DNA of 64,000 bases. It comes from Oscillospiraceae bacterium (GTDB taxonomy: Bacteria > Bacillota > Clostridia > Oscillospirales > Oscillospiraceae). Shown one piece after another: positions 1-64,000 of the stretch (positions are counted from its first letter, which is position 1; each line of letters opens with the position of its first letter). The translations under genes were made by a program, and so were the position numbers. The notes under the pieces were generated by a model. The model was not told the DNA's origin. It was given only the letters and a program-made list of their open reading frames with translations, and made no database searches. Where the stretch lies: the NCBI GenBank assembly GCA_045595025.1, contig JAZNZR010000087.1:1066-65065 (forward strand), read 5' to 3'.

Positions 1-534
1 ATGCATAATGTTCACAAACTGAATATAAAACCTGTTATGGGATGCCGCTGCCACGCGAAGGTGGAACAAATCGTCAAGCTCCAGCATCTCAGCAAGCAGC
101 TTATCTCCCGCAATATAGGCAGGCACTGCCGCCTCCATCAGTTCAATCGCTTCCAGTATCGCCGAGATATCCTCAGACACCGCGTTGCGGGCGGCAAGTC
201 TGGCGCTTGTTCCCTCCACCATTCCTCGGGTCTCAAAAAGGTCATCCGCAAGGCTTCGGTCAAGGGCAGTGTTCGTGCGCAGTATCTGTCCCAAAACCTG
301 AAGGTTGGACTCGGCAATGTAGTTGCCCTCGCCGTGGCGTTTCTCCACGATCCCCATAAGGGAAAGGGCGCTGATCGCCTCCCTGAGGGGCACACGGGAA
401 ATGCCAAGCTGTTCAGCGAACTCCCGTTCTCCGGGAAGTCGGTCTCCCTGCTTCAGCTCTCCCCTCTCGATAAGCTCAAGAATGTGGTCAGCCACCTGTC
501 GGCTGACGCTTGTTTTTTGTATCGTGTTCGGCAT
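1..534 (-). CDS. GntR/FadR-family transcriptional regulator (partial; C-terminus lies left of the window)
   Basis: Not in the supplied ORF track because it runs off the window edge. Hand translation of the reverse strand from ATG 534: MPNTIQKTSVSRQVADHILELIERGELKQGDRLPGEREFAEQLGISRVPLREAISALSLMGIVEKRHGEGNYI... This is a GntR winged-helix N-domain followed by a helical FadR-type C-domain, open in frame to position 1. The 245-aa + strand ORF 1..738 is its antisense shadow. Confidence 0.8.
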   Translation of the reverse strand, partial: MPNTIQKTSVSRQVADHILELIERGELKQGDRLPGEREFAEQLGISRVPLREAISALSLMGIVEKRHGEGNYIAESNLQVLGQILRTNTALDRSLADDLFETRGMVEGTSARLAARNAVSEDISAILEAIELMEAAVPAYIAGDKLLAEMLELDDLFHLRVAAASHNRFYIQFVNIMH

Positions 535-758
535 AAGCACCTCCACAGAAGTGTTGCTGGTATAGTGGTATTACCAGTATACCAATGTCGCTGTTTTGTG
601 TCAAATATTTTTAGAGCATTTTTGCATGTCCAAATACAGATTTTTTTGTATTCCGCCCTCCCCCTGCCCTGCGCCTTGTTGAAAATCGGGCAAAATTTAA
701 GGGAGCGGCATAAGCGCTGCCGCTCCCTTATAATTTAAGAAAATTATTAAATTTAGTA

Positions 759-787
759 TTGACATTTGTGGCTTTGTTTGCTAATAT
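759..787 (+). promoter_or_regulatory. sigma-A type promoter for tRNA-Ala
   Basis: TTGACA (759-764), 17-nt spacer, TAATAT (782-787), about 30 nt upstream of the tRNA 5' end. Confidence 0.5.
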
Positions 788-820
788 ACCTCTTGCAGTC
801 TGACCTGCGCAACAAAATAT

Positions 821-896
<76 letters not shown>

Positions 897-898
897 GA

Positions 899-941
899 AA
901 CGCCTCAAAATCTTCGGATTTTGAAGCGTTTTCTTTTATTT
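899..941 (+). terminator. Rho-independent terminator of tRNA-Ala
   Basis: Stem AACGCCTCAAAATC / GATTTTGAAGCGTT (13 of 14 bp) with a TTCG tetraloop (913-916), followed by TTCTTTTATTTT. Confidence 0.85.
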
Positions 942-1001
942 TCCGCGGTTTTTCCATTTAAAAGTTCGGCTTTTCAGGGGTGGTTGCGCACCCCGCAACT
1001 T

Positions 1002-1034
1002 TTTGACCCAGAATTTACCCCGATTTGACCCAGA
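1002..1034. repeat. Perfect 11-bp direct repeat TTTGACCCAGA x2; candidate arm-type recombinase/Xis sites
   Basis: TTTGACCCAGA at 1002-1012 and 1024-1034, start-to-start 22 bp (two helical turns), between the tRNA terminator and the int stop codon. Confidence 0.4.
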
Positions 1035-1076
1035 TTAGGATGAAACACAGTGGAAAATTTGGCATAAAAAATGTGA

Positions 1077-2201
1077 TTACTCGCCCTCCTCTGGGCTTTT
1101 TTCTTCCTCGAAAACCACAAATGTGTCGCTGAATCTGGCCACAGCATCCTTTTTAATAGGATCCTGCACATGGAGATAGTGCTGCGTCATGTCGATTTCG
1201 GCGTGACCTACGATACTTTTTATAGTCTCCAGATCTACTCCAAGTCCCTGTAGCTGAGAAACATAGGTGTGTCTGCAGCTGTGGGGCGTCAGCACCCTAA
1301 CTCCTTCAACTTGGCGGATAGCCTCCTTGAACTGCCTCTGGAAGTAGGACGGGTTGCAGGGTTGATCCTTCACCCCTGCCTCCCAGATAAATTTGTCATC
1401 TGTCTCTCGCAGCCGTTTAGCACAATACTGAAGCTTGGGCGGTACCGGAATTCTGCGGTAGCTGTCCTTGGACTTAGGCGGGCCAATTGCCACGCCCCCC
1501 TTTATGCGAACAAGGGCTTGACGAATCTCGATAACCGAACCATCCTCCGCAATGTGCCTCGGTTCAAGGGCCAGTATTTCCTGAGACCTCATGCCGGTGC
1601 CAAGCATAAGTCGAATGCTCATCCCAATGCGATCCTGTGGCAATCTTGCCATAAGGAGTCTTATTTCCTCCGCGGAAAATGTCTCCTTTTCCTTGGGAGG
1701 GTTTAATGAACGCATTTTGTCTGCGTATCGCACAGGGTTTTTGTGGACGAGATCGTTGGCCTCGGCCTTATTGAAAATTTGGAACAGCATGCCGCGGCAC
1801 TGAGCAACTCCAGAGTCCGAGCGACCTTCAGCACGCAGCCTTTTGAGAAACTGCTCAATGTGCATAGCCTTTACATCTCCAAGCTTCCACCGACCGAACT
1901 CATTCTTCAGTATTCGGAGAGTGTATCTGTAGCCCTCCTTGGTCGTGGCGCTGACATCTGTGTGGTTTTCAAACCATATGTCCGCCCATTGAGCAAAGGT
2001 ATAGTTCTTGCTCATGTCAAGGCCAGCTTCCTTCCCTTTCAAATACTCCTTGACTCTGCTCTTCACCTCACTTTGAGTTTTACCATAAAAAGATATGACT
2101 CTGGGCCTTCCGTCATCCTGACGTCCATCCGTCATGCGACACTCCCAGCGTCCATCCGGTCTGCGGCGAAGGTTTCCTTCGCCGTTCATTCTTTTTGCCA
2201 T
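1077..2201 (-). CDS. int: Tyrosine recombinase / phage-type integrase
   Basis: 374 aa. C-terminal catalytic region ...LTPHSCRHTYVSQLQGLGVDLETIKSIVGHAEIDMTQHYLH (HxxR ... H ... Y pattern). N-terminal SAM-like domain. Adjacent to the tRNA. Confidence 0.93.
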   Translation of the reverse strand: MAKRMNGEGNLRRRPDGRWECRMTDGRQDDGRPRVISFYGKTQSEVKSRVKEYLKGKEAGLDMSKNYTFAQWADIWFENHTDVSATTKEGYRYTLRILKNEFGRWKLGDVKAMHIEQFLKRLRAEGRSDSGVAQCRGMLFQIFNKAEANDLVHKNPVRYADKMRSLNPPKEKETFSAEEIRLLMARLPQDRIGMSIRLMLGTGMRSQEILALEPRHIAEDGSVIEIRQALVRIKGGVAIGPPKSKDSYRRIPVPPKLQYCAKRLRETDDKFIWEAGVKDQPCNPSYFQRQFKEAIRQVEGVRVLTPHSCRHTYVSQLQGLGVDLETIKSIVGHAEIDMTQHYLHVQDPIKKDAVARFSDTFVVFEEEKSPEEGE

Positions 2202-2288
2202 GTTACTTTCCTTTCCTCCGGCAACAAAGGCTTTCGCCTTTTCAGGCTATCACAGCCTCTAAGAAATGTAAAATGTACGAAGCAATTA

Positions 2289-2489
2289 TTAAGAGGAGAT
2301 CTGTGCTTCCATCCACTCTTTAAATCTGTCCTTGGGAACTACCATACGCTTGCCGATGTGTATTGTGGGAAAGCCTTTTGCGTGCATGAGCGTGTAGGCG
2401 TTGGCCCGAGAGATACCTAACACCTGTGCCACCTGTACGGCGCACAGAGTCAGGGGAAGCTGATCATAGGATGTAAGACAACTTTTCAT
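2289..2489 (-). CDS. xis: Excisionase-type HTH DNA-binding protein
   Basis: 66 aa. VQVAQVLGISRANAYTLMHAKGFPTIHIGKRMVVPKDRFKEWM matches the excisionase/MerR-like HTH_17 pattern. Directly upstream of int. Confidence 0.75.
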   Translation of the reverse strand: MKSCLTSYDQLPLTLCAVQVAQVLGISRANAYTLMHAKGFPTIHIGKRMVVPKDRFKEWMEAQISS

Positions 2490-2492
2490 TCT

Positions 2493-2918
2493 TTACGCCC
2501 CTCCTTTTATTGCCGCCCGTTTTGATGCGGCTTTTCTTATTTTATTATTAAATACCGCAGGGCTAATTCCTACGCTTACAGCAAGGGCCCTGTCCACACT
2601 ATTCAGAAATTCGTTGTCAGCCGTACCTACATAGGCAGAGAGGCTTTCTTTGTCAATGGTGAAAATCTGCTCCAACAGCAGCATCGAAACCTGTGTTAGA
2701 CCGAATCTTGATCCTATTATTAAATGCGTGGGCTGACGGAGTTTCTTTATCTCGGTAGTTATAGCCGCCACTATGAGGGTTGGAGAATGTCGGTTGCCTG
2801 TATCGTTCTGGATCACCATGGCGGGGCGAAATCCGTGCATTACAGAACCTAGCTGGTTGCCGAAATCCACATAGTAGATATCACCCCTTCTTATTTGCGA
2901 AAACTTAATCTCGTCCAT
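2493..2918 (-). CDS. mazF: MazF/EndoA (PemK) family endoribonuclease toxin
   Basis: Start moved to ATG 2918 (AAGGCAGGGG upstream). The 196-aa track ORF is an upstream extension overlapping gene 2920..3114. RGDIYYVDFG..GSVMHGFRPAMVIQNDTGNRHSPTLIVAAITTEIKK.RQPTHL...LLLEQIFTIDK follows the B. subtilis EndoA pattern closely. There is an extra ~25-aa basic C-terminal tail. Confidence 0.8.
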   Translation of the reverse strand: MDEIKFSQIRRGDIYYVDFGNQLGSVMHGFRPAMVIQNDTGNRHSPTLIVAAITTEIKKLRQPTHLIIGSRFGLTQVSMLLLEQIFTIDKESLSAYVGTADNEFLNSVDRALAVSVGISPAVFNNKIRKAASKRAAIKGGA

Positions 2919-2919
2919 G

Positions 2920-3114
2920 TCAGCCCCTGCCTTCGTAGGTGCAGATTGAGAAATCATATCCCCATCGTGTCCTGCATAGATCACACTTGTCCATAGAGTC
3001 CTGAAGGGGATCGCTTCTATAAATCCTTCTCGTTGCAGAGTTGAAGAAGTGAGTTGCACAAAGTGGGCACAGGCAGATTTCAAAGCGGCTGGTGCGTCTT
3101 GTTGTGTTTCCCAT
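2920..3114 (-). CDS. Small Cys-rich (zinc-ribbon-like) protein, middle gene of the mazF operon
   Basis: ATG 3114 is preceded by GGAGGT with a 6-nt spacer. Its TGA (2922-2920) is 1 nt from the mazF ATG. Pattern CxCxxC ... CxxC ... C. Function unknown. Confidence 0.45.
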   Translation of the reverse strand: MGNTTRRTSRFEICLCPLCATHFFNSATRRIYRSDPLQDSMDKCDLCRTRWGYDFSICTYEGRG

Positions 3115-3129
3115 AGTCACACCTCCGCC

Positions 3130-3330
3130 TCAACAGTAGAGACTGCAGCTGTCAAGCTGATCATCATATCTGCAGCAGCCGTTACATTTCTCAGCAAAAT
3201 GAGCTTCCGCCTTGGGCCTTGCTATGATTCTACCTCGCTCTCTGGATACAACAAATATATCCTCACCATCAGGGTTAAAAGCATACAGCAGTTCGCTGGG
3301 TACGAGCAATATTATCTTTTTTCTTTTCAT
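3130..3330 (-). CDS. AbrB/MazE/SpoVT-like putative antitoxin with Cys-rich tail
   Basis: 66 aa with an AAGGAGG SD. KIILLVPSELLYAFNPDGEDIFVVSRERGRIIARPK resembles the swapped-hairpin AbrB-type DNA-binding pattern. The last 18 aa carry 6 Cys (CNGCCRYDDQLDSCSLYC). Its stop is followed directly by the SD of the next gene. Confidence 0.5.
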   Translation of the reverse strand: MKRKKIILLVPSELLYAFNPDGEDIFVVSRERGRIIARPKAEAHFAEKCNGCCRYDDQLDSCSLYC

Positions 3331-3674
3331 TGTGTTTCCTCCTTGAAACTATGTAGGCGCTTGTAACTTCAGCTAATGATCACTACTGCAGCTCATGGTC
3401 ATTAGATCAGGTTGCAAACGCAAGGCCCGGTCCACCGGGCCTTGCAATTATCACATCGTCAGTCTGTCCATATCCCGTTCCTACCCCTGGATCTCAGCAG
3501 CGTTACCTTCCGTTGGCGCGCTCATTTCATGGCGTCACTTTGCCCGGAGGATGTATCCAATATGGCTGATCATTTAGTTTTTCACCGTTGGGTGAACTGA
3601 CTGTTATTTTGTGTTCAGCTCCCAACCACGGGTTTAATTATAATTCCCCTTACATTAAATGTCCCGAGCAGCTG

Positions 3675-3713
3675 TGACCGATTTTCGCTTTTTATCGGTC
3701 AATTTTGACCGAT
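3675..3713. repeat. Three copies of the 8-mer TGACCGAT in alternating orientation
   Basis: TGACCGAT at 3675-3682, its reverse complement ATCGGTCA at 3694-3701, and TGACCGAT at 3706-3713, in a 600-bp non-coding gap upstream of the TA-xis-int gene string. Confidence 0.6.
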
Positions 3714-3842
3714 TCTACCAAACGCAGGAAAATGCAGCTTGCGATGTTTTCGCGCCCTCGAATGTGCGTTTCACAATTCACATTCTTCACAATAGGCGCT
3801 TTAATTGGATGATCGTCACCTGTTTCCTGTTGGGAAATCACG

Positions 3843-3886
3843 AAAAGGCGACACCCGTGCTTGAACCTAGGTGTCGCCTTTTTTAT
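3843..3886 (-). terminator. Rho-independent terminator (bidirectional shape) after the surface-protein gene
   Basis: 13-bp stem AAAAGGCGACACC / GGTGTCGCCTTTT flanked by A and T runs, 45 nt downstream of the stop at 3930. Confidence 0.8.
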
Positions 3887-3929
3887 CTTTTTCTATAATG
3901 GAACATTCTGTCTCGAAGTTAGAATGACA

Positions 3930-5483
3930 TCACCTGATTTTCATCATGCGCGCAAACTTACTGGTGACGATTACTGCTATGGTAATGGAGATCACAGCAA
4001 ATGCCACCAAAACGCTGATCCACCATTGTCCAGCTGTTTCGTGTTCCTCCTCTTCATTTTCTTCATCCAATGGTTGCACAATGTTGGTAGACACATCCAT
4101 CTCCACCTTATGCTTTTCACCCTGACTGTCAGTATAGCTAATTACACAGCTGCCTTGAACTTCTCCGTAATCGCTTTTATGTCCGTTCATAGAAAGGCTG
4201 CCGACATATATCTCTATATTTCCAGTGCCCGCTTCATCTGGGGCAATATCTCCAAGAAATAGTGTAGAGGTAGGGATAAGGCCGTCACAGTTTATGGCTA
4301 CACTAACATTCTGAAGAACACTTTTTCCTGTGTTAAAAACATTTATTGAAACAGGGACCTTTTCTCCGGCAACCATTTGTTCAGGTAGCTTTACCGGGTC
4401 GTACTCAATTTCCGCAGGCTGAACAATATGCACGAGAAAGTATCTGTTCTCGGCATACGAACCTCCGTATAGGTCAGCATACTCAAGTTTTACAAAGAAA
4501 GTCTGGTTCCCAGCTAACACTTCATTTGTTGCTCTTAGACAGAATGAAACGCTGGCAGTCTTTCCGCTGTCCAAATCTTCCATATGTATCACATTGTTGG
4601 TCTCAGCCGGAATGATACCTGTAACATCACTGCCATAGGAAAGAATGATGGATTTTGCCCGAAGAGAGCCAATATTCTCTATTTCTATATCCACTTTAAA
4701 GGTCTCTCCCCCGCCCACAGTGTCTGCACTGATATCACATGAGCGTATAAATAACTTGGGCGTTACTACTGCGGTTTTGCCTCCGCCACCCATATTCGGT
4801 GTTTCCATTACTGGGTCAGTGCCATCGTTTATCGTCACATATACAGTGAAGTCCTGCTTTATCTGGTTTCCAATAATATTTAGATAGCTAGCAGTAAGCT
4901 TAACTGCATATATACCGTTCAGTCTGCCGATATCAAGGGGGATATCAATCCGAAATAGATATACACCGTCTTCAAGCTTTTCTGTTTGGACGTAATTGCC
5001 AAACAGAAAAGGACTATCGTTTACGCTGCCTAAATCAACGGTTACTGTTACCTTGTCGTCAAAAGTGTCACCCAGCAAGGGCAATATTATCGTTACTATT
5101 CCGTCATGCAAGCTTGGAATGTAGCCTTGCTCATATGTTTTACCCATACCCTCATACAAGGTGGTGCTGTCGATTCTGAGCTGATCTGCGGCAGTATCCT
5201 GCTGTTCGGATGATGACGGCGTATTTGTGGATGAAGGAGGCTCAGTTGGTTCTGGCGAATCCGTAGGTGGGGGAGGTTCAGTTGGTTCCGTCGTATCTGT
5301 AGGGGCAGGGGATTCAGTCGGCTCTGGCGCATCTGTAGGTGCGAGACTCTCGGCGCTTTGCTGCTCCTCAGTTGAAATGGGAGTCTCATCCTTATTCTCT
5401 TCTGTCCCATCCGCGGCATAGACTGAAACGGTCAATGCAAGAATAACTACCGTTGCCAATATAAAGGCTAATACTCTCTTCAT
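3930..5483 (-). CDS. Cell-surface protein: signal peptide, Pro/Thr/Glu-rich linker, CARDB/COG1361-like beta domains, C-terminal TM anchor
   Basis: 517 aa. N-terminal MKRVLAFILATVVILALTVSVYA. C-terminal WWISVLVAFAVISITIAVIVTSKF + basic tail. Last gene of the ABC operon; its start is 2 nt after the ATPase stop. Confidence 0.7.
   Translation of the reverse strand: MKRVLAFILATVVILALTVSVYAADGTEENKDETPISTEEQQSAESLAPTDAPEPTESPAPTDTTEPTEPPPPTDSPEPTEPPSSTNTPSSSEQQDTAADQLRIDSTTLYEGMGKTYEQGYIPSLHDGIVTIILPLLGDTFDDKVTVTVDLGSVNDSPFLFGNYVQTEKLEDGVYLFRIDIPLDIGRLNGIYAVKLTASYLNIIGNQIKQDFTVYVTINDGTDPVMETPNMGGGGKTAVVTPKLFIRSCDISADTVGGGETFKVDIEIENIGSLRAKSIILSYGSDVTGIIPAETNNVIHMEDLDSGKTASVSFCLRATNEVLAGNQTFFVKLEYADLYGGSYAENRYFLVHIVQPAEIEYDPVKLPEQMVAGEKVPVSINVFNTGKSVLQNVSVAINCDGLIPTSTLFLGDIAPDEAGTGNIEIYVGSLSMNGHKSDYGEVQGSCVISYTDSQGEKHKVEMDVSTNIVQPLDEENEEEEHETAGQWWISVLVAFAVISITIAVIVTSKFARMMKIR
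5235..5342 (-). repeat. In-frame tandem repeat, 3 x 36 bp (12-aa units)
   Basis: APTDAPEPTESP / APTDTTEPTEPP / PPTDSPEPTEPP (aa 48-83 of the surface protein). Confidence 0.7.
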
Positions 5484-5484
5484 G

Positions 5485-6138
5485 CTATTTTTCCTCTCGT
5501 ATCATGCGCATTATTCCGGCATCCATTTCGCATACCGTATCGCAAAGCTCATCAATATCTCCTTGATTATGGCTGGCAAGCAGTATGGTCTTCCCTTCCG
5601 CTTTAAGCCCTTTAATCAGTTCACGCATCTGCGCTACAGCATACTTGTCCAGCCCGTTGAAGGGTTCGTCCAATATAAGCAGCGAAGGATCTTCCATAAT
5701 CGCCTGAGCAATACCCAGACGCTGACGCATCCCCAAAGAATACTTGCTGACCGGTTTCTTCATACGAGGATCAAGGCCAACACGCCTTATAGTCCGGCTT
5801 ATTTCCTTCAAGCCAATTTTCTTATTGAGAGAAGCAAGTATTTCAAGGTTCTTCACGCCAGTAAGAGTGGGAAGAAAACCGGGAGTCTCTATGATAATGC
5901 CCAAATCGGGAGGAAAGTCCACGTCAACCCCCACCCGGTATCCATTTACGATTATACTACCCTCGGTTGGGATCAAGAAGCCGCACATACATTTCATCAA
6001 AACAGTTTTTCCGCTACCATTATTGCCAATAATCCCGTGGATTTTTCCTTTTTCAAAGCTTCTGTTGACATTTTGAAGGACCATATCCTCCCCAAAAGAC
6101 TTTGAAACATTTTGCACCACAATAACAGTGTTTTCCAT
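5485..6138 (-). CDS. ABC transporter ATP-binding protein
   Basis: Start set at ATG 6138 (GGAGGG SD; upstream gene stops at 6141). Walker A GNNGSGKT, signature YSLGMRQRL, Walker B LLILDEP. Confidence 0.9.
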   Translation of the reverse strand: MENTVIVVQNVSKSFGEDMVLQNVNRSFEKGKIHGIIGNNGSGKTVLMKCMCGFLIPTEGSIIVNGYRVGVDVDFPPDLGIIIETPGFLPTLTGVKNLEILASLNKKIGLKEISRTIRRVGLDPRMKKPVSKYSLGMRQRLGIAQAIMEDPSLLILDEPFNGLDKYAVAQMRELIKGLKAEGKTILLASHNQGDIDELCDTVCEMDAGIMRMIREEK

Positions 6139-6140
6139 TA

Positions 6141-7034
6141 TCAGCCCTCCGTTCCTGTGAAGTAAAAGTTGTATTTTCGTATAGCCCGAAGCGACAGGAA
6201 GCAGAACAGGACAATCAATGTAATGAAGATGAGGTAAGTCTGCCACATACGCGGAAGCTTGTCATACCCGAAGTTATGCATGTGATAGGTAGCGTGATTC
6301 AAAGGGGATATCCATCCCATAACAACATTCGCTTTGTAAATCAGTTCTGAGGGCATATCGAAAACGGTTTTGATTACCTGAGGGTTCAACATGATACCAT
6401 ATAGCGAGAATACAAACACGCTTATCACTCCGCCCATCGTACCGCATTTTAAATTGAATAGAAGCATGATTGATACCATTAGCAGCGAATACAAAAGCAT
6501 TAGCAAAAAAATGGTCAATGTACACTCATAAGGTGTAGTCATTTCAAGAGTTTTGATAAGGGCAGGAAGCGCAACAGTCTCACCAGCTCCGGAATAGCCG
6601 AGAATTGCCGCCGTTTCAGACCACATATTTCCTACAAAGCTTTGCGCAGAGCAGACCATCGCAGTAGACAGTAGAACAAAGACAAGGTAGAAAAAGGTTG
6701 CCGACAGGACATAAACAATCTGGCCCATTATCCATATCTTGCGATCAATTCGCATCAAATAAAAAGGCGTGCCAGAGCTAATGAAAGGCATATCTGCGAA
6801 CAATAATATTAAAAGCATAGAGGAAAGCAGGATTGAATTTGCATCTCCGAAAGTCCAGACAAACGGCTCCAAAAACTGCATGATGGACTGATACTCTCTG
6901 GAAAAACGAACAGCCTTATCAGAGAGCAGGAAGCACAGGATAAAGCAAAGACAAAAGGTTATGATAATTCGGCTGTTTTTGTGCCACTGCCGATAGTTAT
7001 AAGCAGTGACTGCCAAAACATGCTTAAGTTTCAT
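6141..7034 (-). CDS. ABC-2-type permease-like polytopic membrane protein
   Basis: Multiple hydrophobic helices. ATG 7034 overlaps the upstream stop (ATGA). No motif beyond topology. Confidence 0.65.
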   Translation of the reverse strand: MKLKHVLAVTAYNYRQWHKNSRIIITFCLCFILCFLLSDKAVRFSREYQSIMQFLEPFVWTFGDANSILLSSMLLILLFADMPFISSGTPFYLMRIDRKIWIMGQIVYVLSATFFYLVFVLLSTAMVCSAQSFVGNMWSETAAILGYSGAGETVALPALIKTLEMTTPYECTLTIFLLMLLYSLLMVSIMLLFNLKCGTMGGVISVFVFSLYGIMLNPQVIKTVFDMPSELIYKANVVMGWISPLNHATYHMHNFGYDKLPRMWQTYLIFITLIVLFCFLSLRAIRKYNFYFTGTEG

Positions 7035-7792
7035 ATCTGAGCCAGCCTCCTTTTGACGACGTTCCAAAAGCACAGCACCGCGATAATCGTTAGTTCGAAT
7101 ACAAATACAATTACGCTAATGTTTCCGAATACCCACATCTCAGAGGGATTAATCCACTCCTTTGGGTAAAATACATACAAATTATCGAAGTACCGCTCAT
7201 AAAGGATGATATGTACATAGTAAAGAATAAAGGGGGAAGAATATGCCATGTATCGACTGCTTGTAATTGTTGCCAACAGCATCCCAATGATGGACCAAAA
7301 ACCACCCGATACACCGCAAAGCAGTAGTTGACTGAATAATTCTGAAAGAGTGTCTGTAAGTTTTATTCCTTCTGCAGCCGCTTCCATGGGAGTAAGCACA
7401 AGTGCGGCCAGGAAGTATGCAAGGCAGGCTCCTATAATCAACACAGCGCCTCCCGAGAATATACACGCAATAGTTTTTCCCGCAATATAGGCGTTTGCTG
7501 AAGTTCGTGGAAGATATTCTTTTATAAATCCGGATTTGAAATCATTTACTACGGAAGCTGTAAAAGGGAGTGCAGCCATGATTGGCAGAGCCATAATCAT
7601 TGTTTCTGATCTCAGCGATTCCATAATGCTTTTATGATGAAGGTTTGCTTCCAGCAAACCCGTCTCCCGCAAGGCTTTCATCAAATCTTGAACCGAGGAC
7701 AGCAACAGAAGAACAATTACCGCGGCAACAGCCAATAAAAAGCTCCGTCCTGTAAGGGCCTGTCTCACGGAGGCAGATATTGTTTTTACCAT
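7031..7792 (-). CDS. ABC-2-type permease-like membrane protein
   Basis: Start set at ATG 7792 (GAGAGGGGG SD). About 6 hydrophobic helices. First gene of the transporter operon. Confidence 0.65.
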   Translation of the reverse strand: MVKTISASVRQALTGRSFLLAVAAVIVLLLLSSVQDLMKALRETGLLEANLHHKSIMESLRSETMIMALPIMAALPFTASVVNDFKSGFIKEYLPRTSANAYIAGKTIACIFSGGAVLIIGACLAYFLAALVLTPMEAAAEGIKLTDTLSELFSQLLLCGVSGGFWSIIGMLLATITSSRYMAYSSPFILYYVHIILYERYFDNLYVFYPKEWINPSEMWVFGNISVIVFVFELTIIAVLCFWNVVKRRLAQI

Positions 7793-7841
7793 AGATGTGC
7801 CCCCTCTCATAAGCATTATCTTACAAGATCTCTGCAGAATT

Positions 7842-7872
7842 GTCGTTACCAGAACATTACCGTTTTATTACT
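7842..7872 (-). promoter_or_regulatory. Candidate OmpR-family response-regulator box (3 direct repeats, 11-bp register)
   Basis: The reverse strand reads AGTAATAAAACGGTAATGTTCTGGTAACGAC: GTAAT, GTAAT, GTAAC with starts 11 bp apart. It lies 50 nt upstream of ATG 7792 and is 30/31 identical to 9430-9460. Confidence 0.55.
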
Positions 7873-7911
7873 GAAAAACTGCAAAAGAGCAGCAACTTTT
7901 GTTGCTGCTCT
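7873..7911 (-). terminator. Rho-independent terminator after the lipoprotein gene
   Basis: Stem AGAGCAGCAAC / GTTGCTGCTCT with loop TTTT. On the reverse strand it is followed by TTTGCAGTTTTTC. Confidence 0.75.
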
Positions 7912-7917
7912 AATTAG

Positions 7918-9372
7918 TTAATATCCAACATTCCGGTCAATGATCGTTCCATCTATGGCATTCACAGTAAGCATAACGGAATATTGCTTACCGGCATATA
8001 CCATGTCCCGATACGTCTCATCCTCCACATCCATGTATTGCGTACCCCAAAAATCCCAGACAGGAACAAGAAGTCCTTCATCAAAGTTATCCTTGCTGCG
8101 AATTCGCATTAGGCTCAGACGAACATTGTCAATATCAATTTCCCTTATTAGCACAAAGCCACTTTTTTCATTAACTACTTTTTGGTCACTGTTTTTAACT
8201 ATTATCATCTTTGCGAAGATGTCAGATATATCCGAGAAGCTCATAAGCTGGGTGTCCGCGGTTTGAATCTCTGGTTCACTATAGGGATTCGTCCATGAGA
8301 AATATACCACTCCATCTTTGTTTACATTGATTGTGACACGCTCATAAGCCCAGGTACCAATATAAGACTCATTTTCGGGAACTGCGGTGCCGTTGATGGC
8401 GGGGAGCATACAGATGAGGCCATCGGGTTCAATTTGATATCGGGGACAATGAGCTATTGGGAATCCGTTAACCGTACGGACAAATTCCATTTCATAACCA
8501 GTGTCAAAACCGACGCGGTCCTGAACCAACTCGGATTCGTAGGAGTTGAAGTAAACCACCGCCTTGATCTGGTCGCAGACAAAAGTTCCCATGCCGAGCC
8601 GTTCCATCAAAGCCTTACCCATTTCAAGGGCCGCATCCTCCGTCATGTTTACCTCGACACTTTCCGGCAGCTGGTCCACATACACGTCCTTGCAACCCAT
8701 CAGATCGCCATAACCGTCCACATAGACAAGAGCTTCATCACCCTGCGCAGAACCGCTGCGAATGCTGACGTGCATTAGCTTGTTGTTAACCTCGGCGCAT
8801 CCTTCGATTACATCACCCCAAAAGGAATCAGTCTGATATGTCGTAGGAGCAGGAGTGCGCTCCCCTTCATCGGGAGCTGTCCTTACAAGCTCTGCATAGT
8901 ATTCTATAAGCCCAGGCAGTTCGTCTATTGTTCCGTCATGCTCCCATGGAATCTCGCCGCGTTGGATAGCCTGATAATGTTCCAGACGCTCCTGCGCCAT
9001 CTGTCTGGTAAAACCTTGTTCCTGCCAAAGGGTGCTTCCGTCCAGAAAGACATCCAGTATTTTATCAGCATCAGCCTGGGAGAAAGGCTGCCTCTCAATT
9101 TTAGCTGTTGGAATTAAATCCGAATCGGGAAGTGTAATTGCAGCATCGGCGTGTACAACAACACAATCATCAACACCGCTCCAGTCTCCTGAAAACATTT
9201 CTGGTACCTCCAGAGACGAAAGCTGGGAAGAATTCTCCTTGCCGCTCTGTGCTATCTCAATCATCATTTCCTGATTCTTTTCCGTTACCACAGGAGTATC
9301 CGGTGTCTTATGGCATCCAGCCATAATCAGCATTACTGAAGCCATCAGTATTAAAACAGTTTTCTTTTTCAT
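7918..9372 (-). CDS. Lipoprotein of unknown function
   Basis: 484 aa. MKKKTVLILMASVMLIMAGC has a lipobox (LIMAGC). No catalytic motif recognised. Confidence 0.75.
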   Translation of the reverse strand: MKKKTVLILMASVMLIMAGCHKTPDTPVVTEKNQEMMIEIAQSGKENSSQLSSLEVPEMFSGDWSGVDDCVVVHADAAITLPDSDLIPTAKIERQPFSQADADKILDVFLDGSTLWQEQGFTRQMAQERLEHYQAIQRGEIPWEHDGTIDELPGLIEYYAELVRTAPDEGERTPAPTTYQTDSFWGDVIEGCAEVNNKLMHVSIRSGSAQGDEALVYVDGYGDLMGCKDVYVDQLPESVEVNMTEDAALEMGKALMERLGMGTFVCDQIKAVVYFNSYESELVQDRVGFDTGYEMEFVRTVNGFPIAHCPRYQIEPDGLICMLPAINGTAVPENESYIGTWAYERVTINVNKDGVVYFSWTNPYSEPEIQTADTQLMSFSDISDIFAKMIIVKNSDQKVVNEKSGFVLIREIDIDNVRLSLMRIRSKDNFDEGLLVPVWDFWGTQYMDVEDETYRDMVYAGKQYSVMLTVNAIDGTIIDRNVGY

Positions 9373-9429
9373 ACATCTTTACCTCGTTTCTGCAGGATTG
9401 TCTAAATTATCTCTTAGCACCACAGAAAA

Positions 9430-9460
9430 GTCGTTACCAAAACATTACCGTTTTATTACT
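9430..9460 (-). promoter_or_regulatory. Second copy of the response-regulator box
   Basis: GTCGTTACCAAAACATTACCGTTTTATTACT. It overlaps the kinase stop codon (9456-9458) and lies 58 nt upstream of the lipoprotein ATG 9372. Confidence 0.55.
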
Positions 9461-10835
9461 CTTGAAAGCGTATCCTAACTGTTGTTCCCATTCCTTCCGC
9501 GCTCTCCACTTCAAGCTTTGCATTATGTGCTTGAACTATTTCTTTTACAAGAGCAAGACCTAGGCCAACTCCGCCGAGCTTTTTGCTTCTCGACTTATCC
9601 ACCATAAAAAAGGGTTCCGTGATGTGTTCCAAGGCATCGGGGGGAATTCCTTTTCCATTATCTGATACTTCAATCACATTTCCATGCGCTTTAACCGTCA
9701 CTTGCTGCCCCCACTTGGAAGCCTTTGCAGCATTGTCAACAAGGTTAACAAGGGCTGACTGCAAAAGGTCTATGTCTCCATTGATTGTTTGAGTTTCACA
9801 ACAAAAAGACAGATGTATGCCTTTTTCACAGAGGTTGGACTCAGTGCTCTCACGTACACGTTTCAATAACTCTTCAACAGAAAGCTCTGCAGTACGCATA
9901 TCATGACTTGCGGTCAAAAGTCTCAGCATTTTTTGAACGAGCCGTTCAAGCCACTTGCCCTGCATTTCAATGTTGTGTAAAGCGTCAGCCTGTTCGTCTT
10001 CGCTCATATATGTATTCTGTAGGGTGTCGGTATTAAGCAAAATACCGGTTAGCGGTGTTTTAAACTCATGAGTAACAGCGCCGATAAAAAGTTGCTGGCG
10101 CTGCGCAGTAGCAACGAGGTCATCTACATGCTTCTGGACAGACTCTGCCATATAGTTGAAGTTAATCGCTAGGGAACCTATTTCATCCTGCGTGCTGATT
10201 TCTGCTCGCTCCGTATAATTGCCCGACGCAATACTGGCTGCAGTGGATTGCAACTCACGAAGCGGTGCCATTGAGCGGCGCACAAGAAGAATAATAAAAC
10301 CCAAACCAATGATTGTGCAGATAAATCCAACTACCGCAAACCTCCATATCATTAAATGAATGCTGTCGTGTATTGGGCTTATATCTTCTGCCAAATATAT
10401 ATGGCATACTTGTCCCAGATGTTTCGCAACCATCGTTTGACTTCCAACGATAAAATACTCTTTCCCATTGATTTCCTCGGTATATTGCATCCTTTTTCCG
10501 CCAGCCTCAGGAATAAAATAGTCTTCAGGAGAAAATGAGAGCTGAGAATAAATTATTTCACCATTTACGATAAGTACAGCTGATGAATCTGCTAACTGAG
10601 AAAAGCAATAGTGCAGTAAGCTATGCACCACGGCTTCACCATCGCCATCCCCAGCATGTCGATTCATTTCCTGTGAAAATGAATATACAAGATTCTCCTG
10701 CCGTGCATAGGCTTGGTCATACGCCGAAGTCAACAGCGTGTCTTTAGTCATGCTAAGCAAAAGCGCAGAGCATATCACAACTATCACAATAAGCACCGCG
10801 CTGCATATCAGAGATACTTTATGCCACAACTTCAT
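9456..10835 (-). CDS. Sensor histidine kinase (HAMP-HisKA-HATPase)
   Basis: Start set at ATG 10835 (ATGA overlap with the regulator stop). Two TM segments, H-box THEFKTPLTGI, N-box LVDNAAKAS, G-boxes DNGKGIP and GGVGLGLALV. Confidence 0.9.
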   Translation of the reverse strand: MKLWHKVSLICSAVLIVIVVICSALLLSMTKDTLLTSAYDQAYARQENLVYSFSQEMNRHAGDGDGEAVVHSLLHYCFSQLADSSAVLIVNGEIIYSQLSFSPEDYFIPEAGGKRMQYTEEINGKEYFIVGSQTMVAKHLGQVCHIYLAEDISPIHDSIHLMIWRFAVVGFICTIIGLGFIILLVRRSMAPLRELQSTAASIASGNYTERAEISTQDEIGSLAINFNYMAESVQKHVDDLVATAQRQQLFIGAVTHEFKTPLTGILLNTDTLQNTYMSEDEQADALHNIEMQGKWLERLVQKMLRLLTASHDMRTAELSVEELLKRVRESTESNLCEKGIHLSFCCETQTINGDIDLLQSALVNLVDNAAKASKWGQQVTVKAHGNVIEVSDNGKGIPPDALEHITEPFFMVDKSRSKKLGGVGLGLALVKEIVQAHNAKLEVESAEGMGTTVRIRFQE

Positions 10836-11503
10836 TTTTTTCTCTCCTCCAGACGGTATCCTGTTTTGGATATGGTGCGTATCTCGTCCATCAGTCCAAG
10901 CTTTTTTCGTATATTGGATACTCGGACATCTACGGTTCTTAAATCTCCGAAATAGTCCTCGCCCCATATCTCATTGAGGATACGGTCACGAGAAACCGTT
11001 CGGTTTTTGTTGCGCACAAGCACACACAGCACATCAAACTCCAGAGGCGTGAGCTCAATCGCTTCCCCCGCCTTTGTGAGCGTCCTGTTCTCCGCGTCAA
11101 TGACCATATCCTGAAAACGGTACACCTGATTCAGTCGTCCCGTTCTTGCAAGCACCTTTTCAATGCGTACAAGCAGGGTGACAACTTCAAAGGGCTTTAC
11201 TATATAGTCCTCTGCGCCATCCCGTAATCCGCGAACCTCAGACTCGCTATCTGTCTTGGCAGTCATGTAGATCACAGGGATATTGTATCTTTCCATATAG
11301 GAGAAAAGCTCAAAGCCATCCATGCCGGGAAGCATGATGTCAAGCAGGGCCAGATCAAAGGAATGGTCCTTCTCCAGATATTCTGCGGCCTTTCTGCCAT
11401 CGTCAAAAACAAGGTAATCGTAACCAACGTATCTGAGATTGAGCGCAAGGGTGTCGGCTATGCCGCTGTCGTCCTCAACGATTAAAATTCTATTTGCTGC
11501 CAT
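10832..11503 (-). CDS. OmpR/PhoB-family response regulator
   Basis: 223 aa. Receiver domain (ILIVEDD...LLDIMLPGMDG...TAK) plus winged-helix output (LTPLEFDVL...GYRL). Confidence 0.93.
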   Translation of the reverse strand: MAANRILIVEDDSGIADTLALNLRYVGYDYLVFDDGRKAAEYLEKDHSFDLALLDIMLPGMDGFELFSYMERYNIPVIYMTAKTDSESEVRGLRDGAEDYIVKPFEVVTLLVRIEKVLARTGRLNQVYRFQDMVIDAENRTLTKAGEAIELTPLEFDVLCVLVRNKNRTVSRDRILNEIWGEDYFGDLRTVDVRVSNIRKKLGLMDEIRTISKTGYRLEERKK

Positions 11504-11557
11504 GTTTTCATCCTTCCTTTCGCCATGATTAATTATACCATAGTCTCAAAACAAAAA

Positions 11558-11575
11558 GATTACCGAAATATTACT
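11558..11575 (-). promoter_or_regulatory. Two-repeat version of the response-regulator box upstream of the regulator gene
   Basis: The + strand reads GATTACCGAAATATTACT, the same ATTACCG-N4-ATTACT core as the two 31-bp boxes. It lies 55 nt upstream of ATG 11503. Confidence 0.4.
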
Positions 11576-11579
11576 GTTG

Positions 11580-11915
11580 TTAGTTTGCAAGTAGTCCTCT
11601 CACCATAGTAGTTATCGTGTCATAAACAACACGTCTGCTTTTTGAGTCCAATTTCTGATAATCCCGCTCTAAACCGCTACTCCTTCTTTCAAATCTCGGC
11701 GGCAACAAATCAGATACCGACACCTGCAAAACCTCTGCAGCACACAACAGTGCAGCTATGGGAACCGATGTTTTTCCGTTTTCAATTCGGTAGAGCGTAC
11801 TGACGGCCATATCCATAGCCTCGGCTAAATCTTCCTGTGACATTCCTCGGCTCACCCGCTCGTCTCTAATACGGCTTCCCAAGTAGTAAATGTCCTGACT
11901 ATAGTCCAAAGCCAA
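11580..11915 (-). CDS. XRE-family HTH transcriptional regulator
   Basis: MSQEDLAEAMDMAVSTLYRIENGKTSVPIAALLCAAEVLQVSVSDLL is a classic HTH_3. Start placed at TTG 11915 (GGAGG, then a 7-nt spacer). The track ATG at 11963 lies inside the hairpin 11936-11988. The start is uncertain. Confidence 0.7.
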   Translation of the reverse strand: MALDYSQDIYYLGSRIRDERVSRGMSQEDLAEAMDMAVSTLYRIENGKTSVPIAALLCAAEVLQVSVSDLLPPRFERRSSGLERDYQKLDSKSRRVVYDTITTMVRGLLAN

Positions 11916-11935
11916 TACGCCACCTCCCCTCAAGC

Positions 11936-11988
11936 AAAAATAACGCCTGGCGTTGCAGTACATTGCTACAGCAGCCGGCGTTATTTTT
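11936..11988 (-). terminator. Hairpin, probable terminator between the ArpU-like and XRE genes
   Basis: 12-bp arms AAAAATAACGCC / GGCGTTATTTTT with a 29-nt partly self-pairing loop; U-rich flanks on both strands. Confidence 0.4.
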
Positions 11989-12114
11989 ATTTTGATTCAG
12001 TTACCTGCTACAGCATCTAAATTGTAGCAGAAATTGGTCGGACTTTCAGTTTCAAAGCAATCGGTTTTTTGTCTGATTTGAGTCGGAAAAATGTCGGACT
12101 TTTGTCGTATCACC

Positions 12115-12651
12115 TCATGTGTATTTGTTCGAAAAAAGCTCCTCCAGTCTTGGGATTTCAGTACCCCACAGCACGACCCCGAACACCATGATAGCTTCCT
12201 TTTTGCGGTCGTAGTATCTGCTTCTCTCCATACTCAGTGCATCAAGCAGCTCGGCCTCCGTGTACTTTACTCTGACAAGAAAGCCCTTCGAGAGGATTTC
12301 ATGGTACTGCTCTCCGTAGTCAGGGAATTCTCTGACCCGCATTAGTGTCTCTTCAACTAGCTCAACCAAAAGCCTGTTATCTTGCAACTGACTGAGCTTG
12401 GCCTCAAAAACGCTCTTTTTTTCTTCAGGCAGATAGGCCTTGAGATAGTCAATCATCAGTTTCAGGTTTGGATTATTTATGTAATACGAAGCATCCCCAG
12501 GAGCACCTGTTCGCCTGTATGTTACCCAACACGCATTTCTGTAGCAGCTCAGCAGAAGCTTAGCCTTTTTATAAAGATACTCTTCATCAATTTCTTGCAT
12601 TGCACACATGGCACGAATGGAATTCCACACACTTGATTGTCGCCTTGCCAT
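12115..12651 (-). CDS. Putative ArpU/DUF1492-like transcription regulator (sigma region-4-like HTH)
   Basis: 178 aa. The C-terminal YTEAELLDALSMERSRYYDRKKEAIMVFGVVLWG has the region-4-type HTH pattern. Assignment is by pattern only. Confidence 0.4.
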   Translation of the reverse strand: MARRQSSVWNSIRAMCAMQEIDEEYLYKKAKLLLSCYRNACWVTYRRTGAPGDASYYINNPNLKLMIDYLKAYLPEEKKSVFEAKLSQLQDNRLLVELVEETLMRVREFPDYGEQYHEILSKGFLVRVKYTEAELLDALSMERSRYYDRKKEAIMVFGVVLWGTEIPRLEELFSNKYT

Positions 12652-12710
12652 AGCTTACACTCCTTTATCCTTGGTTCATCACGCACAGCAATTAATCCTA
12701 ACAATAAAAC

Positions 12711-13343
12711 TTACAGGTTCTTGATTACATTAACAGCGACTCCTTGGATGACGCAATCCTTCACAAGAATATCAGACAGTCTTGAGTTTTCAGGATGAAG
12801 ACGAATATGTTCCTTCTCGGGATAGTAGGTTTTCAGTGTTGCTTCCTCATCGTTTAACAGTGCAACAACGATCTGTCCGGGATTGGCATAGTTCTGATGG
12901 CGAACCAACACCATGTCTCCATCATTAATTCCCGCCTCAATCATTGAGTCTCCAAAAGCCCTTAGTAAAAAGTAATCTCCCCTGCCAAAGAGCACCTCCG
13001 GAAGGCACACATACTCATCGATACTGCTTTCTGCATACTTTGGTATCCCGCAGGAAACCTGTCCAAGAACGGGAACAGCGAGGGTATTGGTCTTAGCCTG
13101 CATCTGCTTTCTTGTTTGAATCCCCCTGTGGCCGCTATACTCAACCACACCGTTTTCTCTCATAATGGACAGATATCTGGAAACTGTGGAGAGCGAAAGG
13201 CCCGTACCATTGGCTATTTCCCTATTAGAGGGGCATATGCCGTATTTGTCTATATGGCCATCAACGTATTTCTCGATAATCTCGAAATTCTCAGGATTCT
13301 TCTTTCTCACTAACCCGCCGCCTTTCAGAAACATTTGTTTCAC
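12711..13343 (-). CDS. LexA-like S24 autopeptidase repressor
   Basis: Aligns by eye along E. coli LexA: GQVSCGIP (vs GRVAAGEP), FGDSM (Ser nucleophile), ATLKTY (Lys), LHPENS, IQGVAVNVIKN. N-terminal winged helix. An alternative GTG start at 13310 is possible. Confidence 0.85.
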   Translation of the reverse strand: MKQMFLKGGGLVRKKNPENFEIIEKYVDGHIDKYGICPSNREIANGTGLSLSTVSRYLSIMRENGVVEYSGHRGIQTRKQMQAKTNTLAVPVLGQVSCGIPKYAESSIDEYVCLPEVLFGRGDYFLLRAFGDSMIEAGINDGDMVLVRHQNYANPGQIVVALLNDEEATLKTYYPEKEHIRLHPENSRLSDILVKDCVIQGVAVNVIKNL

Positions 13344-13461
13344 TTAGTTAATGCAATTATATTTACCCACTTTATTCGTGTCAATAATACACAGCGCAGT
13401 TTCGGCGCGTCCTGATGCAGATGTCATTTTTTTGTGACTCTCCCACAGTGCAAATTATAAA

Positions 13462-13510
13462 TAAAAAAACACGTTCCTCCACTATCGGCGTCCTGATAGT
13501 GGAGGAACGT
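13462..13510 (-). terminator. Very strong orphan rho-independent terminator (reverse strand)
   Basis: Perfect 17-bp stem CACGTTCCTCCACTATC / GATAGTGGAGGAACGTG with an 8-nt loop. A7 at 13462-13468 gives a U7 tail on the reverse strand. No annotated reverse-strand gene ends upstream of it. Confidence 0.7.
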
Positions 13511-13623
13511 GCTAATATTGACACTGAGAACAAATATCTCTGCTACTGATGTTTTCAATATACTGAACGTCCCGTGGCGTATGGAAAACGGTTCAAGTTC
13601 AATCTAGGTTATACCGAAAAACC

Positions 13624-13678
13624 TTGACAAATCCATCCTACAATTGTAGTATATAGACAAATACTACAATTGTAGGAT
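13624..13678 (+). promoter_or_regulatory. Promoter plus twin BlaI/MecI-type operators (pair 1)
   Basis: TTGACA (13624-13629), 17 nt, TAGTAT (13647-13652). The 12-bp palindrome CTACAATTGTAG occurs at 13638-13649 and 13664-13675 (TACA-N4-TGTA core). The two 18-nt blocks ATCCTACAATTGTAGTAT / ATACTACAATTGTAGGAT are exact inverted copies. Confidence 0.75.
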
Positions 13679-13692
13679 AAGGAGGAGCGCAT

Positions 13693-14052
13693 ATGAAACT
13701 TAGTGAAGCAGAATGGTGCGTAATGGAAAGCCTATGGCGTGGAGAGCGGCACAGCCTTGCCGCTGTCAGTGCAGAGTTAAAAACCCGCAAGGGTTGGAGT
13801 AAAAACACAGTTCACACCTACCTGACAAGAATGGAGAAAAAAGGTCTTGTGAGCATTGACCACGCCCTCGCTGAGCCATATGCTGCCGCAATCAGCCGCG
13901 CCCAGTGTGCACGCAAGGAGAGAGCAGAGCTTCTGGACCGCGTTTACGGTGGCGAGGCCAGTGAACTTATCGCCGCTTTTTTGAAGGAATCCAACATAAG
14001 CCGAGAGGAAGTGGCACGCCTGCGTAGTCTGCTGGACGAGATGGAGGTGTGA
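13693..14052 (+). CDS. BlaI/MecI/CopY-family repressor (pair 1)
   Basis: 119 aa. LSEAEWCVMESLW...WSKNTVHTYLTRMEKKGLV winged helix. Confidence 0.9.
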   Translation: MKLSEAEWCVMESLWRGERHSLAAVSAELKTRKGWSKNTVHTYLTRMEKKGLVSIDHALAEPYAAAISRAQCARKERAELLDRVYGGEASELIAAFLKESNISREEVARLRSLLDEMEV

Positions 14053-14056
14053 GGCC

Positions 14057-16105
14057 ATGAGCAACATCTGGGAAGTGTTGCTACAAAGCTGCACTATTAC
14101 CATCTGTGCTGCGATACTGCTCATTGTGAAGAGCGCCCTGCGGGATAAGCTCTCGCCACGCTGGCAGTACGGCGTGTGGGGCGCGCTGGCGCTGCGCATA
14201 GTCTGGCCTACATCCATGTCAAAAACCCTGATTTTCAATTTCCCACTGTGGTTTGAGCTACTGAAGACTCAATTTGAAAACGGCAGCAGCGCCTATGCGG
14301 ACAAATATGTTCCATTGGACCCCAAAAGCGGTCTGCCATGGATTACCGCCGCACCGAGGAGCTTTGTGGACTGGCTTTTCATCATTTACATCATTGGAAT
14401 ATTCGTCTTTCTTCTACGCCATCTTTGGGGCTACATCCGCCTACGCAGTCTCTTGAGGTGCGGCGGTGAACCCGATGTGGAGCTGCGAGAGATCATGGAA
14501 CGGGTTTGCTCGCACTATGGTTTGCGGCCCTGTCGAATAGTCACTGTGGCGGAGCTGCCTACTGCCTTCGTCTGCGGAGTATTTCGCCCTGTATTAGCAG
14601 TGCCTGCGGAAAAACTGGTGGACGACAAGGTGCTGCTGCATGAGCTGTTGCACCTTCGTCATCAAGACGTTTTGCAAAATGTGCTTTGGTGCTGTCTGCG
14701 GGCTCTGCACTGGTGGAACATTTTCCTCATCCCCGTTTTCGAGCGCATTGGCAACGAGCTTGAATCCCTCTGCGATCAGCGTGTACTGGAGCGACTGGAG
14801 GGAGAGGAGCGGCGCGAATACGGCGGTATTCTATTAGGCATGGCATCGAAAAAGTATGCCCGTGCAGTCGGCACAAGCTCCATATCTAACGGCGGTGAGT
14901 TCATCTCTGAACGCATTGAAGCAATCGCTCGCTTCAAAAAATACCCCCAGGGTATGGCTCTTGTTAGTTTGTGCATTGCTTTTGTGTTAGGCATCGGGCT
15001 CCTTAGTGGCTCGGTGCAGGATTATCAGGGTACAAATTTCACCCGCAGCGCCTACACCGTGAATAACGCCGACAACATCAACCGCAGTATGGCCGTTACT
15101 AGACTTGCACGCTGCCGTACGGCCGCCGCAGCTATTGATACTTACGCCAAAGCCATGTTCTACAGCAACGGTTATTATCTGGCCACAGCAAGTCCAATAG
15201 ACGAGCAGGAATTCATAAAAGTGGAGTTGGAGACCAATAGAAAGCCCAACCACGCCGATGTGCATATTGACAGCGGTGCGGAGTTTGAGTATCTGCAGTT
15301 TCTTGGCACAAGCGGATATCTGCTAGGGAACTATACCGAAAATCCTGACGGCACCGTAGACGCTGTGCTGCAGTTCGGCGTGAGTCGTCTCCAGAACAAT
15401 GCGGGCGAGCAGATAATCTATGAATATGTACGAGATGGCGAAGAACTCTTCGAACACGGCGGTGCAGTTATGCTCAGCGTCCGCGCAGAGGAGACAGAAA
15501 ACGGCTGGATAGCCTATGAAACCGCAGAGCGCCGCCTTGTGCTAAAAAATAAGCTTAATCGCTTGGATCTTATGGGTATGACAGCCGAGCCGGGCTTTGA
15601 AAAAACCATTCATACGCCCCATGGCAACATTACATTGCTAGGAATAGTTAACCACAGCATGACACCGTTTTCATACGGCACATTTTTCTATGATGAGAAG
15701 CTGCATTTGGACAGCGAATACACGGAAACCATGATTACGAAGCTTGAGTATGATCTATTGGATTTCCCTGCAGAAGGCATCACGGAGAGTCTCACCACGA
15801 TTGACTGGCCCGCTAGTGATGTTAGCATGGAGATAGTTACCATCCAGAATGAGGGCGACGAGTGGAGTTTCGTCTACGACTATGCACTGCCCACCCGCGG
15901 CACTGGCAACACCGCCTTGGTCTTGGATGATACTCGTTCCTACACCAGCTGGTCGACCAACTTCTTCAACAAGTTTGAGGCCTGCCCATACCTATCCAAA
16001 ATGGAACTTGACGAAGTACCCTGGGGCTACGCCGTGCGCATCTGTTGGGATGACGAGATTGTGGAGGAAATTGTGTTCCCTCTTGAGGAGGTGCTTGGCC
16101 AATGA
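14057..16105 (+). CDS. BlaR1-type M56 metalloprotease signal transducer, non-PBP ectodomain (pair 1)
   Basis: 682 aa. N-terminal TM bundle with HELLHLRHQD (HExxH). The C-terminal ~370 aa has no SxxK/PBP motifs that I can see. Confidence 0.85.
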   Translation: MSNIWEVLLQSCTITICAAILLIVKSALRDKLSPRWQYGVWGALALRIVWPTSMSKTLIFNFPLWFELLKTQFENGSSAYADKYVPLDPKSGLPWITAAPRSFVDWLFIIYIIGIFVFLLRHLWGYIRLRSLLRCGGEPDVELREIMERVCSHYGLRPCRIVTVAELPTAFVCGVFRPVLAVPAEKLVDDKVLLHELLHLRHQDVLQNVLWCCLRALHWWNIFLIPVFERIGNELESLCDQRVLERLEGEERREYGGILLGMASKKYARAVGTSSISNGGEFISERIEAIARFKKYPQGMALVSLCIAFVLGIGLLSGSVQDYQGTNFTRSAYTVNNADNINRSMAVTRLARCRTAAAAIDTYAKAMFYSNGYYLATASPIDEQEFIKVELETNRKPNHADVHIDSGAEFEYLQFLGTSGYLLGNYTENPDGTVDAVLQFGVSRLQNNAGEQIIYEYVRDGEELFEHGGAVMLSVRAEETENGWIAYETAERRLVLKNKLNRLDLMGMTAEPGFEKTIHTPHGNITLLGIVNHSMTPFSYGTFFYDEKLHLDSEYTETMITKLEYDLLDFPAEGITESLTTIDWPASDVSMEIVTIQNEGDEWSFVYDYALPTRGTGNTALVLDDTRSYTSWSTNFFNKFEACPYLSKMELDEVPWGYAVRICWDDEIVEEIVFPLEEVLGQ

Positions 16106-16758
16106 AAGACAGAAATCCCATTGCCGACGCTGTGTCCACCATCGCCTGGGCCTTTGTGATATTACATCTGGACTTTAATATTGGGCGTCTGAATCTGCTA
16201 GGCAACTGGATAGGCTACTGGATGATAGCAGATGCCGTGGCAAAGCTTGCAAAGGAAAGGCCCGAGTCCGGACTGCTGCGTCCCCTCGCCGTGGGACTTG
16301 CGGTATGGGACGGAATATGTAACGCTCTCTGGCTGTTCCTTGGTCTTACAGTGAATATCTTCGCCTTAATTATTGTGGAAGTCGTTCTTATGCTCTATCT
16401 GAGATTCCAGCTGCTTACCAATCTTGCCGACATCGCGGGGGCTCACCGTTGCCCTCAGCAGCGCAGTCTACTGGTGCTGAGGACAGTGCAAACTCTGCTT
16501 CTGACTGCTGCCATGCTTTTGCCGGAGTTCAAGACAGGCATCTGGAGCCACACTCTCAGTCTGAACTGGAATCCTATCAATTTCTTCATTTATCTGCCCG
16601 AGGTGGTCACAACCTACGGCACCATCGCTGTCAATATGGCAGTGGCGGTGTGGGTATGTGTGGTGCTTTTTTCCCTGAGGAGGAGCCTTGGTTGGAAACC
16701 TCCTCCCCGCTCCGAGCCACCTAAACCGGAAGAGTTCCCACCCTTGAATCTCTTATAA
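16102..16758 (+). CDS. Polytopic membrane protein, third gene of pair-1 operon
   Basis: ATGA overlap with the blaR1-like stop. About 6 hydrophobic helices and a Pro-rich tail. Confidence 0.6.
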   Translation: MKDRNPIADAVSTIAWAFVILHLDFNIGRLNLLGNWIGYWMIADAVAKLAKERPESGLLRPLAVGLAVWDGICNALWLFLGLTVNIFALIIVEVVLMLYLRFQLLTNLADIAGAHRCPQQRSLLVLRTVQTLLLTAAMLLPEFKTGIWSHTLSLNWNPINFFIYLPEVVTTYGTIAVNMAVAVWVCVVLFSLRRSLGWKPPPRSEPPKPEEFPPLNLL

Positions 16759-16803
16759 GGAATAAGGCTTCCTCGGTTGAGGAAGCCTTATTCCTTTTTT
16801 CGT
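16757..16803 (+). terminator. Rho-independent terminator
   Basis: 18-bp stem AAGGAATAAGGCTTCCTC / GAGGAAGCCTTATTCCTT with loop GGTT, followed by a T run. Confidence 0.9.
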
Positions 16804-17254
16804 TTGTTTTTTACCGGCAACCTCACTGTATTTCTTCGGCTCTCTGTTTTTGATGCCATATCAGGAAGCCGCATATGCAGCCTTCTATCGGGATGTCTCT
16901 GGAACAGCACCGGCGGCATCGAACCTTCCGCAGGATAATCGTCCCGCATGGTCCGGGAATTAAACGGCGTTTGAGTCAGGATCTCGTGAAAAGCGCGTGG
17001 TTTCCGGATAACAATTTAACAGAGCCCCTATGACGGCATTTTTGCTATCATAGGGGCTCTTAACTTGTGTAATATTGTGATCCACAGGTCGCCTCTGCGA
17101 TATATATCCTCTCCAAATGCCCCTTCTTTCATAGCGCGGTACTATTCGAATAGGAAATATGGGTCTATACTTGTGTCGTCATCCTTCATCAACACCAAAA
17201 TAAATGCGGTACTTTTCCTTAATCTTGCCCCGTCCTCGTTGGAGGTTGCATAAC

Positions 17255-17917
17255 TCAAGGCATATCGAAGGAAAAGCTGTTCAAAATACCCACGCTCTCA
17301 AAAACATCCTCTGTTCCATATACGCGAATCAAGGCAGTATTGCCTCCTATCCTTGCATAAAATGAGTGCTGTCCACTCGTTTCATTCTCAAAATAGAAAA
17401 CATCCGCCAATTTCTCGTTATCCTCCATTTCAACAGGAAGCAGGTAGCTAGCCTCGCCTGATGTGAGCGGGTTAATATCCGCTGTTTTAGCAGTATCCAG
17501 ATAATAGAGGAAGGAACAGCTTTGAGCATCTTCGTTTGAGAACAGGATGAAGCATTCTTCTTCGTCCGGATAGAAAATCATTTGGGAAAAGTCAAGGGAA
17601 TCGGAAACAGGCCAGAGGATACTCTTTATTTGATTAGAAACTTGTATTACATCATTTTTGCTGCTGATGCCATTTATGGAGTAATCATTATCGCTTATAA
17701 ATGACTCGAAATCTTCACCCGTAAGCTCTATTGAAGCAGCAAATGAATCATACTCATCAACACTTTCGAAGATCAGAGTGCTCGGTGGCTCAATATCGGC
17801 TTGGGATACCTGAGGTGTCGGAGTGATGGTCAACTCATCGGCAGAGCAACCGCACAGCAAAAAGATAAGCATAGCCAAGGCGATGGAAAGCAACATAATG
17901 CTTATTTTTCTTTTCAT
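17255..17917 (-). CDS. Lipoprotein, unknown function
   Basis: MKRKISIMLLSIALAMLIFLLCGC lipobox. Confidence 0.7.
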   Translation of the reverse strand: MKRKISIMLLSIALAMLIFLLCGCSADELTITPTPQVSQADIEPPSTLIFESVDEYDSFAASIELTGEDFESFISDNDYSINGISSKNDVIQVSNQIKSILWPVSDSLDFSQMIFYPDEEECFILFSNEDAQSCSFLYYLDTAKTADINPLTSGEASYLLPVEMEDNEKLADVFYFENETSGQHSFYARIGGNTALIRVYGTEDVFESVGILNSFSFDMP

Positions 17918-18000
17918 ATAGAGCCTCCTCTGATCCTTAATTCTAAATCATGCAAAGGAATAGACACGACCTGCGTTGTTTAAGGCCTGGCAGAATAGTT

Positions 18001-18342
18001 TTACTCCATCAACTTCACTGAAATTGCAATATACGATGTATCTATTTGGGGATTAGAAGCTGCTGTTTTTTCATAAGTGTATGAAACGCTTATTTTATCT
18101 CCATAACATATCCCATCAGTACTTGCTCCTGGAGCGTAACCAAATCGATATATATGCTCATTGGAATCCACGACGAGAAAACCCCAATTTTCTGTTTTAT
18201 AGAATGTCCCTTCGATAGTGCCAGCGTTCTTATTCAACAGGTAGTTATCATTAGGCAAGTTGTTAAGGTAGTACAGAATTGCGGAAATACAAACTACTAT
18301 CAATGTCAGAATCAATAGTGTTGTTTTAGTTGCTTTTCTCAT
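18001..18342 (-). CDS. Small N-terminally anchored protein, unknown function
   Basis: Start set at ATG 18342 (GAGAGG SD). MRKATKTTLLILTLIVVCISAILYY anchor. Confidence 0.6.
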   Translation of the reverse strand: MRKATKTTLLILTLIVVCISAILYYLNNLPNDNYLLNKNAGTIEGTFYKTENWGFLVVDSNEHIYRFGYAPGASTDGICYGDKISVSYTYEKTAASNPQIDTSYIAISVKLME

Positions 18343-18651
18343 AATGTTATCCTCTCGTGGGTGAATCACGTTCACATATACAAGTATTGATACAAGGTAT
18401 ATATATAGCGGAATTACCTTCCTTCACAAGCGTAAAGGTATCAAAGTAGCCGTTAGTTGTAACAGTGCCTGTACTATAAATAATCTGTAGCTAGCACATC
18501 GGCCGCTACGGCAAACATCTCTTGCCTAATAAGAAGAACTGTTTTTCAACTGTTATCTAGATCAATTAGTTTTAGCTTGTGCTGATTTCTGCATGGAATT
18601 GGGAGTATCCATGGGTACTCCCAATTTCAGTAAAAACATCGTTTTTCGTTG

Positions 18652-19422
18652 TCACCCTACACGTTCCATGGTGACTTGGGAAACCATGGGCTCACGCATC
18701 TCTGGGCTTACCCACGAAATACAGTTGCCATACTTAAAATCTCCCGCCATATACAAAACACACTCTCCGTCCTTTTCTACACTTATGGCACACTGACTTA
18801 TCTCATTACTGCTCAACGAGTATGTTTCCAATTTACGATATAGTGTCTGCAAATCATTAAATGAAGAGGCCTCCGATTCTACACTCAACTCAAGTTTGCG
18901 TCCGTCAATTTGTCGGGCACTTGAAAAATTCATAGTTTTAACTTTAAATGGGCTCTCCTCCACAATCAAATTAACAGCATCCTCTGGCATTAATGTATCA
19001 TACGCTTCTGCTATAGACACATTTTTTATGCTCTCAACTGGCTTGGATACTCCCGGTCTGTATAGGTCATAAATCAAGCTCCCCTCCGTGTCATAGATGT
19101 ATATTGAAATATCTTCAACATTTTCGATGATGTTATCTCCATGAATTGCTTCATATATTGCCTGTATGGCTTTAACATCATTTAATGTACAATACCCTGT
19201 TCCGGATGAATTTAGTTTTACCGTAAGGAGTTTGTCTTCTATATTAACAGATGAATAATCTATTTCTTTTATCTCAAGATAGCTTTGAATATTGCGCTCA
19301 GTTTCACTTTTAGATGATGCGGCTATTATGCTTACAACGATAAATGCGAAGATTGCGCAGCAGCAAATCCCCAAAATTATCATCAGAGAAAAATGCTTCC
19401 CATTATCAGCTTTTTTAGGCAT
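18652..19422 (-). CDS. N-terminally anchored extracytoplasmic protein, unknown function
   Basis: 256 aa. One TM segment (HFSLMIILGICCCAIFAFIVVSIIA). Confidence 0.65.
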   Translation of the reverse strand: MPKKADNGKHFSLMIILGICCCAIFAFIVVSIIAASSKSETERNIQSYLEIKEIDYSSVNIEDKLLTVKLNSSGTGYCTLNDVKAIQAIYEAIHGDNIIENVEDISIYIYDTEGSLIYDLYRPGVSKPVESIKNVSIAEAYDTLMPEDAVNLIVEESPFKVKTMNFSSARQIDGRKLELSVESEASSFNDLQTLYRKLETYSLSSNEISQCAISVEKDGECVLYMAGDFKYGNCISWVSPEMREPMVSQVTMERVG

Positions 19423-19635
19423 ATCATTTCCTCCTTTTTAAGTGCAGTCTTCAATTATAATCCCGACACATCGAACTGGTGCGAGACCACCAAATACCGA
19501 ACACGCAATAAATATGAAGCTGATCGGAACAGTCACTACCGCCCTCCTAAAATTCAGATGCCTATTCTGAGGATAAATACAAGACCTGCACCCAATCTAT
19601 TGTTCCTTGACTACTGAACTAACGAATTGGGGTAA

Positions 19636-20118
19636 TCAGAACTCCGGCAGCTCGCTGTATTCCTCCGGCCATCCCCCAAAGTCACTATAAAAATCAGCAT
19701 TATACTCCTCGTTTTCAATCCCCTTATATATAGAGTGCGTGTAGTTGAAATGCTTTTGTTGTGGATCAGTTCCTACGCCGAACGAAAGCTTTATTTGTCC
19801 CCAAATTTCATCTATGGCGTCGAAATAATCATCCACTATCTCATCGGTGCAGATGAAGGCTGTCACACACTGATATATCTCATTTGCAAGCTCATATTCG
19901 GTGTCTTCCTGAAGCCTGCACTCCACCACAAGGGAATCTCCATAGCCAATCTTCATTCCAAACTCATCGATACAGCTGTAGCTATTCATAAGCTCCCTGC
20001 GGAACTTGCGAACGTAGGAGTGATTAAAAGGCTGGAAGGTGGCGCAAGCAGCAAGATTCAGACAAAGGGTAATAGCTAAGACTAAAGTGGCTATTGACAC
20101 AATCCTTTTCATCTCCAT
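19636..20118 (-). CDS. Small lipoprotein (intact paralogue of 25547..26070)
   Basis: MEMKRIVSIATLVLAITLCLNLAAC lipobox. The mature part is highly similar to the 25.5-kb copy at both DNA and protein level. Confidence 0.75.
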   Translation of the reverse strand: MEMKRIVSIATLVLAITLCLNLAACATFQPFNHSYVRKFRRELMNSYSCIDEFGMKIGYGDSLVVECRLQEDTEYELANEIYQCVTAFICTDEIVDDYFDAIDEIWGQIKLSFGVGTDPQQKHFNYTHSIYKGIENEEYNADFYSDFGGWPEEYSELPEF

Positions 20119-20287
20119 GATCCCTCCTGTGGCCCTTTATATGTAGTACGAAAAAGCAGAAAAAAGTTCCAAATAGATATATTCCATTTAGGTCCTTCCC
20201 TTTGAGGGAGAACCTTTAACTTGTGCAATCGTAGGGGCGTGCGAGTTTCAACATGCTTCCCACCTCGCGACATGGCCGCTCGACACC

Positions 20288-21130
20288 TTACAGTTGGTGC
20301 TTTGAATCAATAAACGGCGAATACATCATAAGTGCGGCGTTCTTAAAAAGAAATTCCTCGGCAAGCAACTGACCGGATTTGTCGAATACCTTTCTGAATA
20401 TTTCATTATGCCTGCTGTATCCGCCCCAGTACTCACCGCGCATGAAGTGATTCCGTTCAATTATCTCGTATTCAAATTCGCTTTCTCCGCTGCATCTGAA
20501 CTCCCCCTGGAGAAACTCATCCCCAACCCGGACTCTCAGCTGATATGTATCCTGAGTGTTGTTTTGAATCATTAAATCGCCATGGGGATAATAGCAGGTA
20601 GCCCCTGTGCCAAAAGGCTGTGTCCTGTGGGCATCCGGGAAAACATCATATCCGTGTCTGTGCCTCTCCACAACTGTAAGGGGTGTATGCAGCGCCATCC
20701 AGAATATAAGATTGGATAGCTGGCAGAGCCCTCCGCCCACACCGCTGCAAACCTTTCCGCCATTGAGGATCATACCCTCCATATAGCTTTTTTTACGGCT
20801 GGGGTTTCCGATAAGCTTCCAGTAGGAAAACACTTCCCCCGGCTTAATCAAAATGCCGTCCATACATTCTGCAGCAATTTTAAGGTTATTTATTTTGTTG
20901 TACTGCAGCTGCATGTCTACGTCTTTCAAATGCCTTAAAAGTGGTGTTCTATGAGAAAAACACTTAAACTCAAGGTCGTTTGCAGCCTTTTCATTGGCGA
21001 AATATCTGTTCATTTCAATCCAGAGCAGTTTTCGTCTAAAAGAATAATACTTCATGCCGGCGAAAGCGCGGAGTTTCGAGCGGGTAATCGGCTCTCTGGT
21101 TGCCTGTTCAGCCTCTTTGTTGCTATTCAT
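20288..21130 (-). CDS. VanW-family protein
   Basis: Start set at ATG 21130 (AAGGAGGA SD). GGGLCQLSNLIFWMALHTPLTVVERHRHGYDVFPD...GTGATCYYP matches the VanW/YoaR core pattern. Confidence 0.8.
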   Translation of the reverse strand: MNSNKEAEQATREPITRSKLRAFAGMKYYSFRRKLLWIEMNRYFANEKAANDLEFKCFSHRTPLLRHLKDVDMQLQYNKINNLKIAAECMDGILIKPGEVFSYWKLIGNPSRKKSYMEGMILNGGKVCSGVGGGLCQLSNLIFWMALHTPLTVVERHRHGYDVFPDAHRTQPFGTGATCYYPHGDLMIQNNTQDTYQLRVRVGDEFLQGEFRCSGESEFEYEIIERNHFMRGEYWGGYSRHNEIFRKVFDKSGQLLAEEFLFKNAALMMYSPFIDSKHQL

Positions 21131-21174
21131 GCTTATCCTCCTTTGCTTTTCGCATGCCCCTTTTTCCGCTTTGG

Positions 21175-21516
21175 TCATGCGGGCTCATCGCTGCCATCCC
21201 CCTCGAATACGAGATAGAAGCCCTCCGCATCCATGAGATAGAGGTCGCAGCCGAAAATCCAAAGAGGTTGGTTCAGATACTGTTCCTCCACGTTCACGCC
21301 CTTGTATATCATTTCAGGCATCTCGGAGGGGTCATCCAGTATGTACTCAAGCTTACCCGGCGTCCGGGCGTTTTCTGGAAGCTCTGTGACGGTGCTTCCG
21401 TTATGGGTGTAAACATGTCTGCCCCAGAATATCTGAGGCTCGGAGCTCTTTCCGCAGCCTGCAAGCAGAAGCACAAGCAGAAGCAATATAGCTACAGCCT
21501 TTTTCATCTTCGTCAT
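21175..21516 (-). CDS. Small lipoprotein sharing a domain with the N-terminus of 22519..24747
   Basis: MTKMKKAVAILLLLVLLLAGC lipobox. GRHVYTHNGSTVTELPE...YKGVNVEEQYLNQPLW...LYLMDAEGFYLVFE parallels DGRVYTYTGSEEFPVGP...FYGTNLDEKYAGQPIY...LYLFIFDEWGHFLPFE. Confidence 0.7.
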   Translation of the reverse strand: MTKMKKAVAILLLLVLLLAGCGKSSEPQIFWGRHVYTHNGSTVTELPENARTPGKLEYILDDPSEMPEMIYKGVNVEEQYLNQPLWIFGCDLYLMDAEGFYLVFEGDGSDEPA

Positions 21517-21740
21517 CCTCCCGTGCGTACTTATAGAATAAGACGAGAAAAAATGTAAAAAGTTTCAATAAAATACCTTTTGGGCTCCCTTGTGTAAAGG
21601 GAGCTGTCGCGAAGCGGCTGAGGGATTGTAAGTTTTGCGCCCGGCCCGAAGCCGACTGATGAGGGTATTGGCGGTATTATTTTTACGGCGGGTTGAGGGC
21701 AGCCCGCCCTACGGAAAGCGTGGATAGCAGGCATCACCGT

Positions 21741-21764
21741 GGGGCGGACCGATGTGTCCGCCCT
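21741..21764. repeat. GC-rich hairpin GGGGCGGAC-N6-GTCCGCCC (family member)
   Basis: Same stem as 27656-27679. Embedded in a GC-rich intergenic block that yields only nonsense ORFs. Confidence 0.6.
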
Positions 21765-21920
21765 TTATTAATCCCTGCGTTGTTCTGCCTTGTAGGGAAG
21801 GATTGCGGTACCTGTGTATATTGCAGCAGTGTATATGAAGCTCGACTGCCTCGTGGCGAACCCACGGGGCAGTTGAGCTTTTCAAAGAACGGGCTCTTGC
21901 TGAATTTGCCCTTTTTCTGC

Positions 21921-22490
21921 TTAGTAATAAATGCTACTGTCTTCCTGGAACATAAAATAGTATAGGCCGTTCAGCTCCACATACTGCAGCTGCTCTGTGC
22001 CGGTGCCGGTACTGCCGTAATCCGGCTCCGTGGAACTGATACCCATATAGAAGTTATATTTGGGCACACCACGCTTCACGTCTTTGAATATACTGTAGGC
22101 ATAGTGCTCCCGACGGGCGTATTCCGCGAACTCATTGAAGTAGGGACCCAGACTCTTGGACATGTAATATTCCTCCACAAGGCTGTGGGAGCCAAGTTCG
22201 AATTCCGCATACACGGAAAATGCTTTATCCCACCCAAGCACATTTTTGTTTGCACCGGGGCTGCAGATAAAGGCAGCAGAGTTTTCGTCAATGCGCACAA
22301 GGGCGTACTCATCCAACTTCAGCAATATTTCCTCGTATTCCATTTCCTTTTTGAGTCTTTGCTCGAAGGAAGCGGTCTTTTCAATAATAACGAAAACTGC
22401 TGCAATGATAATAGCTGCGAGCACAAGAATGAGGGCTATTTTCCTTGTCTTTTTGTCCATAAGCATACCAATCCTTTCATCAATACTCAC
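21921..22490 (-). CDS. N-terminally anchored protein, unknown function
   Basis: 189 aa. TM segment KIALILVLAAIIIAAVFVII. Confidence 0.6.
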   Translation of the reverse strand: MSIDERIGMLMDKKTRKIALILVLAAIIIAAVFVIIEKTASFEQRLKKEMEYEEILLKLDEYALVRIDENSAAFICSPGANKNVLGWDKAFSVYAEFELGSHSLVEEYYMSKSLGPYFNEFAEYARREHYAYSIFKDVKRGVPKYNFYMGISSTEPDYGSTGTGTEQLQYVELNGLYYFMFQEDSSIYY

Positions 22491-22518
22491 GCATTCATAT
22501 CGGCATACCGCCGGCGTG

Positions 22519-24747
22519 TCAGTCGGCGTAATTCAGTCCGTCAAACACCTTATTGCCCATAGTTTCACCGGCAGGGGTATCAACGGAATAAGAGTTTATG
22601 CCGCATAGATGCAGGTAATACTCTCTGCCTGCCTTGTCGGCCACAAGCAGCCACTCCTTGTTATCGGTGCCCAGAATGCTGAAGGGCGTACCCTTTTCCA
22701 GCACAAGCGGTTGGGCGGAAATGTCTCTTTCTCTGTAGGCGTAAACCTGACAGAGCAGAGGGGTGTATTTGCTGGGAGGAGGCCATACTCCGTCAACGGG
22801 ATAGAATGTGAACTCAAAATCATCCACATAGTAGAAATCCCGCTCCACCTCACGGACTTTGCTGCCGTTATTTTGCAAAAGCCATGTATGCTCGGCATAC
22901 CATGTCTGGAACACGTCAAGCCGGGCCGGACCCGTCATGTGGTGATTGCCATCGAAGCTGAGATTGCTCACATGGCAGGGGACATAGCCATGGTACTGCA
23001 GCAAGCTGCTGTGATTAAAGGTGAAAAAGTGGGTTTTGGGGTCTCCGCTGGGACCATTGTCAAAGACACAAATCTTAGGGCTGTAGTCACCTTTATATGT
23101 TCTGACTATGTAATAATTGGGGAACTGATCCGGCTCGGGATTCAGGTCCGCTCCCAGGTAGAATTCAAGCTGATCCAGATATTCAACGCCGTTCACAGTG
23201 AGAGACCAAATGCCGTATATGTCGCTTGCTTTCATACACAGCACTTCATTGGCGCCGTCTCCGTCAAGATCTATCACAACGCTCTCGCCGTAAGGTACAG
23301 CAATAACATCGCCGCCATCATCATATACCGAGTTTTCGGTGATTGCAGCCTCGCGGCGGGCTATCTCGTTAATGCATTCCTCATGCTCTTCCTTTATGGC
23401 CTTGTTGAGGTCTTTGGCGGAGAAGTAATCAACGCTTAATTCCTCTATGTAGAAATACTCTTCGCCTGCCGTGTCTATGCCAAGAGGCATACGGCGGCTG
23501 AGACAGTAAAACTCACCATCGCTATTGAAAAGAAAACGCTCAGTGGTCTCGCCTGCAGCCTTATTTCCATCAGGCAAACCGGCCGCTACCGGGTCTATTG
23601 CGAAACAGATGGCGAAGCCGTTCTCAAGCTCCTCCCAACCCGTGTACTGCCGTCCACAATTCATGCTGCCGAAGAAATTGGGCATAGCTGGCAGCTCCTC
23701 CAAGGGGTACCAAACTCCATTGCTGCCGCTCTGCTCATAAGAGTAGCCCTTGCCGTCAACCACCAGATAGCGCTGGGAATAGCCCTGTCCGGCATCGGTG
23801 AGAAGCCAGTCCGTGTCGTTGTAAAAAAGCGTGGCGCGATTTGTGATGACACCCAAACCATACATCTTGCTGACACTCGCAGACTCAGTGCTAAGCACTT
23901 TTTTAATAGCCGCGAGGCACCTCTGTTCCTGCTCGCTGCCCGCTCCCTTTATTGGTCCTATCACAACTTCCCCGCCGTACGTGCTGAAGAGAAATGTGCT
24001 GTTTTCCGGGAGAGAGGCGCTTATGGCTTCGGGGTCTGTAAAACTGGCTTCAAGGAGCGGTCCTATGGGGCTTCTGCCCTTTTCCACGTCCAGCTCACCA
24101 TTTTCGCCTATGAAGAAGCGGATATAGTTGCAATAGCCCTCTTCATGGAAGGTATAACGGATGATGGAGTCTCCGTCCTCATCTTTTCGGACTATGAAGC
24201 ATTTCTGCTGCCCCTCAACAATGGAGGCTGTGTCTGCCCAGATAGTCTTAGCGCTTATGCTGTCCGCAAGGATTATTTCTACACTATTGGAATACTCTGT
24301 GACAGTGATAAAGTCGCTCTGCCCATCACGGTTAAAGTCGCCCCGTGCTACCTCGGTGGGGCCGCTGACAATATCGCCTTTTGGCAGCTCAAAGGGCAAA
24401 AAATGGCCCCATTCATCAAAAATAAAAAGATATAATCTGCCGTCGAGGCAGGCGTAAATGGGCTGTCCGGCGTACTTTTCGTCAAGATTTGTGCCGTAAA
24501 AGTCCTTCTCCGGCTCTTCACCGCTGCGGTGGACTATGCCCTCCAGCATACCAATCTCCCAGATGGGGCCGACGGGGAATTCCTCGCTGCCGGTGTAGGT
24601 ATACACTCTGCCATCCACCCTTATCTGCGCCTCATGCTCAACAGGGACTGTAAGAAGGCAGGCAGCGGCCACGATACAGACCAGCACGGCGGCGATTATC
24701 ATGGCAAAGGCGGGCTTTCTCCACTTTATAGCTATAATCTTTTTCAT
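22519..24747 (-). CDS. Large anchored extracytoplasmic protein with FG-GAP/VCBS-like DxDxDG motifs
   Basis: Start set at ATG 24747 (GGAGGG SD). TM anchor FAMIIAAVLVCIVAAACLL. DFNRDGQSDF and DLDGDGANEV calcium-loop-like motifs. Confidence 0.7.
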   Translation of the reverse strand: MKKIIAIKWRKPAFAMIIAAVLVCIVAAACLLTVPVEHEAQIRVDGRVYTYTGSEEFPVGPIWEIGMLEGIVHRSGEEPEKDFYGTNLDEKYAGQPIYACLDGRLYLFIFDEWGHFLPFELPKGDIVSGPTEVARGDFNRDGQSDFITVTEYSNSVEIILADSISAKTIWADTASIVEGQQKCFIVRKDEDGDSIIRYTFHEEGYCNYIRFFIGENGELDVEKGRSPIGPLLEASFTDPEAISASLPENSTFLFSTYGGEVVIGPIKGAGSEQEQRCLAAIKKVLSTESASVSKMYGLGVITNRATLFYNDTDWLLTDAGQGYSQRYLVVDGKGYSYEQSGSNGVWYPLEELPAMPNFFGSMNCGRQYTGWEELENGFAICFAIDPVAAGLPDGNKAAGETTERFLFNSDGEFYCLSRRMPLGIDTAGEEYFYIEELSVDYFSAKDLNKAIKEEHEECINEIARREAAITENSVYDDGGDVIAVPYGESVVIDLDGDGANEVLCMKASDIYGIWSLTVNGVEYLDQLEFYLGADLNPEPDQFPNYYIVRTYKGDYSPKICVFDNGPSGDPKTHFFTFNHSSLLQYHGYVPCHVSNLSFDGNHHMTGPARLDVFQTWYAEHTWLLQNNGSKVREVERDFYYVDDFEFTFYPVDGVWPPPSKYTPLLCQVYAYRERDISAQPLVLEKGTPFSILGTDNKEWLLVADKAGREYYLHLCGINSYSVDTPAGETMGNKVFDGLNYAD

Positions 24748-25004
24748 CTGCATCATCCCTCCTGTGGTCATTTACTAACAAATGCTTCTTTTGCGGCAGA
24801 CTGAGGTCAAGCCAACCTGCGCTTAGCTAATTTATATTACCCTCTGGTGACGAAATACCGTGGCCAATCTCAGGCTGCCTTATACCCTACATATCCAAGC
24901 GCGTTATAAACCAAAAGCAAATCCGGCCGTTCAACATTGTCTCATGTCTCAGGACCATACTATGCTTCGTTTCATTGTGGTTAACGTACATAAATTCCAA
25001 TTTA

Positions 25005-25421
25005 TCATTCCATGTTCCCGTTTTGAATTTCATGGTAAGTCTTTTCCAGAAGCTCGTACAATTTTTTTGTATCTGCTGTGTAGTTCTCATTATTAAGCGA
25101 AAGTGTACTCTCATCAAACTCAACCCAAATATTATCGCCATCAGAACATTGCAGGTTGATGTGATAGAAATACTCACCCATTCGCTCCGGTCTGGCATCA
25201 GTTTTTTCAATGGCGAGGCTGTTAATAATAGACACAATTTCGTTTATACGGTCATCATCTGCAATAGTAAAATTCACTGTGTTCTGTGGATAAATACGAA
25301 ACTCAATATACGAAACCGCATCGCCCTCAATAGGGACAACACTTTTTTCAGCAAAAAAATCGATAACGCCCAAAAGAAGCACAGCAGCAATTAACAGTAT
25401 AATAATTTTCTTGAGACTCAT
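25005..25421 (-). CDS. Small N-terminally anchored protein, unknown function
   Basis: MSLKKIIILLIAAVLLLGVIDFF anchor. 138 aa. Confidence 0.6.
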   Translation of the reverse strand: MSLKKIIILLIAAVLLLGVIDFFAEKSVVPIEGDAVSYIEFRIYPQNTVNFTIADDDRINEIVSIINSLAIEKTDARPERMGEYFYHINLQCSDGDNIWVEFDESTLSLNNENYTADTKKLYELLEKTYHEIQNGNME

Positions 25422-25444
25422 TTTATTTCACCCTTTGCGTCCTA

Positions 25445-25478
25445 TTTCAAAAAAGGAGCGGTATTTCTCCCGCTCCTT
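25445..25478 (-). terminator. Rho-independent terminator
   Basis: 9-bp stem AAGGAGCGG / CCGCTCCTT. The reverse strand is followed by TTTTGAAA. Confidence 0.65.
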
Positions 25479-25546
25479 AAAGCATTTATGCCGTCTGTTG
25501 CGAAAGAGCTTCTAAATTGACTACCTAAACTAATGAATTGGGGTAA

Positions 25547-26070
25547 TTAAAACTCTGGCAACGCGCTGTATTCCTCGGGCCATCCGGGAAAGCCACTATA
25601 AATATCAACAGGATACTCTTCGCCTTCTATTGATTCATAAAATTCAAGGTCATAGAAAAAATGTTTCTCTCTGGGGTCTGTACCTATGCAGAACCCAAGC
25701 TTTATTTGTCCTCTCATTCCTACCGCCATAACAATTGGCTCGCCATTATGTTCATAATCGAAGTTTGCACCGATAACGTCCAGATAGTCATCGACCACTT
25801 CTTGAGTGCAGACGAATTCTGTAACAAGCTGATATATCTCACTTGCAAGCTCATATTCGGTGTCTTCCTGAAGCTTGCAGTCCACCACAAGAGAACCACC
25901 ATATCCTATTTTTATTTCAAACTCATCGATACAGCTGTAGCTATTCATAAGCTCCCTGCGGAACTTACGAACGTAGGAGTGATTAAAGGGCTGAAATGTG
26001 GCACAAGCAGCAAGATCAGACAAAGGGTAATAGCTAAGACTAAAGTGACTATAGATACAATCCTTTTCAT
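25547..26070 (-). pseudogene. Frameshifted paralogue of lipoprotein 19636..20118
   Basis: ATG 26070 with a GGGAGGTG SD encodes MKRIVSIVTLVLAITLCL. A 1-nt deletion follows (AGCAAGAT-CAGAC at 26016/26017 versus AGCAAGATTCAGAC at 20052-20065) and shifts the frame, stopping after 41 aa. The track ORF 25547..26098 restores the mature domain only via an upstream ATG without a signal peptide. Confidence 0.7.
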
Positions 26071-26094
26071 GCTTCACCTCCCGCAAGTGTTGAT

Positions 26095-26862
26095 TCAATC
26101 AGATAGTTTTTTTATGTCTTCCAACATACGCAGAAGTTCTTTTGCATCTACATTTGATGCTCCTATGCTGATGAGGTAAGCTTCCTCGGTATCCGCAAGG
26201 GTTGCCCAGACCTCACCATTTTTATTGACCAATATGCCATCAAACCCATTAATCTTTATCTGCTCCGCAGAATCAGCATTTTCCGTATCTATATTGAACG
26301 TGGTGCCGTTACCAGATGTAATGGAAATATGGAGATAATTATTGTCCTCGTCCAAATAATAAAGACTTGCGGAAAAGCCGTCGGCGTAGTCCTCGTGGTA
26401 AAGCTCATATCCACTAGGAATCTCTGGAAGAGTATACCCAAACATTGCTTTTGCCCCGGAAAAATCTCCCTCATCCCGTCTGTCGGTAGATGGATGCATT
26501 ATGAAAGAAGTGTATACCTCAGAAACTTGAATTATCAGGTTTTTTGTCGCCGTTCTGACCTCGGGAACCGCTGCATATGCCGCAGTGAACAAAATTGATG
26601 CTATCAAAAACACCACGGCAGCCTTGTTGATAAGCCTTTTTACATATTTAGCTGCAGCCTTGGTTTTTTCTTTCCTGAAAGCCCGTTTTACCGTGTTTAA
26701 TATGTGCATCCGAGCATCTTCGGGGATCTCAAATTTAGGATCATTTTTTAGGATGTCATTCTCTTCAATCAACCCCCGTCCCTCGTGTTCAGCCAGATCG
26801 TGCATAAGTACTGCAAAATATGCGTTTTCGTATGCTTCAATCAGTGTTTTGCGCTTAATCAT
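26095..26862 (-). CDS. Anti-sigma factor-like membrane protein (DUF4367-type ectodomain)
   Basis: 255 aa. Cytoplasmic N-domain, one TM (AAVVFLIASILFTAAYAAV), and an ectodomain with the GYTLPEIPSGYEL...INGFDGIL pattern. Overlaps the sigma gene stop. Confidence 0.7.
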   Translation of the reverse strand: MIKRKTLIEAYENAYFAVLMHDLAEHEGRGLIEENDILKNDPKFEIPEDARMHILNTVKRAFRKEKTKAAAKYVKRLINKAAVVFLIASILFTAAYAAVPEVRTATKNLIIQVSEVYTSFIMHPSTDRRDEGDFSGAKAMFGYTLPEIPSGYELYHEDYADGFSASLYYLDEDNNYLHISITSGNGTTFNIDTENADSAEQIKINGFDGILVNKNGEVWATLADTEEAYLISIGASNVDAKELLRMLEDIKKLSD

Positions 26863-27424
26863 ACGTAAATTCCCCCTTAACCAATAATTCCATAGCTTTT
26901 CGCCGTGCTCTAGTCAGATACATCCTTACGCTGCTTGGTTTGCAGCAAATTAGTTCGGCTAATTCTTCGTCATCAAGTCCCAATATGTATTTGCCTTTAA
27001 GCAGGACCATATACTTATCGGGCAAATTGCTCAGAGCTTCCCAGGTAGCTTCAGAAAATTCGGTGTTGAGATAAATGATTTCCGGATTTGTCTCAACAAT
27101 CAAATCATAAAAATCGGAGGTATCGTCTGGTTCTGCAACAAAATATGTATTTTTCAAGCCTTCCCGATGAATGTAATTTATGGCGGTGTTCCTGACAGTA
27201 TTGACAATATATGAGACCAAAGTATAACGGTTCAGTGTTTTTAATATACTGATTTTCTTAATAAGCTTTTCAACGCTGTCCTGAACAATATCTTCAACGG
27301 CTTGTGCATCTTTGGTATATTTCCATGCAGTGCTGAACAGCAGTGGCTCATACCGGATATATAGTTCTGTGAAAAATTGTTGGTCAGTTACTGGAGTGTT
27401 GTCAGCAAATGCAAGTAGTATCAT
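26855..27424 (-). CDS. ECF-type sigma-70 family factor
   Basis: 189 aa. Region 2 (DIVQDSVEKLIKK...RNTAINYIHRE) and region 4 HTH (LSNLPDKYMVLL...ELAELICCKPSSVRMYLTRARRK). Confidence 0.85.
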   Translation of the reverse strand: MILLAFADNTPVTDQQFFTELYIRYEPLLFSTAWKYTKDAQAVEDIVQDSVEKLIKKISILKTLNRYTLVSYIVNTVRNTAINYIHREGLKNTYFVAEPDDTSDFYDLIVETNPEIIYLNTEFSEATWEALSNLPDKYMVLLKGKYILGLDDEELAELICCKPSSVRMYLTRARRKAMELLVKGEFTYD

Positions 27425-27655
27425 TTTTTGTATCCTTTCATGCTCTCTATTCTATACGACATTTAAGGAGTAATTTTTGCAACAAATTGACATTACATAT
27501 TAAAGTTCCCCCACCCCAATAGGTTGGGAGGGCTTCACTGGGTATATTAACTATATACTCCACTAAGTGAATTGAAGTTTTTTATGGCCTCACCGGGATA
27601 GAAGCATGTCTTCCAACAGTCCTCTTGCTTCCCCGTTTATCACCTGCACAAAGCC

Positions 27656-27679
27656 GGGGCGGACACAAGAGTCCGCCCC
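27656..27679. repeat. GC-rich hairpin GGGGCGGAC-N6-GTCCGCCCC (family member)
   Basis: 9-bp stem, 57 nt downstream of the stop at 27736. May act as a terminator without a clear U tract. Confidence 0.6.
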
Positions 27680-27735
27680 TACAAACAAAGGTAAATTTAA
27701 GTTTTTCACCCCATCGGCCGTGCCGCAAAAACACA

Positions 27736-30700
27736 TCACTTCTCAGGAACAATACGCGCCGTGCTGTTTTGTCCCTGCTCAAGGCTCAGACCATCGCCAT
27801 ACAGGCTCAGCTTATACTGCCCCTTATCATCAGCGATGGCTATAGCTCCCCTATATGTCTCGCCGTCAAAATTCATGGTAAAGCTTATCAGGGTGCTTTC
27901 AACCCGTCTTGCAAGGACGTTTTCTCCATTGACAGGTTCCATTGGCGACCAGAGCAGCTCCATTTTTTCCTTCAGGCTTATGCTGCCGATGAAATCACCC
28001 CAACCCTCACCGTCGGCGGAGTAGAGCATATGGCCGCCTTTACAGCTTATATCCAGACTGTCATATCCCCCGAAGTCCAGCCCTATTTCCGGAGGAAGCT
28101 CACCATCATAGGCAACGTGCAGCACCTCGCCACCCATAATATCCTCCAGCAGCGCCCTTGCTTCCTGGCTTATAACCAGCACATAGCCGGGGTCATTACT
28201 GCTGCCGTAGGTGCCGGTATAGCGGTGAAGTCCGGTGCTCTGGTCCGCGGCGTATATTAGGTCTCCCCCGCCGTTTTCATAGGTGATTGTTATGGTATAG
28301 GCAGTGCTAGCCTGCATCGACATCAGGTGGCTGGGATAGGGCTCTACCCTTTTCTCGCCGCTGAACAGAAGCTTTAGAAATTGCTCCATACTTTCCTCAT
28401 CCAGAAAAAGTCTAACTCCATCCGTCTGCCACTCAGGCTTTTGGATATATATGCTTTTTACATCCTCCGCTTTGCCGCTGAGGATGCCGTATTCCTCCTC
28501 ATAGCCTATCAGTATCTCCTCAAAGAAGGCGTTCAGCTCATCGTTCTCTATGCGCCACACTCCCATAATGCTGTCATATACTCCCGGAGGGAAGCTCAGC
28601 TCCACCGCCCCTTCGCCGTAGCGGAGGGTCATGGTGGTATAGTCCGTTCTCAGCACCGCCTCGCAGCGCACGCCGGTGATGCTGCTCATGCTCAGCTGCA
28701 GCTCATCGGCCTCTATGCCGCCCAGAAGCTCCACAAGCTCAATGTCACGCAGTCCGGCATCCAGTATTCTGTCGTCCAGTTGGCCGTTGAGTTCAAAGCC
28801 CCTCACATCCGAGGGCATCAGGCGTTTGATGTACTGATAGGGCGTGGGCTTCATGTAGGAGTCATCGATGCTCAGTGTTATTTCTTTCTCCTTTTCGCCC
28901 ACGGAAGCCTCAAAGGGACCTTCCAGAACAGCTCTGTACTCGGCCTGCTGTCCGTCTGCAGTGGTACGAAGCTTGTCCCCTTCAATGCTTATTTGGCCTT
29001 GAGCATATTTGCCGTTCATCCATACGGTGAACATTAATCCTCCGCTCTCTGCAAGAAGGTCTCCATGCCCGTTTCCGTTTGTATCCGTCCACGGCAGCCA
29101 AAGGGCGCTAGTGCCTACCGGAATTTCGCCAAAGGTGGAATGTGCGTGGGTGCCGCCTTTTTCATCGGGAAAACTTCGAAGATGGTTATAAATCTCCACT
29201 TTGTCCACCCCGGGAATATCAAAGCTCAGCTCTATATGCCCGTCAAAACTGCGGTCCGGGGAAAGCCTGGCCTCAAAATTCAGCACTTCCATACTCTCAA
29301 TAGAGCCTAAAAGCTCCGTCAGCGCAGTATTATGTATCTCCCAGACGCCGCCCTCGGCGGGGTAAACATCTGCCACTGGGCCCATGAGATGCAGCTCAAC
29401 GAAATCGCCGCAGTAGCCAAGGCTTATCTGGCTCTCGCCGCCGTTGATACCAAGACCCACACAATATCGATAAGGCGCTCCCCGACCTACATAGACCTCA
29501 TGCGCTGACACATGCTTCAACGCCTCCACCACCTGGGGTTTAAGGATATCAAGGGGTTGGGCATTATACACGGCAGAGGCACTGCCATCTACAATAATGC
29601 CGCTGATATCGTCAAAGCTCAGTCCAGCCAGAAGTGCCCATGGAGAGCCTGCAGGAATATCCGACGCAGAGGCCTTGGGGTAAGCCTCGGCACCGGAGAA
29701 GCTCAAAAGGGCCTTGCCATCCCCAGTTTGGCCCAGGTGGACACCCTTGCCTACCGGGCGGAGGGTGTAGGTGCCATCATCGAAGCTCACATATATACTG
29801 CACATCCGGGTACTTCCACCATAGTCCACCGTCAGGCGTATCACAGCGCTTTGGGAGAGATTATAGGCCTCCGGGCGTTCTGCATCATTCTGCACGGGAC
29901 TCCAGAAAAGGCTGCCCCCCTCGGGGACTACTATGCTGGCGTCTACGCCGGTGCAGCGTACTCCGTCCTTGTATGCGCTGAGAAGTCCCCCGGAGGTGAA
30001 CACATTTATGGCTTCAAAGCTGTCGGCAAAGGAAATCTCTATCCCCGGCTCATTGCTTGTGCCATCTGGGTAAATAAAGCTTGCCTCACCCAGTTCCGCC
30101 TCCTTTTGGAGAGTGTAGATGCTGCTGATCCAGCGCTTGCCGTTTGTGTCCTTCGTGGTGGACACAAACCAGAGTTCTCCGTCCACACTCAGAAGGAAAC
30201 AGTTAACTTCAGCATGGCTTTCAACAATTGGCTCGCCGGTGGTGTTGCCGATAAGGGGCATATAAAGTATTTCGTCATAAAGCTCGCTTAAGCTGCCGCC
30301 CAGACTGTACTGGTAGCGGCTGCACATTTCCGACCACTCCGAGTCCGAGTAAGGGAAGTCCTGCCACTTCCAGCCGTTGAACACAGAGTATCCTCCTCGC
30401 CACTCGCCGCTTTGGCGGTCGAGAATATTCAGTCCGTCGCCGTGCTCATGTATATCATAAACATATCCGTTATCTCCGCCGAAGGGGAAATAGGAGTACA
30501 CGGGGCTCTGGTACACGCACTCCACCGGTACCCAGCGGCCGGCGAGCTCCCAGCCGTCGTCCTCGGCCTTGGGATTCGCAGCGCAGGCGGCAATCACGGC
30601 AATACAAAGGACAAGGGCGATTATGCTCACCCAGAGTCGGGGTCTGCGCCACTTGAGGGCGTTTTTTATTCTGGTAGCAACGCTGCTCTCGCCAAAAGCA

Positions 30701-31551
30701 AGGGGCGTAGGTGTGGGGAAGCGGCGGGGTGAAGCGAAGGAGAGAAGGGTCTCGGAATACTCCGCCTTATCTCCCATCCGCTCAAGCACCTTTTCGTCGC
30801 AGCTGAGCTCCATGTCACGGCCCATGAAGTAAAAGGCCAGCCACACAAGGGGGTTGAACCAGTGGAGGCACAGCACAGCGTAGGCCAGAGTCCGCAGAAT
30901 ATGGTCGCCCCGCTTTATATGGGCCCTCTCATGGGCCAGCACATAGCCCAAAGCGGGCTCTGCAAGACCATAGGGGATATAGATTTTCGGTCTGATAAGG
31001 CCAACTACAAAGGGAGAACCCACCTTTTCTGACTGCCACACATTGCCCTCCAGCCTTGTGGCAGCAGAAAGACGGCGGCGAAGCTTAATAAGGCACACAG
31101 CGCTTACAATAAGGAGCACAGCTATGCCCACAATCCACAGCAGCATACCGAAAAACTCCCAATATTGCATTGGATTTGCGCTCACCATAGGCGTTGCCGC
31201 CGGGAGAGACTGGTTTACCACCGCGTCCACGGCAGGCAGACCAGTCTGTATCTCCGGCTGGGGCATGGTGCTAATATTTTCGGGAATATGCACTATCTCT
31301 GAGCCTTGAGAGCTCAGAATCGAGTCCTCCATCTTAATGGCAAAGGGTTTCAGGGCAAAAATGGATATAACGGACTTGAAGCTCACAGGGCACACAAGGC
31401 GAAACAGAGCCACAGCCCAAAGGGCGTAGGAATACTTTTTCGGGGCTCTGCGCAGCAGCAGCCGTACAATGATAACAGCCAGTATGATATATGAGGCCGT
31501 CATGCTCATATTGAGGATTTGCAGAAAGATGCTTATGAGGATATCTTCCAT
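27736..31551 (-). CDS. BlaR1-type M56 metalloprotease signal transducer with 900+ aa ectodomain (pair 2)
   Basis: 1271 aa. AHERAHIKRGDH (HExxH) in the N-terminal TM bundle. The ectodomain has three similar ~70-aa modules. Confidence 0.85.
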   Translation of the reverse strand: MEDILISIFLQILNMSMTASYIILAVIIVRLLLRRAPKKYSYALWAVALFRLVCPVSFKSVISIFALKPFAIKMEDSILSSQGSEIVHIPENISTMPQPEIQTGLPAVDAVVNQSLPAATPMVSANPMQYWEFFGMLLWIVGIAVLLIVSAVCLIKLRRRLSAATRLEGNVWQSEKVGSPFVVGLIRPKIYIPYGLAEPALGYVLAHERAHIKRGDHILRTLAYAVLCLHWFNPLVWLAFYFMGRDMELSCDEKVLERMGDKAEYSETLLSFASPRRFPTPTPLAFGESSVATRIKNALKWRRPRLWVSIIALVLCIAVIAACAANPKAEDDGWELAGRWVPVECVYQSPVYSYFPFGGDNGYVYDIHEHGDGLNILDRQSGEWRGGYSVFNGWKWQDFPYSDSEWSEMCSRYQYSLGGSLSELYDEILYMPLIGNTTGEPIVESHAEVNCFLLSVDGELWFVSTTKDTNGKRWISSIYTLQKEAELGEASFIYPDGTSNEPGIEISFADSFEAINVFTSGGLLSAYKDGVRCTGVDASIVVPEGGSLFWSPVQNDAERPEAYNLSQSAVIRLTVDYGGSTRMCSIYVSFDDGTYTLRPVGKGVHLGQTGDGKALLSFSGAEAYPKASASDIPAGSPWALLAGLSFDDISGIIVDGSASAVYNAQPLDILKPQVVEALKHVSAHEVYVGRGAPYRYCVGLGINGGESQISLGYCGDFVELHLMGPVADVYPAEGGVWEIHNTALTELLGSIESMEVLNFEARLSPDRSFDGHIELSFDIPGVDKVEIYNHLRSFPDEKGGTHAHSTFGEIPVGTSALWLPWTDTNGNGHGDLLAESGGLMFTVWMNGKYAQGQISIEGDKLRTTADGQQAEYRAVLEGPFEASVGEKEKEITLSIDDSYMKPTPYQYIKRLMPSDVRGFELNGQLDDRILDAGLRDIELVELLGGIEADELQLSMSSITGVRCEAVLRTDYTTMTLRYGEGAVELSFPPGVYDSIMGVWRIENDELNAFFEEILIGYEEEYGILSGKAEDVKSIYIQKPEWQTDGVRLFLDEESMEQFLKLLFSGEKRVEPYPSHLMSMQASTAYTITITYENGGGDLIYAADQSTGLHRYTGTYGSSNDPGYVLVISQEARALLEDIMGGEVLHVAYDGELPPEIGLDFGGYDSLDISCKGGHMLYSADGEGWGDFIGSISLKEKMELLWSPMEPVNGENVLARRVESTLISFTMNFDGETYRGAIAIADDKGQYKLSLYGDGLSLEQGQNSTARIVPEK

Positions 31552-31555
31552 TGCT

Positions 31556-31921
31556 TCACACCTCCCTGTGGGAATCTATGAGCCGCTTGAGCTCCTCGGC
31601 CTCCCCTTCAGAAATGGTCTTGTCCCCCAGAAAGGCCACAAGAAAGCCGGGGAGAGAGCCGGAGAAGGTCTGCTCCACTATTCTCTCACTCTCTGCCTTC
31701 TGCACACTCTCCCGGGCTATAAGGCTGCGCACCGTGCTTTTTTCGTTCTCAGCAAAGCCTTTTTCGCAGAGCTTTCTCAGCATGGTATAGGTGGTGGACT
31801 TCTTCCAACCCAGAGTTTCGGCGCATTTTTCCACCAGCGCGCCAGAAGTGAGGGGCTCATTATCCCAGATAACACTCATAAAACGGTAATCGCTTTCGCA
31901 GAGGGTCAGTTCCTTTGACAT
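31556..31921 (-). CDS. BlaI/MecI/CopY-family repressor (pair 2)
   Basis: 121 aa. LCESDYRFMSVIWD...WKKSTTYTMLRKLCEKGF. Confidence 0.9.
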   Translation of the reverse strand: MSKELTLCESDYRFMSVIWDNEPLTSGALVEKCAETLGWKKSTTYTMLRKLCEKGFAENEKSTVRSLIARESVQKAESERIVEQTFSGSLPGFLVAFLGDKTISEGEAEELKRLIDSHREV

Positions 31922-31937
31922 GATAAAGCCTCCTATG

Positions 31938-31993
31938 GTCTATTGTTGTAGACTTTCCGAGTGTAGTCTATAGCAATAGACCGATTTTGTCAA
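31938..31993 (-). promoter_or_regulatory. Promoter plus two operators (pair 2)
   Basis: Reverse strand: TTGACA (31993-31988), 17 nt, TAGACT (31970-31965). Dyads GTCTAT-AGCA-ATAGAC (31966-31981) and GTCTA-N6-TAGAC (31938-31953). Confidence 0.6.
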
Positions 31994-32305
31994 GAGAAAT
32001 AATAATTGATGCTTCATGACAAACTTAATTTACACTCCATTACCAATGGTAGAAAAAAGGATATACCATTCATACAAGTAGGTGTTTGTTTTCGCTTGAT
32101 GCTACGGTAAACTAACGGCATGAAGTGAGGTGCATACGCCTTTACGAAGTAGATTTTTGTTTCGCGGTTTGATTATTCTACGGCAATTGGCCAACACGGC
32201 GCAGCGACGGCCATGGGCTCTCGACCTACGGGTATGCAATTTATATACCACCTCCCGTTGACATTGTAAACAGCTTGTGATAACCAGCAATTCTCCCATT
32301 CGTTC

Positions 32306-32884
32306 ATGACCTTTTTGGCCATACTTATTGGACAGGAGACTGATCGCATTCCCACAACGGATACATATCAAGGTATGTCCACTCTGTTTAATGTAGAGAA
32401 GCAATCCGCATTTAAGAATTCCAGAGTAATTAGAAACTCATTGCGAAATACAATTCTTGAAAATGTGCTCCCTGTTCCATGTGGCTTGGAAAGCTATACT
32501 GATATTATCAGATTCAGGGATAAGTATCGTGATGAGTTGGTTCGATTTCGTCGACATGTAGAAGACTTTATTGCGTCCTTGGACGGCCTTCCGTCAGAGT
32601 TGCAAGAAGAACGATGCCAATTCTTCGTTCAAAACTCTCAGGACGAAATTGAAATGATCAAAGACCACATGGGTAGTCTACGCGCACCTAAAATTGACAT
32701 GGGAACCTTGGTTGCTGCATTGCCATGTGTTTTTGATGCCGCGTTAGGGAATTTTGGTGGGGCTGCCATAGGTTTAGCTGGAATTATTCGTGAGATGGTA
32801 TGGAACAGTGACAAAAACGTTAACCGAGCTAAGCCGTTAGCCTATGCTGCACTATACCGCAGTAGATACACGAAGCCAAAGTGA
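32306..32884 (+). CDS. Hypothetical protein, possibly 5'-truncated
   Basis: 192-aa ORF with no SD at the annotated ATG. The region 32100-32305 contains only broken frames. A hairpin (GGGAAGAGC/GCTCTTCCC) follows at 32891-32931. Confidence 0.4.
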   Translation: MTFLAILIGQETDRIPTTDTYQGMSTLFNVEKQSAFKNSRVIRNSLRNTILENVLPVPCGLESYTDIIRFRDKYRDELVRFRRHVEDFIASLDGLPSELQEERCQFFVQNSQDEIEMIKDHMGSLRAPKIDMGTLVAALPCVFDAALGNFGGAAIGLAGIIREMVWNSDKNVNRAKPLAYAALYRSRYTKPK

Positions 32885-33000
32885 TAATGGGAAGAGCTAG
32901 CCGATTTAATAAAAATCAGTTGGCTCTTCCCATTACCACAATTATATTGTGATATGAAATCAGTCCTGCTCTTCGTATCACATCCAATTTCAACTTTAGG

Positions 33001-33048
33001 TTGACAAATTAGGTTTAACGCGTTAAACTCGGTTTAAGCCATTAAACC
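33001..33048 (+). promoter_or_regulatory. Promoter plus two operators (pair 3)
   Basis: TTGACA (33001-33006), 17 nt, TAAACT (33024-33029). Perfect 16-bp palindrome GTTTAACGCGTTAAAC (33013-33028) and GGTTTAA-GCCA-TTAAACC (33031-33048). Confidence 0.65.
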
Positions 33049-33065
33049 TCAAGGAGGCCTAATAT

Positions 33066-33428
33066 ATGAGCACACCTAAAATATTCGAAAGCGAGTTTCG
33101 CTTCTGCCAGATTCTCTGGGAACACGAGCCCATCGGCAGCACTGCCCTCGTTAAGCTTTGCAAGGAGGAGCTGGGATGGAGCAAGGCTACAACCTATACC
33201 GTTATCCGTCGCCTAAGCGAACGAGGTGTGGTTAAAAATGAGAACGCCACCGTTACAAGTCTCGTCAGTCGTCAGGAGGCTCAGCTATCGGAGATAGACG
33301 CCCTTGTAGAGCGCAGCTTCGGAGGTAGCCTCCCCGCATTTATTGCCGCTTTCACCGGCCATGCAAAGCTGAGCAAGGAGGACGCAACAACCCTCATGCG
33401 GATGATAGAGCACTATGAGGAGGTGTGA
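33066..33428 (+). CDS. BlaI/MecI/CopY-family repressor (pair 3)
   Basis: 120 aa. FESEFRFCQILWE...WSKATTYTVIRRLSERGVV. Confidence 0.9.
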   Translation: MSTPKIFESEFRFCQILWEHEPIGSTALVKLCKEELGWSKATTYTVIRRLSERGVVKNENATVTSLVSRQEAQLSEIDALVERSFGGSLPAFIAAFTGHAKLSKEDATTLMRMIEHYEEV

Positions 33429-33430
33429 GA

Positions 33431-36400
33431 ATGTCTGAAGTATTTCTCGGTCTTGTGGGGCTAAGCTTCAAAGCCAGCTTTCTCATTGTGGCAGTGGTGG
33501 TTTTGCGTCTTGCGCTGAAAAATGCTCCCCGGCGGATAATCTGCGTCCTCTGGCTTCTGGTGGGTCTGCGGCTTATTGTGCCATTTTCCCTTGAAAGCAG
33601 CCTGAGCCTCGTTCCCAAGGAGCTTAATTTTGAACGGGATACCGCTGTCACGGAAACAGCTCCCGCTCCGGTGATTACGCCCTCCGTGCAGGCTACCCCA
33701 AATCTCTCTCTGACCACCCCTAATATAGAGATAGACACACCTAACCACCCCCTGCTTCCCACCGTGGATGCTGCAACCACTGTGCCCGCAATTGAAGAAA
33801 GCCAAGCCACTTGGGGGGCCACTGCCTCCATAGGCTGGCTTGTGGGCCTCGGGCTGATGCTTTGCTACCTGCTGCTCAGTTATATCCTCCTTCACCGCTC
33901 CCTTCGTGAGGCTGTGCCTGTTGGTGAAGGCGTCTGGAAGTGTGCCGCAGTCTGCTCTCCCTTTGTGCTGGGTCTTTTTCGGCCAAGGGTATACATATCC
34001 TATGGCATGAGTCCCGAGCAAACAGAGTATGTTCTGGCCCATGAGCGGAGTCACATTGTCCGCCGGGACCACTGGACAAAGCTGTTGGCTTTCCTGATTT
34101 TGTCCGTACATTGGTTCAATCCCTTTGTATGGCTTGCTTACATCCTCCTTTGCCGTGATATTGAGCTTGCCTGCGACGAGCGGGTCATCCGAAGCATGGA
34201 CGCCGCAGAGCGCAAGGCCTACTCTCTGGCACTTTTGCAATGTGCAGTAAAGGCAAGCCCCCTCGCTGCCTGTCCCCTGGCCTTTGGAGAGGTAGGCGTG
34301 AAGCAAAGGATAAAAAACGTGCTGAGCTACAAAAAGCCCACAGTCTGGATAATCCTTGCCGCTCTTGTCTGTGGCATAGCAGTAGGCGTATTCTTCCTCA
34401 CAGATCCCAAGGATGATTCCCCTTCTCTTCCTCCGGACTGTCCCGATGAAGTCTGGGAGACTATTTCAGGCTATCTGGATGCCCGCTGTGTCTCCGCAGA
34501 AGCGGCTGGAAGCTACTTTTACACCCAAGAAGACAGCCGGTACGGCGATGAAACTCTTTTGCTGAACTACGAGGTGGAGTATGTCAGTAAGCGCAACGAG
34601 CTCCTTTACTCCTTCAAATGGACCGGTGAGCATGAGTATAATGACAGCGATGCCCTCTATTACCGCAAAACCGGAGTGCACCGCAACACTTCAAGCGGCA
34701 TATATTATGTTTTCAACATTGACGGACAGTGGAAGATAGCCTCCTCATCTGGATATATCCCCGGGCACATTCTCCGCGGCTCAAAGTTCGACTGCCCCGA
34801 TGCGGTGATGGATACCTTTGAGCGTTGGATTATGGCCATGAGCCACAGCGGCGGTAGTTATGAGTATTATCTGGAGCTCAGCTATTTCGGCGAGACGGGA
34901 ACTCCCATCAGCCAGGATGCATTTATGGCCTCCACAGATAAAAGCGAAATCCAGTCGATAACAAAAGTGAATGACTCCCTATACGAAATAAAGACCCTCT
35001 ATACCCTTGTAGGCTGGGAGGAAGAATACTCCGGCCAGTACTTTGTGGGATATATCGGCGACAAATGGTACGTCATGCTCTATGACACCGTCCCCGAAAG
35101 CCTGCACGAAGGCCTTGAATACTTCGAGCACTACACATGGGACGAAAAAGGCAAAACCCTCATCCTGCCTCCCCTCGCATCTCACAGCGGACAGAGTGGA
35201 AATGTAAGCGAGTTTCCCCTGACGGATATTTACCCGGACACTCCTGTTGGAATAGGCGTAAATCTCATCTATGACGATGAGGACACAGTTGTTTTTCAGG
35301 CAAAGCATGGGCTTTTCGTCTACAACCTTGCGGAAAGGCGCATGGTCCTCGCTATAGACACTATCAAGGCTGTGGGTATCGCAGGCTATCAGGGCAGTAT
35401 CCCCGTAGCCGGAGTAAGAGTAAGTCCTGACGGAAACACAATACAACTTTACCATACAAGCCATAAGGAACAGTGCTTCTATATCGACACCCACACCGGA
35501 GATTACTATGTGGCCCCCTTTGAGGAGATGACCGATGAGGACGATGACGAGAGCGTCATCGAGCGCACAAGCTTTATCGGATCCTACGGTATCACCGTGG
35601 GTTGCTTTGCCGACCAGTACTACTGTACTCACAGCGGCACAGGAGAGCGCATTCCCCTTTTCAGTGACTTTCCCTTTGCCACCACCTCCACCCCGGAACT
35701 GCCCGTGGAGGCTCACATAATGGATAAACTCCGCTTTTATCTTCCTGCGGGCTGCAGCACCGGGGTCTATGACCTCGTGCTTGGCGCAGGCGGTGGCGTA
35801 CCCATCTACTATGCCGACGGCACACTATGTGGCCAGATGGAGCTAAACTACGGTATGGCGGCCATTATAGAAAACGGAGAAATAGTATTCGTGGATGACG
35901 GCATGAACCACGCCTCCTTCATCTCCGGCTTTGAAAGCATCGACCACAGTGTCCCCTGCACTGTTGCGGAGTTTTCCGATGACAACGGCGGACACTACTG
36001 GTATGTGGTCTTCACCGCTAAAGATTCCGATTTCTGCTACGCCCTGAAACTGGACACCGACTACTTCAGTCGGGATGAGGCCATAAAAATGGCCCGTGCT
36101 GTGCGCTTCAGTCCCGAGGCATTCAATAGCTTCAATGAACTTGAAAGGGTCTATTGGTCCATCATCGACAGCTATGCGATGGCTCTCTCCGCCCGTTTGC
36201 TGCCCCCCGAGATGACAGAGGCAGGCCTCAACTGGGCAGTTGTAGACTACTGTGAAGATCCTCTTTATGAGGCAGGCTGGGCAATCGAGGATATTGACGG
36301 CAACGGAAAACCCGAGTTGCTTATTGGAAACCAAAACCTCGTGACAGAAGTGGGCACTCCAATTTTCACCCTCTACACTCTGGATGATGGCTACGATCCC

Positions 36401-38059
36401 ACTGAAGCCTTTAGTGGCTTTACCCGCAGTATGTACTACTTCATCAAGAACAATTACTTCCATCACCGCAGCTCCGCCGGTGTGGGCAACAGCAGCGAAA
36501 GCTACTATGAGTACTCCAATGGCAAGCTCACAGCGCTTGCAGAAGCGCCCGACACCGAGGTGCACGGCGTATCGCTCAAGACCTTCTCCTCTCTTACCGA
36601 CTACGGTCTAAATAGCGGTGTACAGAAGGTATACCTCGACTGGAACGACCCCGCCGAATATGCGCTCTCCAATGGGCTGGAGCTGGGCATGAGCTTCGCC
36701 GATATAACAGCCATCATGGGACAGCCGGAAAGCATTAATGCCGTACATGATAAGAGCGTAAACGCCAGTATGTATTACCTCAATTACTACGGAGAGGCCA
36801 CTCTCTGCCTCATGGCAGAGCTGAATAGCCCTGTGGAGGATGGCACTCTATGGTTCGCCCAGATATACTCTGACAGTATAAATTTTGGACGCATCCTCTC
36901 CTCCGAGCGCAGCGAGGAACACATCAATAGTCTTTACGGCATCGAACATACAGGCATAGCCTCGGAGGACGAGTATCTGCCCGTACTCAGAAACCTCAGT
37001 GTTCCCACAGACGGCTATTTTGACAGCGCCTTTGATCTTGTCCCACGAGATGAGAGCTTGTGGGAGGACGGCCCCCCTCCCTGCGCAGCTTTACTTTTCA
37101 AGGATGGCGTTCTGGAATGCATCTACCTGCGCTACGCCGTGGCAGTAGGTTTCCAGCCCACAGTGGGAGCACCTATCGTCAGCGCTGCAGACGGGGCAGG
37201 GGCAATAAGCTTCGATGGTACCACATTTTACTACCATGACCGAGGTCTTGGACCTCTTGAATATGAGTTGACAGAGCGTAACCAATCCATAAACGCTATC
37301 AGCTCCGCTGTTTCCGCAGGGAGCAAAATTGTGGTGGAGTGTTACACAGGGGCCGGGAACAATGTTTACTGTATATATGATGTGGAGAGCCAAAGCTTTG
37401 AAAAGGACATTATCGGCAGCAATCTCACATGGCTTGGGGACATGCTGAACACAGCGGTTTACTCCGTCCAGTCTGATATTTACAGCTATGACGGGCGGCT
37501 AATTAAGTCATGCGAGCTGAAAGAGAACGAATTTATCTCCGGCCTGTCCTTTTCTGAAAATGGGTCAAAGCTTATCGTAAGCATTTCAAGCGATTCAGGC
37601 AATAATAGACAGGACGTTATCGAAGGCGCCATTCCGGCTCCCGTATATACGGAGCTGCCGGGTGTGCTGAGTATGTACCTGCCGCAGGGCTACAGCCTCG
37701 GCATCTTTGATGGGCGCAGCGCGGCGATCTACGACATCGAAGGAGCCGAGTGTGGCCTCGTGATAACATGCGGAAGAGCCGAACGTGAGCTTGCCTTCAG
37801 CGATGGCAGTCTCAGCGGCGTTGCCAAATTCGACGGGCTTGGCTTCATTGGAGATGTTCCTATTGACCCTCGAGTTCCCGGCCTTATGTATGGCATCGCT
37901 TATACAGACAGCATGTCCTACATAGACAATTGGTATGTTATCTATGCAACGGCAAGCAACGATTTGGCCTATGGTTTGCGTCTGAGCAAGGATTTCTTCA
38001 GCGAAGAGGAAGCTCGTTTTGTGGCAGAGAGCGTTGAGATTCCTGATTTGCTTGGGTAA
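33431..38059 (+). CDS. BlaR1-type M56 metalloprotease signal transducer with ~1200-aa ectodomain (pair 3)
   Basis: Start set at ATG 33431 (GAGGAGGTG SD). AHERSHIVRRDH (HExxH). The ectodomain contains a duplicated ~130-aa module. Confidence 0.85.
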   Translation: MSEVFLGLVGLSFKASFLIVAVVVLRLALKNAPRRIICVLWLLVGLRLIVPFSLESSLSLVPKELNFERDTAVTETAPAPVITPSVQATPNLSLTTPNIEIDTPNHPLLPTVDAATTVPAIEESQATWGATASIGWLVGLGLMLCYLLLSYILLHRSLREAVPVGEGVWKCAAVCSPFVLGLFRPRVYISYGMSPEQTEYVLAHERSHIVRRDHWTKLLAFLILSVHWFNPFVWLAYILLCRDIELACDERVIRSMDAAERKAYSLALLQCAVKASPLAACPLAFGEVGVKQRIKNVLSYKKPTVWIILAALVCGIAVGVFFLTDPKDDSPSLPPDCPDEVWETISGYLDARCVSAEAAGSYFYTQEDSRYGDETLLLNYEVEYVSKRNELLYSFKWTGEHEYNDSDALYYRKTGVHRNTSSGIYYVFNIDGQWKIASSSGYIPGHILRGSKFDCPDAVMDTFERWIMAMSHSGGSYEYYLELSYFGETGTPISQDAFMASTDKSEIQSITKVNDSLYEIKTLYTLVGWEEEYSGQYFVGYIGDKWYVMLYDTVPESLHEGLEYFEHYTWDEKGKTLILPPLASHSGQSGNVSEFPLTDIYPDTPVGIGVNLIYDDEDTVVFQAKHGLFVYNLAERRMVLAIDTIKAVGIAGYQGSIPVAGVRVSPDGNTIQLYHTSHKEQCFYIDTHTGDYYVAPFEEMTDEDDDESVIERTSFIGSYGITVGCFADQYYCTHSGTGERIPLFSDFPFATTSTPELPVEAHIMDKLRFYLPAGCSTGVYDLVLGAGGGVPIYYADGTLCGQMELNYGMAAIIENGEIVFVDDGMNHASFISGFESIDHSVPCTVAEFSDDNGGHYWYVVFTAKDSDFCYALKLDTDYFSRDEAIKMARAVRFSPEAFNSFNELERVYWSIIDSYAMALSARLLPPEMTEAGLNWAVVDYCEDPLYEAGWAIEDIDGNGKPELLIGNQNLVTEVGTPIFTLYTLDDGYDPTEAFSGFTRSMYYFIKNNYFHHRSSAGVGNSSESYYEYSNGKLTALAEAPDTEVHGVSLKTFSSLTDYGLNSGVQKVYLDWNDPAEYALSNGLELGMSFADITAIMGQPESINAVHDKSVNASMYYLNYYGEATLCLMAELNSPVEDGTLWFAQIYSDSINFGRILSSERSEEHINSLYGIEHTGIASEDEYLPVLRNLSVPTDGYFDSAFDLVPRDESLWEDGPPPCAALLFKDGVLECIYLRYAVAVGFQPTVGAPIVSAADGAGAISFDGTTFYYHDRGLGPLEYELTERNQSINAISSAVSAGSKIVVECYTGAGNNVYCIYDVESQSFEKDIIGSNLTWLGDMLNTAVYSVQSDIYSYDGRLIKSCELKENEFISGLSFSENGSKLIVSISSDSGNNRQDVIEGAIPAPVYTELPGVLSMYLPQGYSLGIFDGRSAAIYDIEGAECGLVITCGRAERELAFSDGSLSGVAKFDGLGFIGDVPIDPRVPGLMYGIAYTDSMSYIDNWYVIYATASNDLAYGLRLSKDFFSEEEARFVAESVEIPDLLG

Positions 38060-38493
38060 ATAAAAGAGTACGAATTTTGACCCAAATAATGATTATAGCA
38101 ATTCTTTTAGTAAGTACTATTCAAGAAGTGTCTGCAAAAATGTCAGCCGAGCAGTTAACTACTGCCCGGCTGATTTCCGTAATTTAATTAGATCGTCTTT
38201 CATTCGAATGCCGACCATGATGTCATTTATATATGCCGTTTCCGGCTTGAAGATCGGCTCTTAACAGTAATGCTTTTTATTTGACGCTCTGGAGGTAACA
38301 TTCGATGTTTTTTAGATGACTGCATCTGAATATTGCTGGAATGATTATAGTATTTGTCATTGTCTTAAAGTCAAAATACCATCTGTCACTAATTAGCGAC
38401 TCCTGCGCCTTGTACATTAACAAAATAAATGATATGCTATTTAGTAATTTATTGTGTCGATTTGTCGGAATACAACGGAGGTGCACCCACCAC

Positions 38494-39477
38494 ATGTCAG
38501 ATAACTGCCAGAAAATCAAACTGCTTAAGATGTACGAGCTCCTCAAACAGGAAACCGACGAGCAGAATCCCATGACCACAGCGATGATAATTGAGCGCCT
38601 TGGAAAAATCGGTATTTCCTGTGAGCGCAGGACCCTGTACAAGGACATTGCCACGCTCAACGAGCACGGTTATGAAATAATGTTTCGCTGGGTGGGCAAG
38701 GAAAAGGGCTATTATGTAGAAGACCGTGCCTTCTCGATCCCCGAGTTGAAGATACTTATAGACGCTGTTCAGGCCGCCAACTTCATTACAGAAAAAAAGA
38801 CCGCCGAATTGATCGGCAAGATAGCAGATCTTGGCGGCGGCCACAAGGCTGAAATTCTTAAGGGCAACATGGTGTGTTTTAACACCAGAAAGCATAGTAA
38901 TGAGTCTATCCTCTATAATGTAGGTTATCTCGAGGAGGCTATTCTGGAGAAAAAGAAGGTCATCTTCCGTTACTACGACCTGAATGAGCAAGGTGAAAAG
39001 GCCTACCGCCGTGAAGGCCACCATTACGTTGTCGAACCCATTGCTTTGGTGTTCATCGAGGACAACTACTACCTTATGGTATATAGTGCGAAGCACGACA
39101 GCACCGCGAACTATCGCGTTGACCGTATGGATGCAGTGGAAATCATTGACGAGCCTGTCACGAAAAAGGCACTTGAATTACGTAACGATATAGACTGCTA
39201 TACAGAGCAGGTGTTCAAAATGTACGGCGGACAACCTGTGGACATCACCATTCAATTCGATCGTAGGCTTATAGGTGCCGTTTACGACAAATTCGGTGAG
39301 GACACCAAAATGATTTGTCTGAACTCAGATTGTTGTGTTGCTACAGTCAAGGTGCAGATCAGCCCCACCTTCTGGGGTTGGATCTTCCAGTTCGGTGGGC
39401 TGATGAGGATTACTTCGCCAGAGGGCATGATTGAGAAGTATAATCGCATGGCAGGTGCTCTCGTGAGCGGTTATTGA
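38494..39477 (+). CDS. WYL-domain transcriptional regulator (HTH + WYL + C-terminal domain)
   Basis: Start set at ATG 38494 (ACGGAGGTG SD). N-terminal wHTH (KLLKMYELL...MTTAMIIERLGKIGISCERRTLYKDIATLNEHGY). Central FRYYDL...HHYVVEPIALVFIEDNYYLMVYS...NYRVDRM is the WYL-domain pattern. Confidence 0.8.
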   Translation: MSDNCQKIKLLKMYELLKQETDEQNPMTTAMIIERLGKIGISCERRTLYKDIATLNEHGYEIMFRWVGKEKGYYVEDRAFSIPELKILIDAVQAANFITEKKTAELIGKIADLGGGHKAEILKGNMVCFNTRKHSNESILYNVGYLEEAILEKKKVIFRYYDLNEQGEKAYRREGHHYVVEPIALVFIEDNYYLMVYSAKHDSTANYRVDRMDAVEIIDEPVTKKALELRNDIDCYTEQVFKMYGGQPVDITIQFDRRLIGAVYDKFGEDTKMICLNSDCCVATVKVQISPTFWGWIFQFGGLMRITSPEGMIEKYNRMAGALVSGY

Positions 39478-39774
39478 AACCATTTACAGTTGAAAAACGA
39501 TTAATGAATATTCTGTAGAAAACATCATAATATAGCAGTTTCAGCGACTTGCGATTTCTGGTGTTCTAAAATGAAAATTCTTCTTTTAAAGGCAGCTCTA
39601 TGCCCGGTGCAAAGTATTTCCTCAATGGCAATCTGGGATGGGCTTCCTAAACAGAACCCCTGGCACATCCATACCGTTGGCCATTGCATAGACCAGAAAA
39701 GTCTGAAGAACTTTATTCCACATTTCTACCCAAGGAAATGGGGAAATTGCCTGAACAATTGATCTAAATATTGC

Positions 39775-39812
39775 AATATCCCACAGTGATTAATAGCTGT
39801 GGGATATTTTTC
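39775..39812 (+). terminator. Rho-independent terminator
   Basis: 12-bp stem AATATCCCACAG / CTGTGGGATATT followed by TTTTC, ~300 nt past the WYL stop. Confidence 0.7.
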
Positions 39813-39902
39813 ATATGGTGATATTGATGATAGGACAGCAAACATGTTATTTAGGCACTACCAAAAAACACTAAATCCGCATAATATACTTGGCAGTACG
39901 TG

Positions 39903-42287
39903 CTACTCGGTATAACAAGTAATAAAACCTATTTTGTGACGGGGTATTATTGCCGGAATGCAATATCTGACTTTTATCATAGCAACCCGCAGATACTCGA
40001 TCAATTCTTCCTCTAAGAATGGGATTTCAACACTATTGGAGGATTCCTTAAACCAAAAACCATCCGCTGTTTTATATTTTTTACAAATGTACCTCAGTTC
40101 TGATTCGGTCAGTTCTTCTGTCACCATCATAAATCCCTCACACGGGAGACTAAACCCCACTGTTTCCTTGGAAGAATCGACATATACCGCGACACTATAA
40201 AAACCCGTATGCCAATCTCCTGCATTTTTAAGTATAGAATTAAACGTTTGAATTTTTTCGGAAATATGCGGCTGGATTCTTCTGTGGGCGAATCTGTTGA
40301 AGACAGCAAAGTTATAAAACTTGTCTACATTAACACCTTTTTCAGACATTTGCCGCATCATTTCTTCAAATGCCATAATGCTATTCTCGAAGTCTCCAAA
40401 TGTATTCTTGACACCACAAACATTAAGTATGCTGTGGCGCATCAGTTTATAAAATAACTTCATTTCGAGAATGTCTTGAACAACTTGATCTGTTCCGTAG
40501 AATGCATAATGCTCAGAAAAGTCTTTCAACAAGTGAAAATCGCAAAAACGTATATCAATACATGCTCCATCGGTTGGTACACTATCCACATATAGAGAGG
40601 ATTGCATTAAGCGATCAATTATTTCCTTACGTACATTGCTAATTTTATTCGTCCACATTTCTCGCTCATTTCGAATAGTATATGCTTCATCGAGCATTTT
40701 CTTTTTTATTGCTTCAATTAGGGAAATGTAAAACCAATCATTAACTTGTTTAGGTGCTTCTGATTTGCCTAGCCAACTGCAAAACAAAGAGTATTTTTCA
40801 AAGTACCTTTCAGCAATAATTCCATCCGAGTTCATATATTCCTTCATTTTTAGTAGCACATCCAAGCTAAGCGACTCCATGTCATTTTGGCTGATATTTC
40901 TAAAAAACAGGTAGCAATAAAAAGTCAAAAATTCAATTGTATCGTTTCCCAGCCTCGCCGTCTTCGCTTCACCTAAAGAGATGTATTCCCAGTTAAAAGC
41001 TCGGTCATTGAAAAAGCTCAACAGAAAATTTGCCCCACCAAACATCAACTCCGTATTAGAAAGAATATCCTTTATCTTTGTAGGTTCGGAGCTGCTGTAT
41101 GACTCCATGATGGTTGCTTCTGAAAACGCGCGGAGTCGCTCCAGATAATCATTCCCCTTTTCTATAGGCATATACTGTTCTTTAAGCGCTACATAGTACA
41201 GATAGGTTATTGCAGTAAGCAAAACATTAGATTTTATTTCTGGATTTTTGTATGGCTTGGATCTCCAAACTGCCTGCATAATCTTTACAAATGTATCCAC
41301 ATCTGCAAAGTTTATAGAGTTGCGAAGCACAAATAATGCTTTTGCTGAATAATCATTACTTGCTTGTAATATGTCATTCTTTATTTGGTCAATTTCACTT
41401 TGAAAGCACGACGAAGAAATGTCCCCTCGATAATATGAATACATGAAAGCATCAATTCCCGCAGCACTCCAGCGCGAGTCAATGGACTTTGGATATGATG
41501 TCCGCAAGATTGTACGAATATTTGGTTCCGATTTTACGCTAATTGCTAATCTCAGCAATTGAATCTGCGCAGAATGCATCTGTTCATTAAACTGGACCAT
41601 CCCCTCATCCGAATAACTATCCATCAACCTAACAAAGTACCAGTACGTGTCACTTTCATAAAGATTCACCTCTCTCCTTATCTCAGCAGATAATTCTGCC
41701 TCAATTCCATCAATGACTTCGCGAAACTGCTTTCTTGATGCATTCTTATGCTTTTCTACGTTCTTTTTATCATGTGTCGTGATTGTATCGACCAATAAAT
41801 TAACCACTTTTTTGGCCCAATCTGAATATTTTTCAGACTTAGTAATTACATTTATGCACTCAAGAAGGATTGATGTTGCAAGATACACTGTAAAAAGAAA
41901 CAAAAAAGTGGCTGCTGTTATATTATCTAAAATCACAAAAATCCATGTAATTGCAGGCAGTACGATTGAGCACAGAATCTTCTCCCAAAAAGATAATTCA
42001 ATCCTCGGAAAACGCTTCGATAAATGCAACAGGCTTTTAATACTTATCCCATAGTGACTAGCATCGATTTTTGCAAGAATAAACGCAACAGATGCAAGCG
42101 TAAGGGAAGCAATTGTTGTCTGTATCTCCCAAATTGCAAGTACAACAGCTGAATAATTGCCTATCCAAATAATAGGATTATTTTTAAACCACAAAATGTC
42201 CAAAATCCAGACACAAAATGCGAATGCTGTAAGCACGGCAATCCATATCACTATACGCATCAATCGCACTCGTAAAAACTTCTCCAT
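39903..42287 (-). CDS. 794-aa membrane protein of unknown function (4-5 N-terminal TM helices plus ~620-aa helical soluble region)
   Basis: Long uninterrupted ORF, very AT-rich (30% GC in the line at 40501). No nucleotide-binding or nuclease motif recognised. Confidence 0.7.
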   Translation of the reverse strand: MEKFLRVRLMRIVIWIAVLTAFAFCVWILDILWFKNNPIIWIGNYSAVVLAIWEIQTTIASLTLASVAFILAKIDASHYGISIKSLLHLSKRFPRIELSFWEKILCSIVLPAITWIFVILDNITAATFLFLFTVYLATSILLECINVITKSEKYSDWAKKVVNLLVDTITTHDKKNVEKHKNASRKQFREVIDGIEAELSAEIRREVNLYESDTYWYFVRLMDSYSDEGMVQFNEQMHSAQIQLLRLAISVKSEPNIRTILRTSYPKSIDSRWSAAGIDAFMYSYYRGDISSSCFQSEIDQIKNDILQASNDYSAKALFVLRNSINFADVDTFVKIMQAVWRSKPYKNPEIKSNVLLTAITYLYYVALKEQYMPIEKGNDYLERLRAFSEATIMESYSSSEPTKIKDILSNTELMFGGANFLLSFFNDRAFNWEYISLGEAKTARLGNDTIEFLTFYCYLFFRNISQNDMESLSLDVLLKMKEYMNSDGIIAERYFEKYSLFCSWLGKSEAPKQVNDWFYISLIEAIKKKMLDEAYTIRNEREMWTNKISNVRKEIIDRLMQSSLYVDSVPTDGACIDIRFCDFHLLKDFSEHYAFYGTDQVVQDILEMKLFYKLMRHSILNVCGVKNTFGDFENSIMAFEEMMRQMSEKGVNVDKFYNFAVFNRFAHRRIQPHISEKIQTFNSILKNAGDWHTGFYSVAVYVDSSKETVGFSLPCEGFMMVTEELTESELRYICKKYKTADGFWFKESSNSVEIPFLEEELIEYLRVAMIKVRYCIPAIIPRHKIGFITCYTE

Positions 42288-42401
42288 ACTTAAACCTCTG
42301 TTTCGATGATTTTACCACTAATACATAAAATGAACGTCTCTTACAAAAAGGCAAATCTTCACCACATCAAGTGTTGTAAAGCATTTTTGTTAATAACAGA
42401 A

Positions 42402-43715
42402 CTATCCAACGACTCTGTGCTGCTCCGATACGAACTCCAATAGAGTCTCGCTCTCATTTGGGACTTGTTCGTCTATCACCGCGTTCAGGCAGACTTGTAG
42501 CATTTTACCAACGCTCTTGCCTTTATAGCCAAGAGCTAGCAAATCGTTTCCGTTAATGGCAAGGTCTTTCAAAGAAAAACAAGATTCTTCCGTAATAATC
42601 TCACTAACCATCGCACGTACGGCCTCATACTCGGTGATTCGCTCCATACACAAAGCGGATTGCCCAAACGTATCCGCTTTGTGCAGTTCTATAAGCTGGA
42701 GAACAGCCTCAACGCCATGCTTGTTCATAAGGCGCTTGACGGGCTTTTTATCTGCGCTGATTGGAAGGTCGTGGTATCTCACAAGCCGCAGAACGCGCTC
42801 TCTGCGTGCATTATCAAAGCGCAAACGTACGAAAATACTTTCGGCCAGTTCGGTGCTTCGTTCTGCATGTCCATAGAAATGTCCTATGCCGTCCTCACCT
42901 ATGGTGAAGCAGTGAGGTTTACCCACGTCGTGTAGCAGAGCCGCCCAACGCAAAATAGGCTCCGGCGGTATGGCCGACACCACAGCAACTGTGTGGAGCC
43001 ACACATCCTTGTTGTGGTGGGGATTATGCTGCACAAAACCAAACATAGGAGTGATTTCAGGGACACATACTGCAAGGACGTCGGCATAGTCTGTCAAAAC
43101 ATCTCCTACACCGACTCCGCAAAGCATTTTCGTCAGCTCAACCTGAATCCTTTCAGGCGCGACATCCAAAAGAAGCTGCTTATTTCTGTGAATGGCTGCA
43201 GCGGTATTGGACTCCATTTGCATTTCAAACACAGAGGCAAAACGCAAAGCCCGCAGGATCCTCAGACCGTCTTCTTGAAATCTGCTGCCCGGGTCACCAA
43301 CGCAGCGGACAAGCCCCGCTGCGATATCATCGCAACCTCCCATGATATCTACAATGCCGCTCCGAGGATTATAGGCCAGAGCATTCATTGTAAAATCTCT
43401 GTGCTCCAAGTCCTCTCGCAGGCTGCTTGCGAAGTCATGACCATCGCCACCAATGCGATAGGTCGTTATCTCGATGGGCTCATGGTCTATCATCGCCGTG
43501 ACCGTGCCATGCTTCAGTCCGGTTTCAAATATATGATAGGCGGAAAAGACCGCCTCCACCTGTTCTGGCAGGGCATTTGTAGTGATGTCCCAATCCTTTG
43601 CAGGACTTTGGTTGCGCACATAGTCACGAACCGCACCGCCAACAAGGTAGGCTTCAAAGCCCGCTGCCTCCAGTAAAGCAAACGCAGTATTCACTTGTAG
43701 CGGAAGTTTTATCAT
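42402..43715 (-). CDS. cca: CCA-adding enzyme / class II tRNA nucleotidyltransferase with HD domain
   Basis: 437 aa. LVGGAVRDYV...KDWDITT (GGxVRD plus DxD), HRDFTMNA, EDGLRILRALRFAS, and an HD region HTVAV...LLHDVGKP...GHAE...RYHD. Confidence 0.85.
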   Translation of the reverse strand: MIKLPLQVNTAFALLEAAGFEAYLVGGAVRDYVRNQSPAKDWDITTNALPEQVEAVFSAYHIFETGLKHGTVTAMIDHEPIEITTYRIGGDGHDFASSLREDLEHRDFTMNALAYNPRSGIVDIMGGCDDIAAGLVRCVGDPGSRFQEDGLRILRALRFASVFEMQMESNTAAAIHRNKQLLLDVAPERIQVELTKMLCGVGVGDVLTDYADVLAVCVPEITPMFGFVQHNPHHNKDVWLHTVAVVSAIPPEPILRWAALLHDVGKPHCFTIGEDGIGHFYGHAERSTELAESIFVRLRFDNARRERVLRLVRYHDLPISADKKPVKRLMNKHGVEAVLQLIELHKADTFGQSALCMERITEYEAVRAMVSEIITEESCFSLKDLAINGNDLLALGYKGKSVGKMLQVCLNAVIDEQVPNESETLLEFVSEQHRVVG

Positions 43716-43841
43716 ATGCTACATCTCCAATACGGACAGGAATCGCTTATCCAATTCGGTCCAATTGTGGCTAGTTCCTTTTGGCATGCGCCTGATTTGT
43801 GCCCGCACGTCGGCGACACTTTCGTCCAAATATCGTTTATA

Positions 43842-45122
43842 TCATCTGCGCTTGGTATCAGCTTGGTTTCCGTCAAATTTTATTTTTTCAATCTCGCCAA
43901 ATAATTCTGCCTTTGAACTTGGTCTTATTCTCCATGCGTTGCCGTGATTCTTTCCTGAGTACTTGCCCGTCTTGGATGTATAACCTCTCCAGTCATAAGT
44001 TATTTTTCCAGACTTAATGAGCGAGAGGAATGTCGCAAATTGGGGCGCTCTAGAAAACTCAATCTCATTGTACTTAAATTGAACCATACCATTCACGATC
44101 CTGTGTTCTGCTTTCACCCACAGTGTAGACGGATGCTTCTGATAAAGCTGTTCTTTAAGCTCGTCAAACAGCCAAAATGCCGTAGTCTCTATTTTTTTTG
44201 TTTTAGGGTCAGTGCGTTTTAGGTTCACTCGCGCATCCTCTTCGTCTACATCAAGGAAAAAACCTTGATTGTTTTGCGGTGCATCAGAGGACCCAATAGT
44301 TATATACAGACTACTGTATCCACGATGTTTATCCGAGTCATAGCCATAGTATCTGGCAAACGCAGAAACTCTCTGCCGATCATTGGCTTCGTAGGCCTCA
44401 ATGGCCGTTCCCTCAAAATGGGGGCGCAGCGTAAAAAGTGTGTCCAGTGTTTTGGAGCCACCCTTGGCCTTCACTTCAATAACTCCTTCATAGTCAGCAT
44501 CGTCTCTGTTGTTGGTTACAATACCCAGAAGTGCCTCGAGGGTATCTCCCACATCCTTAGGTGCTATATTACCAACGCCCTTAGAATTATTGTAGAAGCC
44601 TCCTTCAAGGATCTCTTTAAGCTTCGGCTTAACACGCTCCAATGTTTGGCTAATTAAATCACTCCCAAGCGCATCCAGGATAGCTTGAGAACTCGGTGTG
44701 TTGTGTGTAAGGTTGATCAGATAGATTAATGGGCTACCGTCTTCTTTCTTCAAGAATGAGATATAAATGAGATCGCCCTCATTCATTTCTTTAGCTGCCG
44801 CCCGTCTTTTAACTGTCTCAATCGAAAAGCGGGGATCACCACGGTCATTCTTTACGCGGTAAAACTTCAGCTTGATCTGTTCCGTTTTTGACTGCTGAAC
44901 AAATAATGCAGTCGAAGTAACTCCATAATCTCCACCGTGCTCCAACGTCTCATAATTGACAATTCCAGCATTAAACAAAAGGGACCTGAAAATACCGTTT
45001 GCATCCAGATTATTTTTATCGATCATAGTGTAGGTCAGGCGTAGCAGTGCATACTCATCATTCCGGATTTTCTGGATTCCGTTGATTACTTTTGCTTCAT
45101 CAGGATAAGGAACAAAAATCAT
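43842..45122 (-). CDS. Type II restriction endonuclease, MutH/Sau3AI/MvaI-BcnI-like catalytic half with a distinct N-terminal domain
   Basis: 426 aa. GDTLEALLGI...DADYEGVIEVKAKGG fits the MutH-type D-x5-E-x-K site. The tail NHGNAWRI is similar to MvaI/BcnI-type proteins. ATGA overlap with the controller gene. Lies downstream of a C5-MTase. Confidence 0.65.
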   Translation of the reverse strand: MIFVPYPDEAKVINGIQKIRNDEYALLRLTYTMIDKNNLDANGIFRSLLFNAGIVNYETLEHGGDYGVTSTALFVQQSKTEQIKLKFYRVKNDRGDPRFSIETVKRRAAAKEMNEGDLIYISFLKKEDGSPLIYLINLTHNTPSSQAILDALGSDLISQTLERVKPKLKEILEGGFYNNSKGVGNIAPKDVGDTLEALLGIVTNNRDDADYEGVIEVKAKGGSKTLDTLFTLRPHFEGTAIEAYEANDRQRVSAFARYYGYDSDKHRGYSSLYITIGSSDAPQNNQGFFLDVDEEDARVNLKRTDPKTKKIETTAFWLFDELKEQLYQKHPSTLWVKAEHRIVNGMVQFKYNEIEFSRAPQFATFLSLIKSGKITYDWRGYTSKTGKYSGKNHGNAWRIRPSSKAELFGEIEKIKFDGNQADTKRR

Positions 45123-45631
45123 ATCTCACTATTACCTCCTTCGCTTCTGCTTAATAGGTCACTAAAATCAGCATCCACTCCGGCTGCAATCTTTGCCAGA
45201 GAGGAGATTCGAGGATTGACAGTTCTCTTGTTCAGGGTTCGGTTAATGGTAGCTGTATCCAAACCCGTTTCCATATAGATGTGTATCTCCTTTTTTCCCG
45301 CAGCCACCAGACATCTTCGTACATTCGAGCTGAACACTAAAAGGAAATCATCCTCTGTAAAATTCTCATCCCATACGCCTGCATCACTATCGAAGGATCT
45401 CGAAAACAGTTTTGTCAGCGGAACATTAAGCGCACGGGCAATTCGGATCGCCGTGCTGAGCTGTATGTCCTTCTCGCCTAGTTCCAATGCCGAGATATAC
45501 TGGCGACTGTAACCAGAAAGCATCTCTACATCCGAGAAAGAATATTGCCTTCTCTCACGGACGCGCTGAATGTTACGGCCAAAAATTTGCAAAACACTTG
45601 CACTATATACTTTTGCCTCTTCTGTGACCAC
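45119..45631 (-). CDS. Double-HTH XRE-family protein (putative R-M controller)
   Basis: GTG start 45631 (AAGGGGTG SD). Two HTH_3-like units: GYSRQYISALELGEKDIQLSTAIRIARAL and GLDTATINRTLNKRTVNPRISSLAKIAAGV. Confidence 0.7.
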   Translation of the reverse strand: MVTEEAKVYSASVLQIFGRNIQRVRERRQYSFSDVEMLSGYSRQYISALELGEKDIQLSTAIRIARALNVPLTKLFSRSFDSDAGVWDENFTEDDFLLVFSSNVRRCLVAAGKKEIHIYMETGLDTATINRTLNKRTVNPRISSLAKIAAGVDADFSDLLSRSEGGNSEI

Positions 45632-45715
45632 TGAATATCACCCCTTTTTCATCTTGAGACCATTATAGCTTTTATTGCCAGTTGTGACTTGATGTATCTA
45701 TATCATTTTTGAGGG

Positions 45716-45752
45716 CGCAAAAAGGCTGGTTAGCAAATTGCTAACCAGCCTT
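45716..45752 (-). terminator. Rho-independent terminator between the MTase and controller/REase genes
   Basis: 14-bp stem AAGGCTGGTTAGCA / TGCTAACCAGCCTT with loop AAT. The reverse strand is followed by TTTTTGCG. Confidence 0.85.
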
Positions 45753-45767
45753 CTCAAAAATTTTGGA

Positions 45768-47792
45768 CTATTTTATTTTCTTAAGGATCTCCAAAGCTAT
45801 TGCATGGGCCATCAGCGGGGGTACTGCATTTCCAACCTGCGTATACTGAGGAGTCTCAAGCTTGCGCCGGTCACCGCCGGTCGTGCGCTTTCCTTGGAAG
45901 ACAAAGCTATCATCAAAGGATTGTAGTCTTGCCATCTCACGAACAGTCAACGAACGGTTAGATGCATAATGTGTGAAATCATCCGCAAGTGTCACAACCG
46001 TTGTGCTAGGCTTGTCCGCGCGCAAACACGAATAGTTGCGTTTGTTTGTCTTCAGCAACGGGTTGTCCGGCTCGCACTCTTTAGCTTTATGGTAATCTCC
46101 ATATTTTCTAATCAATGCATATCGTGCTTGCACTTCGGCATTATGCTTTGATGTTTCGTGGTTTTGAAGCACCGCAGATTTTTCGGCAGAACTCGAAAGT
46201 TCTTCGATTGCGTTAGCGGGGGTATAAACCGGCAACGCTTTTTTCAGCGCAGGAAATCTTTCGGGGTTCAATCGTCCTTTTCGGCTCCACTCTGCATATG
46301 TACGACACTCTTCCCCAGAACCAGCTTTATCTGCCGGCACACCAAACTTAGTCCTTGCAACAGCACCATATTTACTACATTTATGTTTCTGATAAAAAGC
46401 CTCATCGTAATCGGACACGCATTCTCCGATACCAATATAGTCGAGATCACCGATTGCTTCGGCTACACCGACTTTTTCTTCGTCGGTTACAGTGGCAGGA
46501 ATACTTGTGATTAATTCTTGATCATTTCTACAACCGATGAAGACTACTCGAGTACGATTCTGCGGCACACCATAGTCGGAAGAAAGCAATGTAATAGGCT
46601 TCTCGATTCTATACAACGCCACTTTATCGGCAATCGCGGTAAGCTCACCGTGAAGATCAGACCGATGAATAGAAACAAGCTTCAGCAGTCGCTGCATCGT
46701 CGCAAAGACGCCCTCATTTACAATTTCGAGCGCAAGGCGAACCTTTTTGGTTGCCACCAAAGATTTTGTATCTCTGGCATCATCAATCAGTCTATCGCAC
46801 TGCGTCACTGCAGCATCAATAATGGAATAGATGCTCAAAGTATCGGTCACATTATCAAACTGCTGCTTATAATTGCTTCGATTCAGATGGGACGCATTAA
46901 TTTCACGAATAACACGGTCTCTGATATTTGTCAGATCGGTCTGGTGGGAGATAAGAAGCAGCGCCTGACGAATTACATTTCTATCATCTTCTGGAATCTC
47001 TTTGTTGTTTCTATACGCGTCAACAAACTCCGAAGATAGGGTGGCACAGAACTTTTCAAGATCTGGATTAGAAATATCATTTTTGCTTTTTAGCAACGCA
47101 TCAAGCGCAAATGCTTTTTGCTGAGCAGACAGTCCGGTCGTCTCCAAGACAGAGACTGCTTTGATATAGTCAGCTCGTCTTTCTGCTGTGCGTCTATTCT
47201 GCTCGATCCAGACTTTTAACAATCTGAGGCATAATTCATACTCGATCTTCGCCTCTTTGAAACACTCACCAGATTGCGTAGATCTCTCGCAATTCAGAAC
47301 CAACTCTGCCAAGGCTTCATAGTCAACAATGTTCATGATTTCTCTCAAGATTCGCTCTTTGACTTTGCCGTTATCTTTCGTCAAAATTCCGGCAACATTT
47401 TCCATGACAAAATATTTAGGTCTAATCGCTTCGATTACCTTTAGATAGTAAGCAAACAGATCGTCTTTTTTATCGTTTTTCTTACGTTCTCCGGCCAAAC
47501 TGAAAGACTGGCACGGAGGCCCTCCGACAAGGACATCAACACTCACATCGCCAAATGTATCATTAATCCTCGCCTGAAGTGTTTCAATAAAATCGGCAGC
47601 TGTAATATCCTTTGTCAAAAATTGTGTGTTGAGCCCAAGTTGACGATTGTAACGCATCACATGAGTCACTTCACAAGTGGGATTAATGTCACTTGCTAGG
47701 AGGAAATCATAGTATGCGCCATTATACTCCGCTTGCAAAAAGCCTTCACTAAATCCACCTGCTCCTGCAAACATATCGATAAATGTAGGCAT
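45768..47792 (-). CDS. DNA (cytosine-5) methyltransferase with a ~230-aa insertion between motifs VI and VIII
   Basis: Start set at ATG 47792 (AAAGGAGG SD). Motif I FIDMFAGAGG, IV GGPPCQSFS, VI ENV, VIII QNRTRV, IX RSLTVREMARLQSF, X GNAVPP. Confidence 0.9.
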   Translation of the reverse strand: MPTFIDMFAGAGGFSEGFLQAEYNGAYYDFLLASDINPTCEVTHVMRYNRQLGLNTQFLTKDITAADFIETLQARINDTFGDVSVDVLVGGPPCQSFSLAGERKKNDKKDDLFAYYLKVIEAIRPKYFVMENVAGILTKDNGKVKERILREIMNIVDYEALAELVLNCERSTQSGECFKEAKIEYELCLRLLKVWIEQNRRTAERRADYIKAVSVLETTGLSAQQKAFALDALLKSKNDISNPDLEKFCATLSSEFVDAYRNNKEIPEDDRNVIRQALLLISHQTDLTNIRDRVIREINASHLNRSNYKQQFDNVTDTLSIYSIIDAAVTQCDRLIDDARDTKSLVATKKVRLALEIVNEGVFATMQRLLKLVSIHRSDLHGELTAIADKVALYRIEKPITLLSSDYGVPQNRTRVVFIGCRNDQELITSIPATVTDEEKVGVAEAIGDLDYIGIGECVSDYDEAFYQKHKCSKYGAVARTKFGVPADKAGSGEECRTYAEWSRKGRLNPERFPALKKALPVYTPANAIEELSSSAEKSAVLQNHETSKHNAEVQARYALIRKYGDYHKAKECEPDNPLLKTNKRNYSCLRADKPSTTVVTLADDFTHYASNRSLTVREMARLQSFDDSFVFQGKRTTGGDRRKLETPQYTQVGNAVPPLMAHAIALEILKKIK

Positions 47793-47929
47793 AGCAGAAA
47801 CCTCCTTTTTGATGTTAATTGACATTATAGCAGAATATAACTCAAATGTCCAGGCCCTATTTTCTTTTTCTTTCCTAATTCTCTCTGTTCAAAACACGGC
47901 AACCAAGTTAGTCACAATGTCGAAACTCG

Positions 47930-47958
47930 TTGAAAATAGCCGCGTTTTAGAGTATAAT
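47930..47958 (+). promoter_or_regulatory. Near-consensus sigma-A promoter of the 9.6-kb helicase operon
   Basis: TTGAAA (47930-47935), exactly 17 nt, TATAAT (47953-47958), about 105 nt upstream of ATG 48063. Confidence 0.6.
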
Positions 47959-48062
47959 TTAGTCAAGTTCAACAACAAGCTATATTTTGCATTTTAGAAA
48001 GCGGGTTTGAATCCAATTTGACCGACTGCACTAATCAGCAATTATTCGAACGGAGGTTGCAA

Positions 48063-50873
48063 ATGAATATTTTTGACAAGATCCAACACTATATTACCCG
48101 TTCGGAAACGAAATTACTTTCTCAAATCCCGGTATCTGACAACGAGTATGGCGAGTTGTTAAAGTACGTGAAATCATATGTCCTTCGGATGTATATGCAA
48201 ACCGTGGTTCCTGCTGATGCAATTGTATCGGTTTGCTTAGTTCAAATAGCCATCCGCACATATGCTGACGGAAACTATTGGGAATATTTTCTCGACGAGG
48301 TAGGCCTCGATGTTTCTGCCTCAAAACGAAATTATATTGGTCGGATATTTGCTGCAACTCTTAAAAAATACAATTTATTTGAAATCGCACACGAAACTGG
48401 TACCAAGTATGCATATGTCGAAAATATAAAGGCACATGCTTTTGTGCCTAACAATTATTTGTCCGGTTATTTTGATTTCTTATTTGCGTTTTATGATAGA
48501 AATATTCTGCGCCAATTACCAGACAATATTGATGAAGACTATCTGGAAATGTCCGAATTTTTCGCAAACACATTGCACGAAAGCGGAGATAGCTTCAGTC
48601 TAACTACACTAAACAACAAGCCTGCCAAGTCCTACAAGCTATTAAAAGCGACACGCACATTATTTGCTCAATGCGCACCAGATGTTGTCAGTCAAGAAAT
48701 CTATCGACATCTCAAAATAATTGACGATTATTATTACGATGATATTCTACCTAACATTGACGACAGATTTGGCGAGGCGTTTGCACTCTGGCAAAAAAAG
48801 AATGCCGAGATTAATGATCGAAACAAGGGCACCACAAAACGAAAAAGTGGAGCATTTTATCACAAACCTTATTTTTGTATTAATCGAAAAGATGGCACAG
48901 CCGAATTAATTATCCCAGAGCAGAAAATACGCAACGATGACTTTAACGGCGAAGTTGTCGCTAAAATCATTTGCGGCAATAGCACAAATGAATACCGCCT
49001 AAACTTATATCGCGCATTCGGTGTCATTGTATCTGAGCAAATCAAGATCCCGATCAGCAATGTCTTCTGTCACATTGAAATCACTATTAAATCTCGCACA
49101 GAAAAACGGTTTGATATTCCAGATCGTCCTTACCGCATTTTTGACGAAGATTCTATCGAGATTTTAAAGCTTCGATCTGGACAAAACTATCTTGTTACAC
49201 AAAAAGACGCCGAGGTCCGTGGGCAAAAAGCTGTATATAAGAACAGCACATTATCCACGTGGGATGAATATTCTTTTTCGAACATTGATGAAAAGTCTGT
49301 AATTTACATCAACAACTACCCGATCTCAATGATCGGAACGTTTGCTGATGGCCCTAATTTTACTCATGTTTCTAACGAGTACAAATTATCTTATGACGGC
49401 CACGAAATCCAGACTGCATTCCGACATCCCACTCTCTCGTTCCGCTTGTCCAAGGAAACATATAGTAGAGCTTTTTTGTGGTGCAATGATGAAAAATATC
49501 TGGTAGATGATATTGCAGTTTCCGTCGTGGATCTTCCGTATAGTCCTGATTTTTACGGCATTACCGTTTTGTTGCAAGACATATTAGATGATGCTGCAGG
49601 TCTGTATCGCATTTTCGTCGATGAACCCACTAAGCCCAAACGCGAAGTCTGCAAATATGTCTATCTTCCTAACCTGCGCTGCTATACAGAAAAAGCTAGA
49701 TATATTTTTTCCACCGAAGCCTCCATTACGATCATCGGTGAATATACAATTACCCCCATTAACTCCAGCATAATCGAAGTTGCCACGAACGAATATCTAG
49801 TTGACTTGAGCCAAGGCGTTGAACAAGGTGAGTTTTATGTAGAAATCGCAGGTAAACCATACACTCTCATCATTCCATTGCAAGTTTTCAAACATGGATT
49901 TGAAAAACGGTGGCAATACGAAAGACCTGACTATATTTGGGCTTCAGATCTAAAAAACGATCTGTATATCTCTATGCCCGGAGCAACCGAGGCTAGAGTA
50001 TATGTTGCCTCCAAAGACTCCAGAAAGAGCGCCTACGGAGTCCACCATGGCAATGGAATCTTTAGATTTGACATTTCAGAAATAGCAGAATACATCCGTA
50101 ACAGCCCCACCCCTTTTAATTACATTTCCCTAAAATATAGAGACAACAAGGAGCGAAACCTTTCCCTCTACAGAGTGCTAAATAGACTTTATGTGCATAA
50201 GGCAGACGTATTGTTTGACCATGATCAAGTGTTTGTAGATATATTTTATGAAGGAAAAAACGACCTAGTTTTACGTTTTGTCGAGGAAGGTACAGGACAC
50301 AGCATAGTAGAAAAAACTGTTCATAATGGCAGAAATGAATTCCCGGAACTCTCTGCGCAGGGATTGTACACCATGCACATGCTTGAAATGGTACCGGATC
50401 CCTTTGGATTTTCCACTGAGACCCATAGCATAGGCAAACCACGAACTAGGGTCGGCGCAATTGATTATATCGATATCTCTAACTGCAAAATTAATATCCA
50501 GAAAATTCTATATCACGGCCAAGAGCTTTCTCTCGACTATTCCTATGCCGTTTTTTCTTTAGAAAAGCAAGATCAGTTTACTTATACCGGCATTCTTTAT
50601 GAGCAAAAAAAGCTAGCGCCATCCTTGCCAAAAGCAAAATCTACCGCGCTTGTGAAACCGTTGCTAATCGAAGGTGTTGTGGATAACGGCGATTTCTTTA
50701 TTGTTTCTGTTCAATCTGTGTACGAAGACGATGTTTATGATCCGCTGTACTATGACAGAAAAATGAAAAAACTTACCAGAAGCGACCTCGTTTCTGGTAA
50801 AGATTATTCCAGATTCATCCCTCTTTACGATGATTCGAGTGAATACCAAATCCATATACGGAGGATAAAATAA
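48063..50873 (+). CDS. 936-aa protein of unknown function (position and size of Druantia DruH)
   Basis: Start set at ATG 48063 (CGGAGG SD). No Walker, nuclease or Zn motif recognised. Its stop overlaps the next start (TAATG). Confidence 0.75.
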   Translation: MNIFDKIQHYITRSETKLLSQIPVSDNEYGELLKYVKSYVLRMYMQTVVPADAIVSVCLVQIAIRTYADGNYWEYFLDEVGLDVSASKRNYIGRIFAATLKKYNLFEIAHETGTKYAYVENIKAHAFVPNNYLSGYFDFLFAFYDRNILRQLPDNIDEDYLEMSEFFANTLHESGDSFSLTTLNNKPAKSYKLLKATRTLFAQCAPDVVSQEIYRHLKIIDDYYYDDILPNIDDRFGEAFALWQKKNAEINDRNKGTTKRKSGAFYHKPYFCINRKDGTAELIIPEQKIRNDDFNGEVVAKIICGNSTNEYRLNLYRAFGVIVSEQIKIPISNVFCHIEITIKSRTEKRFDIPDRPYRIFDEDSIEILKLRSGQNYLVTQKDAEVRGQKAVYKNSTLSTWDEYSFSNIDEKSVIYINNYPISMIGTFADGPNFTHVSNEYKLSYDGHEIQTAFRHPTLSFRLSKETYSRAFLWCNDEKYLVDDIAVSVVDLPYSPDFYGITVLLQDILDDAAGLYRIFVDEPTKPKREVCKYVYLPNLRCYTEKARYIFSTEASITIIGEYTITPINSSIIEVATNEYLVDLSQGVEQGEFYVEIAGKPYTLIIPLQVFKHGFEKRWQYERPDYIWASDLKNDLYISMPGATEARVYVASKDSRKSAYGVHHGNGIFRFDISEIAEYIRNSPTPFNYISLKYRDNKERNLSLYRVLNRLYVHKADVLFDHDQVFVDIFYEGKNDLVLRFVEEGTGHSIVEKTVHNGRNEFPELSAQGLYTMHMLEMVPDPFGFSTETHSIGKPRTRVGAIDYIDISNCKINIQKILYHGQELSLDYSYAVFSLEKQDQFTYTGILYEQKKLAPSLPKAKSTALVKPLLIEGVVDNGDFFIVSVQSVYEDDVYDPLYYDRKMKKLTRSDLVSGKDYSRFIPLYDDSSEYQIHIRRIK

Positions 50874-53800
50874 TGCTATTCCGGCCAGCAGAAAGTTCAA
50901 AACGAATAGTTGATTTCTATAGAAACTATTTACTTACTACCTTTCGCACCAACAAGGACTACTATAACACTCAGCTGGCACAAGAGCTGGCAGAAGATGG
51001 TGTTATTTCTAGCGGTCCTTACATCAGCATGAGTGACTGTTACGCAAAGGATCGGTCTATCCGAGATCTTGTTGCCGAGAGAATTGTCACTCCTAGTTTG
51101 GGAGAATTATCTGCTCTGCATCCCGAACGTTCATTGTACAAACACCAAGTTGAAGCCATCTGCAAAGCAAACGAAGGTAAAAACCTGATTATTACAACCG
51201 GCACCGGTTCAGGAAAAACAGAATGCTTTTTGATTCCCGTTCTTAATCAATTGATGCAAGAAAAAGAAGCTGGCACATTAGATGCCGGTGTTCGAACTCT
51301 GCTAATCTACCCCATGAACGCGCTAGTCAACGACCAAATTCGCCGCCTTCGCGAAATTTTTGATGCTTACGGCGACGAAAGCATTACGTATGGCAAGTTC
51401 ACTGGTGAGACGGAAGAAAAATATATCAATGCGAGAAATGAGTTTATCAGCCGAGAGGGCGTAGAACCCAAACGAAATGAGCTGATTTCACGCGAACAAA
51501 TGCGTGCAACACCGCCCAATATTCTTATTACAAACTATGCGATGCTAGAGTATCTTCTCTTGCGTCCTGGTGACAGCATCTTCTTCAACGAACAAAATGC
51601 TAACAAATGGCGTTTTATCGTATTAGATGAGGCTCACACTTACGGAGGCGCAAAAGGTATTGAAGTAGGCACGCTTCTTAAGCGAGTCAAAGCGATGCTT
51701 GGCAAGGATGACATTCAATTTATGTTGACATCCGCAACTCTGGGCGACGAAAGCGACAACCCCAAAATTGTTAATTTTGCTTCATCATTGTGCAACGCAC
51801 AGTTTGATGAAAACTCTATTGTACGATCTGTTACAACACCGCCGACAAAGCCTGCCACAACTAAAGCTCTAGACTTTTCCATCTATCGCCACTTAGCCGA
51901 GGAGATCAGAAACAATTGTTCTCCCGAAAAAATATTGGACTGGCTCAGAGAAAACGGTATAGATGTCGTTCAGTGTGACACACCCGCATCCACGCTCGAA
52001 CAGACACTATATAACATGATCCTCCACGACTCTTTTTACTACGATGTGCGCCGCAGTCTACTAAACCACACAAAACCATTGTTGCAACTATCTAAAGAAT
52101 TAAATACTTCCGCAGATGATGTAACTGACTTTATTGCTGTAGCCTCCAACGCACAAATTAACAACGACAAAATATTCGAAGCACGATATCACATGTTCTT
52201 GCGTGGAATGGAAGGTGTTTTTGTAACCCTCCATCCCAGCAATCAGTTGTTCGTAAAAAGAATGGAGACATTCAAAGCAGATCCTTTTGACGATGATTGT
52301 GGTTATAAGGTTTTTGAAATTTCCTTTTGCCATAATTGTGGCGCCGTTTTCGTTGTTGGTCAAACACAAGATGGATATCTTGTCCAAAAGTCTAAATTTA
52401 ATGACGAATACGACCCCGAAGTATATTTGTTAGATGGTTACTACGATGATGACGAAGGCGAAGACGAAGAACCTGAAGATAACAAGTATACGGTTTGTGC
52501 AAAATGTGGCGCAATAGCCAGAGCTTCCGCAATTCCTGGTCTTTCTTGCGGACACGATAAAAGCAATTATAATACGCTTATCAAAGTGAAGGACAAAGGT
52601 GATGTTTTACACAGTTGTCCATGTTGTCATGTCACAAACACTCAGCGAAGTATCATTCGCCCGTATTTTTTGGGCAACGAAGCTGCCACTGCAGTCATTG
52701 CAACAGCACTTTATAATGAACTTCCCGACACAAAAATAACAACTAAGACAGTCGTATATGAAGATGAGTTTTTTGGAGGTGGCAATTCATCTGAAGAAAT
52801 TGAAGAACACGAAAAACTTGTCAAGCAATTTCTAACCTTCTCCGACAATCGTCAGGCTGCAGCATTTTTTGCTTCGTACTTAGAAACTACATATAGGGAT
52901 AATCTGATTAAGCGCATAATGGCACAGGTCGCTTACGACAATCAGGCAATCATGCAAAGCGGAATGAGTCTCGGCAAATTTGTTTTTGAAGTCGCACAGC
53001 TAATGAAAAAGTACGGGATTTATGCGGCTGAAGATCGCGAAAAGCAAGCATGGATGGCCACGTTGAAGGAAATGATGAATTACAAGGCGCAGAACTCTCT
53101 GCAAAATGAAGGTATTCTGTACTTTGACTTTGATTTCGCCATGCCCAAAAACGACCGACTGGGCCTTTCTGCCGAAGAGACTACAGAGCTATTCAAATCC
53201 TTGATGAAAATCTTTATGCGCGACGCTGCAATTGTTCTGCCGATACCGTTGAGCGATACAGAAATTCATTCTTTGACATTTGGTAGCCCAATCAAGGGCT
53301 ATTCCAAAAATTTTACACAGAAAAAATATGTAATATCTTGGCTTCCTAAGAGTGAGAAGGAGAATATCCGCACCAGGATTATTAGCAAGCTGTTTCCTGA
53401 TATGGATCTAGAAACAATCCATAAACTTCTGGGATCCATTTGGGACAAACTTTGCCATGACAGGATTGTGACTTACGACAGCCAAACTCAAAAATATCTG
53501 CTTGATCTTGGAAACGTTATTGTCAAAACAGTAGATGAACTGTTCATTTGCGATGAATGCAAAACTATCACCCCCTACTATTTGCGGGGCATATGCACAA
53601 ATAAACGCTGTTCAGGACATACCGACCCCTATGACTACAAATGCGCCCGAGCAACAAATCACTATTTCCACTTGTATCATGACTTGAAGATTAATGACCT
53701 CATCGCCCACGAGCACACTGCTCAGCTTGGCAGCCAAAAAGCCTACGAATATCAAAATGCTTTCAAGAGCAAAAAAGTTAATGTTCTCAGCTGTTCAACA

Positions 53801-55999
53801 ACCTTTGAAATGGGCGTTGATGTAGGTACATTGGAAACAGTTTTCATGAGAAATATGCCTCCTTCCCCAGCAAATTACGCACAGAGAGCTGGCCGCGCAG
53901 GTCGAAGCACCAAGTCTGCGGCTTACGCAATTACCTATTGTCCAAATAGCTCCCACGATCTGAACTTCTTTAAGAATCCTGTAGATATGATCAAGGGTTC
54001 CATTTCCCCCCCTGCATTTAACGTAAACAACGAAAAAATTGTATTGCGCCACATCTTTGCTTCTGCATTTTCATTTTTCTGGAAAAAATATCACGAGCTC
54101 TACAAGCATACTGCAGGAGAGTTTTTCGAGGCAAACGGCATTGCAGAATTCAAGCAATATCTGGATTCAAAACCCGATAATCTCAGGGACTATCTCTGTA
54201 AAATCACTAGCACCGAAATTCAACAGGCCTATGGTATTGATACATTTTCTTGGGCAGAAAAATTATTTTCTGAAGATTCAGATGCCCCCGGTGTGTTTGT
54301 CATAGCCCAGCAAAAGTATCAATCCGATCTCAAAGAACTTGAGGATGCACTTGCTTCCGCCGTTACTGCACAAGGCAGAGCAGAAGCTGGTTCAACCGAG
54401 GTTCGACAGTTGGCATTTAAAATTTCCTCAATTAATGCCTCGATAAAAACCCTAAAGCATCAGCAACTTATTGAGTTCCTTTCTAGAAATAATTTAATTC
54501 CCAAATATGGTTTCCCCGTCGACACGGTAGAACTAAAGAGTGCTGGTGTCGGAGGTCAATTAGACTCTTTGCGTCTTGACCGAGATCTTTCCTCTGCAAT
54601 TTCCGAGTATGCTCCCGAATCCGAGATTGTTGCAGACGGAAAACTAATCACCAGCCGCTATGTCAGGGTTCTAAAGGGTTATGCTTGGCCAGAATACAAC
54701 TATGCTATTTGCGAGCATTGCAAAACCATGACCCGTGTGTTGTTCACCGAATCCCTGCCAGAGCATTGCCCTCAGTGCGGACACGACCTTCCGCGTAGAA
54801 GGCTTTCGTACATCATCCCGAAGTTTGGTTTCTTGATGGATAGTGATGGTGCCAAAGATGTTGGTACTGCAAAACCCGAACGCACTTATAAAGGCGCAAT
54901 CTCCTATATTGGAGATGGAAAGCGAATTGAAACTCACAACTTCTCTATTTGCGGAAAAAAGGTAGTGTTTGGAACTAGCAAAATGGACGAGCTCGCTGTT
55001 CTAAATTCCTCCGATTTTTATATCTGCAAAGAATGTGGTTATGGTGAAATTTTCGAAAACTCGTTGGACTTTTGTCGTGAAAAAGAGCACCGCAAAGCTG
55101 ACGGTTACCGATGCACTTGTAAAACACTTTATCCATATGCACTTGGTCACGAATTCCAAACTGATGTTGTCCTCCTAAAGTTCACCTCAGAAAACATTAC
55201 CAATATCGATGCTGCATGGACCATTTTGTATTCATTGTTAGAAGGTCTTAGCAAGTATCTTTCTATTGATCGAACGGAACTTTCGGGTTGTTTACATTGG
55301 TTTAGAAACGAGGATGTTGGCGGAACGGGAAATTACGGCTTCGTTTTGTTTGACAACACTCCAGGCGGTGCCGGTTATGTTCGTCAGCTTAGAAACATCA
55401 CAACATTTACCGGGATGCTGAGCGAGGGACTCAGAATTGTATCAAGTTGTACCTGTGGTGGCGAAGCTGCAGATACTGCGTGTTATGGTTGCCTGTGCAA
55501 TTACTACAACCAAAAACAACACGATATCTTGAAGCGAATCTATGCTATCGATTTTTACCATTCTCTCAAAGGAACTAGCGAACAATGGACCGGCATCCAG
55601 CTCCCGGATGATGAATTGCTAATTTCTCCCCCAAGAGAAGGCGTCGTAGCCGCGTTCAACAACGATGGCCAAAATCAATCCGCCATGCCATATCGTGAAA
55701 TATGGGACTACATTGCTCAAGACACGGATGACCATGACGAAATTGAACTTTTTGCTGAACTGGCTATCAGTAGCGAAGCTGATGCAGCAGAAAAGCCATT
55801 CTATAATGGATCTATTCGTGTTATAGAATCTGGAAAGATTATTCCTGCGGATCTTGTATGGCCCGAAAAGAAACTTGCTTTTTTCCTCAAAGAAAACGCA
55901 GAGCATTATTTCGAGGCTCAAAAAACAAATTGGCATGTCTTCTGTATGCAGAACACCTTTTCCGCAGAAGACTTGTTGCACGTACTATGCGGAGGATAA
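50873..55999 (+). CDS. 1708-aa DEAH-box SF2 helicase with MrfA/YprA-type DUF1998 Cys cluster (DruE-like)
   Basis: TGTGSGKTE (motif I), PMNALVNDQ (Ia), VLDEAH (II), TSAT (III), QRAGRAGR (VI). Terminal cluster SCTCGG...ACYGCLCNYYNQ. Several extra CxxC pairs. Confidence 0.85.
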   Translation: MLFRPAESSKRIVDFYRNYLLTTFRTNKDYYNTQLAQELAEDGVISSGPYISMSDCYAKDRSIRDLVAERIVTPSLGELSALHPERSLYKHQVEAICKANEGKNLIITTGTGSGKTECFLIPVLNQLMQEKEAGTLDAGVRTLLIYPMNALVNDQIRRLREIFDAYGDESITYGKFTGETEEKYINARNEFISREGVEPKRNELISREQMRATPPNILITNYAMLEYLLLRPGDSIFFNEQNANKWRFIVLDEAHTYGGAKGIEVGTLLKRVKAMLGKDDIQFMLTSATLGDESDNPKIVNFASSLCNAQFDENSIVRSVTTPPTKPATTKALDFSIYRHLAEEIRNNCSPEKILDWLRENGIDVVQCDTPASTLEQTLYNMILHDSFYYDVRRSLLNHTKPLLQLSKELNTSADDVTDFIAVASNAQINNDKIFEARYHMFLRGMEGVFVTLHPSNQLFVKRMETFKADPFDDDCGYKVFEISFCHNCGAVFVVGQTQDGYLVQKSKFNDEYDPEVYLLDGYYDDDEGEDEEPEDNKYTVCAKCGAIARASAIPGLSCGHDKSNYNTLIKVKDKGDVLHSCPCCHVTNTQRSIIRPYFLGNEAATAVIATALYNELPDTKITTKTVVYEDEFFGGGNSSEEIEEHEKLVKQFLTFSDNRQAAAFFASYLETTYRDNLIKRIMAQVAYDNQAIMQSGMSLGKFVFEVAQLMKKYGIYAAEDREKQAWMATLKEMMNYKAQNSLQNEGILYFDFDFAMPKNDRLGLSAEETTELFKSLMKIFMRDAAIVLPIPLSDTEIHSLTFGSPIKGYSKNFTQKKYVISWLPKSEKENIRTRIISKLFPDMDLETIHKLLGSIWDKLCHDRIVTYDSQTQKYLLDLGNVIVKTVDELFICDECKTITPYYLRGICTNKRCSGHTDPYDYKCARATNHYFHLYHDLKINDLIAHEHTAQLGSQKAYEYQNAFKSKKVNVLSCSTTFEMGVDVGTLETVFMRNMPPSPANYAQRAGRAGRSTKSAAYAITYCPNSSHDLNFFKNPVDMIKGSISPPAFNVNNEKIVLRHIFASAFSFFWKKYHELYKHTAGEFFEANGIAEFKQYLDSKPDNLRDYLCKITSTEIQQAYGIDTFSWAEKLFSEDSDAPGVFVIAQQKYQSDLKELEDALASAVTAQGRAEAGSTEVRQLAFKISSINASIKTLKHQQLIEFLSRNNLIPKYGFPVDTVELKSAGVGGQLDSLRLDRDLSSAISEYAPESEIVADGKLITSRYVRVLKGYAWPEYNYAICEHCKTMTRVLFTESLPEHCPQCGHDLPRRRLSYIIPKFGFLMDSDGAKDVGTAKPERTYKGAISYIGDGKRIETHNFSICGKKVVFGTSKMDELAVLNSSDFYICKECGYGEIFENSLDFCREKEHRKADGYRCTCKTLYPYALGHEFQTDVVLLKFTSENITNIDAAWTILYSLLEGLSKYLSIDRTELSGCLHWFRNEDVGGTGNYGFVLFDNTPGGAGYVRQLRNITTFTGMLSEGLRIVSSCTCGGEAADTACYGCLCNYYNQKQHDILKRIYAIDFYHSLKGTSEQWTGIQLPDDELLISPPREGVVAAFNNDGQNQSAMPYREIWDYIAQDTDDHDEIELFAELAISSEADAAEKPFYNGSIRVIESGKIIPADLVWPEKKLAFFLKENAEHYFEAQKTNWHVFCMQNTFSAEDLLHVLCGG

Positions 56000-56001
56000 C
56001 T

Positions 56002-57708
56002 ATGGCAATAATGATTCCCAACATACCGATTGATGTGCAACCAGGTAGCCGCGAGGATGAGATGTTTTATTCGTTAAGCACTTTGCCTGATGAATACTAC
56101 GTTTTTCATTCCTTTATGCTTATCACTAATGTCGATGGTATTTTACGCGAAAGCGAAACAGACTTTGTTGTTTTTCATCCCGAAAAGGGAATAATTTGCA
56201 TTGAAGCCAAAGCCGGACGAGTTAAGTGCGTAAATGGCAACTGGTTCTACGGTTCCGGAAAGGCTATGTCGCACGGTGGCCCCTATAGACAAGCTGATCT
56301 GAATAAATGGAAGCTCGAAAAGTACTTCTCTCAAAATGGTTTAAGTGCCCTTTGGCATAAATGCAAAGTACTACATGCAGTATGGTTCCCATCGATTGAT
56401 CGTGCGTACTTAAATTCTATTCATTTTACTTCAGACGCTGATAAGACAATCACTTTGACTAAAGAAAGTCTTACATCTGTCGAAGCTGATATTAACCGGC
56501 TTTATTCTATTCAGCTACCTGCCGGGGTGGAAACAAACCTGTCAAAGCATGAAGCACAAAAAATACTATCAAACGTTCTATGCCCTTCGTTTGATTTGGT
56601 TCCTTCGGTTGCATCTGAACTTAGTTTAAAAAGGAGCGCATTCAATCGCTTACTAAAAGAGCAAGCCAACATTTTGAATTTCTTAGAAGAGCAGCCATAT
56701 GCAATAATCAATGGCGTTGCAGGAACTGGCAAAACAATGATTGCTCTCGAAAAGGCTCGCAGACATGCCGAGAATAGTGAACGTGTGTTGTTTTTATGTT
56801 ATAACCGTCTTCTTTGTGATTTCTTGCGAGAAAACTATGCTCATGAGCAAATATCGTATTATACGATTGATGCGTTAGCGTGTAGTCTTTGCCAAACAAG
56901 TTCTGCAGATTATGAGCTTCTTGAGGAAAAGCTGGAATTACTTTACTATGACGGCCACTTCCCATATAAGCATATCATAATTGATGAAGGGCAAGATTTT
57001 GGTCAGGACCGAATCGAGGAAACTAGAATAATCGATACGTTAGAGACTATTGTTCTCAGCAGTGAAATTGAAGGAACATTTTATCTGTTTTACGACAAGA
57101 ATCAACTAGTTCAAGGGCGACAAATACCCAAATACATCAATGAAGCTGATTGCAAACTAACACTTTATCGAAATTGTAGAAATACAGAGAATATCGCCAT
57201 CACTTCCATGCGCCCTCTTGGAAAAGAGAAAATACCTAAAATGTTTAAGGGTGCTGTTGCCGGTGATCCCACTCGTATTTATATTTCCGACAAGGTAGAA
57301 GACCAGCTTGGTTTCCTCGACAAAACATTGCGCAAACTTCTAGATGACAAGATCAAAGATATCGTTATTCTTACCTGTACTACGGCAGAGAAAAGTTTTC
57401 TTCACCCATACCTGCAAGGTGGAAAATATAGGAGATTGGGTGCAAATATAGACTTTACAACATGTAGAAAGTTTAAGGGACTGGAGGCAGATGCAGTTGT
57501 CCTTGTAGACATTACTGCAGATACTTTTGATAATTATAATAGGCTTATGTTCTATGTTGGCGCTTCAAGAGCGCGGTTTAATCTAACTGTGATATGCAAC
57601 ATGTCAGAAGAGGGCTGCCATCAGGTGATTTCCGAATTGGGTGTTCAGTCTACCAAGAAGCCAAAGAAAGTTCTTGCTGCGGCACTCAACTCGTTGCTAT
57701 CGCAATAA
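56002..57708 (+). CDS. NERD (PD-ExK nuclease-related) domain fused to a UvrD/Rep-like SF1 helicase
   Basis: Start ATG 56002 (GCGGAGGA SD, 2 nt after the upstream stop). SETDFVVFHPEKGIICIEAKAG (D...ExK). Walker A GVAGTGKT, Walker B IIIDEGQDF, and C-terminal KGLEADAVVL / YVGASRAR. Confidence 0.8.
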   Translation: MAIMIPNIPIDVQPGSREDEMFYSLSTLPDEYYVFHSFMLITNVDGILRESETDFVVFHPEKGIICIEAKAGRVKCVNGNWFYGSGKAMSHGGPYRQADLNKWKLEKYFSQNGLSALWHKCKVLHAVWFPSIDRAYLNSIHFTSDADKTITLTKESLTSVEADINRLYSIQLPAGVETNLSKHEAQKILSNVLCPSFDLVPSVASELSLKRSAFNRLLKEQANILNFLEEQPYAIINGVAGTGKTMIALEKARRHAENSERVLFLCYNRLLCDFLRENYAHEQISYYTIDALACSLCQTSSADYELLEEKLELLYYDGHFPYKHIIIDEGQDFGQDRIEETRIIDTLETIVLSSEIEGTFYLFYDKNQLVQGRQIPKYINEADCKLTLYRNCRNTENIAITSMRPLGKEKIPKMFKGAVAGDPTRIYISDKVEDQLGFLDKTLRKLLDDKIKDIVILTCTTAEKSFLHPYLQGGKYRRLGANIDFTTCRKFKGLEADAVVLVDITADTFDNYNRLMFYVGASRARFNLTVICNMSEEGCHQVISELGVQSTKKPKKVLAAALNSLLSQ

Positions 57709-57714
57709 CGACAG

Positions 57715-57894
57715 TCAGCATTCAGTATGTTCTCTTCGCAGTTTAGTCTTCTTATGAATCTTAATGAGCAGCTCGTCCACCGCGTCGGCATACCGTCCCT
57801 GTTCGATAAGCGCATTGCGGAATTGGATTAGGCCACGCAGCATCAGGCGATATTCCTCTCCCGTTAGAGTCAAAATTCGTTTAGGTGCTCTCAT
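57715..57894 (-). CDS. 59-aa conjugation-module small protein (below the ORF-track cutoff)
   Basis: Hand translation: MRAPKRILTLTGEEYRLMLRGLIQFRNALIEQGRYADAVDELLIKIHKKTKLRREHTEC. AGGAGG SD 9 nt upstream. Co-directional with the T4SS genes. Confidence 0.55.
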   Translation of the reverse strand: MRAPKRILTLTGEEYRLMLRGLIQFRNALIEQGRYADAVDELLIKIHKKTKLRREHTEC

Positions 57895-57901
57895 ATGTAA
57901 A

Positions 57902-57943
57902 AACCTCCTATGTACACTCTACCTTGAGTATACATAGGAGGTT
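57902..57943 (-). terminator. 13-bp hairpin plus U tract whose 3' arm is the SD of the next ORF
   Basis: AACCTCCTATGTA (57902-57914) and TACATAGGAGGTT (57931-57943) are perfect complements. On the reverse-strand RNA the distal arm reads TACATAGGAGGTT followed by TTTTACAT-ATG. Confidence 0.6.
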
Positions 57944-57964
57944 CTCTTTCTGCAAACATACGGC

Positions 57965-59812
57965 TTACAACGCGGGAATGCCGTAGCCATAGATTTCATA
58001 GTGACCAATGCGGTAGCTTCTTTTGCGGCAGGAGTCGCCAGAATTGCCCTCAATGGTGTGGACATATCCGTCCTCGACATATTCCACGATACCCACATGA
58101 TCGGTCACTCCGTCCTGCGGACCTGCAGAACCGTTGGGCGAATCCCAGTCAAAGAATATTATCATGCCAGGTACCGGTGTTGCGTTGCCATCAGCCCACT
58201 GACCTCTGTCCTGAAACCACAGCGCACCCCAGACACAGCCAGCGAATTTAGGTATGATACCCAAATCAATATAGCCACACTCATTGGCGCACCACGACAC
58301 AAAGCAGGCACACCATTCCACACGGGATGTGAACCCATACCAGCTCCAATATGGTTCACCTCCTACATTGCCTATCTGGCTTTCAGCGACGGCAACTATT
58401 TGCTCATCCGATGAATGGATTCCATACAGAACCGATGCCCAAAGCATCAGGTTTTCATCGCGTAGCAGTTCCTCAAGCATCTGCTTCTGTTCATCATTAA
58501 AGCCATGTCCCGAGGCCATGTCCTCAGCGGTTTTATGGCTTATGGTAATATACAGCGTCGTCACATTCTGAATCGTGGGGGTCTCAATAATGTTTCCTTC
58601 CTCATCAGCACTCTCTTCAACCACTGTCTCCTGCGTTGTTACCAACCTGTGCTCAATTCGGTTCATTTCCCAGAAGATTTCTTCAAGCATAGACTTCTTC
58701 TCCTCATTGACTGTTGCAACCTCTTGCGGCTCATCTGGGTCTGTGTTCAGCTTGACAGCATACACCGAAAGCACCTCCGGCCAGACAGCTCTTGCTCCTG
58801 TGGTCTCCACCTTGTCATACTCAAGTGTGTTTCTGAGTCTGTCTATTTGCGATTGGTAATCCATGTTCAATTCATGTACCACGCTTTTCATCGTCATGGA
58901 TGAATTCGTATCTTCGCTTGAGAAAAATATTCCGTATGAAGAGCCAGCCACAAGGGCCACAAGCATAATGACAACAATGATTATAACCAACACCCATCCG
59001 CCTGCAGCGATTGCAACCACCAACCCTTTTATAGCCGCGATAATCGCCTTGATGATTTTTGCAACAACAAAGGCCGCCCTCCTTGCCGCCTCCGCTGCAG
59101 CCTTCGCACTCGCCTTTGAAATTTGCACAGACTTTTGGGCGGCTTTTGCCGTCGCCTGAGCACTTTTCTGCGCCGCCTTTGCGCTTTCCTGCGCAGTTTT
59201 GATTGCAACCTTGGAAGACTCTTCTGCGGTTTTTATCGCCCGTTGACCGCTCTTTATGGACCTGTCTACGGATTTGATGGCCTGTCGCTTTGTCTCGCTT
59301 TCAGACAGTCTGGAGACTTGCTGAAGCCGCATAGATATTGCCTTATCGCTATGCGAAGTGCTTTGCGGAGCTTGTGTCGTCCGATTCTCGGAAGAATCCA
59401 TATTTTGAAGAGGCATCGATTTAGATAACTTTGAGCTACTTTGTGAAGCATTGACTCTCTTGCGAGCTGTCGCCCTTGCCACCTCATAACGTTTCGCTTT
59501 GAATCTCTGAACCGCCCTTTCGGCATCTGGATTGGTCATGTTTTGGATGCCCAGTTTCGCCTCCTGATAAACGATTCTTCCACCATCCTCAACAATGCAC
59601 CACGCATCAGAGATTGCGTTTTCTGTTGCATTCTGCAGCTGCTCAGCTGCATATTCGTCTGGGCTGACCTGCCCATCGTTCACAACATTCTGAGCCCTGT
59701 CTGCTGTGCGGATAAGGGCTTTTTTCATCTTATCGGCAAGGTCTGCATCACGGTCGAGAGTCTTTATTGTTTTTGCGTCTTTTAGTTTAATATCTTTCGT
59801 AGCAGAGCCCAC
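57965..59812 (-). CDS. Conjugation-associated cell-wall hydrolase (coiled-coil/TM N-part, C-terminal CHAP/NlpC-P60 domain)
   Basis: 615 aa with a GTG start (uncertain). The C-terminal WCACFVSWCANECGY ... DHVGIVEYVEDGYVHTIEGNS gives the Cys and His of the CHAP pattern. Confidence 0.8.
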   Translation of the reverse strand: MGSATKDIKLKDAKTIKTLDRDADLADKMKKALIRTADRAQNVVNDGQVSPDEYAAEQLQNATENAISDAWCIVEDGGRIVYQEAKLGIQNMTNPDAERAVQRFKAKRYEVARATARKRVNASQSSSKLSKSMPLQNMDSSENRTTQAPQSTSHSDKAISMRLQQVSRLSESETKRQAIKSVDRSIKSGQRAIKTAEESSKVAIKTAQESAKAAQKSAQATAKAAQKSVQISKASAKAAAEAARRAAFVVAKIIKAIIAAIKGLVVAIAAGGWVLVIIIVVIMLVALVAGSSYGIFFSSEDTNSSMTMKSVVHELNMDYQSQIDRLRNTLEYDKVETTGARAVWPEVLSVYAVKLNTDPDEPQEVATVNEEKKSMLEEIFWEMNRIEHRLVTTQETVVEESADEEGNIIETPTIQNVTTLYITISHKTAEDMASGHGFNDEQKQMLEELLRDENLMLWASVLYGIHSSDEQIVAVAESQIGNVGGEPYWSWYGFTSRVEWCACFVSWCANECGYIDLGIIPKFAGCVWGALWFQDRGQWADGNATPVPGMIIFFDWDSPNGSAGPQDGVTDHVGIVEYVEDGYVHTIEGNSGDSCRKRSYRIGHYEIYGYGIPAL

Positions 59813-59834
59813 CTTTCATAAAACATGGGACAGG

Positions 59835-62174
59835 CTACTCTGCCTGTCCCTTTGCGAATACGCCCTCACCGGGTTTAGTTGTCATCAGCTCATATAGCTT
59901 TGTGCCTCGAGGGAAGCGATTCGTAAATGGCACCAATGCGGAGCCGTATTTTATCAAACCACAGCCTGCATCGGCGTTGGTAATATAGCTCATCTGCTCA
60001 TTGGAAATGTTAAGCAGTTTTCCAAGCTCCTCCCTATCCGAAGCTGCCTGATTGAGCATGACTACGAATTCGGAGTTACTAAGCATTGTGCTTGCCTGCA
60101 CAGAATCCAGCAGATACTCCACATTCTGCGTGATAGCGGTGGGGCAAGCATTACGCTTACGAAACTGACGCCACGCGGAATTGAAAAAGGCTGCTGAGAA
60201 TTCATTTTCAAACACGACATGGAACTCATCGATAAATACATGAGTTCTCTTCCCTCGCTTCCAGTTAAGTGTAACTCGGTTGAGCATAGTATCGGTGATG
60301 ACGAGCAGCCCGGTAGGCTTCAGCTGAGCACCAAGACCATGTATATCAAACACAGTCACGCGCTTATCCAAATCCGCATTGCTGCCATGGCCGAATATAT
60401 CAAGGGAGCCTGTGGTGAAGAGCTCTAAAGCTAGCGCGATTTCCTTCGCCTGAGCTTCAGGCTGCTCAAGAAGCTTTAGGCGAAGAGTTGACAATGTGGG
60501 TGTAAACCCGCTCTCACGTGCATCGCGATAGACTGAGGTTACACAGCGGTCAATGATGGATTTGTGCTGAGGTCCAACGCCATTTTTGTCTATCTGCTCA
60601 ATCAGAGACATTATGAACTGAGATTTGACAACAACGGGATCATTCTCGCCGTAGCCATCAACCATGTACATGGCGTTCAGCTTATCCTTACCACCTGCTG
60701 CAATCCTGATAACCGCAGAGTCCCCCATTGCCTCCACCAGAGGCGCATATTCGCCTTCCGGATCGCAGATGAGAATATCATCATCTGTATTGACCATCAG
60801 CATAAATATTTGCTGCTTTGTGAGGAAGGACTTTCCTGCACCGGGAACCCCCAGAATGATAGTGGACTGGTTCAGCAGGTTATCCTTATTGCACAGGATC
60901 AGGTTGTTAGATATAGCGTTTTCCCCGTAATACATACCGCCCTTCTCCTGAATTTCCTGCACCTTAAAGGGCATGAGCACAGCAAGAGACTCTGTGGTAA
61001 GAGTGCGGTAGGAGTTTATTCGTACGGGACCAATAGGAAGCACGGTGTTCAAACCATCCATCTGGCGGAAGTTCAAGGTAGCAAGCTGACACATGCGGTT
61101 CTGGGCAATGCTTTTAAGAGCCTCTGTCTCGCTGTCAAGCTCCTCCTTGGTGGCGGCAGTAATGACCATGGTTATGACTGTGACCATCATCTTTTGGTCG
61201 CGAGTCGTTATATCATTAAGGAACTCTTTTGTTTCCTTGCGCTGCAGCTCCATATCATAAGGAATCGTGGCAGAGAAATTATTATTCTTATTCTGACGTC
61301 GCTGCCAATTGGTTATATTGGTCTCCACGCCCAAGACTATCTTACCGACTTCCCTCACGGCCTCATCAATGGGCACGGGTGCAATATCTATGGATAGCAT
61401 CATGTCTCTATTTAGACTTGTAAGCTCATCTATTATATCGTCTTTAACATAGGATGCCAGTTCCTTGAGGAACAGAGTTCTGGCATATCTTTCGCCCACC
61501 TTTAGATATCCTGCGTGCTTCTCCATGCTGTCAGGGCAAATATAGTCACGGAAGTCATGGCCCTTGCCCATGGTCTTGGAGAGGTCAAAGTTAAAGATAT
61601 CGCTCTCGCCCTGGCGATAAAAATTATGAAGGGCCCGCAGCCTGTCTTCTAGTCCCAGTTCGACACAGCGAGAGCCCAAGGCCGCAAAGCGGGCTGTCAG
61701 CTCAGGACCGATTCGGGAAAAATATAAACGTGCCTCCTTTATGCTCTTTTTCGGTACGGAAACAGTAATAATTTTCTCCTGCACCACACCATTGCTGCCC
61801 AAGGTTTTCTCAAGAAGCATCTCATTATACTCCTGGCGGTACTCATCCTTTCCGTCACCTCGCAGAGGCATTAGAACAGACTCCTCAAAGTCTCCTCTGT
61901 TCATGCGATGATTATTGATGGTGATTTTGGTAGTTGCCTCAGGATCCAGTCCGTTCAAAATCACCGAGTAGTCAAAGAACATCTCCTTTTTATCCTCCAG
62001 AGATGCAACCTGATAGTTGATATCTGTGAACCTATAGGACTTGGAAAACTTGTTTCCCGTCCGGAATATACCATCCTTCCATACACAATCAACGGGAATA
62101 AGGTCCTGCACCTTTTTAGGCACGCGATACTTCACCTGCTCCTCCCGTTTGAGCCTTTTGATCGTATTAAGCAT
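59835..62174 (-). CDS. VirB4-like conjugative transfer ATPase (Tn916 Orf16 / TcpF type)
   Basis: 779 aa. Walker A GVPGAGKS, Walker B HVFIDEFH. Confidence 0.9.
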   Translation of the reverse strand: MLNTIKRLKREEQVKYRVPKKVQDLIPVDCVWKDGIFRTGNKFSKSYRFTDINYQVASLEDKKEMFFDYSVILNGLDPEATTKITINNHRMNRGDFEESVLMPLRGDGKDEYRQEYNEMLLEKTLGSNGVVQEKIITVSVPKKSIKEARLYFSRIGPELTARFAALGSRCVELGLEDRLRALHNFYRQGESDIFNFDLSKTMGKGHDFRDYICPDSMEKHAGYLKVGERYARTLFLKELASYVKDDIIDELTSLNRDMMLSIDIAPVPIDEAVREVGKIVLGVETNITNWQRRQNKNNNFSATIPYDMELQRKETKEFLNDITTRDQKMMVTVITMVITAATKEELDSETEALKSIAQNRMCQLATLNFRQMDGLNTVLPIGPVRINSYRTLTTESLAVLMPFKVQEIQEKGGMYYGENAISNNLILCNKDNLLNQSTIILGVPGAGKSFLTKQQIFMLMVNTDDDILICDPEGEYAPLVEAMGDSAVIRIAAGGKDKLNAMYMVDGYGENDPVVVKSQFIMSLIEQIDKNGVGPQHKSIIDRCVTSVYRDARESGFTPTLSTLRLKLLEQPEAQAKEIALALELFTTGSLDIFGHGSNADLDKRVTVFDIHGLGAQLKPTGLLVITDTMLNRVTLNWKRGKRTHVFIDEFHVVFENEFSAAFFNSAWRQFRKRNACPTAITQNVEYLLDSVQASTMLSNSEFVVMLNQAASDREELGKLLNISNEQMSYITNADAGCGLIKYGSALVPFTNRFPRGTKLYELMTTKPGEGVFAKGQAE

Positions 62175-62531
62175 TTATTTTCCCCCCTCCCTTTCTCCAG
62201 AATCAATTTTGCGCCTTACCAGCTCGTAGTAAAGATTGTTGCACCCACAGGGGTAAAATCTAGGCTCGACCAGTTCACTTCGAAGCCATGCCCAAAGGAA
62301 TTCCTCCGCGTTCATCCCCTGATATTTTACAAAGCCCAAGGCCGCAAACGGAAAGGCTCCTAAAATGCATATCCACGACACAGTATCAACTCCCAGATGA
62401 GGCTTAAGAAGAAAATAGAGCCCTATAGCCACAACGATTGCCAAAACAGAAAAAACACACTGACGCATAGATAATCCGAAGAACACGGACTCGCTGTAGT
62501 TGCGTATCTCCTTATTGATTTTAACTTCCAC
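62175..62531 (-). CDS. PrgI-family T4SS membrane protein
   Basis: 118 aa. KEIRNYSESVFFGLSMRQCVF plus two TM helices. Its stop abuts the virB4 start. Confidence 0.75.
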   Translation of the reverse strand: MEVKINKEIRNYSESVFFGLSMRQCVFSVLAIVVAIGLYFLLKPHLGVDTVSWICILGAFPFAALGFVKYQGMNAEEFLWAWLRSELVEPRFYPCGCNNLYYELVRRKIDSGEREGGK

Positions 62532-62532
62532 C

Positions 62533-62751
62533 CTATCCCTCCATTCTCAGGCGCTCTACAGAGATATAGAGAATACTGCGTTTTGGAATATGGATTATCT
62601 CGTTCTTGGCAATCTCAAAGCTAAGAACGTCCTCTGCACCAGCCTTGCTAAAGGCTTCTGTTACACTGCGTCCCAAACAAGCATCCATACTGTACGCAAC
62701 ACTCATTACCTCGCCATTATAGGTGTGCACATAATACATCTCATTGTTCAT
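62533..62751 (-). CDS. Small hypothetical protein of the T4SS operon
   Basis: 72-aa ORF packed between the VirB6-like and PrgI genes. Confidence 0.5.
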   Translation of the reverse strand: MNNEMYYVHTYNGEVMSVAYSMDACLGRSVTEAFSKAGAEDVLSFEIAKNEIIHIPKRSILYISVERLRMEG

Positions 62752-62771
62752 TTCCTTGTCTCCTCTCTCGT

Positions 62772-63608
62772 TTATATGCCAAGCATTTCATGAACCACAC
62801 GGTCCGCCATTTTTACTGTGCCGGTAAGTACCAGCATTCCGAAAACCAATTCTCCTACATATCCCCAAACCATTGTTATCGCCGCTGCAGATGGGTCATA
62901 GCTTGGCGGTGATGATGCAAATACTGAGAAAATAATGCAGGCCAGAACGATAATGGCCCCCTCAAGACATACCGCGGCGTAGCCCTTAAGGAAGCTGATG
63001 CCAACGCTCTGGGAAGGCTCTCCCGCGAATGTAGAAAGTGGTATAGGTGCAATCGCCGTGTACATATAAAGCTTGAAAAACCGTCCGTATACCGTGAGTA
63101 TCATTACGAAGGAGAGAACCCATATGAACAAGCCTCCTATCAGGGCAACAGCCCATAGGGGAATTGACTCGAAGAACCCACACTCCTCAATTGCCGTTAC
63201 GATTTCCTCAGGAAGTGATACCGTTTCAGGCGCGCCAAAGCCTGCTGCATTCATGATGTTGGATATAACGCCCTGCACGATTGTCAGAAGCGCCATCATA
63301 AGCTCCAGACCGTGTGTAATTAGCCCCTTTGCTATGGCGAATCGAACAAACACCTTCAAAGCGACCTCAGGCCTTTTCAAATCAGCAAAGCTACCGCAGG
63401 TTTTCATGACACCCACAACGAAAAACAGCACAAGCAGAGCATATGCAATGGCTTGAAGAGTCCCATGTATCCCAACTGCGATGCTCCACAATTCTCCACC
63501 GCGAAAGCTCTGCGGGCTTTGTGTGAGAAGTTCCCATATCTCGGATAGCTTTCTTCCCCACACATCCATTGCATTTTCAAGATTTTGGACTACCCAGTTA
63601 TCGGACAC
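62772..63608 (-). CDS. VirB6/TrbL-like polytopic T4SS membrane protein
   Basis: 278 aa with 5-6 TM helices, in the position typical of Firmicute ICEs upstream of PrgI-VirB4. Confidence 0.7.
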   Translation of the reverse strand: MSDNWVVQNLENAMDVWGRKLSEIWELLTQSPQSFRGGELWSIAVGIHGTLQAIAYALLVLFFVVGVMKTCGSFADLKRPEVALKVFVRFAIAKGLITHGLELMMALLTIVQGVISNIMNAAGFGAPETVSLPEEIVTAIEECGFFESIPLWAVALIGGLFIWVLSFVMILTVYGRFFKLYMYTAIAPIPLSTFAGEPSQSVGISFLKGYAAVCLEGAIIVLACIIFSVFASSPPSYDPSAAAITMVWGYVGELVFGMLVLTGTVKMADRVVHEMLGI

Positions 63609-63641
63609 TAAAACACCTCCTTGTCCTTGAAATGGCGTCTC

Positions 63642-63688
63642 ATAAAAATTTAGTCAAGTACGATTTGGCAAATCGTACTTGACTAAAT
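63642..63688 (-). terminator. 19-bp hairpin plus U tract between the Maff2 and T4SS genes
   Basis: ATTTAGTCAAGTACGATTT (63648-63666) / AAATCGTACTTGACTAAAT (63670-63688) with loop GGC. The reverse strand is followed by TTTTTATGAGA. Confidence 0.75.
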
Positions 63689-63714
63689 TACTGCACTGCA
63701 ATTCTTTCTGATAC

Positions 63715-64000
63715 TCAGCCAGTAATCAGAGACAATATCTCCTTGGCAAAGGTTATAACAATGCCACCAGCAAGCGTCAGAAAGCCGTTGGAGCGCTGCG
63801 AGGGGTCGTGGGACTGCAGAGAAAGACCGACCTGAACAATGCCCCAACCAAGCAGGATGAGGCCCACTGCACGGATCAGTCCAAAGATAAATGTGGAAAG
63901 ATTATTGACCACAGCAAGAGGGTCTCCCGCCGCAGCATAGGCGCTTGTTGCCATTGCTCCAAAAGCTGCTACCGTCACCACCGCGGCGGCATAGTGACGA
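63715..64000 (-). CDS. Maff2-family small membrane protein (5' end probably outside the window)
   Basis: ...AAGDPLAVVNNLSTFIFGLIRAVGLILLGWGIVQVGLSLQSHDPSQRSNGFLTLAGGIVITFAKE. The frame stays open to position 64000 upstream of the track's GTG. Confidence 0.7.
   Translation of the reverse strand, partial: RHYAAAVVTVAAFGAMATSAYAAAGDPLAVVNNLSTFIFGLIRAVGLILLGWGIVQVGLSLQSHDPSQRSNGFLTLAGGIVITFAKEILSLITG

Follow-up and report, generated by a model that had tools for sequence, protein, structure and literature searches.

The locus described here raises the question of whether a nuclease-helicase gene, tightly coupled to the two genes of an apparent Druantia system, belongs to that system or forms a second one beside it. 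The window analysed, a 64,000-nucleotide stretch of DNA, holds this three-gene operon, which the first-pass annotation had compared with Druantia type III carrying an extra gene, as either a three-component variant with nuclease activity supplied in trans or two stacked systems. From sequence, we predict with a probability of about 0.6 that the three genes make up an anti-phage system belonging to the Druantia family, near the compact, PLD-less subtype III-B.

Operon layout and genomic setting

The three genes form one operon on the + strand (48063-57708), with a single promoter and tight coupling, and its main features are as follows.

47930..47958, + strand: sigma-70-type promoter TTGAAA-17 nt-TATAAT (TTGAAA 47930-47935, TATAAT 47953-47958), read directly, driving the three-gene operon
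48063..50873, + strand: gene 1, 936 aa, DruH-like partner protein, by its position before DruE, size and predicted fold
50873..55999, + strand: gene 2, 1708 aa, compact DruE, a YprA/MrfA-like SF2 DEAH helicase with MZB/DUF1998 and without PLD (PADLOC, Pfam, PDB, motifs)
56002..57708, + strand: gene 3, 568 aa, NERD nuclease domain fused to an SF1 UvrD-like helicase (Pfam, PADLOC)
57903..57944 (approximate), no strand assigned: strong hairpin 3' of gene 3, before the convergent conjugation genes (RNA fold of 57690-57960, z-score -3.4, long stem)

The signals first read from this region were all recovered. The promoter scores 11/12 and is the top + strand match across 47600-58100; the sole other 11/12 match lies on the - strand of the same 237-bp spacer and is divergent, serving a methyltransferase gene. 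A GGAGG stands 6 nt 5' of the gene 1 ATG, the TAA of gene 1 and the ATG of gene 2 overlap as TAATG (50871-50875), and gene 3 starts 2 nt past the gene 2 stop with its own Shine-Dalgarno sequence, GGAGGA, 6 nt 5' of its ATG, a translational coupling that is kept across loci. No strong promoter match was found in the window directly 5' of gene 3. The 9.6 kb also proved to be free of any convincing + strand intrinsic terminator, with merely weak 5-7 bp consensus matches inside the operon, and the hairpin past gene 3 is the first strong one along it; its T-run is on the - strand, and it is probably a bidirectional terminator.

A type II restriction-modification system adjoins the operon, G+C falls over it, and the region lies within a conjugative element near VirB4-like and CHAP genes, a defence-island setting that favours an anti-phage role. 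The operon is probably cargo of the conjugative element, whose host would be of Clostridia type. The location inside such an element, together with the membership of DruE in the YprA/MrfA family, some of whose members are repair helicases (PMC12458937), would also suit a module that serves the element in DNA repair or DNA processing, in the style of MrfA/YprA, rather than immunity. This explanation is highly improbable, as the top matches of the helicase are to defence-branch DruE models rather than to repair YprA, the patchy distribution and repeated loss described below are typical of defence cargo, and the neighbourhoods change from locus to locus (restriction-modification systems, transposases, recombinases) with no fixed set of conjugation genes.

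A compact DruE and its DruH-like partner

The domains of the first two proteins were placed as follows.

48063-48815, + strand: gene 1 helical N-domain, aa 1-251 (AlphaFold2 model)
48870-50870, + strand: gene 1 beta-sandwich (Ig-like) domains, about seven, aa 270-936 (AlphaFold2 model)
51140-51751, + strand: gene 2 DEAD domain, aa 90-293 (Pfam)
53714-53908, + strand: gene 2 Helicase_C domain, aa 948-1012 (Pfam)
55229-55495, + strand: gene 2 MZB domain, aa 1453-1541 (Pfam)

By its profile matches and motifs, gene 2 is a DruE, as had been proposed. The PADLOC models DruE1 (2.7e-173) and DruE3 (1.6e-167) both match it, and among PDB sequences it matches 9tu7, a DEAD/DEAH box helicase of 2108 aa (8.7e-84), and the YprA structure 6znp (1e-17). 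Its reading frame has one stop only, and the SF2 motif set reported earlier is complete at verified positions (TGTGSGKTE 109-117 with K115, VLDEAH 250-255, TSAT 286-289, QRAGRAGR 1004-1011), as is the four-Cys cluster, CxC...CxxC, at about 1525-1540 within the Pfam MZB match. A Pfam search of gene 2 found no PLD or other nuclease domain.

Gene 1, at first called an orphan, has 112 homologues in a database clustered at 90% identity and matches 841 representatives in a library with one representative per 50%-identity cluster. DruE lies directly 3' in 34/34 loci that extend past the gene 1 homologue (one of which, L023, breaks off inside DruE), the fragments L034 and L036, unreadable past gene 1, being outside this count. 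Gene 1 has no match in Pfam, PADLOC or NCBIfam, and no DruH profile, whether tried through PADLOC, NCBIfam, Pfam or hhalign, recognizes it; the STY4851/ECs_5259 (YjiT_fam) family model gives the E. coli DruH 1258 bits and gene 1 no score. Its AlphaFold2 model (mean pLDDT 85.8) has a conserved polar patch on the helical N-domain, and the best Foldseek matches are multi-Ig ectodomains. DruH has been reported with a helical N-domain and Ig-like repeats, as in gene 1, and the C-terminal helical domain of DruH is absent from gene 1. The likeness of gene 1 to DruH thus extends to position, size and modelled fold architecture only, while sequence homology to DruH cannot be shown, and because the C-terminal helical domain is lacking as well, DruH biochemistry transfers only weakly to gene 1.

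The type III layout originally recognized, in which a coupled DruE comes after a large domain-less protein, nevertheless holds, the compact PLD-less III-B (PMC12458937) being the closer fit. As in Druantia III-B (Bell et al. 2025, PMC12458937; PMC13316683), the first protein is large, carries no annotated domain and shows translational coupling to a DruE of ~1600-1700 aa; this DruE combines the SF2 core with MZB and is free of PLD domains, and the whole is found within a defence island of a mobile element. Two-gene relatives of the window locus, e.g. in Acetivibrio clariflavus, look exactly like III-B. Unlike III-B, the window operon adds the tightly coupled NERD-SF1 helicase gene, its DruE bears a C-terminal domain (CTD) of ~115 aa matching gene 3, and gene 1 departs from DruH in profile matches and C-terminal domain. 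With Druantia III-A (E. coli/P. aeruginosa DruH-DruE; YjiT/YjiV) it shares the order of a large partner gene first and DruE second, the homologous DruE core seen in the 9tu7 match, and a first protein in which Ig-like domains follow an alpha-helical N-domain; in contrast, III-A has two genes rather than three, its DruE of about 2100 aa ends in two PLD domains of which the window DruE has none, and its DruH belongs to the YjiT_fam family that leaves gene 1 unmatched.

Gene 3 and DruE's C-terminal domain

Three further features bear on the third gene.

55640..55996, + strand: DruE CTD, ~115 residues, aa ~1590-1708 (alignments), candidate docking domain
56056-56355, + strand: gene 3 NERD (PD-(D/E)xK) domain, aa 19-118 (Pfam NERD, 2.5e-09)
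56650-57606, + strand: gene 3 SF1 UvrD-like helicase, aa ~217-535 (Pfam UvrD_C_2, 4.5e-10)

The longest ORF for gene 3 would start at 55858; this start was set aside for 56002, which is conserved in orthologues. Gene 3 matches PADLOC RTasNERD-Hel over its full length (3.7e-63), and 23 orthologues show no variation at E52, D54, E68, K70, the Walker A K244 or D328/E329; at the sequence level, the catalytic motifs of both nuclease and ATPase are intact.

When neighbourhoods were surveyed from gene 1, gene 3 was syntenic in 24/32 loci with a readable DruE end (window included), and genes 2 and 3 are never more than 12 nt apart in any intact three-gene locus. The three genes have correlated pairwise distances (r = 0.94-0.98), the observed value being reached by 0/2000 permutations in a Mantel test. 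An HMM survey tied gene 3 to the CTD: gene 3 directly follows DruE in 27/27 CTD-positive loci and is absent from 8/8 CTD-negative ones, and no surveyed locus keeps the CTD without gene 3. DruE measures 1687-1711 aa where both are present and 1578-1612 aa where both are missing. The CTD has no match in Pfam or among PDB sequences, and a Vsr-like identity was rejected, there being no similarity to a Vsr protein. The pairing was also seen from the side of gene 3: each of three sampled gene 3 homologues at 52-57% identity, picked solely by the length of their contigs, lies directly 3' of a DruE-type helicase bearing the CTD (hhalign 99.7-99.9%); the first gene in two of these three loci is barely or not at all related to gene 1, so that CTD and gene 3 are also paired on divergent helicases whose first genes are unrelated.

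The two-gene forms are scattered over the DruE core tree, at five or more positions, implying that CTD and gene 3 were lost together at least five times. In the two-gene locus L016 and the three-gene locus L017, 94.4% DNA identity extends to DruE codon ~1595, and homology ends exactly at the L016 stop codon. Gene 3 of L017 may itself be decaying. As the CTD adjoins gene 3, one deletion can take both, and their co-loss partly reflects physical linkage; the clean breakpoints at the domain boundary and the lack of CTD-only loci argue for more than linkage alone.

Two stacked defence systems on one transcript, a two-gene compact Druantia and a stand-alone Nhi-like gene 3 sharing its promoter, would agree with the eight loci without gene 3, with the functional two-gene compact Druantia of M. 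smegmatis (PMC13316683) and with the general gathering of defence genes in islands. Single-protein nuclease-helicase defence is known (Nhi), and gene 3, like Nhi and RTasNERD-Hel, joins a nuclease domain to an SF1 helicase, but its matches to PADLOC Nhi (5e-07) and AbiO are weak and confined to the helicase part, no reverse transcriptase adjoins it, and, unlike stand-alone nuclease-helicases, it and its close relatives stand behind a DruE with a dedicated CTD. Against stacking are also the perfect tracking of the CTD, which holds in 3/3 sampled homologues at 52-57% identity, the divergence of the three genes in step, and the short junctions, with no strong promoter match before gene 3 in the window. 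Stacking is therefore unlikely, and of the two options first offered the three-component variant is favoured. From the co-occurrence of CTD and gene 3, their repeated joint loss, the correlated divergence and the presence of both on divergent helicases, we regard gene 3 as integral to the system.

A proposed mechanism and its relation to other systems

Type III-A DruE has been characterized as a 3'-5' helicase on ssDNA-containing substrates (10.64898/2026.05.13.724758; 10.64898/2026.05.12.722862), and the compact DruH-DruE pair of M. smegmatis (MSMEG_1253/1254) protects against phages (PMC13316683). By homology to characterized DruE, gene 2 would be the core motor, loading on exposed ssDNA or duplex/ssDNA junctions in intermediates of phage replication or recombination and then unwinding DNA 3'-to-5'. 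Gene 1, in the place of DruH, would probably bind or process ssDNA and help to license DruE. Gene 3 would be recruited by docking on the DruE CTD, and its putative nuclease would degrade, in trans, the DNA engaged by DruE, a task that in type III-A systems is assigned to the PLD nuclease present in cis on DruE. Nuclease activity has been reported for that PLD domain, although the need for it in type III-A is disputed, one group finding the PLD domains dispensable, and there are also reports that type III-A DruH is a nuclease (10.64898/2026.05.13.724313; PMC13192584); the nuclease is thus 'missing' only from the compact DruE of this operon, not from Druantia at large.

Gene 3 might instead be an optional accessory module that widens the phage range, counters anti-defence or acts as a back-up toxin, comparable to ArmD; this is a less likely alternative, which differs from the integral three-gene system solely in how central gene 3 is. 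The joint losses that leave genes 1 and 2 intact speak for it, as do the possible decay in L017 and the nuclease reported in DruH, and since two-gene forms persist and the related M. smegmatis pair works, gene 3 is not essential to the core mechanism. It also has a parallel in ARMADA type II (Bell et al. 2025, PMC12458937), where a YprA-like helicase is likewise directly followed by an SF1 UvrD/GajB-like helicase with an N-terminal toxin/nuclease domain; ARMADA, however, has an upstream BrxHII-like helicase and a PglX-like methyltransferase, neither present in the window operon, and its SF1 helicase (ArmD, RelE-GajB-like) carries a RelE-like RNase where gene 3 has a NERD nuclease. On the other side, the compact DruE encoded here contains no nuclease domain, and three quarters of the surveyed loci retain gene 3 with invariant catalytic residues, which points to strong selection where it is present.

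The integral three-gene system, whose anti-phage activity we infer, also recalls TALON (Bell et al. 2025; Bacillati) in bringing together a YprA-like helicase and a NERD-type PD-(D/E)xK nuclease; TALON, in contrast, has TPR-cold-shock and TATA-binding-protein genes absent from the window operon, and its helicase is ARMADA-like, whereas the window operon has a DruE-like one, and its NERD domain forms part of a fusion with an SF1 helicase. A CTD-bearing DruE with a NERD-helicase was not found in the papers and defence-system models searched, and the DruE variant with CTD and gene 3 would represent a new form of the known Druantia family.

A three-gene operon built around a compact DruE

The operon is read here, with a probability of about 0.6, as a Druantia-family system in which gene 3 would serve as a recruited nuclease. 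Its parts and immediate neighbours are the following.

43842-47825, - strand: type II restriction-modification system, divergent from the operon
47930-47958, + strand: promoter, TTGAAA-17-TATAAT
48063-50873, + strand: gene 1, 936 aa
50873-55999, + strand: gene 2, 1708 aa, DruE (C-terminal domain, CTD, aa ~1590-1708, at 55640-55996)
56002-57708, + strand: gene 3, 568 aa, NERD-SF1 helicase
57715-57894, - strand: 59-aa ORF
57903-57944 (approximate): strong hairpin with a long stem, T-run on the - strand, 3' of gene 3

The operon coordinates and motifs of the first-pass annotation proved right on direct checking of the sequence. The promoter is the top + strand match in 47600-58100 (11/12), and both 11/12 matches, that of the operon and that of the divergent restriction-modification side, fall in a common 237-bp spacer. 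Gene 1 ends in a TAATG that contains the start of gene 2, gene 3 begins 2 nt past the gene 2 stop and is preceded by GGAGGA, and gene 2 has its four SF2 motifs and its terminal Cys cluster at the places given. The claimed absence of an internal terminator also held: within the operon the + strand offers weak terminator-like matches only, and the first strong hairpin is the one beyond gene 3, which probably terminates the CHAP/VirB4 conjugation genes and is, if bidirectional, probably the sole strong stop for the operon. The 59-aa ORF, with a good ribosome-binding site and no PADLOC match, converges on gene 3 with the stops 7 nt apart, so that transcripts running on from the operon would be antisense to this ORF.

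Gene 2 is a compact DruE, of the kind named Druantia III-B or 'type III-like' (Bell et al., 2025; PMC12458937), because it matches PADLOC DruE1 (2.7e-173) and DruE3 (1.6e-167), carries the Pfam domains DEAD, Helicase_C and MZB, has as its closest solved structure by sequence a 2108-aa DEAD/DEAH box helicase (9tu7, 8.7e-84; YprA, 6znp, is a more distant relative), and has no PLD family among its Pfam matches, ending ~170 aa past MZB. It thus has the feature shared by all Druantia types, an SF2 DEAD/DEAH helicase of very large size whose C-terminal part is a DUF1998/MZB zinc module. The lack of PLD rules out subtype III-A, whose DruE bears two such C-terminal domains, and the length of 1708 aa agrees with the compact, PLD-less DruE of subtype III-B, an assignment by build and not by branch placement. 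Druantia type IV as defined in PADLOC consists of DruE, DruF and DruL (PMC8565338) and was rejected, genes 1 and 3 matching neither DruF nor DruL; DISARM was excluded on gene content.

Gene 1 and its relation to DruH

Druantia type III has two genes, DruH then DruE, and the order and TAATG coupling of genes 1 and 2 are alike, with a third coupled gene added, so that the operon is not a two-gene system. The type III-like layout proposed at first pass stands for gene order, coupling and DruE; gene 1 matches no DruH profile. Nor is gene 1 the orphan it had been called: 112 homologues (27-99% identity, mostly Clostridia) were found in a 90%-identity cluster database, and a profile search over one representative per 50%-identity cluster returned 841 representatives, the distant members being almost all metagenomic proteins according to a cluster look-up.

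Gene 1 has no match in Pfam, PADLOC or NCBIfam. In its AlphaFold2 model (mean pLDDT 85.8), residues 1-251 form a helical N-domain, behind which all-beta domains, about seven beta-sandwiches in all, continue up to the C-terminus; a C-terminal helical domain is lacking. The published build of DruH is an alpha-helical N-domain, six Ig-like domains and an alpha-helical C-domain; the gene 1 model resembles this description in its helical N-domain and string of beta-sandwich domains, and has no C-terminal helical domain. Foldseek with full-length gene 1 returned strings of Ig/FnIII domains (Ig-repeat ectodomains) that are generic and of low TM-score, and Ig-repeat ectodomain matches have likewise been reported for DruH. 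The N-domain alone (pLDDT 86, pTM 0.85) gave nothing significant against PDB folds. The DruH structure 9tud, which is in the PDB sequence set and perhaps not in the fold library, is not among the structural matches.

For canonical DruH, the E. coli K-12 yjiT remnant and the full-length gene of strain ECONIH1 served as reference. The remnant matches PADLOC DruH3 at 3.7e-241 and the full-length protein matches NCBIfam YjiT_fam with 1258 bits, a family that does not match gene 1. The PADLOC DruH models match neither gene 1 nor 24 homologues nor nine distant family members, the precomputed Pfam families PF27205/PF27201 occur on DruH homologues and on none of the gene 1 homologues, and hhalign of gene 1 profiles against a DruH profile of 24 sequences gave 1-3% probability, a weak colinear N-terminal stretch alone aligning (E 0.014). 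Identity of gene 1 with canonical DruH (STY4851/ECs_5259, YjiT family) is thus not supported by PADLOC, NCBIfam, Pfam or hhalign, and homology between the two, as far as these comparisons reach, is unproven. A compact DruE follows both a distant member of the gene 1 family (about 20% identity) and a related plasmid protein from Clostridium butyricum (hhalign 98.4%). From the homologue, profile and neighbour comparisons, gene 1 is therefore a member of a large DruE partner family, analogous to DruH in position and build.

The reference loci have features of their own. In E. coli K-12 MG1655 (L039:10415-14856), what is present as yjiT is the N-terminal half of a DruH of type III-A, and yjiV is a pseudogene of DruE; the two, which adjoin mcrBC, are a decayed Druantia III. 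In strain ECONIH1 (L040:10001-19637), DruH is full-length and DruE is annotated as frameshifted.

The DruE tail domain and the NERD-helicase

Scanning one genome per species gave 32 loci with a gene 1 relative, and DruE comes directly after gene 1 in every locus that reaches beyond it. In three-gene loci DruE has 1687-1711 aa and the NERD-helicase follows within 12 nt; in two-gene loci DruE has 1578-1612 aa and there is no NERD-helicase. Alignments place the difference in the CTD, a C-terminal domain of ~115 residues. Profile HMMs run over all loci found gene 3 behind 27/27 DruE with the CTD, three of these loci having been reached through gene 3 and so being biased towards carrying it, and behind none of the eight without, with no mixed case. 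The co-occurrence survey proposed at first pass thus bore out the trio, the third coupled gene being present in the window and 26 further loci. The first-pass annotation had also named, as a combination that would speak against its reading, a gene 1 with no profile or structural similarity to DruH together with a lack of synteny; profile similarity is indeed lacking, but the three genes are syntenic in other genomes.

Two-gene forms occupy at least five separate places in a neighbour-joining tree of the DruE core, and parsimony favours a history in which the three-gene form would be ancestral and the CTD and gene 3 would have been lost jointly and repeatedly. Up to DruE codon ~1595, the DNA of a two-gene locus (L016) and that of a three-gene locus (L017) share 94.4% identity, and homology stops at the L016 stop codon; this pair shows one such event. 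Gene 3 of L017 has an internal stop or frameshift, and DruE or gene 1 is disrupted in several other metagenome-assembled loci (L018, L019, L029 and L030); several such loci carry frameshifts that may be sequencing errors, and the disruptions in these five loci may be decay or assembly errors.

The pairwise distances of the three proteins are correlated (r = 0.94-0.98; Mantel, 0/2000 permutations as high as observed). Three sampled gene 3 homologues (52-57% identity) each lie directly after a DruE-type helicase with the CTD (hhalign 99.7-99.9%). One such locus, L043, has a DruE and a first gene of 1212 aa barely related to gene 1. In another, L044, the helicase ahead of the CTD and NERD-helicase is split and very divergent:

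L044:1471-11713: first gene of 866 aa, no relative of gene 1; YprA-like helicase as two genes, helicase (1204 aa) and MZB (766 aa); CTD and NERD-helicase

Genes for a methyltransferase, a FokI cleavage domain protein and a Vsr protein lie downstream in L044. Because of the strict CTD/gene 3 match, the correlated distances and the same pairing in loci sampled through gene 3, the CTD and NERD-helicase behave as one module. Physical adjacency accounts for part of the co-loss, but leaves unexplained the clean breakpoints at the domain boundary, the lack of CTD-bearing loci without gene 3 and the occurrence of the module on several helicase lineages. Gene 3 is probably an integral, co-evolving component of the system.

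Gene 3 carries the Pfam domains NERD and UvrD_C_2, and all of 23 orthologues keep E52, D54, E68 and K70 (PD-(D/E)xK), K244 (Walker A) and D328/E329 (Walker B) unchanged; no solved structure is related to it by sequence. Its full match to PADLOC RTasNERD-Hel (3.7e-63, residues 1-530) would make it a reverse-transcriptase-associated NERD helicase, but no reverse transcriptase lies in or beside the operon. Among the PADLOC profiles suggested at first pass, DruE matched gene 2, DruH gave no match and Nhi matched gene 3 weakly (5.2e-07, residues 217-392 alone); an identity with Nhi was rejected, since the model covers only the helicase part and gene 3, like its relatives, sits inside a DruE operon. 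The motif ADLVWPEKKLAFFLKEN...NWHVFC prompted the idea that the CTD is a Vsr/DUF559-like, possibly inactivated, nuclease. This is unsupported: the CTD alone and 18 orthologues have no Pfam match, PDB sequences gave no meaningful match, hhalign found no similarity to a Vsr protein, and acidic positions are not conserved in the alignment.

Among known systems, Druantia III-B is the closest, and the operon differs from it in the third gene, the matching DruE domain and a first protein that is not of the DruH family. ARMADA type II (a BrxHII-like helicase, a PglX-like methyltransferase, a YprA-like helicase and a RelE-GajB-like helicase; PMC12458937) offers a parallel, in that the gene after its YprA-like helicase encodes an SF1 helicase with a toxin domain attached, but the operon has no BrxHII or PglX gene, gene 3 has NERD and not RelE, and BrxH models match gene 2 in generic helicase motifs only. 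In TALON (a YprA-like helicase, a NERD nuclease, a TPR-cold-shock fusion and a TATA-binding protein; PMC12458937), too, a NERD nuclease accompanies a YprA-like helicase, but no TPR, CSD or TBP domain occurs in the operon or the scanned flanking genes. A full-text search on NERD helicases with Druantia or DUF1998, which took in part of the large supplementary table of Bell et al., found no account of such an arrangement and no NERD-helicase as a Druantia component, in keeping with the first-pass suggestion that a three-component variant may be undescribed.

Genomic setting, proposed mechanism and meaning

With restriction-modification upstream and convergent genes for a CHAP-domain protein and a VirB4/TraG-like ATPase downstream, the operon is cargo of a conjugative element, inside a small defence island. 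Its G+C is 39-43%, that of either side 45-50%, and the surroundings of related loci contain TnpV, relaxase, RepA_N, serine recombinases, transposases and other restriction-modification systems. The upstream system is complete: along with a C5 cytosine methyltransferase of 685 aa it has an HTH controller protein and an endonuclease of the MvaI/BcnI type; the methyltransferase was rejected as a DruM-like component, as it scores best as a type II methyltransferase, stands with the controller and endonuclease, and is not conserved beside other loci.

Further upstream, 39903-43715 (-) and 38341-39477 (+) contain a 794-aa protein without Pfam or PADLOC match, beside it an HD-domain nucleotidyltransferase that resembles CCA-adding/poly(A) polymerase enzymes, and just upstream a WYL-domain regulator; this may be another defence module of the island. 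As a constant neighbour a WYL regulator was rejected, being directly upstream in a single lineage only. A protein of 1544 aa whose N-terminal part is a BlaR1/M56 peptidase domain (33425-38059, +) and a 1271-aa ORF without PADLOC match (27736-31551, -) lie in regions with a G+C of 52-55%, above the rest of the window.

The DruE of type III-A acts as a dimer that loads on ssDNA or at junctions, with unwinding in the 3'-5' direction (10.64898/2026.05.13.724758; 10.64898/2026.05.12.722862). DruH of type III-A binds ssDNA and is inhibited by ATP in one report and is a 3'-5' exonuclease in another. Two groups find that the DruE PLD nuclease is needed, and a third finds that it is dispensable. In M. 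smegmatis, a compact DruH-DruE pair gives protection (PMC13316683). In the operon, the sensing and unwinding core would be as in type III-A, gene 1 would take the DruH role, and the CTD would recruit the NERD-SF1 helicase as a putative trans-acting nuclease effector.

A broader reading, which we hold as tentative and think somewhat less probable than not, has two halves. One is that the CTD and NERD-SF1 helicase could form a portable effector cassette, carried by gene 1-type systems, the DruE of L043 and the split helicase of L044, hence on varied YprA-like helicases. The other is that the gene 1 family (at least 841 representatives at 50% identity) could be a second DruE partner family, either without homology to DruH or too diverged for homology to be recognised, and with an N-terminal fold that has no counterpart in the PDB.

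Of the operon, PADLOC 2.0.0, NCBIfam 20.0 and Pfam recognise DruE alone as Druantia; the large gene 1 family is recognised by no profile library and has no family in these three, and PADLOC files gene 3 as reverse-transcriptase-associated. Loci of this type in gut Clostridia may therefore be called incomplete. The 2026 papers on type III Druantia disagree on whether DNA is cut by the DruE PLD, by DruH or by neither, and the operon family bears on how compact, PLD-less systems kill phage. It provides a natural comparison in one clade: close relatives differ solely in the DruE tail domain and the nuclease-helicase gene, L016 and L017 being 94% identical as far as that boundary, so that the roles of a putative trans-acting nuclease and of a putative docking domain on DruE are directly testable. 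If the broader reading is true, Druantia-type systems would swap the module that does the killing (a cis PLD, a trans NERD-helicase, or none at all) while leaving the motor unchanged.
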